From positions 88,040,001 to 88,104,000 of the forward strand of contig OZ024742.1 of assembly GCA_964016885.1 (NCBI GenBank): DNA of 64,000 nucleotides, given 5' to 3'. This DNA is from Eledone cirrhosa (lineage: Eukaryota). A model generated the notes under the pieces. The model saw only the letters and a program-made list of their open reading frames with translations. It made no database searches and was not told the origin of the DNA. Positions 1-64,000 of this stretch are shown here, piece after piece; the first letter of the stretch is position 1; each line of letters opens with the position of its first letter. The translations under genes were made by a program, and so were the position numbers.

Positions 1-65
1 CACGTTGAAGACCTTGCGATATTATTTTTAGTATATATATATATATAGAGAGAGAGAGATAAATA

Positions 66-440
66 TACACGGGTGTGTATGATTGTGTATAGAAGATGAT
101 ATTAATAAAAGGAATTCCAACTTTGTCTGATTTACTCGTTTTATTTACAATCCTTTAACATATATAATGGTATTAGAATGAAATAGTATGGTAGAATATT
201 AAATGTTAAGTGTTAATTGAACAAGTACTTTCATGCTTTCGCAATCTTCAGGTTCATAATGTGTGGTGACAGTCAAGTTTGCAATTTTCAACTGTTGAAA
301 ATGTTCAGCTAAAGCATGAACGTACTTGTTCAATTAACACTTAACATTCAATATTCTACCATACTATTTCATTCTAATACCATTATATATTTTAAAGGAT
401 TGTAAATAAAACGAGTAAATCAGACAAAGTTGGAATTCCT

Positions 441-446
<6 letters not shown>
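66..446. mobile_element. Fold-back mini-PLE: ~135-bp inverted arms (104-239 / 311-446), ~70-bp spacer, flanked by microsatellites
   Basis: Arms are near-perfect reverse complements. An HHR spans the arm/spacer boundary. About 40 nt of extra sequence lies outside the left arm only. Confidence 0.8.
218..256 (-). ncRNA. Minimal type I hammerhead ribozyme
   Basis: Minus strand reads UGAAC-CUGAAGA-U-UGC(GAAA)GCA-U-GAAA-GUAC-UU-GUUCA: stem I, core, stem II and palindromic loop III are all present. Confidence 0.85.
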
Positions 447-528
<82 letters not shown>

Positions 529-750
529 CGTGTGTAGACCAAAGAATGTAATTATATGTATTTTTGTACACCAATGTGTTTATGTACGTGTTGCGGGCGT
601 GTGTGTGTTTATATTTATACCTTACTATTTTCTTTGTTACTTTTTCGGCTGTCTGGTCAGTTGGATGCATATACTAAATCAATAATCTGAAATGCGCTTA
701 TGTTTGTATCTATGTATATTAACGCATGAATATAGGTGTGTATGTATGTG

Positions 751-835
<85 letters not shown>

Positions 836-842
836 CAATGAT

Positions 843-2504
843 ATTAATAAATGATATTTATAAAACCATATTTATTTTATTATATATATTTCAAGGCTAC
901 TAAAACCTTTGCTACGCTCTCATTAGATAAAATACAAAATGTCTTTCATAAATAATGACATACCCCAGAAACCAGACCATATCAGACAGTGAAAGGAAAA
1001 AAGAAAAAATTCATATCTTTAAATGTAGTAGAAGCGTTCACTGAAAAAGTCGTTATATTTAGACGCTAGGTAAATTTAAATAATTATTAGAATACTTTAT
1101 AAGGGAAGAAGAAAGTAGAAAGAGAGGCTAATATTAATATTGTAGTCTAAGTAAATTTAAAAATTAAAAATTAAAAATGCGTTGAAGTGGTATAATACTA
1201 ATGCAGAAATTTAAAAATATATAACCAAATCATGAGTTATAATATTATATAGATAATCCTTATAATTAGATTTTATGAAGAATTAAGGTGGTAAGTACAC
1301 TTAAGCTTATTATATTACAACAGGTCAAGTATATAAATATTTATATAAATAAATAAAAATATAAATATTATTGGTGAATGTTGTTATTTTAAATAGATAA
1401 ATAATTCTAATATTACTATATAATTTAAGGGTTACGAAATATATTGTGTTTACATTTCAATATATAGTTAAGAAAAATACGTAGTTCAAATTTTATTACA
1501 GAAGAACTTTTTGTACTTTCAAATAGTTCCATCAAGATAGAAAACATTTACCGAAAATTATTAAGTTAACGAAATTATCGAGAATTTATTATTTGTTTTG
1601 TTAAGAAGAGAGGATGTTTATGCGTGCTACATTATAAAGGAAAAGATAACTCCAATATTTCTTAGTTGCACTATTTACGTTATATTTGTCATATATTTTA
1701 GAATTTACTTTAAAAAAGCGGAATGTATGTATTCTGTGCATGATTATAATGTATTTTATATTACTTGTTTTCAAAGATGAGAATTTAGTTTATATATGTA
1801 TTTAGAAATTATCTATATATATTCAATTATATATATTCAGTTAGGAATAAAATAGTATTACACACATCATGAGTGTATTTAGAAACTATCACAAAGTGGA
1901 TGTATTTCAAAATATCAATTAAAACATATCAATAAAAAAACATTAAAAAGAATATCAATTGGAAAAGAATATCATTTGTAAAAATAATTTGTAATAATAT
2001 TACATAAAAAGAAAAATATCATTTAAAAATCACCACGAAACATCGACAGAAGCATAGTGAAGACTTATAAAACATCTAATTATAAGGATTATCTACATAA
2101 TAGTATAACTCATGATCTGGTTATATATCTTAAATGTTGGATTAGTATTCTACCACTTCAACACATTTTTAATTTTTTTTTTTTAAATTTACTTACACCA
2201 TATTATTAATATTAGCCTCTCTTTCTTCTTCCTTCTTCCTTTATAAAGTATCCTAATAATTATTTACATTTACCTAGCGTCAAACTATAACGACTTATCA
2301 GCCTACGCTTCTACTTCATTTACATATCCATCCTAAAGATTTGTGATGTTTTTTTTTTTTGCTTTCACTATACAAACGGAACCTGAACCGATAAGGCATC
2401 TTATTTTCATAAATCAATTTTGTATTTTATCTAATGAGCGCGTACCAAAGTTTTTGGTATCTTTGAAATATATATAATAAAATAAATATGGTTTTATAAA
2501 TATA
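843..2504. mobile_element. Degenerate Hydra-like PLE remnant with ~450-bp inverted pseudo-LTR arms (~843-1300 / ~2050-2504)
   Basis: Arms are diverged reverse complements. The end motif AAATATGGTTTTATAAATATAG is shared with the PLE 3' ends at ~35960-35980 and ~45661-45682. An HHR-like motif lies at 2423-2484 with core CUAAUGA. Confidence 0.7.
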
Positions 2505-2521
2505 GTGCTCTGAAATAGCAA

Positions 2522-3075
2522 GAAAAAAGTTTTTTTACTAGCAAGACCAATCTCTGATTTAGCAGGGTTAATAAGTCTACAACTAGGTTATTAAAGTCTG
2601 ATTTATGGTCTTTAAGTGTAATATAAACTTAACGTTGGCTAGGCTTTCAGTTAGCTCATCTACTTTTAATTTACTAGCTATAGCGTTAGCTTTATTATTT
2701 ATAATATTATAGGAATTAATTTTAGCTTTTTGATATTAAGTAGTGATACTATCCGTTAAAAGTTGGTTGTATAAATGGTTAACTTCGCAAAGGTTTTTAG
2801 TTTTACCAGAGAATACTAACGTTTTATTAAAGCGTTTGATATTGGAAATATCATTAGAAAATTTAGTTTAAAAATTATTATTGTACTTACGAAGTTTTAG
2901 TTGGTTGATCATGTTAACTAAGTCTATTTCGAAGGTGGCCATATGCTTAACACAAGGTGGATATTTGGATGAATTAATATCAAAATAATCCGTTGAATTA
3001 CTACTGAATAGTCCATCGAATATCTTGGTCTTCCATCTCATTCTTTGTATAACTTTTTTGACTTTATTTTTATTT
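2522..3075 (-). pseudogene. N-terminal fragment of a Hydra-like PLE reverse transcriptase ORF
   Basis: Translations VIQRMRWK, FEIDLVNMINQLKLRK and CRLINPAKSEIGLASK match the N-terminal blocks of the PLE ORFs at 6030 and 49296. Contains stops and frameshifts. Confidence 0.75.
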
Positions 3076-3362
3076 TCGACTTTTATTTTTGTTTTTTCGT
3101 TTTTGTTTTTGTTTGTGTCCATCACTGTGTTCATGTATACGTTGCGCGCGCTAGGGTGCGTTCACTTTTATTTAATTTATTTATTCTTTTCTTTGCTTGT
3201 CTACTGATGTAGCTACTGATCTCTGATTTTGACTGTAGCTTTGTGTGCGTGTGTATGTGAGTGTATGTGTGTGCATGTACATATGTATATGTGTATGTGT
3301 TTGTATGTATATACATGTGTGTGTGCATGTATATATATATGTGTGTATGTGTGTGTGTATGG

Positions 3363-3420
<58 letters not shown>

Positions 3421-3781
3421 GTGTGTATATATGTGGGTATGTGTAAGTGTGTATGTATATGGGTATGTGTATTGTGTTTGTATTTGTACGTATGTTTATG
3501 TGAATGCGTATAAGTAAATGCGTAGGTAGATGCTTATATATGTAACTGTATATTTATATATATACATATATATTTATTATTTTTGCCCATTACTTTACGT
3601 CCGTTATTTTATTTTATATCAGCCTCGCTTTCAATCGTTTTAGGCTTTGTTTTGAAATCCATATCTCACTTACTCTTCAAATTAAATTTCATTCTTCGTC
3701 TTCGGATAACCTTTGATAAATCGAATAATTGTTTTATGTTGTTTTTTATTTTAACTATATATTACATAACTATATATTACA

Positions 3782-3843
<62 letters not shown>

Positions 3844-3928
3844 TTGAGTTGCCCTATTGGTCTGTTTAAAGGATAATAGCCGTCGAAATGGCTTAGAGCT
3901 CTGCTGTCGGGTTCAAACATTGTCCTAT

Positions 3929-3959
<31 letters not shown>

Positions 3960-3960
3960 C

Positions 3961-4038
3961 GCAGCCCAGAAATCGAACCCACGAACCCCCGACATTATGA
4001 ACGTAAATCCAACACTGTTACCACTAGGCCACGTGCCT

Positions 4039-4040
<2 letters not shown>
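3961..4040 (-). mobile_element. tRNA-derived SINE head
   Basis: Minus strand has an A box (TGGCCTAGTGG) and a B box (GGTTCGATTTC). There is no complete cloverleaf. Confidence 0.65.
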
Positions 4041-4083
<43 letters not shown>

Positions 4084-4107
4084 TGTATATATATATATAT
4101 ATATATG

Positions 4108-4629
<522 letters not shown>

Positions 4630-4630
4630 G

Positions 4631-4685
<55 letters not shown>

Positions 4686-4688
<3 letters not shown>

Positions 4689-4849
4689 ATCAAAAGACGG
4701 TTAATAGAGTTCCAAGTGTTTTATTATGCGCATTTTAAATACAATTATCATCGTGGGATGAAATTTGCGTTCTCATCAGAGAAAATAGTGAGACATGATA
4801 TGAAGCTTAAACAACACTTATTGTTCTACAATAAAACTCATCTCCTACT
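4686..4849 (-). mobile_element. 164-bp derivative of the Hydra-like PLE at 45790-49471, retaining both termini
   Basis: 4686-4820 matches 45793-45925 (HHR-bearing 3' end, core CUGAUGA, GAAA mutated). 4820-4849 matches 49440-49470. Confidence 0.8.
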
Positions 4850-4873
4850 GATATATATATATATATATATATA

Positions 4874-6029
4874 TGAAGATAGACATAGAATATTCGAAAA
4901 TATTCTGTATGTTTATAATAAACATTTTGAAGACCTAATCGCTATAGAATAGAATACGTCACGTATTACAATTAGATTCTCGATAAAAGCAAGGGAAGTA
5001 ACCTACGCGTTTCATTTTTATTAGAAATCTTCAGGATTACATATCCAGTGCTTTTATCGAGAATGACACAGCTAGAGACTCATAGAATACTTAGCTGTGT
5101 ACAGGAACTGGTTTGAAAGAGCGGTTGCCGGTCCGGCAGAAATTAGAAATTGGAATAAATGCTCTGAAATAGCGATATATATGTGAAGATAGACATAGAA
5201 TATTCGAAAATATTCTGTATGTTTATAATAAACATTTTGAAGACCTAATCGCTATCGAATATAATACGTCACGTATTACAATTAGATTCTCGATAAAAGC
5301 AAGGGAAGTAACCTACGCGTTTCATTCTTATTAGAAATCTTCAGGATTACATATCCAGTGCTTTTATCGAGAATGACACAGCTAGAGACTTATAGAATAC
5401 TTAGCTGTGTACAGGAACTGGTTTGAAAGAGCGGTTGCCGGTCCGGCAGCAATTAGAAATTGGAATAAATGCTCTGAAATAGCGATATATATGTGAAGAT
5501 AGACATAGAATATTCGAAAATATTCTGTATGTTTATAATAAACATTTTGAAGACCTAATCGCTATAGAATAGAATACGTCACGTATTACAATTAGATTCT
5601 CGATAAAAGCAAGGGAAGTAACCTACGCGTTTCATTCTTATTAGAAATCTTCAGGATTACATATCCAGTGCTTTTATCGAGAATGACACAGCTAGAGACT
5701 TATAGAATACTTAGCTGTGTACAGGAACTGGTTTGAAAGAGCGGTTGCCGGTCCGGCAGAAATTAGAAATTGGAATAAATGCTCTGAAATAGCGATATAT
5801 ATGTGAAGATAGACATAGAATATTCGAAAATATTCTGTATGTTTATAATAAACATGTTGAAGACCTAATCGCTATAGAATAGAATACGTCACGTATTACA
5901 ATTAGATTCTCGATAAAAGCAAGGGAAGTAACCTACGCGTTTCATTCTTATTAGAAATCTTCAGGATTACATATCCAGTGCTTTTATCGAGAATGACACA
6001 GCTAGAGACTTATAGAATACTTAGCTGTG
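4874..6029 (-). repeat. Retrozyme-like array A: 3.7 near-identical 310-bp non-coding units, one HHR per unit
   Basis: Exact 310-bp period. HHRs at 4998-5040, 5308-5350, 5618-5660 and 5928-5970. Confidence 0.9.
5308..5350 (-). ncRNA. Type I hammerhead ribozyme (representative of array A)
   Basis: GUAAUC-CUGAAGA-U-UUCU(AAUA)AGAA-U-GAAA-CGCG-UA-GGUUAC. Stem I is extended by a perfect 16-bp helix (ATTCTCGATAAAAGCA / TGCTTTTATCGAGAAT). Confidence 0.9.
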
Positions 6030-8703
6030 AATACCTTAAACTGCTTATAGACGCTACTAATTCGTTTATACGGAGAGTCAGATGGAAGGCCTACCACCTG
6101 GATAAGAACACCCGTAACCTTCCTGAACCCAAAGAGAAGTATGGCTTCAAAACATACCGAAACCCACCGCCCAACACCTTACTGGACTCCTTTGAAGAGG
6201 ACCTGCTGAAAATGATCAAAAACGTTAAGCTCAGAAAGAAACACCAATGCAGCAATCCATTCTTAACGTCCCCTGATACACTAATAACTAAGATCAAGAA
6301 TGACCCGCACCTCTTCGTCACCTCCGACAAAACCAAAAAGCTGTACAAGATGGACGCGAGTGAGTATAAAAAATTCATCTATAAGGCACTACACAAAGAC
6401 TACAAAAAAGACACCCTCTAGTACCCTAAATGACATAAATAGAGTAGGGAAGGATATAGTCACCAGCTTAGAAATAGAGAAGTACACTAACCCGTACGTC
6501 CCTCTGACGCCTAAATTCTTTCTTAAGGATCACAAATATGACTTTAATGAAAGCCCCTCTATTAGACTAATATGCCCCTCTACATCAGATATAGGTAAGA
6601 TTAGTAAAGTGATCCTTGAGAGAGTACTACTCGAGATTAATAGAAAGGCTAAGGTCTGCCTCTGGGCAACACCGACCAGGTCATAAATTGGTTCACCGAG
6701 TTGCCGGATAAAGCCACCCTGAAATTCATCCAGTTTGATATGGATAGCTACTACGCCTCTATCTCCCCCATACTCTTAAATAAGGCACTTATCTTAGCTA
6801 GATCTAACACTAGCCTCACTAAAAAAGAAATAGACATAATTCTAGCGGCACGTAGAACCATTATACAGTTCGAAGGCTCCCACTGGACCAGAACCAACCG
6901 TCCTGATAACTTCGATGTCACGATGGGGTCCAGTGACTCAGCGCAAGCAACTGACCTGGTCGGGATATACCTCCTACATAAGCTTAGGGAAGAAATACCG
7001 GCCCTACAAGGAGGTGTATATAGGGACGACGCACTGTTTACCGTTAGGAACCATAGCCCCCGTAGGATAGAGAACCTTAACAAACATATACACAGGTTCT
7101 TTATGTCATACGGCCTATCCGTAACTATGGACCTCAACCACAGGGTTGTCAACTTCCTGGACGTGACCCTCGAGTTGAGTACGGGCTTATACAAGCCATA
7201 CCATAAGCCTGGAGAGTGCCTCTCTTATATTAATTATGCCTCCAACCACCCTAAGCAGACTCTCAACTCCATAGTCTATAGTATCTCACATAGAATCTCG
7301 AGGCTATCCGCCAATGAGGACATTTTCAACCAAGCGGCTGATTACTGCAATAGGGCCCTGATAAGCGCCGGCTTTAACCGAGGAATGTCCTACATCCCTA
7401 ACGCTAGCTCTAGAAACCACCCCCTCATAAAACTAACTTTATAGTAAGCCATACCTATAACCGATCACGCGGCGACCTCGTTGAACTCGGATATATTAGA
7501 ATAGATAACCGCACCAAAGATCACGTCCCCGGCGACGGTGAAAGCTGTAGATTACTCAAAATATTCCCCTATTACAAAACCAACAAAGGCGACGGCCTAC
7601 TACCAACGCCTTCCAACCAACATCTTCGTGTACATAAACATGGAAGAGGTAGAAAGAGTGCACCCGAGCATAAAGTGAAAGGGGCACCGAACGGGCGACT
7701 GCGCATTAACACACATAAGAGCGGTCACTTAGATGGAACCACCCGTAGCAAAAGTACAAGGACACGTAATCGCCACCTTAACGTCCTATGGTTCCACCCC
7801 ACCCCCTACTCTCGGAGTGTGGCCTCCAACATACCCCGGATGTTCTTCGAAGCCTTAGAGAAGAACTTCCCGCCCAACCATAGGTATAGAAAAATTCTTA
7901 ATAGGAACAATATAAAAATATCCTTCTCTACTACTCCTAACCTAGCAGACATCATAGGAACAACGAACCACAGTAAGATCACCAAGACACAGCACCTCGA
8001 CACAGACGTACCTACACCTGACAATGACTATATCGGTCTTAACAACTCCCTGGCAGCATCCAATAGTGTAGGCAACGGCATCCGCAGACGCAACCAGAAT
8101 GACCGCGAAATGACTGGGGAACATGCAGAACATGACGTGCGGAATAACAATCGCACAACCCCGCGTGCTGTGGGTTGTAATTGTGCTAACGACAGCTCCG
8201 GTAGCGTAGGTAACAACGTAGGCAGCAACAATGATAGCCTTACCGTGGGAAATAGACGGAACCGCGACAGAAATTGCAACTGCCGCGACAGAGGACGCTG
8301 CCTCCTTAGAGGATACTGCTTGACTGATAGGGTTATATATAGATGCACTATTACTAGCCACAATAGCGTTAAACATTATATAGGGGCCACCTCCGGCCCG
8401 TTCAAAATTAGGTTTCGAACACATCTCCACTCTTTCACAAATAGAAAACTAAGGCACTCCACTTCGCTCGCGGACTATATCACATCACTAAAGGACTTAA
8501 ACATCAGCTTCTCCACGCACTGGGAGATTGTCGGCAGGGCTGCACCGTACAACTTCAAGAGGAAATGCGATCTTTGCCTCATGGAGTTCTACCACATCAT
8601 AACTGCACCCCACGAGCTCATCAACAGTAGAGCTGAAACAGCGATAAGTTGTACACATCGCTTAAAAATATCCTTCTTCAGATGGGTTATGGATGAAGAG
8701 TGA
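6030..8703 (+). pseudogene. PLE reverse transcriptase / C-terminal GIY-YIG endonuclease ORF (frameshifts and stops)
   Basis: SDKT, IQFDMDSYY (motif A), TMGSSDSAQ (motif B), YRDD (motif C), NFLDV, LWFHP, CNCRDRGRC, VIY...HYIG, CDLC. Confidence 0.9.
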
Positions 8704-9000
8704 AATAGTACACTGGATCTCCCTGCAACAAGTCTTAACACCCCGGCGGGCAGGCGCTGCAAAATAACACCCAGAAAACAATCCTTGCATACCAGACCCA
8801 GCCTCAGACAAACGGACGCGGCAAAAAGAAAAAAAAAATTAATAAATTTGTCCAGGAAAGACTGCCCTAACACCGGCCAGAGTTACCTACCTTGACCTGC
8901 TGCAAAGTCAAAACAAGATATTTTTGCGAGCAATGAACCTTGATGTGGATTTAACCCCAAAAACTCTTTCCGAGCAATATAAGGAACACTTGTGATTAGT

Positions 9001-9045
9001 TATGCCCTTGAGAAACCCAACTGGGCGAAATGTACGTAGGTGATA
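9001..9045 (+). ncRNA. Candidate variant hammerhead in the PLE 3' UTR
   Basis: UAUGCC-C-UUGAGAA-A-CCCA(AC)UGGG-C-GAAA-UGUACG-UA-GGUGAUA. U3-A8 core; stem I is imperfect. Confidence 0.5.
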
Positions 9046-9262
9046 TTTTAAATAAACATGTTTTGTTTTAACGGTCTATTCTCCGATTGTTTACTTTCCC
9101 ACGTGCTTACGCTCTGCTAACTCTCTAGCCCACTAAATATTAACACTTCGAATATTTAATACTTCCGGCACTAGTATCGAGCACCTTTGGCATACGCTAC
9201 TTGGCAAATAACTATATGTATCACCTATCCTCCCTTTCTTCTCTTTCTCGATACGTAAACAC

Positions 9263-9350
<88 letters not shown>

Positions 9351-9363
9351 TATATATATATAT

Positions 9364-9527
9364 AGTGTTTACGTATCGAGAAAGAGAAGAAAGGGAGGAT
9401 AGGTGATACATATAGTTATTTGCCAAGTAGCGTATGCCAAAGGTGCTCGATACTAGTGCCGGAAGTATTAAATATTCGAAGTATTAAATATTCGAAGTAT
9501 TAAATATTCGAAGTATTAAATATTCGA
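9364..9527 (-). repeat. Inverted copy of the last ~115 bp of the PLE, ending in four copies of GAAGTATTAAATATTC
   Basis: Reverse complement of 9145-9263 across a (TA)n spacer. The 16-mer is repeated exactly at 9462-9525. Confidence 0.9.
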
Positions 9528-9772
9528 TATGTGTGTGTATATTGCTTCCACCCCCTCACTGACCAGCAGCTGGCGATTGCTAAATCTGACCTTTATAAAA
9601 TAACCCACACCCCAAATAACTTCTCATTCACTACCAGAAAGGGACACAGCAGTCAACCTGTTGTTGCTACCTAGATGAAAACTGCTATGAAATCCCACAA
9701 TGAATTTTATACTTGAATTTTCAAGTCTCAAATTTTAACTCTTCGATTTATTAATTTTTCTTAATATTAATC

Positions 9773-9820
9773 AACATTTGAAAAGATGGCTTTTGCAGAC
9801 CCATCGAAACCGGTCATTTT
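9773..9820 (+). ncRNA. U3-A8 variant hammerhead in a probable solo pseudo-LTR (~9540-9900)
   Basis: AACAU-UUGAAAA-GAUGG...CCAUC-GAAA-CCGG-UC-AUUUU; one stem I mismatch. Confidence 0.7.
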
Positions 9821-9917
9821 TTATACCCTTTATTATTTCCTTACCTTATAAAATTATGTTTTTTCACAAAAAAGTATTCTGTCTCTTATATATTCCATGT
9901 GCCATTACCAACCTCAA

Positions 9918-10075
<158 letters not shown>

Positions 10076-10130
10076 ATATAGAAATTAATGTGTCCAAGAA
10101 GCCGACAGTATTTCATTATATATATATATA

Positions 10131-13100
10131 TTTAAAAAAATAAAGGTGTGACACACGAGTTGTGAAATATTAGTAAACAGGAAAAGAAGATGCTACCAAA
10201 TCTTTTCCAGTGAAAAATAGTTTAATAGGGATAAGTATAAATTAGTAATATGTATTGGTTTGTATTCAGTTTTAATTTTAAGTTTTTACCAAATGCGCAT
10301 TTCTAATGCTTTTCAAAAATAATATTGAGATAGAGCGCTCGTGATGTTTGCTCTAATCTGATTAGTTTTGGAAATTCTTCCTGTTTTATGTGAAAGAAGT
10401 GGCTCCATAGGTATTAAGATGTGGTTGTTTGTTGAATGTCACGTGAATAAGTACTATACATTCGCGCCAATTCGTGTTGCAAAAATTATTGTAGTCAAAA
10501 CAATGTTTATTGGTCGGTAGAAGTCACGTGAATGTTAAAATTGATTTTAGCGCGGACTGATTTGGCGCCAAATGTAGGTTTGTAGAAGAGTGTCCTTATC
10601 CGCTTGGTTGAGTTGCAGTCATGTTGAGAAGTCACTGAAAAACATGTCTATTAAGACAAATATGTGTGTGTGTGTAGTAAAGAGGGCCATTGTTGTGATA
10701 ATAGTGAGTAGGGATGTGTATGTGAGTTTCAGTCATGTTGAAATGTCAACAGTTCAGGTGTCTATTAAGACAAATATGTGTGAGTGTGTGTGTGTAGCAG
10801 AGTGGTTCGAGGTAGAGGGAATGAATTTGTCAGTAGGAATGGGTGTACGTGTGTGTGTGTGTATGTGTGTGTGGGGGGGCGGGTATTTTTACACGTTGAC
10901 ACTCTAAAAATCATCACCCCCAGAATGAGATTTACAACTTTCCCCCTTCAAGGAGATACCATACCAAATAACTCAACTACTACGCGGATGCCTCATCATT
11001 AAACATAGGGAAAAGATACCACTGCCATCATAGATGTAACAACTACCCCGCCACAAGGTGCCAGCAAGGCAATTTCCATTTGCTCACCTCTCGCTTCCAC
11101 AATACATAACAAACCGACACCACACGATATAACAACAACGTAGGCCACCTATGACACAGCAATCCAACATGGCACATAGAAACACACATCCATACTCGCA
11201 ATACAGGAACACCCCATTCAAACCACAACCACGAACCCGAACCACATTTTACAACAACAAGGAATATAACAAATACAGGAGACCAATTAACATCAGCAGA
11301 CAACCCATCTACCTCAACCATTTTTTAGACACAGCACACAGATACAGGCAAACAAAATAACACGAGTCGGGGAGGATAAACCGAGAGTAATATATAATAT
11401 CAATCTAACTAGTGCAGAACCAACTCCGAACCTTATCAACTTACTCTCCAAAGGTCTCAAATTCACACACCCCCCTACTCCCTAACTACTATGAAATGAA
11501 GGAATACATCACAGACTTCTGTAGAAAGTTACGACTTAGTAAAGAACTATACGATCAGTACAATGAGGATGAATGATTAGCCAGACATAGAAGCAACTAC
11601 ACCCCATCAAAAGGTAGAAATAAAATCCTGGACGAATTATGTGAACACATCACAATCTTCCCTTACCAACACTTGCACAGACAAAAACACAAGCCTATCC
11701 TCAACAGGAAAGAATGAGAAAGAATTAAATATATTAAAAACCGACAGAACTATTAGAATTAAAGAGGCTAATAAAGGGAGTGCAGTAACCCTAATGGAGA
11801 CAGAATTCTATATCAAACATACTACGAAAAGGCTGAAAACTACAATCAACAGAAAATTATGAGAAGCCTAAAAACTCTGATCAACCAATACAAAGAAGGA
11901 CTCACTAACAAGGAATTCAGCTTCATCACAGACTTCAAAAGTAAATCCAGCCTTTTCTACGATATCCCTAAAGTACATGAAACAAATTAATAAGTAAGGC
12001 ATGCAAGGAGGCCACTGACATAGACATCAATGTCCCCTCGCCGAATGATCTCAAATTATGAGCTATAATAGCAGGCCCCGCTTGCGAAACCCACCGCCTT
12101 AGTAACTTCATTGATACTCTTCTCAAGCCTTTTCTCAAGCACATCAAATGCTATATAAGCGACGACCTAGATATGCTCAATCACCTCCCTAATATGCCCA
12201 TTACTGAACAAACCCTACTAGTGACGTTCGATGTAGTCAACCTATACTCCAACATACCCCACATCCTAGGAATAGAAGCTATCCAATTCTGGCTGGATAA
12301 TTACCACAATGAACTCCCACAGTGCATCTAAAAAAGAGTTCGTGATAGAAAGACTCAAATTTATCTTGGAGAACAATTACTTCGTATTCAATCCTACAGG
12401 CAGAAATCTGGGACGGCTATGGGAACAAAAACGGCCCCCACTTATGCCAACCTAGTCATGGGATACCTGGAAATCACTCTCTACACTAAAGTACTAAACA
12501 CATTTGGAAACAATCTCCACTTACACATAGAAAAGAACTGGAAGCGATATCTAGATGACTGCTTCATCCTTTGGTACGAAAACATCGAGAAACTTAAGTA
12601 TTACACACCCTTATAAATGGGCTCAATACGAATATTAACTTTACGATGGAATACAGCCATCAACAACTCCCCTTCCTCGACATCCTCATTAAGATTCATA
12701 ACAAAACAATAGAAACAGACATATACTACAATCCCACAGACCCAAGCAATATCTACCTTTCAATTCATGCCACCCTAGACACGTTAAAATTAATATTCCC
12801 TACAACTTAGCCAAGAGAATCTGTACTATAGTCTCCAATAAAAACACCTGTTACTTACGGCTACAAGAAGTAAAGGACACACTTATAATCAGGGACTACC
12901 CTGCATCACTAATTGACAATGTAATCCAATGTGCCCTAAAACTCAGTACCCAGGACCTTAGACACTCTAAAGTAAATCAACCGAAACTAAAAGCAATGAT
13001 ATACACAATGACATATGTAAACACAATATGTCCTATGGTGCAACACACATATACACACATTCGCACACCTTTTGATTTTTATAGATATACACGTGCCGAC

Positions 13101-13611
13101 AAGCACACAAACACATACGCATACATGTATTGCACATTGATGGGCACATACATATTTGTACACAAGTATCCCATACGGCATGGGCTAATGGATTCCCTTT
13201 GCAGTAGTACAATCTGGACACTCACACACACATTGGTGTTATGACAATACTATACATCATTTCACCTATTTTATTATTGATGTTATTGATGTTCTTTTGA
13301 GAAAATCGTTTTTACAAATGACTAAAAATATCGATGTACACCAATTTTACTAGTATCACAAAAATACTGGTCCATCCACACACACACACACACACACATA
13401 CACACGCGTACACTAACATACAAACACACACACACACACACACACATACACACACACATACACACCAACACTCCTCCGTATAAAACCAGAGCTGAAAACT
13501 ACGTTTCAACATGGTAAAATACCCCCCCCCCCTCCCCACATAGACATGCACGTACACACACATACCTACTGACCGATTCATTCCCTCTACCACGAACCAC
13601 TCTGCTACACA

Positions 13612-13660
<49 letters not shown>

Positions 13661-13790
13661 TTGTCTTAATAGACACCTAAACTGTTGACCTTTCAACATG
13701 ACTGTAACTAACACACACATCCCTACTGACCATTATCACAACAATGAACTTCTTAACTACACACACACACACGCACACACACACACACAA

Positions 13791-13844
<54 letters not shown>

Positions 13845-14338
13845 TTGTCTAAATAGACATGTTTTTCAGTGACTTCTCAACATGATTGCAACTCAACCAA
13901 GCGGAAAAGGACACTCTTCGACAACCTACATTCGGCGCCAAACCAGTTGGCGCTAAAATCAATTTTAACATTCACGTGACTTCTACCGACCAATCAAAAT
14001 TGTTTTGATTACAAGAATTTTTGCAACACGAATTGGCGTGAAATGTATAGTGCTTATTCACGTGACATTCAACAACCAACCAAATCTTAATACCTCTCGA
14101 GCCACTTTTTTCACATAAAACAGGAAGAATTTCCAAAACTGATCAGATTAGAGCAAACATCACGATCGCTCTATCTCAAAATTATTTTTGAAAAGCATTA
14201 GAAATGCGCAACCCGTAAAAACTTAAAACTAAAACTGAATCCTAACCAATACTTCTTACTAAATTATACTTATTCCTAATTAAACTATTTTTCACTGGGA
14301 AAAATTTGTCAGCATTTTCTTTTCCTTTTTACTAATAT
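10131..14338 (+). mobile_element. Neptune-like PLE, 5'-truncated, endonuclease missing, with long inverted pseudo-LTR arms (~10167-10898 / ~13505-14338)
   Basis: Arms are reverse complements. The body encodes LSKGLKF, ANKG, GTAMGTKTAPTYANL, WKRYLDDC and PFLD. A degenerate UUGAAAA HHR lies at 14185-14220. Confidence 0.85.
10910..13020 (+). pseudogene. End of upstream ORF1 plus disrupted PLE RT ORF
   Basis: Collinear with the minus-strand element at 26014-29418; multiple stops and frameshifts. Confidence 0.85.
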
Positions 14339-14343
14339 ATATA

Positions 14344-14421
14344 AATATAGATGAGATTCTACACAACTAGAACTTTTTCATTCTTTAGAAATCATCAGGA
14401 ATTTCTGATCTCATCTATATT
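14344..14421 (-). ncRNA. Candidate hammerhead within a long hairpin
   Basis: AUUC-CUGAUGA-U-UUCU(AA)AGAA-U-GAAA-...-UA-GAAU, with stem I extended by AATATAGATGAGAT / ATCTCATCTATATT. Stem III is long and poorly paired. Confidence 0.6.
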
Positions 14422-14496
14422 AAAACTTCCATACTCTGCTATGTATTGAGTACCTTACTTACTGTGGTCATCTCTCATTCAACCCGGAATAACTTA

Positions 14497-14576
<80 letters not shown>

Positions 14577-14729
14577 TACATTTACACACGTGTATATTAT
14601 CCTTTAAATAGACCATAGGGCAACGAAATATAAGCCGACAGTAGGTAGACATGGAAATACTATAATCCGATTAATTCAAATTAGAATAACAAAAATTGAA
14701 GCATTATGTGTCCAATTTCTACAACACAA

Positions 14730-14734
14730 ATAGC

Positions 14735-14812
<78 letters not shown>

Positions 14813-14842
14813 CGTAGTAGTAGTAGTAGTAGTGGTAGTAGC

Positions 14843-14938
<96 letters not shown>
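14730..14938. repeat. (TAG)n-(TAT)n-(TAG)n compound microsatellite
   Basis: Read directly from the sequence. Confidence 0.98.
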
Positions 14939-15925
14939 TACCTCAGAATATTAAACTGTCGCCGGAGTCAAATTTTGGCAGATTTAGTTCTCACTGAGTT
15001 ATGCTTAGGGGTTTAGCATCTACAATGTGAAAACACATTATTCGACATAGTCACATGCAAGTTAATTTTATATTACTCACTTTATTATTATTTTAAGACA
15101 ATGCGTATTTATCTGAAAGTATGTATTGTTACACTGTGCTTTATAAAAATAAACTGACATTCCTTTTAACGCAAGAATCACAAATAATTAGAATTCACAC
15201 TACAGAAGTTAAGAGCTGTATATTATTAAGTGTATATTCGTCTAGAATGCAGTATAAGAAGAACACCTGTGTACATATTGACTAATTTAGATTATATGAA
15301 TTTAAAACTAAATAATTATTCTAATATTTTTACTAACTTTACAATTCATTTAAATATATTTATAACATTCCGAATGCAATAAGAATATATCAAAACATAA
15401 ACACAAAACGGGCAAAACATTCGTGAGAAGATAAGGCCTAGTATAAGTTTATGGTGTTTATATATTTCTTTTTTTGAGCTGTTCGTGATGATATGTATTT
15501 TCCTGACATTTGCTATTTGTCATCTTTTCTTATTAATCAAATATTTGTAAAATTGTGGATGTTATTTTATTCAGATTTCATTTATCTCATTTTATTTTAT
15601 TGTCATGATGAGAGATTTTTCAAATTAGTTGATTCAATCATAACACCTCTCCCTCTTGATTTCAAATTTCCTAATAAAAAATATTCTAATACGCAAAGAT
15701 CGTGACATCTTCCGAATCGAATTTACTCAACTTAATTGAAATGTACATGTCTCTATCTTTTTAGAAGCATATTTACAAGTATTTCAACTTTTATTATGTA
15801 TATCAAAATTATTAGATAAATAATCCAACAAAGTTATTTTCAGTGAGTATTAATTAATGATAAATGTAAGAAACAATATGTGCATTCCAGAAAATTCAAT
15901 TATCTCTTCTGTTTATCAAATTAAT

Positions 15926-16103
15926 TGTTTCTAATTTTGGCGCAAGGCCAGCAATTACCCAGTGCATTACTGGTACTTTATTTTATCGACCCCGTAAGGA
16001 TGAGAGGCAAAGTCAACCTCGGCGGGATTTGAACTCAGATGGTTAAGGGACGTAACTATGCCGGAAAGCATGGAATCCGACCCTCTACCGATATTGCCAA
16101 TCC
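15926..16103 (-). mobile_element. Full-length tRNA-derived SINE with an 11-bp target-site duplication (TSD)
   Basis: B box GAGTTCAAATCCC on the minus strand and a conserved central block. TSD ATCAAATTAAT at 15915-15925 and 16104-16114. Other copies at 24993, 54586 and 55059. Confidence 0.85.
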
Positions 16104-16181
16104 ATCAAATTAATACGTGTAAAATGAAGCTCAATCATCTTTATGAAGAAAACTACTCAGAAACAACCGCACACACACGCG

Positions 16182-16314
<133 letters not shown>

Positions 16315-16394
16315 GTCGTAGCTGATTATTGCACACACTCACACATACAAATAAATAAATGCATAATTATGCATATATATATATTGTTTTTTTT

Positions 16395-16640
16395 CTCATA
16401 TAAAACATGAGTAACTTTCAAAAACCAACAAGATGTGAGAAAAACCACAAACCCGCCATCTCACTTCTACTTTTGAAAACCAGAAGAATTGTGAAACCAG
16501 TAAAGGAACAAAATAAATATATATTTTTATAAAAGAAGACTCCAGTTGCATTTTCGATTTCATCTTTTTTCCTTATACTTTCAGTCATGTGGGATACATC
16601 GTTTTTTTATCATTTTGTAAAAAAACCTCACTTTCTAATA
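16395..16640 (+). mobile_element. Solo 3' pseudo-LTR of the Neptune-like family at 24426
   Basis: Diverged reverse-complement match to 24426-24660, with a degenerate UUGAAAA HHR. Ends CTTTCTAATA next to (TA)n. Confidence 0.8.
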
Positions 16641-16849
16641 TATATATGAAAGATTGAAGAATAACATGGGTCGGCTGTGCACAAAGAGATTTATTTCAGG
16701 TATTAACATTTGTTTTATTGATCCGGTGAGTCTAAAGGGTGCTATTCACTCGAAGTTGCGTCACTCGACCTTAAATACTGGATTACCTATAACGATAACT
16801 TGTTATCCCATATCTAGGGCGAGTAAAACTCCCAATATCCATGGACGAG

Positions 16850-17460
16850 TACTCTTCAGGGGTCTCTGTCCCTCATTATCACTGCCATGTCCTGCGTCTC
16901 CAACAGACAAGTGTCTGTCCATAGGGCATCAACATACGTTAACGTTCGTCTTTCTCTTCCAGTTTGTCCATGCAGGGGCTCCCACAGGATCACTGAGTGC
17001 AGTGTCAACTCTGGATGTCGGTAGCATGTCCAGTTAACCTCGGTCACTTCTGTGTCACTTTTGAGCTGACTTTTGGGAGCCTCCCATACAGCTCAGAATG
17101 TTTCATCCTCAGTGTATATTGATTTATTTTCAGAGCCATCCTCAGCATTCTCGTGTAGCACCCATCCACCGTCTGAGTGAGTTTCTTGGTCAGTGTCCAA
17201 GTCTCATACCCATACAGCAGCACAGACTCCACTACAGCAATGAAGAGGCGGATTTTCAGGTCTTTACAAAGGTCCGACTCCCACACAGATCTCAAGATGT
17301 GGCACGCCGCCCAGGCTTTGCTCTTCCTCTCAACCACATCATCTTCCGTATTCCCAATCTTTGCTCCCAAATACAGGAAGTTCTCAACTAATTCTAGAGG
17401 CTTACCTCCTACATTAGTAATGCCCTCTGGCTTATCAACTTCTCTACCAGATATTTTGTC
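16850..17460 (-). pseudogene. 3' fragment of a non-LTR retrotransposon ORF (RTE-like, downstream of the RT core)
   Basis: LKIRLFIAVVESVLLYGYETWTLTKKLTQTVDGCYTRMLR is a typical RTE-type C-terminal block. Confidence 0.8.
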
Positions 17461-17532
17461 TTAGTCTCATTCATTCCCCAGCCCCACACTCATCGACATG
17501 GTCTCAATCCGCTGATGCCGGAGGTTATCCCA

Positions 17533-20611
<3,079 letters not shown>

Positions 20612-20639
20612 ATATATATATATATTTATTTATTTATTT

Positions 20640-21790
20640 AGGTTTGTTGGTTCACCACTGGATAGAATTGGTCATTCCGTATGGTCAATCTTGATGTGAT
20701 ATTATGGAGAGTACTCAACTTAGTGCTGTTCACCCGTCTTCGTTTGTGTAGTTGGTGGTGTTAATACGGAGTTAATTATTACAAATAAAATAACACGATG
20801 CTGGACTAGTGTAAATCCTTGAAAAGTTTATTATACTATGATCATTTCAATGACCGGGTTCCGTTTGAATCCGGTGATATATTCAAGTATTCGAAATATA
20901 ACAAAGCAAAATATAAAATCCATGGGTCCGAAAATCAGAGACAGAGAGGGCGACTGACCAAATAGCTGCTTTCACCTCGGTCAGTCGCCTCAAGTGATGG
21001 CATATCGGTTTACTAATGACCATCTGGTGAGGGGGCGAAGGCTTATAATGTACTAACACCTCTACGTCAGAGAATAAAAAAAGGAAAGAAAGAAAGAAGA
21101 AAAGTATGCGTAAGGGTTACACTACACGAACAGTCGTGCTAGAGGACGCCGCGAAAAATGTTATTCTAAAGAACACATATTTTAGCAAAGGCAAATATAT
21201 GGGTGTTTGTATGGTCTAATGTGTGAAGAGAAAATTGGAACGTTAACTTATGTTAAGGGTTATAGGATGAAATTAAATTGTTAGAAAATTAATAGAAAAT
21301 TAAAGGTTCGTGTTGCTAGATTTATTTAATGAAATTACTCACAGAGTTTATATGAACAATTTAAGTGTATTATAGGGGATCTCGATAAGTTATAAAGGTG
21401 GGATTAGAGTAACGATAAAAGCCTTCGATTGTAAATCCAAGCCAGCACCTCCTAACCACGTGTCATCTAGTTTCGAGTGGTATCGTCTAGCGAAATAAAT
21501 GGAAATTAATTTTTCAGAGTACTCTAGGAACGTAGCTGCGATAATCTCCGGGTGTACTAGCGGGAAGTCAACCAGCTTCTACAGGCCTTCGTCTATACCA
21601 AACGAATACTATTAATTATCTAAGGAGGGGTTTATATACGTCCCAGCAGAGGAAGGCATGATACAACTAACAGTTATGCCTAAGCCTAGAGTTTATAGGT
21701 ATGAGTATAATGTGGCGGTCAAAACAGGCGGTGCGGCGGGCCCCGGGGCAAATCAACCCGCTCCGATGTTGTTTCGTTTACCGAAAGAGG
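20640..21790 (-). mobile_element. Unclassified non-coding insertion with an HHR-like motif at 20833-20890
   Basis: AUAC-UUGAAUA-...ACCGG/CCGGU stem II...-GAAA-UGAUCA-UA-GUAU. Perfect 11-bp hairpin at 20949-20989; TA-flanked. Confidence 0.45.
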
Positions 21791-21810
21791 GGAAATTTAT
21801 TTTCTTATCT

Positions 21811-21889
<79 letters not shown>

Positions 21890-21892
<3 letters not shown>

Positions 21893-23000
21893 ATAAGAAA
21901 ATTATATATATATATAAGATAAGAAAATTATAAATTTAACTTACTTACTAAAATATCACTTCCAACTAATTAGTTTCTGGAATGGAGTAGATACATCTTC
22001 CGAAGAAGGTGTTAAGAAACATCCCGTCATCAGGAAAGTCTATTCTCATATAAGTTTCCAGGTAAAGCGAGGACTCTGGAAGCTTATTAAAAAATAAATC
22101 AGTGAATAGGAAATAGCAAAGCGTGGACTTACTTCCTATCCATTGAGAAAATCACTGCCTCTGTGTCTGTGGCAAATTCAAAAAGAATCGAACACGTGAC
22201 ATCGAGGTCAATCGGTGGAAAGTGGGTTGTTAATAAGACAGCGGCCAGCCTACTACTCTAGCAGCAGTCATGGCCAGTATTGCTCGACAAATATTTTGGA
22301 GATAATAATAAAAAATTTATAGCTAGTAACATATATATAGATACAAATGCATATCGATGCTAGCAAATATATATAGGTTTTGTCTTAATAACATTGTGGT
22401 TCAATGCATGGGGTTGCAGAACAATAATATAAGAGACGTAAGATAAGAAAATTATAAAATTAACTTACTTACTAAAATATCACTTCCAACTAAATTGTTT
22501 CTGGAATGGAGTAGATACATCTTCCGAAGAAGGTGTAAAGAAACATCCCGTCAAAAGGAAAGTCTATTCTCATATAAGTTTCCAGGCAAAGCAAGGACTC
22601 TGGAAGCTTATTAAAAAATAAATCAGTGAATAGGAAATAGCAAAGCGTGGACTTACTTCCTAGCCATTGAAAAAATCACTGCCTCTGTGTCTGTGGCAAA
22701 TTCAAGAAGAATCGAACACATGACATCGAGGTCAATCGGTGGAAAGTGGGTTGTTAATAAGACAGCGGCCAGCCTACTACCGTAGCAGCAGTCATGGCCA
22801 GTATTGCTCGACAAATATTTTGGAGATAATAATAAAGAATTTATATCTAGTAACATATATATACATATAAATGCATATATTATTGTTCTGCAACCCCATG
22901 CATTGAACCACAATGTGATTAAGACAAAACCTATATATTTGCTAGCATCGATATGCATTTGTATGTATATATATCTTACTAGATATAAATTCTTTATTAT
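21890..23000. repeat. Retrozyme-like array D: 1.8 units of 524 bp plus an inverted terminal segment
   Basis: Period 524 (21916 vs 22440). 22878-23000 is the reverse complement of ~22305-22428. The HHR at 21958-22039 is intact; the second copy has a mutated core. Confidence 0.85.
21958..22039 (-). ncRNA. Type I hammerhead with a large branched stem II
   Basis: ACUUUC-CUGAUGA-C-GGGAU[insert with CUUC(UUCG)GAAG]AUUCC-A-GAAA-CUAAUUAG-UU-GGAAGU. Confidence 0.8.
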
Positions 23001-23016
23001 ATATATATATATATAT

Positions 23017-23074
23017 GTAAATGTAAGTATGTATGTATACGTACATACATACGTGTATACAGACGTACAGTAGC

Positions 23075-23133
<59 letters not shown>

Positions 23134-23568
23134 CAGGTACACATGTATATATGTACGTATCAGTTTAGCGGACGATTATTATAACGCACGCATTGTCCGT
23201 TTGTAAACAAACTGATAGCCTGATTTATGCCGTACGGTGTTAAGGCAACCACGTCACCTTTTTGTTCAACACTGACACAGGAACGATGTACTAGTTTCAA
23301 GCTTGTTAGCTATCGTCAGCACCGTATACCCTTCTGCCAGATGGTTGAACGTCCGAAAGTATATACCTTCCTTATGAAAATTAACAGCTGAGCAGCCTAA
23401 TTTGCATATCGAGTGAGTTCAGTCGGCCAGGCGCACTGAAAACGAGAAAACGATAAGTTGGGATAGAATCAAACGAAATTTCATTTATCACTCTTAGTAC
23501 GGCACTTACTTAAATGTAAGTATGTATGTATACGTACTTACATACATGTATACAGACGTACAGTAGCA

Positions 23569-23656
<88 letters not shown>

Positions 23657-24160
23657 CAGGTACACATATATATATGTACGTATCAGTTTAGCGGACGTTT
23701 ATTATAACGCTCGCTTTGTCCGTTTGTAAACAAACTGACAGCCTGATTTATGCCGTACGGTGTTAAGGTAACCACGTCACCTATTTGTTCAACACTGAGA
23801 CAGGAACGATGTACTAGTTTCAAGTTTGTTAGTTGTCGTCAGCACCGTATACCCTTCTACCAGATGGTTGAACGTTCGAAAGTATATACTTTCCTTACGA
23901 AAATTAACGGCTGAGCAGCCTAATTTGCATATCGAGTGAGTTCAGTCGGCCAGGCGCACAGAAGGGTATACAGTGCTGACGATAGCTAACAAGCTTGAAA
24001 CTAGTACATCGTTCCTGTGTCAGTGTTGAACAAAAAGGTGACGTGGTTGCCTTAACACCGTACGGCATAAATCAGGCTATCAGTTTGTTTACAAAAGGAC
24101 AAAGCGAGCGTTATAATAAACGTCCTCTAAACTGATACGTACGTATATATATATGTGTAC

Positions 24161-24254
<94 letters not shown>

Positions 24255-24385
24255 TATATATACATATATGCATGCTACCCTACGTCTGTATACACGTATG
24301 TATGTACGTATACATACATACTTACATTTAAGTAAGTGCCGTACTAAGAGTGAGAAATGAAATTTGGTTTCATTCTATCCCAACT

Positions 24386-24390
<5 letters not shown>
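23017..24390. repeat. Second, diverged insertion of family B (about 2 units plus an inverted partial unit)
   Basis: HHRs with a CUGACGA core at 23283-23325 (-), 23806-23848 (-) and 23970-24012 (+). Inversion junction near 23959. Confidence 0.88.
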
Positions 24391-24432
<42 letters not shown>

Positions 24433-24992
24433 GTGAGGTTTTTTTTACAAAATGAAAAATAACCGAGGTGTCCTACACGAGTGAAAGTATAAAGAAAAAG
24501 AGATGAAATCGAAAATGCAACTGGAGTCTTATTTTTTTTTTAAATATATATATTTATTTGGTTCCTTTAGCGGTTTCGCAGTTCTTCTGCTTTTCAAAAG
24601 GTGAGTTGAGATGGAGGGTCTGTGGTTTTTCTCACATCTGGTTGGTCTCTGAATGTTACTTGTTTTATATGGAAAAAGTGGCTCGAAATGCCAGGTTTTT
24701 CGAGAAGTAATTTGATTGGTTTGTCAATAATTATAATAAATTTCGCGCCAGGTCGTGTTACAATAGTTCGTCAAAAAAAAGGGGGGGGGGGGGTTGTCAC
24801 AGGTTGTGTTTTCATATATGAGAGTTTGAATTTCTTTTTACTTGAAAAAAGGAGGCTCACGAAGGCTTTTTTTTAGTTGGTTATAAATGGAATTATGGCT
24901 GTCACGTGAACAAATTTTCATTAAATTGTTGTGCCCTTATTTGGAAATCCATTCTCTAGCCTTTTTACAGAATTTTTTCATAAAAAGATAAT

Positions 24993-25046
24993 TGTTTCTA
25001 CTTTTGGCACAAGGCCAGCAATTACCCAGTGTATTACTGGTACTTT
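24993..25046 (-). mobile_element. 3' fragment of the SINE nested in the PLE 3' UTR
   Basis: Matches the SINE tail. TSD AAAGATAAT at 24984-24992 and 25047-25055. Confidence 0.8.
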
Positions 25047-26013
25047 AAAGATAATGGTCAAGAGAAAGGGATGGGAGAATTGTTCTGGTTCAGTGAATAT
25101 ATGGTTAGTTCGCTGGGGTGTCAGAATTCAGATTTTCTATTGAATAAAGAAAGTATTAATATGTGTGTTTATTTGTGTGCTTGTGTGTGTGCGTGTGTGC
25201 GTGTGTGTGTGTGTTTGTGTGTTTGAATTTCTTTACTTTACAAAAAGGTGGCTCACGAAGGCTTTTTTTTAATAAACGTGATTTGTTTGGTTATAAATGA
25301 AATTTGGCTGTCACGTGAACAAGTTTTCATTACATTTTTGCGCCCTTATTTGGAAAACTATTCTTTATAGCGAATGTTATGACAATGGACAGATAGTGGT
25401 CAAGAGAAAAGGGATTGTTCTGGTTCAGTGAATATGGTTAGTTCGTTGTGGTGTCAGAGTTCAGATTTTCTATTGAAGTGAAGATATGTATGTTTATTTG
25501 TGTGCTTGGGTGTGTGTATATGTGTGTGTGTGTGTGTATGTGTGTGTGTGTATTGGAAGATGATTCTATTAGTAGAAATAGGGGAGGGAGTTGTGTGTGT
25601 GTGTATATGGGTGTTATGTGTGTGTGTGCGAGTATGTTAAGATGGAGAGAATATATATTTTGTGTGTGTACATATATGTGTGTAGGAAAGTGGTTCTATT
25701 AGTAGAAATGGGGAGGGAGTTGTGGGTGTGAGGGTTGTTATGTGTGTGTATGGGTGTTATGTGTGTGGGAGTATGGTTAGCATGTTAAGATGAAGAGAAT
25801 ATATATATATATATTGTGTGTGTGTGTACGTGTGTGTGTAGGAAAGTGATTCCTTTAGTAGGAATATTTTTGAATGAACATATTTTGCTTACTTATTCGT
25901 ATTGTCAGTGCAAACGTATGTTAAGGTTTATTTAGTTCGGGTTTTTATTTTCTAAAGTAGAAGGTGTTATGTGTGTGTGTGTATGTCATATTATGGTGTT
26001 GATATAATGTATA

Positions 26014-28311
26014 TTAAACCTTATTTAATGTTGGTCTATATTTTTGAATAAACATATTTTCCTTATTTATTCGCATTTGTTCTGTTGTATTGTTAGCGCA
26101 AAGGTAAAATGGGAAGACTTGGAATTTGGGTGTCTTATTACTTGCGCAAATGTCTAGATGTGCACTTATTGGTATCTGTCTCGTGGTTGGATCTCGTAAT
26201 TGTTGGCGATGAACTGTCATTCTGTTTCTGAGTGTGAGTTAAGTTTGTCCTATATAATCTTCATTGCATCCTTTACATTTAATGGCATAAAGAAGATTTT
26301 TTGATGAGCTAGTGAAGTGATTTTTTACAGTAAAATTTTGTCCTGATTTAAATGTATACGTGTTGCCTTCAATGAGGTGAGTGCAGGTTCCACAATTAGA
26401 GCGACCACATTTTTTGATACTTGGTTGTGGGTTTGTGGTAGGTAATTTGGCATTCGTGAGTAATGTTTTCAGTGATGTTAGTTGTCTTTTGCTTTTGATT
26501 ATTTTGTGTGTTTCAAGGGCTTTTTTCATTCTTGGGTTTTGTTTTAGTAGTCGGATGTTATTGTGAATAGTGTTGTAAGCTTCCGCATTTCTTGGGTTGT
26601 GTGTTGAGATATATGATAGAATATTGGACGTACCTTGAATTTGTTTCTGTTTCCGTAATTCATCAATGCCTATTGCTTTAGCCCTTTCTATTCCATTATT
26701 TATTAGTAATAGTGGGTACACTCTCTCGAGTAGAATTTCCTTTAATTCTTGAAGTCTTTTATTTCGCGTTTCATAATTGGAGACAATTGTGCAAATTCTT
26801 CTTGCTAGGTTAAAAGGAATGTTCGTCTTTGTGTGCTTTGGATGGTTGGAGGTGAATAGCAGATATTGTTTGGAATCTGTTGGTTTGTAGTGTATGTCAG
26901 TTTCGATATTTGTGTCTTTTTTTAAGTTAAAGATGTCCAGAAATGGGAGTTGATCTTGGCTGTATTCCATTGTGAATTGGATGTGGTTATTGATGCCGTT
27001 TATTAAGTTTTTGAAATCCTTCAGTTGGTCGAGTGTGTGGGCCCAAAGAATGAGGCAATCATCCAAGTAGCGTTTCCAATTCTCTGATAAATATTTGTGG
27101 AAGTTCAATCCGTATTTTGATTTGGACTGTTCATATATCTGGACTTCTAAGTATGCCATGACTAAGTTGGCATAAGTTGGAGCGGCTTTTGTACCCATCG
27201 CAGTCCCCGATATTTGCTTTTAAGTATTGCTATCGAAATAAAAAAAGTTGTTCTGTAGGAGGAATTTTAATCCCTCAGTGATGAAGCTTTTTTCTATTCT
27301 GTCAGGTACCTCATTGGGATATTTCTCTAGCCAGAATCCTATTGCTTCTAGTCCGTATTGGTGTGGGATCGTATGTGTAGAGATTCACTACATCAAAAGA
27401 CACAATAATAGTGTCGTTGTTGACATGTTTGGGGAGGTGGTTTAAGAGGTCCAGATCGTCTCTTACAAGGCTTGGTATGTGTTTCAGTATTGGTTTAAGT
27501 AGTATGTCTATAAAGTTGCTCAATCTGTGTGTTTCACATTGTGGGCCCGCTACAATTGGTCTTAATTTAAGGTCTGTGGGGTATTGTGTGTTCACGCCCG
27601 CTGAGGTGGATTGTTTACAGGCATCGTTGATTATTGTACACTTGTGGATCTTCGGAAGTCCGTAAAGGTTGCTGGTTTTGTATTCAAAATTTGTTAAATA
27701 ATCGTGTTCCTTTTTAGTTAGGTCTTCCTGGTATCGATAAATCAGTGTGTTTAATTTGGTCATTATTTTTGTGTGCTGGTAGTTTTTTACTCTTTCATAG
27801 TAATTGGTATTTTGTAAGAGAGAGAACATAGAATTTTTATATTTTTCAGCCTCCATAATGACAACAGTACTTCCCTTGTCCGCTTCCTTAATTATAATGT
27901 CCGTATTGTTTTTTAGTTCATGGATAATCTCCCATTCCCTTCGACTCGTGTTGGGTTTGGGTTTAGGTTGCGGTAGTTCATGGTATGGGAAGGTAGCTAT
28001 GTGGTCACCAAATTTGTCCAGAACTCTGTTTCTACCTTTTGTTGGGTTGTAGCTGCTTTTATTCCGTACAATTGATTCGTCGTTATTCTCCTTGTCAAAG
28101 AATTCCTCTGTGAGACGTAATTTTCTACAGAAGTGTGAGATATCGTCATTTATCTCGTTGGGGTTAGGGTAGTGGTGTTGGTGTAATTTCAGACCTTTGG
28201 AGATAATTTTTACTTGTTGGGCTTAGAGGTTTGTATTTGAAATGTTAATTATTTTCGGTTTTTCAAAATCGGTTTGTGCCACCGGGTGTCGTGAGTCCTG
28301 TAGCCTTGGTC
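26014..28311 (-). pseudogene. PLE RT + Zn-finger-like linker + GIY-YIG ORF2 (several lesions)
   Basis: SKGLK, ADKG, YGLPKIHK, LRPIV, FDVVNLY, MGTKAAPTYANL, RYLDDC, CGRSNCGTC, LLY...YIGQT. Confidence 0.92.
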
Positions 28312-29418
28312 TAAAAAATGATTTTTCGGGAATGTTTTTTCATTGGTATTATTATATCTAATGGTATTTCCCCTGTTGTTGTGTGGTCTTGTATAGAAGT
28401 TTCGGACGTATCGAGGTTCGGTTTGTTGATAGTCCGGGTTGTAGATTTGGTTCCTTTGTGTGGGTTGCGATCTACGGTTTTGGAACAGGTTCTGTGTGGG
28501 CAGGGGTCTACGGTTTGGGAATAGGTTTTGTGTGGGTTGTGATCTGCGGATCAGGTCCTGCCTTGTGTTCGGGGATCTTTGGTTTTTGTTAGTTGGGTTA
28601 TAGTTTTGTCTATGGTTTCTGCGATTATCGTTATAGTTTTGCTGAGGGTATGTTGGACGTTTTGTTACTTTTTTTGTTATTTGTTGTGCATGTGGTGTGT
28701 GAGTTTTAGTTTGTTTTAAAAATGGGTTACCTGTATGTTGTTCATTTTTGAAATCCATTTCGTAGTTGTTGAACCAGGTGGCGTTTCTTTCCCATCGCTG
28801 GAGGGATGTTATTTCTTCATCCTCACAGTTTTCTTTCCAACATCTTAGGGTTTTTTTGTAAAGTAGGCCTTCAGAGTGCTTTGAGATTTCTGTGTTCATC
28901 TGTTGGTCGAGTGACTTGAATTTTTCTTCGTTGGAGTTGGCTCTTAATCGCAACAGTTCTATTTCTGTTTTAAATTTTTCCAATGCCATCTTTTCCCTAA
29001 GTCTTTGTTGGTTTTCTGGTTCATTCGGGATGTGTTTTATTTGGAGTTTTTTGGGGAGGATGATTGGGATAGTGTTTAGCCACTTTTCATATATGTCTGC
29101 CTTGCCATTATTTTTTAGGAGATTCCAAAGTGCGAATTTGCGGGCTGTGAGCTTTTGAGTCCATATGTTGATTAGCGTGTTTTTCACTGAGTGGACATCT
29201 CGTAGATTGGGTTCTAACGGTTGTTCCAGCTTTTGGAGCATTACTGTTTCAATGGTTTCGATTAGCTTAGTTAATACTGGAGTAATATTCGTCTCTTGGG
29301 TATTTTCTGTTTCTTCGTGGGGTCCTTTTTTATAGATGTGTATTTGGTCCACTTTGTTGGTCAAAATTGAGAGTTTAGAGGAAATCTCTTTGAGTTCATT
29401 TAAGATGTTCTGGTTCAA
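28249..29418 (-). CDS. PLE upstream ORF1 (389 aa; helical, charged N-terminal half and R/N/Q-rich basic tail)
   Basis: Long open frame in AT-rich DNA, directly upstream of and overlapping ORF2. The nearby ATG is one frameshift away from this frame. Confidence 0.7.
   Translation of the reverse strand: MNQNILNELKEISSKLSILTNKVDQIHIYKKGPHEETENTQETNITPVLTKLIETIETVMLQKLEQPLEPNLRDVHSVKNTLINIWTQKLTARKFALWNLLKNNGKADIYEKWLNTIPIILPKKLQIKHIPNEPENQQRLREKMALEKFKTEIELLRLRANSNEEKFKSLDQQMNTEISKHSEGLLYKKTLRCWKENCEDEEITSLQRWERNATWFNNYEMDFKNEQHTGNPFLKQTKTHTPHAQQITKKVTKRPTYPQQNYNDNRRNHRQNYNPTNKNQRSPNTRQDLIRRSQPTQNLFPNRRPLPTQNLFQNRRSQPTQRNQIYNPDYQQTEPRYVRNFYTRPHNNRGNTIRYNNTNEKTFPKNHFLDQGYRTHDTRWHKPILKNRK
28312..28318 (-). 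promoter_or_regulatory. Putative -1 ribosomal frameshift heptamer U-UUU-UUA
   Basis: In the ORF1 frame (cat ttt tta). The -1 frame runs into the RT N-terminus. The same site occurs at 11321-11327 (+). Confidence 0.7.
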
Positions 29419-29613
29419 TGAGTTGTTGTTTGTTGAGACATTGGTGGCATTTTCGGTCTTCGTGTGGTGGGTATATATTAGAAAGTGAGGTTTTTTTACA
29501 AAATGAAAAATAACCGAGGTGTCCTACACGAGTGAATGTATAAAGAAAAAGAGATGAAATCGAAAATGCAACTGGAGTCTTCTTTTTTTTTAAATATATA
29601 TATTTATTTGGTT

Positions 29614-29651
29614 CCTGTACCGGTTTCGCAGTTCTTCTGCTTTTCAAAAGG
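29614..29651 (-). ncRNA. U3-A8 variant minimal hammerhead of the Neptune pseudo-LTR (also 24564-24601 - and 51104-51141 +)
   Basis: Consensus of the copies: CCUU-UUGAAAA-GCAG(AAGAA)CUGC-GAAA-CCGG-UA-AAGG. Confidence 0.75.
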
Positions 29652-30002
29652 TGAGTTGAGATGGAGGGTCTCTGGTTTTTCTCACATCTGGTTGGTCTCT
29701 GAATGTTATTTGTTTTATATGGAAAAAGTGGCTCGAAATGCCAGGTTTTTCGAGAAGTAATTTAATTGGTTTGTCAATAATTATAATAAATTTCGCGCCA
29801 AGGGCACAAACATTTAATGAACATTTGTTCACGTGACAGCCATAATTCCATTTATAACCAACCAAAAAAAAAGCCTTCGTGAGCCTCCTTTTTTCAGGTA
29901 AAAAGAAAATCAAACACTCATATATGAAAAAACAACCTGTGACAAACGCCCCACCTTATTTGAAGAACTATTGTAACGCGAACTGGTGAACCTCAAACCT
30001 GA

Positions 30003-30033
<31 letters not shown>

Positions 30034-30034
<1 letters not shown>

Positions 30035-31868
30035 GGATGTTTATATAATGTATTTTGCAATACACTTTATGCTTAATTAAAAGCATTTTGAAGACCGTAA
30101 ACTATTGTTTTAAAGTAGTGATAAATTCACTCACTTTGATCTCAGCAAACAGGGGAGAGAGGCCGACAAGACTTGTTTCGCTTTGGTTGAAGCTTATCAA
30201 GGCCAACTGCCCCACCTGTCTACTGAGATCATTGCTGTTATATTCTTATAGAATTCTAGTAAATAATCAGGAGCTGATTATGCAGAGCGGTTGTTGGTCA
30301 GGCAGAAATTAAAAATTAGAATTGGAGCTCTGAAATAGCAATATATATATGGATGTATATATAATGCATTTTGCAATACACTTTATGCTTAATTAAAAGC
30401 ATTTTGAAGACCGTAAGCTATCGTTTTGAAGTAGTGTCAAATTCACTCACTTTGATCTCAGCAAACAGGGGAGATAAGCCGACAAGACTTGTTTCGCTTT
30501 GGTTGAAGCTTATCAAGGCCAACTATCCCACCTGTCTACTGAGATCATTGATGTTATATTCTTATAGAAATCTAGTAAATAATCAGGAGCTGATTATGCA
30601 GAGCGGTTGTTGGTCAGGCAGAAATTAAAAATTAGAATTCGCGCTCTGAAATAGCAATATTTATATGGATGCATATATAATGTATTTTGCAATACACTTT
30701 CTGCTTAATGAAAAGCATTTTGAAGACCGTAAGCTATTGTTTTAAAGTAGTGACAAATTCACTCACTTTGATCTCAGCAAACAAGGGAGATAAGCCGACA
30801 AGACTTGCTTCGCTTTGGTTGAAGCTTATCAAGGCCAACTATCCCACCTGTCTACTGAGATCATTGATGTTATATTCTTATAGAAATCTAGTAAATAATC
30901 AGGAGCTGATTATGCAGAGCGGTTGTTGGTCATGCAGAAATTAAAAATTAGAATTGGAGCTCTGAAATAGCAATATATATATGGATGTATATATAATGTA
31001 TTTTGCAATACACTTTATGCTTAATTAAAAGCATTTTGAAGACCGTAAGCTATTGTTTTAAAGTAGAGACAAATTCACTCATTTTGCTCTCAGCAAACAG
31101 GGGAAATAAGCCGACAAGACTTGTTTCGCTTTGGTTGAAGCTTATCAAGGCCAACTACTCCACCTGTGTATTGCAAAATACGTTATATATGCATCCATAT
31201 ATATATTGCTATTTCAGAGCTCCAATTCTAATTTTTAATTTCTGCCTGACCAACAACCGCTCTGCATAATCAGCTCCTGATTATTTACTAGATTTCTATA
31301 AGAATATAACATCAATGATCTCAGTAGACAGGTGGGGTAGTTGGCCTTGATAAGCTTCAACCAAAGCGAAACACGTCTTGTCGGCTTATCTCCCCTGTTT
31401 GCTGAGATCAAAGTGAGTGAATTTGTCACTACTTTAAAACGATAGCTTACGGTCTTCAAAATGCTTTTAATTAAGCATAAAGTATATTGCAAAATACATT
31501 ATATATACATCCATATATATATTGCTATTTCAGAGCTCCAACTCTAATTTTTAATTCCTGCCTGACCAACAACCTCTCTGCATAATCAGCTCCTGATTAT
31601 TTACTAGATTTCTATAAGAATATAACATCAATGATCTCAGTAGACAGGTGGGGTAGTTGGCCTTGATAAGCTTCAACCAAAGCAAAACAAGTCTTGTCGG
31701 CTTATTTCCCCTGTTTGCTGAGAGCAAAGTGAGTGAATTTGTCTCTACTTTAAAACAATAGCTTACGGTCTTCAAATTGCTTTTAATTAAGCATAAAGTG
31801 TATTGCAAAATACATTATATATACATCCATATATATATTGCTATTTCAGAGCTCCAATTCTAATTTTT

Positions 31869-31869
<1 letters not shown>
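30034..31869. repeat. Retrozyme-like array C: 316-bp units, 3.6 forward then 2.2 inverted
   Basis: HHRs at 30161-30204, 30477-30520, 30793-30836 and 31109-31152 (-), and 31343-31386 and 31659-31702 (+). Inversion at ~31167; TA-flanked. Confidence 0.9.
30477..30520 (-). ncRNA. U3-A8 variant hammerhead with a true stem III (array C)
   Basis: GGCC-UUGAUAA-GCUU(CAACCA)AAGC-GAA-ACAA(GUC)UUGU-C-GGCU. Stem I is extended by a 16-bp helix GATCTCAGTAGACAGG / CCTGTTTGCTGAGATC. Confidence 0.82.
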
Positions 31870-31944
<75 letters not shown>

Positions 31945-31948
<4 letters not shown>

Positions 31949-34900
31949 TATATTAATAAATGGAAACTATATTTATAAAACCATATTGATTTTATTATAT
32001 ACATTTCAAGGGCAACCAAATCAAATTATGGTGCGTTTCATCAAATGAAATAGAGATTATTTTCGTAAATAATTATTAATATACCCGTAAAAAAAGACAT
32101 CCTTAAACGTTGGAGCTTCCTGGATAGTGGATGGAGATAATATTTTATTGAGGGTAATTCAAAGTTATGAGTGATTATGCAAATCATTGTCCGAAAAGTT
32201 GACAAGATAACGGTTTATTTAAATTAAACTGTTGGAAGAAGAGGATATGTAAGGGAGAGAGAAGAAAAGGAAGGAGAAAGAGAGACGAAAGAAAGAACGA
32301 TTATACATAGTGATAGTGAAGATAGTCAAAGTGAACGATGAAATAAATGTTAATGGAAGAATATACAGAGCGTAAATATATCTAAGTGAAAGAAGAAATG
32401 TAAGAATAATATTTAGAATGTAGGGTTGATTACTTTGTGATTATAATATTTATAATTAAAGGATTACCTCAAATGTCTCAAAAATAATATAGAAAACTTT
32501 GAAAAAACGGAAAAAATTCTTGTTAAATCAGATAAAACCAACACTCTTTATGGAATGCAAAAGGTTGATTACAATAATCTTATATTGAAGGAATTATGGA
32601 AAAATTACAAAAGAGCAACCAATGATGACGTTGAACGACTAAATACTGAAGCTTCTTATATAATGCAGGAATTAGGCATCGAAAATAGGACTCAACCCTT
32701 CATACCTAGGAAACCAAAAATGAATTTGAAGGATCATAAAAGAAATTTTGAAATTGAATTACCAGTTAGACTGATTGCACCATCTAAATCGGACCTTTTC
32801 ATACTTAGCAAAAATATTTTAGATAGAATCATACCACAACTTAAGAAAATATCTCATTTAAAATTATGGAATGGAACTAATGAAGTTATTGACTGGTTTA
32901 AGGACATTAAATATAAGCATAACAATAAATTCATTCAATTGGATATTGCTAATTATTACTCATCTATCACTCCTAATTTACTTAATAAAGCCCTTACATA
33001 TGCATTTAAATATACTGATTTATCTAGCAATGAAATGCACATCATCTTAACTGCACGTAAAACATTAATTAAATTTAGCAACCACCTTTGGACTAGATCA
33101 GATAGGGATAACAATTACGATATCACTATGTGGTTATCGGACTCGGCGCAATTAACGGATCTTGTGGGGCTTTTATTAATAATACTTTACATAGGAAAAT
33201 ACAAGAGATGATCGGTGGTATATATCCTGACGATATGCTATTTCTTATTGAAAATAATAATAATTGTGAAATAAATAGGAAAAGAAAAGAAATTATACGA
33301 TGTTTTAATAGCTTTAATCTTAAAGTAGCAGTAGAGAATAATTATAAAATAGATAATCTTTTAGATGTAAATTTACACCTCAATACTGGTCTTTATTATC
33401 AATTTTATAAAATCAAAGATAATTTAAACTATGTTAACTTTAATTCCAATCACCCCAGATCCGTTAAAAACACTATTGTAAATTCTGACCAGCAACGTAT
33501 TACTAGAATTCCAGCGAATAAAAATATATTTGAATATAAGGCACAATATTATAACCAAGCGTTAAGTAGAGCAGGATATAGTAATGAAATTAAATACATT
33601 GATAATAAGGATGTGCCAATTAACTATAACTATAATTATAATTATAATAGGAAACCTCGCACTAACTCGAAAATCAAAAGAAGAAATAAAACTGGAAATA
33701 TAATATGGTTCACTCCCCTTTTCTCATTAAGTATTAAAACTCCAATAGCTAAACTATTTTTTAAAGCTATAGATAAGTGTTTTCCTACGACACACAGGTA
33801 TTACTCAATCTTTAATAGACATACTATTAAACTGTCATATTCCACCACTTCTGAATTTAGCGCAGAATATTATTAGAACTAATAATAGAAACTTAAAACC
33901 TAACCAGAATAGCATTAATACCTCTAGCAATATCCAATATAATGTTACGGCTCCCAATAATATAAATTCAGATAAATGTAATTGTAGAAATAAATATAAA
34001 TGTCCTCTAAATAATAACTGTTTAGTTAAAAATATAGTATACAATTGTAATGTCAAAACCAATGAACATTCCCTTAACTATGTCGGCTCTACCTCCACAG
34101 ACTCAAATCTCGTTTCAATAACCATAAATGTTTCTTTACGAATATTGGTAAAAATCTTCAACTTCTCTATCCAACTTATTATGGAACTTAAAATCCAAGA
34201 ATATTAACTATTCTGTATATTGGGAAAAAATGCTCCCTATGCAAAAAATGCTCCCTTTGTGTTGAAGAACTATTCTTTATACTAAAAATAAGAACTTTAT
34301 TAAGTTGCGTAATGATTTATTTAGTTCTTGTAAACATCGTTTAAACTTAACTTTTAGATGTATATATAAAATGTAATATACGGTAATCTCCTTTACATAA
34401 CGTTTTCTTTATCCAACCACCTACAACTTCATCCCTCAGATTATATCTGTATATGATTCATATATATTTAATTTACATTCTATTATCTCTACTTCATAAA
34501 TATACTTTATATTATTATACTTATCAATAGATTATAACCTTTGAAAGTAACTACTTGAAATTCTTTTAAGAAAAATTTTCTTTGAAAGACTTTCTGAAGG
34601 TTTTAGAAAATTCTTGGTAAATCTTTTGAAAGTTCCTTTGAAAGATATGGAAAAACCATTATTTTCATATCTTCCAATATTTTATATCTTCAAACATTTT
34701 TAATATATATACAAATATTTATATATATATGTGGAATAACATATGGTATATGTTTTAATTATATTCTTAAGATGAATTTTTCTTTAACTTTATAACATTT
34801 ATGACATCTTATAAAAAAACCTATGGTTTATATTTTAATTATTTTCTTAAGATAAATGTATGGCTTCTTATGAAATAACCTATGGTTTATGTTTTAATTA

Positions 34901-36092
34901 TATCCTTTCGTTAAACATTTTTTTAACTTTATAACATTTATGACTTCTCATAAAAAATTTAAAAAAAGAATGTTTTAAAAGTTTTTTTATGTATCCTTGG
35001 AGTCATTTGAGTTCTTAAACAATCCCTTCTAAATTCCTTTATACTTCCTTACTGTTTTTATAATCTAATTAAGTAGTTATTCCTTTGTAAATTCTCGTAA
35101 ATTTTCATAAATTTAGAATTATTTGGATGTTTAAGTTTTGACATACAACTATTAATAAATATAATTTTGCCAAACTTACTTTAATCAAATAAACTATACT
35201 AGATTTTCTCCAATGTAAAATACTATACATTTAAATAATTCATAATCCATAACATACACATCTAAACCAATATATTATTACTAATACATCTTAATATAAT
35301 ATAAATTCTTCTGTTTTAATTTTAATTTTTAATTTTTAATTTTAATATTAATATTAAATTAAATTTTTAATATTAAAATAAATTTTAAACTTTACTTTTG
35401 ATTTTGAATTTTTAATTTTTATATAATTTTTCAACTTATCATTATACATATTATAATCACAACGTATTGAACCCTACATTCTAAATATTATTCTTCCACG
35501 TTAATCTTATTTCTTCTTTCACTTCTTCTTTCACCTCTTCTTTCACTTCTTCTTTCACTTAGATATATTTACGCTCTGTATATTCATCCATTAAAATTTA
35601 TTTCCTCGTTCACTTTGACTATCTTCACTATCACTATGTATAATCGTTCTTTCTTTCTTCTTCTCTTTTTCTCCTTTCTTTTCTTCTCTCTCCCTTACAT
35701 ATCCTCTTCTTCAAACAGTTTAATTTAAATAAACCGTTATCTTTTCAACTTTTCGGACACTCATTTGCATAATCACTCATAACGTTGTATTACCCTCAAT
35801 AAAATATTATCTCCACTATCCAGGAAGCTCCAACCGTTAAAGGTTTCTTTTTATTCCGGGTATGTCAATATTTATTTATGAAACAAATCTGTATTTTATC
35901 TAATGAAAGTGCACCATAACTTGCCTTGGTTGCCCTTGAAATATATATATAATAGAATAAATATGGTTTTATAAATATAGTTTCCATTTATTAATATAAT
36001 GTGTATTTACTCCACTAAATTGTTGGGTGCTTTATATCAGTTATAAAAATGTTTAAGATTGTTGAATACCAACAAATTAAATATAACCTCTG

Positions 36093-36095
<3 letters not shown>
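31945..36095 (+). mobile_element. 5'-truncated Hydra-like PLE with ~500-bp inverted pseudo-LTR arms (~31947-32455 / ~35449-35998) and a ~95-nt 3' tail
   Basis: Arms are reverse complements. HHR-like motif at 35892-35959 (CUAAUGA); TA-flanked. Confidence 0.88.
32460..34375 (+). pseudogene. Disrupted PLE RT + GIY-YIG ORF
   Basis: SDKT, IQLDIANYY, YPDD, IIWFTP, CNCRNKYKCPL, IVY...YVG. Confidence 0.9.
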
Positions 36096-36188
<93 letters not shown>

Positions 36189-36441
36189 AAGCTATATGCT
36201 TCAACGCGTTTTTTTTACGTAATAGTCAGTTGAGTTAATTCAGTATATAAGCCTCTGGAGACGAGATAAGTTTGAGTCTAGTAAAAGCGAGATTCGAACG
36301 CATAAGTATCTGCAGCTTATATTGCCTTAAACCGAGCTTCCTTAAGGATAATCTGAAAATTCATTAGTTACGCCGTTTTGTAGACGTTGAATATCTCTCT
36401 CTCTATCTCATCCTCTCTTTCTTTCTCTTTCTCTCTCTCTA

Positions 36442-36500
<59 letters not shown>

Positions 36501-36599
36501 GATTTTTATATACAAGGCCCATTGACGTAATCTATGTTAACTTGCGATGAGTTACTTGTATTTGCCTCTTCTTGAGATTATCCTGAATATTGAGAACGA

Positions 36600-37400
36600 A
36601 ACGAATATTATGAAGACCCATGCTTTATTTATCTAACAAATAAGAGCAAGAATTCAGCAGAAACCCGCAGAAAGATATGCGCTGCGTACGGAACGTTTGT
36701 TGGTACAGAAAGTACGTGCCAAAACGGTTTCCCAGTATTACGATAGGGAAATATTTCGGTTCACCTAATCTCGATTTGGTCGGTTAACCGAAATTGAGAG
36801 CAACATAACGAACACGTTGTTTGACACGCCCAGCATTATACGACAGGATGTACGTAAATATATTCCAAGTATCCATATCCCCTGTTTAAAACTATCTGCA
36901 TAAAGCTCGTTACGACAGCAAGCTCCACATTTCGGTCCCACATCAGTTGAATGAAGCTAATATCGCCCAGACGATTTCAGAAGTGTGAATAAAACGTCTG
37001 TTTTTCTCTTCTTTTTTGTCTATTGAAGGAATTGGTAAAACGGGCGGGAAAATGGACGTTTCTATCAATGTGAACCTGAACTATTTTCAGAGAACGATGG
37101 TGGACCCGTACGAACAATCTGGGAAACAAAACGCAACCCGAAAAAGGCAATGCTTTGACATTAGTGGCATTGGTTTTTTTTTGTCTTTTACGATCTTCTT
37201 CCATCGTACAGGACTCAATATTGACGCATACTGTGACAAGCTGGACAAATTAAACATTGAGCCACCAAACCATTTAACTCTCGCTATTCGTTAATGCATT
37301 GACTTTAATCTCGTTAATGCCAGAGGCACAGTCTTTTCCAGACGCGTAGATGTTACTGGTTCCTGGCTGTGTGCTTTTGCTGCACTCACTGAATATCTCC
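36600..37400 (+). pseudogene. Highly degenerate mariner-family transposase relic
   Basis: AETRRKICAAYG...ESTCQ (HTH-like), SVPHQL (resembles WVPHEL) and NIDAYCDKLDKL; many lesions. Confidence 0.65.
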
Positions 37401-37434
37401 GAACACAAATAACAGGTAATTCCTTTAGATACGT

Positions 37435-38130
37435 GCAGGCGCGTGCCCTAGTGATAAGGTTTTGGGACTTATGACCATAATGCTGTGGGTTCTAATTTTG
37501 AACTGTGTTGTGTGTTGTGTTCTCGAGCAAAATACTTGATTTAAAGTTGCTACAATATACTCATATAAAAGTCAGTACTAGCTGCAGAGGGTGGTGTAAC
37601 TGTGCCATCGCCTGGCTTCCTATCTAGGAGCAAGTCATATACTCCCAGTCGCTTAACCCCAGAGAAACAAGGATAGGCACCGGCCTGATGACCTCCCAGG
37701 ATCAAGACCGACATTAGATATTACACCTATAATTACCGAGTTCTTAGCCCTAACCATGTGCATCGGGTTGACAGGATTTCTGGAAAGCCATATGAGCAAA
37801 TGCGATCGTGAATGATTATCTCAATTTTCCAAATTGGAGATAAGAGAGATTACTCCAATGAATGAGGGAGCGTCTGGTTTAAGACACCTCGGTAAAGTTT
37901 ATGTTAAGCATGTGGCAATGCATTGCAGGGAAATTGTCGAGACCAGGCTAGCTGACGAAAGGAGTGGTTTTTGCTACGGACGCAACATAGCCAACCAAAT
38001 ATTCACACCACAGCAGGTCTTTTAGAAATTATGAGTGTTGCCAATAGGTGTAAACTTGGCTTGAAGACCTCAAAAAGACATACGACCGTAATCAACAAGA
38101 TATATTGTGGACGGTTCTCAGGGATTATAA
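37435..38130 (+). mobile_element. Decayed tRNA-SINE followed by an RTE-like RT fragment
   Basis: A/B-box-like head at 37435-37505. GKVY...LADERSGFCYGRNIANQIFT resembles the conserved QxGFRxGRS block of RT. Confidence 0.55.
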
Positions 38131-38200
38131 GGTCAGTCAACAGAAAATATTTTCTTTACCAAACTATACACGAAAATATACACATAGAAACACACACATA

Positions 38201-38238
<38 letters not shown>

Positions 38239-39643
38239 GAGAGAGAGTGGGGGGTAGAACACTGGAAGGTAATATCCGTAGTGGTAGAGCACTCAGTCCA
38301 TGGAACGAGTTAGGTACAAGTGGTAACACAACGGATAGTTAACCATATCGAGAACAATTGTTTCACCTTAGTGGATCTTCACCTCGGAGTTGTCATAGTT
38401 ATACGGGATACGAAGAATAACCGCATGAACGCACATGCGCAGAAACGTCGCTTCGACCAAGCGATACAATGCCCCAGGCGAAAGATGTAAGGGAGATAAC
38501 TGCGAAAGTCTGAAAAGTAGTTCGAGTTGATAAGAAAATTAGTATGTTGTCGTTATTCAATGCGGAACTTTGTAGTTATGTAAGAGGTGTTTCCAGACAT
38601 GTGGACAACGTGTGAAGATTTCAACCTTAATTTTAGGCAATCGCTATTGCGTAATCTCCATATATATATATATATATTGTGTGGGGTGGAGGTGGGGGGT
38701 TATAACCAGTTGGTATTGAATTCAAATTGCTACGGCTGGTACCTGTTTCAGCACTCTTGGCTTTGAAATTCAGTATTTAATACTGAAGATCAACGCCGAA
38801 ATGGGTATCTTATTGGCGTAGCATGCAGTGTGTTTCTGTCAGGAATAAGATTGAAGTTTCAGTGAAATAGAAAGCATGTTTTCAACGCGCGTAACTCATG
38901 TTTCGTGAAAAGCGGATTCTGAGCCTTAATCAATTAAAATGTGTTAGTATCTAGGAGTCATGTGTTAACCGGGTACGAGATTGTTATTTGCGACACATGT
39001 GTTACGTATGTTTATGAATAAAATATGTTGAACTGAATATTCGATCTCTCTTCATACATAGCCACGCACACACATAGAAATAGATTCTTTTTGCATCTAC
39101 ATCATTAACGTTACTAAATAAATTAACACTAATTACAAAGTTTAACGGTTTGCACTAAATATATTCATCCTGAAATCTAGAATGATTTATTTCAAGCTGA
39201 TAGCAGTACATGTTAGAATATTTTGATTGGCATAAGTGTTTAAGCAATTTAGAGAGAATATAATGAAAAATATTTAATTTTATTTTATGATTATGAATTA
39301 TTTTTTCGCCTGTTGGTGTTTATTTGCATATAAACTCTATGTGAAAATGAGCATCACCACCCGATGATTTATTTTCCTCATACGTAGATTAGTATCTGGA
39401 AAAAATTATGAACGAACAATATCTGATGATATGCATTAGAAAAATTACGCAGAGTGAATTAATGGAATATATAATATTAATTCCAGATTGTACAGGCCGT
39501 CAGTTAGGTAAAGTATTGAAACATGTGTAACGGAATATGTAGTATGAATAAATATACTATCGGATATCAACGGATATGGCTTGTTTCTCTAGTAACCCAT
39601 ACACACACAAATACACACACAAACACACACACATAAATTTGTA

Positions 39644-39749
39644 TAACGGAATTTTAAATAAACCTGAACTAACAGAACATATATATATATTTTTATCAAA
39701 GATCTGAGGCCATATTCAGTTAGTTCAGGTTTATTTAGAACTCCGTTAT
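39644..39749. repeat. Short fold-back (30-bp arms)
   Basis: ATAACGGAATTTTAAATAAACCTGAACTAA and its near reverse complement. Confidence 0.75.
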
Positions 39750-40198
39750 CAATATTTCACTGAGGACTATCTGCTAAAATAAACATTGAAAGTTCCAAAT
39801 AACCATTTTAATTTGAAAAAATCATATAATTTCCCCGAAAAATATTTTCTTTTCATGATAGGGTAGTGGCCGAAAGCGTGGTGTTGTTTCTTCGACGGCC
39901 AAACACTGTATGGTCGTGGAACGCTTCTTTTTTATCTGTTTCACAAACAACAGACCATAATGTGATCAGCTCTTCCCAGTTCTGTTAACGCCATACTTTC
40001 TCCCACCCTCTCTATCTCTCTCTCTCTATATATATATATATATACATATATATCTATATATAGCAATAATAATAAATTTGAAAACTAAAATCCAAAGAGG
40101 GCTCGATAAGGATAAATATATATCAAATATATGAGAACTGTGTATACACGCACACGCACACACGCATATATATATATATATATATACTTTTTTATATA

Positions 40199-40399
40199 TT
40201 AGAAATGAAAGCTTTCACCGTATTTTTTACTAAAGAAATTTTACCCTGATAGTGGGGTTTAGAACCCTCAGAGAAATGGAAAAACATGAGTATTGACTGA
40301 CATGGACTTATCTTTTTCCATTTCTCTGAGGGTTCTAAACCCCATTATCAGGCTAACATTTATTTAGTCAAACAATACGGTAAAAGTTTCTATTTCTAA
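40199..40399. repeat. Fold-back element (~90-bp arms, short spacer)
   Basis: Arms are near reverse complements centred at ~40298. Confidence 0.85.
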
Positions 40400-40599
40400 T
40401 TTCCAAACTTGCTCACTGTTTCAAAACAAACCTACTTTTTTATATATGTTTTATGTGTATTTGGTGTATACGTTCGTATGTGTGCGGGTACAGGCGTTGC
40501 GTGGGTTTTCGTATGTGTGCGCGTGTTTTTGTGTCCGTGTCTCTATTTTCATACCCATGGGGGGGGGGGGGGTCCGCGCATGCATGTGTATGTAGGTAT

Positions 40600-40975
40600 A
40601 TGGATGCGTGTATGTATATATTTAATTATTGTTGATTTCAATAACATCTGTAATTTATTTACATTATTCTTAACTCTGAAGCCGAGAATCATTCAGTTTC
40701 ATGAATAGAATTTTAGTCTACGACTTCAGTTATACCATAAACGTGGTTTTGTCTTTGCGTGTAATTGTTTTCACCGCTCCACATAGCGATGAATTATCTT
40801 CGTTTTTTTCCGTTCTTTGCCAGGGAACATCTCGAAGAACAAAAGTATCGCAACCTGTCTTCCTGTGGTTGCAACATTTTTCAAAATATTTACTTCTGCG
40901 GTCACAGATTGATTTTTTTAGTTTCAGAAGATCCTGTTAAGGGTGAAAGTAGCGATTATTTGCTTAAAATTGAAT
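40600..40975 (+). mobile_element. Diverged copy of the arm of the 56300-58127 element
   Basis: Shares ACCATAAACGTGGTT, AAAGTATCG and TTCAGAAGATCC...GTGAAAG. The same family's tail lies inverted at 40062-40146. Confidence 0.75.
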
Positions 40976-41209
40976 CTGTTGTTTTAATGAATATATATAT
41001 ATATATATATATATATACGCATACATATACATATATTATTCGTATAAATATGCAACATAAATACATTATGAATATCCGCAGTTAAAAAAGCATATAATGC
41101 TGAAACCGGTACCATTATTAAATTCGGAAATATCCACTTTATAAATAATTGTTTTCATGTTATACTGAAAGTATGACTTCAGCATTCCCTACTGAAAAGA
41201 TTTATATAT

Positions 41210-41253
41210 TAAGGAATATTTCTCGCTCTAGCACAGCTGATACATAAAGGTAA

Positions 41254-41302
<49 letters not shown>

Positions 41303-41690
41303 AATCAATATATATATACATATACATATGTGTTATATCGAACATTAATAATAATGTTCAATTTCTTCGTAAACAAAAGGCCCAGTTAGAAGCTGCGTAT
41401 TGCCGGTGATCGTTCGTCACCTGTTTGTTCAACATTGGATTTGAGGAACAATCAACATGTGCCTGGGTATTTACCTTTCACCAGGACTGGATACATCTCT
41501 TCCAATGTGTTGAACAGTTAAAGTTATACAGTTTTTCTTAAGTATACATCGGCTGATTAGCCTCCATTCCGCACCGAGTGAGTTGCGGCTGGCCTTGCCA
41601 AATATTAAAAATAAAATAAGAATGCTATTTCTCGATTTAGCACAGCTTAAACATAAAAGTATGTATGCACACTTACACACATATATGTAT
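41210..41690 (-). mobile_element. Old, distant relative of family B with a decayed HHR
   Basis: Shares GTCACCT-TTTGTTCAACA, GTTGAAC, CGGCTGA--AGCC and GAGTGAGTT. Ribozyme remnant CAGUC-CUGGUGA...CAUG-UU-GAUUG. Terminal direct repeat at ~41217 / ~41625. Confidence 0.6.
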
Positions 41691-41712
41691 ACATCCCTCT
41701 CTCCCTATCTCA

Positions 41713-41808
<96 letters not shown>

Positions 41809-41939
41809 CTTTCTCTGTATATATGAATATATATATATATATATATATATACCCACTCTCAAGCGTGAACCTAATACCAACACTTTGTACTGCACTCTTC
41901 GCTTTGTTTTTATTTTTTTGTTTTCTGTTTTCACTACAA

Positions 41940-43016
<1,077 letters not shown>

Positions 43017-45707
43017 CATGGAAAGTTATATTTAAATTGTTGGGTTACAACTAGTAAATATTTATAACTGATATAAAAGCACTCGACAAGTATTTGGAGT
43101 ATATTTACAATATTAAATATTTACAATATTAAATATTTACAATTTTTTTAATTACTTTAATCTTAAAATAGAAATTGAGAACAACCATAGAATAGTCAAT
43201 TTCCTAGATATAACATTAAATCTCAACATATGTCTTCACTATCCTTTTCACAAGTTGAATGAAAACTTAAACTATGTCAACTTTAACTTTAACCACCCCA
43301 GATCTGTCAAAAACACTATAGTAAACTCTGTTCAAAAACGTATCTCTAGGATCTCGTCGAATAGAAAGATTTTCGACGAAAAAGCCCAATACTACAATGA
43401 AGCATTAGCTAGAGCAGGATATGCTGATAAGATTGTGTACATAGATAATGATAGACAAACTAAACAAAATAACAACTATTTTAATTACGGCAACAACCTT
43501 AACAACTATAATAGAAAGCATTACAATAATTCCAAAGGCCAAAAAAGAAATAGAACTAGGAACATAATTTGGTTTGCCCCCCCTTTCTCACTAAACATTA
43601 AAACCCACATCGCTAAACTATTTTTTAAAGCTCTTGATAATCGCTTCCCTAGAACACATAGGTATCACTCAATTTTCAATAGACATACAATTAAATTAAC
43701 CTACTCATCCACCAAAAATTTAGCACAAAATATTAATAGAATAAATAATAGGAACTTAAAACCTAGTGATAATAGCATAAATAATATACAAGTTAACAAA
43801 TGTAACTGTAGAGATAGATCTAAATGTCCGCTAAATAACAACTGCTTAGTTAAAAATATAGTATACAATTGTAATGTTAATACTGACTCTAATTCTTTTA
43901 ACTACGTCGGTTCCACATCGACGGAATTTAAACTTCGCTATAACAACCACAAGAATCTTTCTCAGATCCAAGCAAAAAATCTTCAACGGCACTATCAGGC
44001 GTACTCTGGCAACTTAAGCTAGATAACGTTAGATATTCGACGGCTTGGAATATAGTCTCAAGAGGGATTCCTTTTAATTCATCCTCTGAGACATGTGACC
44101 TCTGCGCAGAGGAGATATTCTTTATACTAAAATCTAAAAATTCCCTTAATCTACGGACAAATTTATTCAGTTGCTGCAAACATAGATTAAACTCAACGTT
44201 TAAATATAAATTTAAATTTAAAATGTAGTATATTTAGTTTGATTTATAATTATATGGGAAACTAGCCGATAAATCTTTGATTCCTTCTTTTTATTCTTTT
44301 TATTTTTATTTTTATTTTTATTTAAACATTCTTCATGAAAAATTAAGCTACCCTAAAAGTTGATGCTCCAAATATTTTGAATAAACGTTACACTAGATAC
44401 ACTTCTATATTAAATATAAGAACACATGTAGACCAAATGGGCATCCTAAACTTTTTGAAATGATCTTTGCTAGATGCGATTTGATAGATAATTTTTGGCT
44501 TTATCTGTTTTTCGACTCTGATGCTTATAATGAACTTGGCAATATATTGTCAATTAATTTTGAAGGGTTGATCTTTGTTGTTTATTTTTATTTTTTATTA
44601 TTGTAGTATTTTCTAATATTTTTATTTTTAATATTTTTTAATATGTAATATTTCTAATATGTAATATTCTTTCGTAATATTTTTTAGTTTTCTATTTTAT
44701 TATTACTTATTATTATTATTGTTATTTTTTAGTTTTGTTTCTGATATATATTTTTATTAGTATATTGAAATCTTCTCTCTATTTCTGCTTGATAGATAAT
44801 CTTGTAGAGTAAAGACAGGAATAGTAATATTGACTCTATATATATGTGTGTGTATATATATACACATATATGTATACTTAAATTTTTATACCACAATGAG
44901 AATGTTTTCCGTGAACTTAGGGTTTGCAGAGTTGATCATGTAAATTCACATAGATGTTTGTAGTTATCACATAAACATATGAATTTTTTTAAAAACTAAA
45001 CATAAGATCATTAATTTTCACACTTTATGGATACATGTCTCATTCAGGAATACTGATATTTACAATATAGTGGCTGGTTTTTATAAATACTAATACCTCT
45101 ACATTAAAACATAGGGTTTTTTACGCCTCGCCTATGCCTGGTTATTTTTAAATTTTTTCTCTCTCTATATTTTTTCTCTCTCTATATAACAGCTGGTTTC
45201 TCTCCATATATCTCCCTTACTAGAGCTAAATAAATAAATAAATAAATAAATGTATCATTGATACGTTTACTCAACAGACGTCCCACTACCTAGTTTTCTA
45301 TATATATGTATCTATCTCTATTTCCTCTCTCTCTCTATATATATATATATATATCTGTTTCTTTACATGAAGTTCTTCTCTTTATCTATCTTTCCATCTC
45401 TCTATTTTGTTCCATGCATTTCTTCTTTTTCTTCTTTTTCTTCGTTTTCTGTCTTTCTTTCCTTTTTTTCTCTCTTTTTTCTCTCTTTCTTTCTCTCTGT
45501 GTACAATTTTTTCACTGCCAATTCAACCTTTTCAAATACAAGACGATGTTGTTACGGTATGTCGAATCTATTTATCTATAAAACTGTTTATATTGTATTT
45601 TGTCTGAGGAAGGCATAGCATATTGTTAATATGTTATCCCTGAAATATATATAATGAAATAAATATGGTTTTATAAATATAGTTTCCATTTATTTAATAT
45701 TGTATAT
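43017..45707 (+). mobile_element. 5'-truncated Hydra-like PLE with its tail inverted at the 5' end
   Basis: ORF remnant ~43140-44228 (NFLDI, IIWFAPP, CNCRDRSKCPL, IVY...YVG, CDLC). Canonical HHR at 45596-45661. 43019-43105 is an inverted homologue of the tail at 36000-36095. Confidence 0.88.
45596..45661 (+). ncRNA. Type I hammerhead in the PLE pseudo-LTR
   Basis: UAUUUUGU-CUGAGGA-[long stem II]-GAAA-UAUAUA-UA-AUGAAAUA. Confidence 0.75.
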
Positions 45708-45734
45708 ACCTATATATATATTTATATATATATA

Positions 45735-45777
<43 letters not shown>

Positions 45778-45789
45778 ATATATATGTAA

Positions 45790-48700
45790 TATAAGATCAA
45801 AAGATGGTTAAAGGAGTTCCATATATTTTATTATGCGCATTTCAAAAACAAACATCATCACGCAATAATATTTGTGTTTTCATTAGATAAAACAGGAGAA
45901 CATGATATGAAGGCTAAAAAACACTTGTGGATAGTTCAGTTTTAAATCAACATATGAAAAGTGGTTTTAGATTGATGTGCGATATTGGGAAAAATATTTT
46001 ATTTAGAGAGGGGGGAGGATGAAAAGGGAAGGAGATGAGAGGGAGAGATGGGTGATAGAGAGAAAGAGATAGTTTTTATAACTGAGAGGAGATATATTTT
46101 TTACATAGAGAGGTTGAAAACCGTTGGAAGATACTGTATAAATTAAAAATTTTGAAAATTAACGAAGGGAGGATATGTGCGAGGAAAAAATATTTTATTT
46201 AGGGAGGGGGGGGGAAGGATGAACAAAAGGGGGAGGAGATTAGAGTGAAGGTGGAGAGGGAGAGATGGGTGATAGAGAGAAAGAGATAGTTTTTATAACT
46301 GAGAAAAAGATATATTGTTTTAATATAGAGAGGTTGGGAACCGTTGGAAGATAATGTATAAATTAAAGGAATTTGAAAATTAACGAAGGGAAATTATGTA
46401 TGAAGATAGAGAGAAAAACATAATAATTGTGGGTGAATATTCTAACGTCAAAAAAAGAAATGTATGTATTGTGGCAATTTCAAAATTAACGAAGAGAAAA
46501 ATTATTAAGGTTTGTGTGTAGAAGGATTTGAGAAAAATAATGTGAAGTTAAAGTTTGTATATTGATTGAATTGATAATATATGCGAATAAAGAGTTAATA
46601 TGTATTAATAATGAGTTCGTTGATGGGGAGAAAAAAATAATAATAAGTTAAGGATGAAATTGAGATTAAAAAGATTTATGATAGAGAGAAAAAATAATAA
46701 TGATTGCGGATGAATATTCTAATGTCAAAACAAATGTTATGATTTTACAAGGAGAAGATAGAATGAGGGTAATGAGTAAACGAGTATTATAGAGTGTATA
46801 ATGCCCTTTAAAGTAAGGTAGATGGGTATATTTTAAAGAGGTGTATGTATATGTGCCTTTCAGAAAAGATTCTAAATTGATAAAGAATTGAATATTAACT
46901 GTATACTTTGTGAAAAGTTCTATGGAATGTATGCAGGCAGATAGAAAACAAATCTGTGCGTCTATTTATTATAGAATCTAGGTTAGAGATAATGGTAAAT
47001 TTTTCATTTAGGCAGAGATTACAGATTTTAGATAGAGAGCTGTTCAAGTATGAGGATGCAGAAGAAATCTTCTTCCAAAAGATGGTATATTTAATGTTTT
47101 TGTCTTTTAAGGACCATATGAGTTCTGAGAGAGCAGTGTTAGTTCTTTTAAGTTTGTATTTGAAAGATGAATGATGATTATAGCGACGAGCTTTAAAAGA
47201 GGTGGAAGTGGAGCCAAAATAGGTGAAGGAATTGGTGCTAGTTATAATTTTACATTCATAAATTAAGTTTTTATCGAGACAATGGTTGTTGAGAGGACAT
47301 TTATTTTTAATGCGGCAGTTGCAATTAGAGAGATTATTAATGAGTAATCTAGTGTTATCTATAGAAGGAATTGGATTGGAGAAGTTGTTTGCGATAGGAA
47401 TAATAGGAATAATAGTTTCTTGATTTAGAGTTGGATTATGAACATTTAGCGAAGTTGTGTTTGACGTTGTATTTGGGTTTACAGAAGTTAGCCTAGGGTT
47501 TATAATGACGTCGGGAGTACTATTACTGTTATTATGAAATTCAATATTGGAAGGAAGAGATTTAGTATTTAGTATTTTATTGTTGTGTTTAGAGATGATG
47601 TTGGAAATATTGGAGGATGTAGAATACGAAAATTTGATGGTGTGTTTGTTAAATATTTTACTATAGATATGTGAGGGAGGGAAGCATTTATTTAAGGCAC
47701 TAAAAAATAATTTAGGAATATTGTTATTAATAGAGATGGAGAAAGGAGCATTATACCAGATTATGTGTTTGTATCTAGGTCTTTTATTAAAATTATTGGA
47801 ATGGTCATGATTAATTATTCTACTGTAAGTTTTTCTAGAATTTGTTTCTTTATTATATTTGATTTTATCTGGATAGCCGGCTTTAGAAAGTGCGTTATTA
47901 TAGTAATTGGCGTTAGCATCAAAGATGTTTTTATTAGAAGATATGTTAGATATTCTATTTCCAATATTATTAACTATAGCATTCTTGATATTGGTAGGAT
48001 GGTTAGATTTAAAGTTAACATAATTAAGGTTCTCATTGTTTTTATGGTAAGGGTAATATAGGCCAGTGTCAAAATTAAGAGATACATCCAAGAAATTAGC
48101 TAGTTTGATACTATTATCAAATTCAATTTTTAGGTTATGTTGGTTAAAGAGATTACGTATATTGTTCTTAATAATATTAAGTTTAACTATATTGCAATTT
48201 AGGATAGTAAAGAGTCCATCGTCACGATAAATTCCACCGCGAAGTTGAGGAATTTTCCGACTCAAAGAGTTCAAAATGAAGATACCAATTAAATCAGTCA
48301 ATTGGGATGAATCGGATGCTCCCATTGTGATGTCGAAGTTGTTAGAGGTATCGGCTCTGGTCCAATATTCGTTGTTGAACTCTAGGATGGTTTTACGTGC
48401 GGTGAGGATAATGTGAAGTTCATCTGTGGTGATGTCAGAATATTTAAGTGCGAAAGATAGAGCATTATTGAGAAGTGAAGGCGAAATGGAGGAATAGTAG
48501 CTGGCAATATCAAATTGAATAAATTTTAGTTTGTTTTTATTATCCAATTTGTTGAACCAGCCAATCACTTCAGAAGTACCAAAACATAAATTTAGGTTCA
48601 AAGAAGAGCAATTAGAACTAACCTGTGGGATAATCCTATCCAAGATGGCTTTACTAACAACCCCCAGATCAGATTTAGAGGGGGCGATTAATCTAACAGG

Positions 48701-49471
48701 TAGTTCAGTGCGAAAATTGTTTTTGTGATCCTTGAGATTTATCCTCGGAGTTCTTGGGAGGAATGGTTCGGTCTTTTTTTCAATGCCAAGTTTTGACATA
48801 ATCTCATAGGCTTCAAGGTTTATGCATTCTAAATTTTCATGGTTGGTTTTACGATACTTTTTCCTAAGTTCCTTTAGGATAAGGTTGTTATAATTATCCT
48901 TGGAAATACCATATAGGTTATTGGTTTTGTCAGAGTGGACTAAAACATTTTTTGAGGAATTTAGGTTAGAGATTGTGTTCTTGAGATTTACAAGGTGCTC
49001 TTGTCCTTTGTAAGGGTATCTCTTGAATTTAAGATTTTTTATTATTTTAGTTAATTCTTCCTCGAATTGTACTAGTTTTTGTTGGAAGGAGGATTTCGTC
49101 TAGAATTAAAAAGATGATCGAGGAAGTTGTGTTCTTTGGTATGAAAGTTCCATTTTAGGCGCTGGTCATAGAAATAGGCTGTCCATCTAAGTCTTCTTAC
49201 GAAGGAGTCAGTTTTTTCAATAAGAAGTTTGGTGAATTCAGATTTACCAGGTATAGGAATGTCTTTAGTTGAATTGGTTATGTTGTAATAATCCATGTTG
49301 TAGAAGAAGAGGTGAAGGACCATCAAAAGGTATCCAATATGAGAGTAAGCGCTCAACCGTTAAGGAGAAAGTTAATGTAGGAGGTGAGTTTTATTGTAGT
49401 ACAATAATGCAATGCAGATATGCAAATATCTGCATTGCTTTATTGTACTACAATAAAACTCACCTCCTACA
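45790..49471 (-). mobile_element. Full-length Hydra-like PLE with a terminal 5' hairpin
   Basis: Single long ORF, an HHR-like motif at 45825-45893, a 3' UTR with purine-rich direct repeats (~45990-46400), and a fold-back at 49377-49471. Confidence 0.92.
46895..49296 (-). CDS. PLE RT + GIY-YIG protein, ~800 aa, with one frameshift in an A-run at ~49076-49080
   Basis: MDYYNITNSTKDIPIP...; SDKT; FDIASYY; TMGASDSSQ; YRDDGL; CNCRIKNKCPL; LIY...YFG; CNLC. Adding one A joins the 94-aa ORF to the frame of the 634-aa ORF. Confidence 0.85.
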
Positions 49472-50635
<1,164 letters not shown>

Positions 50636-51001
50636 AAGTTAAATAAAATTCAAATGGTTAATATTTAGCTTCGTTTATTACTCTCTATATATATCAGTGA
50701 CAGCCATCTTTGGCTGTGACCTCTTCAGGCAGTTTGAATTAGTATGGTATAGACCAGTACATATGTTGTTTAGGTGTATAATATTGTCAATACTCTGATA
50801 TTCTCAGTTCCTTGTTGGGTTGTTATTTCAATGAGGAACTGGAGTCATATATATAGCAGTGACAAACGAAGCTACATATTAATCATTTGACTTTTATTTA
50901 ACTTTATTCTACACTACTCCGGAGTAACCAAACCAACCTGCGCACTTCGTCGTGTGCTCCAGCCTGCATACTGAGGTGTTGGTACACACCCAACATAAAC
51001 T

Positions 51002-51003
<2 letters not shown>
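50636..51003. mobile_element. Fold-back mini-PLE with a decayed HHR (50680-50733, -) and a one-sided tail
   Basis: Arms at ~50636-50692 / ~50849-50905. Ribozyme remnant ACUGC-CUGAAGA-...ACAGCCA/UGGCUGU... Confidence 0.7.
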
Positions 51004-51064
<61 letters not shown>

Positions 51065-51272
51065 GCATGTGAGAAAAACCACAGACCCTCCATCTCAACC
51101 TCACCTTTTGAAAAGCAGAAGAACTGCGAAACCAGTAAAGGAACCAAATAAATACATATATTTAAAAAAAAAAAAAGACTCCAGTTGCATTTTCGATTTC
51201 ATCTCTTTTTCTTTATACTTTCACTCGTGTAGGACACCTTGGTTATTTTTCAATTTGTAAAAAAAACCTCAC

Positions 51273-51280
<8 letters not shown>
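51065..51280 (+). mobile_element. Solo Neptune-like pseudo-LTR with a U3-A8 HHR
   Basis: Reverse-complement match to 24426-24637; sits inside (TA)n. Confidence 0.88.
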
Positions 51281-51311
<31 letters not shown>

Positions 51312-53733
51312 CATATATATATATATATATATGGTGGGTGCAATAATAGTTATATAGTTATGTAGCTATTATTGAGCTGACATCTAAGACTATGAGCGTG
51401 TTAGCGGTGTAAGTGTTTGTATATTTTATGCTTGGGTTTGAGTTTGTGTGTGAAACGCTGATTCCTTGCTGATAAATATATTTTGATATTTCCAGTCGGC
51501 ACATAGTTGAATTTTGAAATGTGTGTAATGTATTTTTGCTGCTATTGTTCAAACGATAAATGAATCATCGTAATATTATTTTACAATTGTGTCTATGGTT
51601 CACTGGAAAAAATCCTTGCTTCAATAAACACTCAACTTCCTGTCTTCATCGAATATGTACTGTATTTAAATTGTTTAATTTGTTTTAACCACAATGTAGA
51701 GTCAAGACCCTTTCACTGAAAACCACCCCATCCTTCTATCGAGCAAAGCAAATATAAGACTCCTTCATCGAATGATATGTGATGAATTCCATTTTCATTT
51801 GATTAACATTTGAAGGCTGTTTCTATTCCTTAATTGTCGAGTTATCATGTCGATACATCGAATCTTCTGGAAGCCAGATCCAATTTTAATTCAACTGTGT
51901 AATATAATATTGTATTTGATTATGCATCACATATTAGTGTATAACGCTATTGATATTTCCATAACAAACATCTACAATCTGATATATCCATAACCGTTCT
52001 GTGTGGGTATCAACTAATCCAAAGGAATCGAGGTAGTTATACATATAGCCTACCCGAATTTAGAAATCCAAGTTTATATAGCCAATATTGTGTGAGAACT
52101 ATGCCGTTAAAATGTTGGGAGTTGTGACGTCGGTTCGGTGGGTTTGTAAAATGCAGATATGGAGAAGTCGCGTCTGCCAATAGATAGGAATCTCCAAATC
52201 GTTTAATGTGTGAAATGTTATTTTACCCCTAGTTACATCTAGTTACCAGTACTTATATCATCCTTGTTTCATCTAAACATGTAACCCCAATAACTCCATA
52301 TTACGATGGCTTAAATCTGCATTCAAAATCGTAAATATTTTGACAAGAATATCAAATACTGAATTAAATATTGACTTTTCATTTCCTTTTTAATTTCAGT
52401 CCCTTGAATGATTATCAGCTTATGCATCTTAAAGGTTTCATGGTATTTCGAATATTATCATTAAAACAAGATGAAGTCCTAGAGATGAATTGTTTCAACT
52501 CCAGTTGCAGTTGTAAATCAGGAACAATCTTTTGAACATCAAATAGCGATATACCTAACAACTAACATCGTACTATATCTGCATATTCAGGAATGTGTGT
52601 ATTATTTCAGTCCTGAAATATTAAAACAAAAGAAGAAATGTACATAAAAAGAAAAAAATATGAAGAAGCGAAGTAGCTGGAACGAAATAGAGAGGAAAAG
52701 AGTGAGAGATAGAGGAGAGGGAGAGAGAGAGAGAGAATGACATAAATGGAAATAAATTACGTCTCTTAATTTAATTTTGACATGTAAATTTTATTAAAAT
52801 CTTTATTTTAACTTGCTTGCATTATTTTATGAAGTAAACAAAAAAATTAAGAATACTGAATATCCTTTTATTCCAGAATCAGATTTCTTTCATGCACAGT
52901 TTTTATCGATTAATATCAATCAACCTCGAATATATTTCCAGGAACATTATACAACATGGTATTTCTTCATAGCGAATAATTATTATAATAATGATATTAT
53001 ATGAAATTAGTCACACCATCATTATAATGCAGTCATAACTGCCTTTCTGAAACAAACATCTATGATAAATATAGATTTCCAGGCTTTAATTTTGATTGGG
53101 TTTCAATATTTCTCCTAGAAGATGTGAAGCTCATTCATAGATCACTGATTGCTTAGCTTTCTATTGCTGAATTGCAATTTAGATACGCTCTTTTACGAAA
53201 TTACACTCCTTACTTAATATGAACCAAACGGCATCTAAATTTTGAATAACTGATTCATAACATGTTTTCAATTTTAAATTATGCTTCATATTTTAAATGA
53301 TTCTGTTTTATATATGAAATAAATGATTCTATTATAAAAGGGATTGAAGCCAAGAAATGATACCTTCTGACATTTATGAATATGTTGAGAATATAGCTAA
53401 AATAGTTGAATATATCATGCCATGGTTTCTTTTTGGCATTACGTTCCATCACCACAATGGTGTGATGAAAAAATATTCCGATGTTATATTAAAATAGAAT
53501 TCAATTAAAACTATTTATCTCTCCTCTCCCCAATTACAATTTATATCTCCTTCACTAGTCCTACAACAAAAACATCTCGAGGAACAAAGACATTTAAAGT
53601 ACACAATGTATGTTAATGCAATGTCCATAAGAAATCCAATTAAAATATTGTATTGAGAGGGGAATAAAGTTAGTGAATGGTAGGTTTTATGTTCGCAATA
53701 TTTTCTTAATTTAATAAATGCAATGTGCGCATT

Positions 53734-53734
<1 letters not shown>

Positions 53735-53764
<30 letters not shown>

Positions 53765-53913
53765 AAGAAGAAGAAGAAGAAGAAGAAGAAGAAGAAGAAG
53801 AAGAAGAAGAAGAAGAAGAAGAAGAAGACGACGAAGAAGAAGAAGAAGAAGAAGAAGAAGAAGAAGAAGAAGAAGAAGAAGAAGAAGAAGAAGAAGAAGA
53901 AGAAGAAGAAGAA
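53735..53913. repeat. (AAG)n microsatellite
   Basis: Read directly from the sequence. Confidence 0.98.
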
Positions 53914-54141
53914 ATATGATGTAACAATGTTTTTATATTTACCGAGTGAATTGTCACGTACAATTTAATACACTCGCATCAGCCCATGAAAGAATCAACA
54001 GCGACCAGATTGTCGAATACCGGTAAAAAGCAACTGTCTGTTCGGAAATGAATTTTCTATTTAAGCATATATTTCTCTCGCCTTTAAAATACATTTCAAT
54101 ACAATGTTGTTTTCTACGACCACCCCATTATACGATAATAA

Positions 54142-54206
<65 letters not shown>

Positions 54207-54428
54207 TATTTTCCGTTGTGTTGTAATATAAATATTACACACAGTAGATTATCAGCTCACGTAGAGTTTGCTCGACGGTTCCAGTTGTAGTTCCAAAAGT
54301 AATCCGGAGAAAAATAGAAAGATTTGAATGGATACAGTTTGTAGATAGCAGCTGTTTTAGGTTATGTAACTGTTATAGAAACACGTGTCAATAAATTCCT
54401 TTCAACTAAACTGTATCCATTCAAATCT

Positions 54429-54498
<70 letters not shown>

Positions 54499-54585
54499 TC
54501 TCTAAATTAGGGATATTTCTGCGTAGTCGACATAGGGCCAGTGATATGAAAATAAGGTACATTTTGGACAACAACTATTTAATAC

Positions 54586-54702
54586 AGTCTGAGTTCAAAT
54601 CCCGCCGAGGTTAACTTTGCTTTTCATCCTTACGGGGTCAATAAAATAAAGTACCAGTAATGTGCTGGTAGTTGCTGGCATTCTGCCTAAAGTAGAAACA
54701 AT
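54586..54702 (+). mobile_element. 5'-truncated SINE
   Basis: Runs from the B box through the tail of the same family as 15926. Confidence 0.85.
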
Positions 54703-55058
54703 TATTTACTAAGAACATGTTCATTGTCATTGAATAATTATATGTACTAAATATATAAAAATATTCTGAACTGGTAAATCTTCCACTCTAAGTATATGTA
54801 TCATGACAGACTGAGAAACGACTCTCTGAAGCAATACATAGGTCAGATTTGACATAACAATCAATACATCCTAAACATTTTGGAAAAGATCCTTAATTTT
54901 AACAATATCAATTTATAGAATATAATACGCTTTTATCGAGTGATTAAAAATACATAGCGTCTGAAGAATATTAAAACAAACAGGGAAAATGATTGAGCAT
55001 TTAATTTCAACATGAAATATACTTAGAACAGAATCAAAACACGTGTGACGAAATTAAT

Positions 55059-55239
55059 TGTTTCTACTTTAGGCACAAGGCCAGCAATAACCCAGTGCAT
55101 TACTGGTACTTTATTTTATAGACCACGTAAGGATGAAAGGCAAAGTCAACCTCGGCGGGATTTGAACTCAGATCGTAAAGGGACGTAACTTTGCTGGAAA
55201 GCATGGCGTCCGACCCTCTAACGATACTGCCAATCTACC
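55059..55239 (-). mobile_element. Full-length SINE with a 14-bp TSD
   Basis: TSD GTGACGAAATTAAT at 55045-55058 and 55240-55253. Confidence 0.9.
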
Positions 55240-55784
55240 GTGACGAAATTAATGTTGCCTAGTTGCATTAATTATTTATGATGAATGTATCCGCTTTACA
55301 CTGACGGTGATGAAAATATTAATGATAACATATATGTGCAAGCCAGATGTCAGCTATTTTACACAAATATCTTCATAAAGAAATCATCTTCACATGATTG
55401 TTCAGTTGTTTACATCAAGCAAGATTAACCTAATTATCTTACTGACGATGACACACATTATGTTTTAAAAGGTTACTAAAATAGTCACGGAAACGACTGC
55501 ACAGAATAATTTGAATTAAACATGCATATTAGTTAATGTTTTGTTTTATAAATTCTACAATTGTACGCTTTGTGAAAACTTGAAAGTACCTTATACAAAA
55601 TCAAATTTAAGAAAACATCATTGTATATTGCCTGAAAGTGTATTGTGAATTCGGAGGTTGGGGTGGTGCAGCTGGTGTTCTTTGTATCATTTCCAAATAT
55701 ATGTTTGGAATTGATTTGTATTAAAGCAACTGGTATGTAAAAATGCTGAGATATTGACATACATTTTTGCATCTCAAATTCTTC

Positions 55785-55878
<94 letters not shown>

Positions 55879-55882
<4 letters not shown>

Positions 55883-56160
55883 AACGAGTAGGACCCCGAC
55901 GGCTGAGCTCAAGCCGTTTCGATGGCTAATTCAGGATTAAATGAAAATTTTTAGCCTGGTATATGAATAGCTGAGCTTCTCAGGGGTTTATTCATATACC
56001 AGGATAAAAATGTTCATTTAGTTCAGAATTAGCCGTCGAAACGACTTGAGCTCAACCGTCGGGGTCCTACTCGTTCCTATTACCCACTCTACTACCCTAA
56101 GTATTGACTACTTTGGTGCGTTATGGTCCACCTGGTTCCTTACCACATTTCCTTCGTTAT
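55879..56160. mobile_element. Fold-back element (~90-bp arms) with an ~80-nt one-sided tail
   Basis: 55879-55970 pairs with 55988-56079. A related fragment lies at ~3875-3912. TA-flanked. Confidence 0.8.
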
Positions 56161-56163
56161 ATA

Positions 56164-56194
<31 letters not shown>

Positions 56195-56299
56195 GTAAGT
56201 CCTTATGGGAAAAAATACCATGCAGTTTTAATGTTTAGATTCGGAAGAAACAAAATAAATGAATATAACTGCCTCTCTCTCCATATATATATACATATA

Positions 56300-58122
56300 T
56301 ATTTATTAAAATAACAGATTAAAGTTTAAGCAAATAATCGCTGCTCGCTGCTTTCACCCTTAACGGGATCTTCTGAAACTAACAAAGTCAATCTGTAAAC
56401 GCAGAAGTGGATATTTCAAAAAACGTTGCAACCGGAGGAAGACAGGAAGACGATACTTTTGTTCGTGGAAACGTTCTCTGGCAAAGAACGGGAAAAAACG
56501 AATATAATACGTCATTAATAGGAGCGGTGAAAAACAATTACGCGCAAAGACAGAACCACGTTTATGGTATAAAAGAAGTCGTAGACTAATTTTCTCTTAG
56601 GTGGTTCATAGAGACGTTCTCTGGCAATGAACGGAAAAACGAATATAATACGTCATATGTGGGGCGTGGAGAACAATTGCACGCAAGACAAAACCACGTA
56701 AATGGTATAGCTGAAGTCGTAGACTAACATTCTAATTAGGAAACCGAATGAATCTCCGCTCCAGAGTTAAGAATAAAGTAAATAAAATACAATACAGAGG
56801 TAATAGAAAATAAATAAATACATACACGCATGCAAATACGTACATATACAAGCATACGCGAAAAAACTTGCCATCGGTATACAAAACCACGCACATATAA
56901 ATATGTGTGTGTGTGTGTGTGCGTGTATACAAATAAATAAATAATTAAATAAACGTATATAAATAAATAAATATGTAAACATAAATTGCACAAAACTTTC
57001 CTGTATTACAGCCCCACGTTAAACCCTAACTGATAGTACGATCTATACGTGGATATTTTACGTCTTGATGTGGAAGCTCAGTATAGGTTATGTTTATACC
57101 ATTACTTATTTGCATAGGTAAGTATATATTACCTGTATGTTTTGTGAAGGTACTTTCTCGTATGTATATTTGATTGTATATGTTATGGCGTATACTTTTT
57201 TATATATTCTGGTACATATTGTTTGGTTATGCGTATACGGGAGTTTTGCGTCTGTGTGAGTATGTAGGTTCGTACGTATATAGGGTGTGTGTATTGTGTA
57301 CTTCATGTTTTGGTTGACGTCGTCTCCGAACATTTGTGTATTTACATATAGGTATGTGTGTGCGCTTGTTATATACGTATTTATTTATTTATATACGTTT
57401 ATTTAATTATTTATTTATTTGTATACACGCACACACACATATTTATACGTGCGTGGTTTTGTATACCTATGGCAAGTGTTTTCGCGTATGCTTGTGTATG
57501 TACGTATTTGCATGCGTGTATGTATTTATTTATTTTCTATTACCTCTGTATTGTATTTTATTTACTTTATTCTTAACTCTGAAGCGTAGATTCATTCGGT
57601 TTCCTAGTTACAATTTTGGTCAACGACTTCAGCTATACCATTTACGTGGTTTTGTCTTTACGTGCAATTGTTCTCCACCCTCCACATATGAGGTATTATC
57701 TTCGTTTTTTTCCGGTCATTGCCAGAGAACGTCTCTATGCACCACCTAAGATAACATTAGTCTACGACTTCTTTTATACCATAAACGTGGTTCTGTCTTC
57801 GCGCGTAATTGTTTTTCACCGCTCCTAATAATGACGTATTATATTCGTTTTTTCCATTTCTTTGCCAGGGAACGTTACCGCGAACCAAAGTATCGTCTTC
57901 CTGTCTTCCTCCGGTTGCAACGTTTTTAGAAATATCCACTTCTGCGTTTACAGATAGACGCTGTTAGCTTCAGAAGATCCCGTTAAGAGTGAAAGCAGCG
58001 ATTCTTTGCTTAAATTTAATCTGTTACTTTAATAAATATTTGCTATACAGTTCTTATATATTTGATATATATTTATCCTTATCGAGCCCTCTTTGGATTT
58101 TAGTCTTCACATTTATTATTTT

Positions 58123-58127
<5 letters not shown>
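56300..58127. mobile_element. Non-coding element with ~680-bp inverted arms, an internal ~140-bp duplication and an ~85-nt tail
   Basis: ~56300-56985 is the reverse complement of ~57375-58040. Duplication at 56473-56590 / 56616-56728. Confidence 0.85.
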
Positions 58128-58203
<76 letters not shown>

Positions 58204-58539
58204 GGTGGGTGTGTGTATGTGTGTGTATGTGAGTGTGTGTGTGTGTGTTTGTTTGTGTGTGTATGTGTGTGTATGTGTGTGTGTATATATGGGTATGTGT
58301 GTGTTTGTGTATGTGTGTGTATGTGTGTGTCTATATGTGTATATGTGTGTGTGGGTGTATGTGTGTGCGTGTGTGTGAGTGTGTGTGTGCGAGTGTGTTG
58401 GTGTCTCTATGAACCTGTTAAGAATATACCAAGAATATAAACAATACTAAGTTTTGTTTTCTGTAAAATCTCCAAAAGCTGCCAATGCATTCGACACTGT
58501 CATTCTCGCTTTTTTTTTAAAATCACAAACTCTGTCTTA

Positions 58540-59075
58540 AAATGACAATCAATCCTTTCTTAAGATATTCTATTGCATACCACCGATTCAAATGATTAAT
58601 TTCCCTATACCAACGTAATATGGAATATAGTCGACGACATAGAATTAAGTTAAAGCAATAGCAAGGCTGCATCAACTACTTTATATTGATTTTATCTGGG
58701 ACAGTAGGAACTGCCCAAAACCTCAAGCGAGAGCAATGAAAAAAAGAATGAGTAATAAGGAAAAGTGTTTTCTGAAGAAGGCTGAAAAATGTCGGCCATC
58801 GAGCCGATTCCAATCAAGCAGCTGGCCTTATACGAACATTGACCTGTTATTATAAAGAAAAACAAATTATCAAACAGAGCTACCAATATGATGCAAATTA
58901 AGAGATTACCAATACAATGGTATTCCAACATTTGGTTCAATCAATAAAAGGCAAGATATTCATATAATTTCATCAGATAGATATCAATTTCACCCATTTT
59001 CATATGCTCGCTTTAATTATACAGCGCCGGCATCTAGATCTGAAGCAGTCAACGTACGCTCACAGATACATGCAT

Positions 59076-59130
<55 letters not shown>

Positions 59131-59500
59131 CATACACACACACACACATACATATATTTATATATATTTATATGAATTAAGAATGATAATTGACTATAGC
59201 CTCCTGGGATGCGACATTTATACAGAGTTAAAATATTTTTTCATAAAGTATGTAAGTAATGTCAAGAGCAAATGTTAGTGAAGGAATTATATTTGATGTC
59301 GGGTATATGTGCTTCTATGAAATAAGAACGCTCAAGAGAACTTTTCAAAAATATAGAGATATTCAAAATACTGAATAAAAGTATTTGGTCTCTAATTAGT
59401 TCTTGGAATATGTATGTGTATGTAGATTGTATATAAAAAAATCTTGAATAAAATTTAACTTACACATACAGATTACTAGCATACATCTCGATAAGATTAT
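58540..59500 (-). pseudogene. Possible class A GPCR pseudogene relic
   Basis: Hand translation across frames gives VDCFRSRCR (DRY-like), a hydrophobic ISCLLLIEP (TM4-like), LLLILFFIAL and LNSMSSTIFH (NPxxY-like), in the expected order. Heavily decayed. Confidence 0.3.
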
Positions 59501-59699
59501 TAAATCTGGGTAACAGGCATATGCAATATATTGTACAGTATATTACTGCGATTGTTGTTGATATACATTCTGAACAGAAATTCTTAATTTCTGCAGAGGG
59601 CTAATAATGTAAATGAAATATTAGGAAAAAAAAAATATTCAGATAAATTGCTCAGTGGAAACCGATATTAAGTAGTTATAATGGCTCAGCGTTTTAGAT

Positions 59700-61110
59700 G
59701 GGCTTCTTTGGCTTTAGGTAGTCTCATATAGTGGCAGATAACTAATTGCTTATCATTTGAATGCTCAGACCTCTCTCAACATATGCAGCCCCGTATCGAA
59801 GAAGTGAGAGGCAATTCCACAAACAATTATTGATCTCTGACCCGGGTTCCTCTTATACCATGTATATTCATGGATGCCTCTGTGCTGGAGGAAGGTGCTC
59901 ATAGCAGAGAGCCCATTGATAGAACAGATGTTTAATAACATCTCTCCATTCATATTTAGATCGGAATCTCCCTTCAGGAACGCGTCAGGAGCTCTCTTCT
60001 CTTCAGCGAGGAGCATCCTCAGGAGATGCAGAATATACTTTGCTGATCTCCCACACCCGATTGCAAGAACATATTCTGATGTATATGAGGTGCATCTGGA
60101 AGGGATAACTAATGATGTCCATTTGGAAATTCTCAAGAGCAAATACAGGGCTCACATATAGCAAGGCAGCTGAGGAGTACGTAGTTCGGCCCGAAATGTT
60201 AAACGCCTTAAATAGAGAAGGAATTACTGGCTGACTCGTGCGTGCCGAGTGGGACTGGATCTCTGGAAAGGCACCTAAGCAAAGGCAATCGGGAGTAATA
60301 ATATTAATTTTCGAATATACAGACGAGTGAGATTGCTCCAATTATAGAGGGATATTCTTGTTGAGCATCCTCCGTGAAATTTATGTTGTTTTTGGCAACA
60401 TATGCCTGGCTCGTGTCCAAGCTATCTGATGAGAAGTATGGATTTCACCCGTGAGGAAGCAGAGTCGACCAAACATTCAAACTGAGGCTGGTCTTTCAGA
60501 AATCGTGGAATTCCTGCCATGAAGCGTATTCTTGCTTTGGCAACCTTGAAAGTGCATATGAGCTAGTTGCTGTCGAAGATTCTACAGGAGTATGGGATCG
60601 ATAATCAGCTTCTTGTTACACTGATGTCTCTATATATTGCGTGAGCAGTTGTGTTAGGATAAATGGTGCTAAATCGAAATTATTCAATGTGAGAGACGGA
60701 GTCCGCCACGTGTGACTAGTGTTACCTCTGATGATCATTATTTTCCTGAACAGGAAATGAGCTGCCTGGTTGGTATCACGACTGGCAAGTGTGAAATCAG
60801 TCGGATAGATAACATGGTGTTTCTTAACTCGACATAAGTTGATCTCCGGCTTGTACTTGGTCAATTTGATGCCAAGTGCTGCATGGCAGGAATGAAATTT
60901 ACCAATGCGAAATTTGAGAAATCGTTTTCTCAAGAAAGCCTGTGCGTTGTAATAATCAGTAGAAGGTTGTGTGGGTGTAAATGCCAATCTTCAATTGTAC
61001 ATTCGTGATAACCCTTACACATGATCGTGAATCTTGGGTAATGACTGAATGAATACGATCGAAAATACAAACGGCCGAAATGGGGTTCTTCGGAAGATTA
61101 CTTGGAGATC
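59700..61110. mobile_element. Decayed RTE-like LINE with a 5' inversion
   Basis: Endonuclease C-terminus on the minus strand at ~59700-59990 (NGEMLLNIC...STFLQH...YTW). RT on the plus strand from ~60000 (RPEMLNAL, DCSNYRGI, DEKYGF). Confidence 0.7.
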
Positions 61111-63648
61111 AGGTTAGAGACGCTAATTTTCCGTGTAATAAAAGTGCAATATTTTCGGTAGAATGTTTTGCTGTAGTTTTGTTCAGGTACACTTCGCTCA
61201 GTGTTGAAACATTGGAAAACTCGTCGAGAAAAAATCTGTCATCCATCATGTGTCGATCAATATTGTATCCATCCAGTATTGGGACTGATTCTTTCTCTAT
61301 CCTATCCTACACCGGTTCATCATCATGTACAATTTCACTATACATGAGTAATGTCATCATTTGTTTGTGAATATAAGTTATTCTGTTGGATGTGGACATA
61401 TGTATAGACAAAGAACAGCATGTTTAGGTTATTATAATAAACGTGAAATCACTGAATAATTTAACGGAATATCACAAATCACGACGTAAAATGCTCCCAA
61501 ACTTTCACTACTCTACAATAAATGTACGCATGTATGAACGCTAGTTTACGTTTCAACCGGATCTCAGGATTAGCTGTTGATTTGTGGTCACTGTTGCATT
61601 AATAACAGCTCAGCGTTAATATGCAGTGACTACGTTATTACGGTTTAGTGGAAACAACTCTCTGATATTAACAGCTTTCTTTGAATTGATTTAAATACTT
61701 CAAATTTCTTGCCATTAATTACAGAAATATCTGGGTTGATTTGATCAGTGGAAAATTCTCATATGTTATGGCAATTGAAATTACCTCCTTGACCTTGTAC
61801 AGCCTATGCTCTTTCTCGAAGAATCAAAGCCTCTATTCGCGGCGCAGCTCACTGGAATAGGGAGGAATCCTATATTCAAAACTGAAGATTATAGTGGTTA
61901 AACATTATCTTTAATCTATAATCTTCCAAATAAAAAAGCTCATGCATATGAAGTTTAACCGGTCGTTGTCCAAATATCATTAGCTGCTATTCAGAGCCCA
62001 TTTAGTAGTTATTGACCGTAACTCCCGTATAGTTTATAATGAGTTTATATGAGGCTGCCAATCATTTCTGTATAAGCTTTAAACATAATGAGAGGATAAT
62101 TTTCCAAAAATGACAGGATGAAAAATCGGACAACGACATACACCTTCAGCACGTTCATCCCACTCAGTCTCATCAACCCCTTCATAATTTTTCACGAAGG
62201 AGTTGAACAAAGAAAATCCTACAATTGTACACTTTGTATGATAAAGCGCTGAGTTTCTGGTGCCCATAATTAATCTAATGTTGATGGCCATGGTAGTAGC
62301 GTATTGAATCCCAACATCCATGTCTTTCAAAGACAGAATTGTTATATAGTTATATCCGCGTTGTTAGGGGCTAGGTTAGATTGGTGCTTTTCTAATATGT
62401 CTTATATATTTATCAAATTATTAGAGAAAAAAGTAAGACCCATAATAGAAAAATTCAGAGTGACACGAATTCATTATTCAGAAGTAGGTTACAGTTTATG
62501 AACATAACGCTAGTGTCTGGGAATCCCATATTTGTAGGCCGTTTCGAGAGTTGAAGGGATAACGGGGCGAATAATTATAGAGAATCCAGTTTTCGAGTGA
62601 TCCATGTGGTTTAAAGCCGTCGGTCACTGTACCAATGTTTGGATACGGACATTTTGGGTTATTTTTGAAATCTTGATTAATCATCCACCACCATTTGAGG
62701 AAAATTGTTTCCGGTATATGTGTCAGTTGATTGGACATGATTAAACATACAGGAAAGGAAAGTCGATTGATACATTACCAGTTGTCGCATTCTTACGTAT
62801 TACGTTACATAGGTCGGCCAACACGTTCACACGCTGATTATGAAGGATAGATGCTACAGCTGTTAATTGTGCATTAATAATTATAGAGAATCCAGTTTTC
62901 GAGTGATCCATGTGGTTTATTGCCGTCGGTGCATTAATTTCAAATATTCTATTAATAACTTCATTGTTCCTTTTCCAAAGACTATGTTGAAAAATATGAG
63001 AGTATATTGGTCAGCCTTTGACTATTTCAGCTCATGAAACTTTCAGCCGATCCTGTTCTTTCAAATATGAAAACTGATTACAAGTGTGTCTGTCCACTAC
63101 ATGTCCCATCGTCGACACTGGCTGATGCCAATGATTTCCAAAGCGCATAAATCGCACAGAAAATCCGAAATAGTATTCCTGACTTAAATATTAGACATAT
63201 TAATCGTGCATCAATTGAAAAGGCAAAGCATTTAATTCTCTTTAAATATGATATGTTGATAGCAGTGAATCTGCTGATAGCAGTGAACCTACAAATAGTG
63301 AGAGAGAAAGAAAAACAGAATAATCTAAGGAGAAATAATTTAAAAAATAAAAATAAATTAATTGTTAAAATCCATTATTTTTGTTAGGAGATAATTTGAG
63401 ATTGGTATGAATAAACTGTTAAGAAATTAACACAGTTGTTTCTTAATTAGAATCAGTTAAACATTAAAGACTACGAACTGCGGACAGTGTCACTTGAACT
63501 TTGAACACAAGATAAGAGCGATATATTTGATAAATACTATTAATCAAGTTCCTAAACAAATTAATAGATCAAGGAAAAAAATATGTCCTATCTACCCACA
63601 CATGTATTCCTGCACACACACACACACACACACACACACGTACAACCA

Positions 63649-63716
<68 letters not shown>

Positions 63717-64000
63717 TATACTTATATATATGTGTGTGTGTGTGTGTATATCTGTGTCAATGGGTGTCTGTAAGAGTGTGTTTGCGTTTACATGTGCGTG
63801 TGCAAAAGTCAAGATACAAAATCGTTTTCAATAATTCACTATCAATCAGGAAATACAGAGGGTTAACAAGATATAAGAGATTTTGTCTTTTTGTTCAAAG
63901 CCATTAATTTATCAGCGTTACGAATCAGGTTATTGATTTTGTGTTTGATCATAACATAACGACACGTTTAGAAAATTAGTTTCGAAACTTATCGCTGTTA

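Follow-up and report, generated by a model that had tools for sequence, protein, structure and literature searches.

Two related arrays of predicted hammerhead ribozymes that carry an insertion signature of Penelope-like elements

Metazoan non-LTR retrozymes are described as tandem units of 150-450 bp with one type I hammerhead each, a GC content below 50%, no open reading frames (ORFs), a self-paired fold, and Penelope-like elements (PLEs) in the same genome (PMC7229834; 10.64898/2026.07.22.740005). Two arrays that we analyzed here, A and C, share all of these features. Like the axolotl families HHR_Amex1 and HHR_Amex2 (PMC7229834), they are sister families in which helix III differs in sequence and helix II has a U-U pair at its base. 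The element class and the U3-A8 variant of the core are already known, the published link between retrozymes and PLEs comprises common ribozymes, co-occurrence, and pseudo-LTR homology, and a PLE origin of retrozymes was proposed in a 2026 preprint. Family C is unlike the metazoan retrozymes described in these sources in its U3-A8 core and its 4-bp helix III (typically 1-2 bp), and both arrays are unlike them in having tails, head-to-head arms, and (TA)n targets. In the main texts of the two sources the word 'tail' does not occur and 'inverted' occurs in one reference title only (PMC7229834; 10.64898/2026.07.22.740005), and a literature search, mostly of papers available without subscription, gave no mention of retrozyme tails or inverted arms.

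PLE hammerheads such as those of Schistosoma resemble A and C in their type I fold, palindromic loop III, and U3-A8 core, and resemble C in the G10.1-C11.1 pair (PMC4209133); about 1,300 cases of the C3-G8 to U3-A8 covariation are reported among Schistosoma PLE motifs (Cervera and de la Pena, PMC4209133). These hammerheads flank an ORF, whereas the A and C motifs lie in ORF-less tandem arrays (PMC4209133). The minimal PLE hammerheads moreover have a helix III of at most 1 bp, an unpaired base before position 10.1, and a helix II of 7-8 bp, compared with 3-4 bp in A and C, and neither family falls into that class: C has a real helix III of 4 bp, a helix II of 4 bp, and no bulge or unpaired base after position 9, while A has a short helix II with the U-U pair (PMC4209133). 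Multicopy, head-to-tail, non-autonomous PLE insertions with a microsatellite bias are described for Chlamys elements such as MRC1 (Craig et al. 2021, PMC8557442), but these are algal and are reported to have 3' sequence in common with an autonomous family, and most Chlamys elements are without canonical hammerheads. The closest biochemical parallel to what we propose for A and C is PAc from Anolis (Frangieh et al. 2024, PMC11167929). The purified protein initiates reverse transcription internally, at a pair of sites flanking the tail (+111-118), requires RNA to +172, about 55-60 nt further 3', uses AT-rich targets, and extends both target strands, and ribozyme cleavage is dispensable (PMC11167929). 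PAc differs in being autonomous, in belonging to Poseidon, and in starting inside a stem-loop that is AC-rich and not homologous to its target (PMC11167929), unlike A and C, whose first end lies in a TA run matching the target.

Arrays and their hammerhead cores

The window, an AT-rich stretch of 64 kb of Eledone cirrhosa DNA, contains many (TA)n tracts and broken PLE ORFs. The two arrays are arranged as follows.

4865..6029, minus strand: array A, 3.8 units of 310 bp each
30025/30034-31869: array C, period 316 bp, two arms in opposite orientation
30034..31167, minus strand: left arm of array C, about 3.6 head-to-tail units of 316 bp
31166..31869, plus strand: right arm of array C, about 2.2 units, inverted
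30003..30033: (TA)n target tract to the left of array C
31870..31943: (TA)n target tract to the right of array C

The arms of array C meet head-to-head with a 2-nt overlap (GT, 31166-31167). No ORF of at least 100 aa overlaps array C, and the GC content across 30001-32000 is 0.32. Based on the core motifs, strand-specific G-U pairs, and UUCG/GCAA tetraloops, the ribozyme strand is the minus strand in array A and in the left arm of C and the plus strand in the right arm; the original prediction had written its sequence blocks on the plus strand.

The window contains a third hammerhead family, array B (466-bp unit, 17636-20611), with a diverged sister insertion (B2) at 23018-24388. It has a CUGAUGA core, a palindromic ACUAGU, and a GUA site; in array and sister the arms are inverted, the ends lie in (TA)n, and there is a tail of some 60 nt. 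The array B unit contains the octamer ATGCAAAT. Short related elements between (TA)n tracts at 4686-4850 and 45780-45926 show, by eye, a decayed hammerhead-like motif with a long helix II and a GCGC loop III. An inverted pair at 56299-58039 (about 680 bp, 92%), which contains a duplication of 138 bp, has a related copy at 40575-41010, and the descriptor scan found no hammerheads there.

The ribozymes of A and C are located at the following positions, with the second unit of C given in full.

5034, 5344, 5654, 5964, minus strand: CUGAAGA cores of array A
5004, 5314, 5624, 5934, minus strand: GUA sites of array A
30454..30546, minus strand: ribozyme arm of C unit 2 (basal helix, inner helix, and 4-bp helix I)
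30531-30546 paired with 30454-30469, minus strand: 16-bp basal helix of C unit 2
30481..30516, minus strand: type I hammerhead core of C unit 2, with the U3-A8 core UUGAUAA at 30516-30510
30165, 30797, 31113 (minus strand) and 31382, 31698 (plus strand): equivalent predicted cleavage sites in C

CUGAAGA, helix III ACGCGU, and a GUA site are present in all four A units, UUGAUAA and a GUC site in all six C copies, and a 16-bp basal helix of different sequence in both families; both hammerheads agree with their description in the original prediction. C unit 2 has a 4-bp helix II with G10.1-C11.1, GAAA, and helix III ACAA-GUC-UUGU, with cleavage predicted after C17 at 30481. Three of the six C copies are intact (cores 30200, 30516, and 31148), and the others carry lesions (GAAA>GAAG at 30832, GAAA>AAAA at 31663, and a helix III mismatch at 31347). 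A type I core, (C/U)UGAN(G/A)A...GAAA...NUH with 3-8 pairing, was found in 4/4 A and 4/6 C copies, and the topology is that of type I, with helices II and III closed and helix I open-ended. By sequence, the A and C motifs are type I hammerheads, for which self-cleavage is predicted. Complete hammerheads occupy at least two consecutive units in both arrays (C cores 30200 and 30516; all four A units), as required of non-LTR retrozymes, and on such DNA-sequence criteria A and C class as metazoan non-LTR retrozymes.

When both strands were scanned with a descriptor, 18 matches were obtained: A and C had 4 each, array B had 6, B2 had 1, and the other 3 lay elsewhere. The scan missed two C copies, which carry core changes. 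No Rfam match in the window reached the gathering score, and all six C copies matched Hammerhead_HH9 below it (21-25 bits versus 52; E 0.004-0.045). The minus-strand ribozyme arms gave fold z-scores of -4.8 for A and -7.0 for C. UUGAUAA in C is the same U3-A8 covariation that has been published for PLE hammerheads. When family C variants were collected from contigs of four of the six listed public DNA runs (2, 814, 23, and 13 contigs), none of the 36 listed variant positions fell within the 13 core positions, and U3-A8 is thus a trait of the family rather than decay of the window copy. At seven variant positions in the basal helix, the minus strand keeps the pair in five and the plus strand in three; one of the remaining variants breaks a pair and the other pairs only if there is a coupled change. 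The terminal repeat of a Neptune-type element (29472-29990, with copies at 24420-24938, 16390-16647, and 51067-51288) also bears a U3-A8 hammerhead-like motif, TTGAAAA...GAAA...GTA, and the PLE beside array A has a similar motif, TTGAGAA, in its 3' UTR near 9006. Judging from these sequences, U3-A8 cores seem to be common in the host genome.

The original prediction contrasted a dimer-type A with a monomer-competent C. Helix III of A, ACGCGU, is a perfect palindrome (intermolecular duplex -7.5 kcal/mol), and helix III of C, ACAAG-U-CUUGU, is an interrupted one with no fold by itself (0 kcal/mol). The contrast is overstated, as C also forms the dimer duplex (-10.1 kcal/mol). In nearest-neighbour energies, which ignore the tertiary core of the hammerhead, the predicted active fold of the monomer is less stable than the ensemble by 4.5-7.5 kcal/mol in C and by 9.2 kcal/mol in A, a gap that arises from possible mispairing of the U3 core with helix III. 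Invertebrate retrozymes with a 2-bp helix III and fungal PLE motifs with a long helix III are reported to cleave as monomers (PMC7229834, PMC4209133), and dimer cleavage is reported for one of nine retrozymes tested (Li et al., 10.64898/2026.07.22.740005). Monomer cleavage of C is plausible by analogy, and family C looks able to cleave both as a monomer and as a dimer; dimeric PLE hammerheads have reportedly been the subject of work by Lunse et al. Two helix III variants, ACAG-AGCU-CUGU and ACAG-GGCC-CUGU (the latter read across a contig/window join), are single-contig loose ends from runs X5 and X1 and keep the 4 bp through compensatory change, with the loop still palindromic. At position 30485, the commonest letter in run X2 breaks the fourth helix III pair, which speaks against strict conservation.

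One conserved block in a common unit

We compared the A and C units by global alignment, which scored 227, whereas 500 shuffles that preserved dinucleotides scored 74 ± 11 (maximum 113). Of the 317 alignment columns, 183 are identical and 8 contain gaps. All four ordered blocks that the original prediction had named as a common scaffold were found in both arrays and in the same order; one of them, the 8-mer TTATAGAA, is weak alone (3/11 of its exact matches in the window lie outside the arrays). The features common to both families are the following.

31797..31816, plus strand: spacer hairpin of 8 bp, with a GCAA tetraloop in C and UUCG in family A
30584..30667, minus strand: 84-nt block in C unit 2, spanning the internal TA run and the tail plus a further 45 nt or so downstream
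30268-30351, 30900-30983, 31196-31279: other C copies of the 84-nt block

The spacer hairpin covaries between A and C, with two double changes and one one-side change (alignment columns 18-37). Array B is at most a weak candidate for a third member of this scaffold family. It has TGCC-GACC, a 14-nt stem II span, and a similar spacing in common with A and C, but its pairwise scores fall within those of the shuffles (118 versus 107 ± 8; 116 versus 102 ± 7) and the best match of an A+C profile (E = 0.026) derives mostly from the hammerhead. A scaffold-pattern search of metagenomes gave 17 loci with a GC content of 53-64%, which we rejected as chance matches by their GC and their short blast matches (at most 28 nt in 16 loci and none in one). 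Scaffold patterns returned no homologues in viral contigs or prokaryote genomes.

Divergence between A and C is not uniform, in agreement with the original prediction that the scaffold is constrained separately. We found that 66/84 columns are identical in one block of 84 columns, compared with 72/138 in the remainder (Fisher p = 1e-4; best-window permutation p = 4e-4, 5000 permutations), and that all 13 nt of GGTCTTCAAAATG are identical between A and C. The run contigs of family C point in the same direction, though not significantly, with 6 variable positions out of 84 in the block versus 30 out of 247 elsewhere (p = 0.23). The helices predicted within the block (AGAGC/GCUCU, and GCUAUU, whose partner lies in the preceding spacer) show neither variation nor covariation. 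The block begins at the insertion ends in (TA)n. Of the three causes of constraint originally suggested, recognition by the reverse transcriptase (RT) is favored by this coincidence, and promoter function and circle stability less so. By analogy, the block is likely an initiation or binding signal for a PLE RT. The first part of the block is matched exactly over 15 nt at 2507-2521, at the junction of two PLE fragments, a match possibly due to chance (blast E 0.056).

That the block is conserved because it acts as an internal promoter or because the endonuclease recognises it as DNA, and not as an RNA signal for the RT, is unlikely in our estimate, though it deserves serious consideration. PLE terminal repeats carry promoters (PMC6765202), the Penelope tail is reported to be needed for endonuclease recognition (PMC11167929), and the block lacks covariation and has one small hairpin that is held by G-T pairs, on the plus strand only. 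A position that starts at the insertion terminus and runs 3' for about the length that the PAc RT needs argues against such a role. It may be compatible with our main reading and would alter the role of the block only. Newt satellite 2 has a promoter of the snRNA type.

The original prediction further held that the ribozyme turns over as a separate module, and here our data disagree: identity in the ribozyme arm (45/95) is no different from that in the non-block remainder (72/138; p = 0.51). Three distances are the same in A and C: 139 nt separate the block from the core, 30 nt lie between the start of the basal helix and the core, and the stem II span is 14 nt. The distance from the core to the GGTCTT block (99 nt versus 104 nt) differs because helix III is about 5 nt longer in C. 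Counted in a hand-set register rather than in the MAFFT alignment, all 16 pairs of the basal helix are kept, with 6 pairs the same, 2 with one-side and 8 with both-side changes, and none broken. RNAalifold did not recover this helix from the MAFFT unit alignment owing to a one-base slip of its 3' strand there. Leaving the core aside, 19/44 positions on the 5' side of the arm are identical, compared with 27% by chance (p = 0.016). As these conservation and covariation comparisons span two families, each paired change counts as one event. Together, these sequences suggest that the ribozyme likely drifted in place, from C3-G8 to U3-A8 and to a longer helix III, rather than being replaced.

Drift has to be weighed against an exchange in which the scaffold was kept and the ribozyme module swapped, for example through a template switch that imported a U3-A8 hammerhead from another family or a PLE terminal repeat, which we judge improbable. 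The arm is indeed far less conserved than the block (45/95 versus 66/84, p = 3e-5), cores of the U3-A8 type occur in other window elements (near 51108 and, by eye, near 29640 and 9006), helix II of C appears by eye closer to that of array B than to that of A, and the junction of array A with a PLE (see below) suggests template switching between different RNAs. The identical distances, the retained basal pairs, and the background level of arm identity count against a swap, as do the absence of a mosaic boundary in 20-column windows of the A/C alignment and the failure of blast with the C unit to find another donor within the window; with two families compared, a swap with a close paralogue would nonetheless preserve the register.

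Insertion ends and neighbouring elements

PLE insertions are described as having an inverted 5'-truncated copy, a tail of 30-40 bp on one end, and microsatellite targets, with (TA)n targeting found in PLEs including Hydra (Craig et al., PMC8557442). Array C displays all three signs of a non-autonomous PLE insertion (inverted copy, tail, and microsatellite target), and array A shows the (TA)n target and itself occupies an inverted position.

31839..31869, plus strand: tail of 31 nt, up to 41 nt with an ambiguous TA run from 31829, at the right end only

On the ribozyme strand, the 3' ends of the left arm of C and of array A stop at the homologous TA run inside the unit, where genomic (TA)n takes over, and the right arm of C continues for another 31-41 nt before its (TA)n. 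The same pattern of a short and a long end is seen in arrays B and B2, at about 60 nt. The minority alleles of C comprise six that are shared and 29 out of 35 that are private to one unit. Three linked variants are common to one left-arm and one right-arm unit, suggesting a multimeric heterogeneous template or later gene conversion and not one monomer circle.

These ends bear on the idea that the units are detached PLE pseudo-LTRs that were inserted once and expanded locally as minisatellites through unequal crossover, their ribozymes being relics with no RNA cycle. Local amplification from PLE termini has been proposed (Li et al., 10.64898/2026.07.22.740005), and the lesions in the core or helix III of three of the six C ribozymes, together with the many private alleles, are as expected in decay; moreover, no matching autonomous element emerged from our searches. 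Against this stand the multi-unit arms, each of which ends at a precise PLE-type terminus, so that the multimer most simply existed before copying, and the three linked variants common to units of both arms. The invariant core and the helices that vary with pairing kept in the run contigs likewise point to selection on RNA structure in family C. We consider local expansion of relics very unlikely. That the inverted arrangement and the junction of array A with a PLE are assembly artefacts (fold-back chimeras) is more remote still: tandem and inverted PLE structures are known to trouble assemblies (PMC8557442), but the arms are not mirror copies, with several percent difference among their units, an asymmetric junction, and ends that differ by the tail, and arrays B and B2 repeat this geometry.

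Two neighbouring PLEs were compared with the arrays.

6030..9262, plus strand: frameshifted PLE of Hydra-clade type, with RWK, DKT, CxCx5C, and GIY-YIG-type motifs
26239-29523: Neptune-type ORF with DKG and CX2-5CxxC motifs (the label is a reading of the motifs)

The 5' end of array A joins the first of these PLEs head-to-head at 6029/6030, and relative to the other Hydra-type ORF of the window this PLE is without about 10 N-terminal codons. Array A occupies the position at which such PLEs usually carry an inverted copy of their own 3' end, yet it lacks similarity to that end: blast gave no match between the A and C units and the 3' end of the PLE beside A. Co-integration of two RNAs is the boldest reading of this junction, the alternatives being a nested insertion followed by a deletion, or misassembly. 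Array C was tried as a pseudo-LTR of the Neptune-type ORF and rejected, because that element has its own terminal repeat (29472-29990).

Hydra-clade PLEs are described by RWK, DKT replacing DKG, CxCX5C, a C-terminal GIY-YIG, and a (TA)n target (PMC8557442). The window contains four Hydra-type ORFs, including the one joined to array A; assigned to the clade by motif scan only, they have CxCx5C in 4/4 elements, DKT in the three with the N-terminal part, and RWK in the one beside A. Pfam gave no family for any of the 11 ORF pieces, and the PLE clade labels therefore rest on motifs and on look-alikes in the Atlas, where clusters bearing PF26215/GIY-YIG resemble the window PLE ORFs and did not pinpoint a partner. 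An open Hydra-type ORF of 734 codons lies at 46895-49099 (minus strand), with a stop dividing it from a short piece of the N terminus; upstream of it, at 49377-49470, is a long inverted repeat. Its homologues number 152 proteins, with 30-41% identity among the best 120 of the 152, and a partner was not pinpointed among them either. Viral contigs contained no relatives of the RT beside array A. Another Hydra-type PLE, at 31944-36095, has a 5' inverted copy of its 3' end (31938-32406 versus 36009-35538, 89%) and shares one (TA)n tract with the right end of array C. Neither the block nor the scaffold showed homology to other PLE ends within the 64-kb window, the three longer scaffold motifs had no match in the one searched supplement of Craig et al. 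(PMC8557442), and neither the window nor the metagenome, viral, and prokaryote collections yielded an autonomous element with the block.

A proposed copying cycle and its meaning

Based on these sequences and on analogy with described PLEs, we think it probable that A and C are sister non-LTR retrozyme families that derive from one ancestral unit and are copied into (TA)n by the RT and endonuclease of a PLE, with the conserved block as the signal and a ribozyme that drifted. In this cycle, the array would be transcribed on the ribozyme strand, and the hammerheads would cut the multimers to unit length, probably aided by dimer pairing of the self-complementary helix III. The monomers may then circularise like other retrozymes. 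A PLE protein, most likely of the Hydra clade, would bind the 84-nt block and nick (TA)n, and its RT would start internally at two sites, one on each side of the tail, which would leave a short end, a tailed end, and arms joined head-to-head, by an analogy that crosses clades (PAc being Poseidon and the candidate here Hydra). We propose that the sequence of the block is conserved because the protein reads it, and that the helices drift by compensatory change because only their pairing is selected. Against this reading stand the absence from our searches of an autonomous element with the scaffold, the non-significant block signal within family C, the lack of covariation in the helices of the block, the energy gap of the active fold, and the single cleaving dimer among the nine tested by Li et al.

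A more specific version, which we put forward tentatively and regard as possible rather than probable, is that a Hydra-clade PLE protein reads the 84-nt block as a portable signal, uses two internal starts, and copies two RNAs into one (TA)n cut, while the C lineage moved toward monomer-competent cleavage with palindromic loops kept. Copying of two RNAs would explain the head-to-head place of array A on a near-full-length Hydra element. If true, it would name both the mobilising clade and the cis-signal for animal retrozymes.

The main useful content of our analysis is that the conserved block matches PLE-type insertion ends. The A and C arrays themselves bear the PLE insertion signature, which bears on how animal retrozymes are recognised and integrated. 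Setting the two families side by side reduces the candidate cis-signal to a stretch of about 84 nt, which is within reach of an existing in vitro PLE assay, and the pair is a natural experiment in which C3-G8 and U3-A8 cores, with a short and a long helix III, are set in one scaffold.
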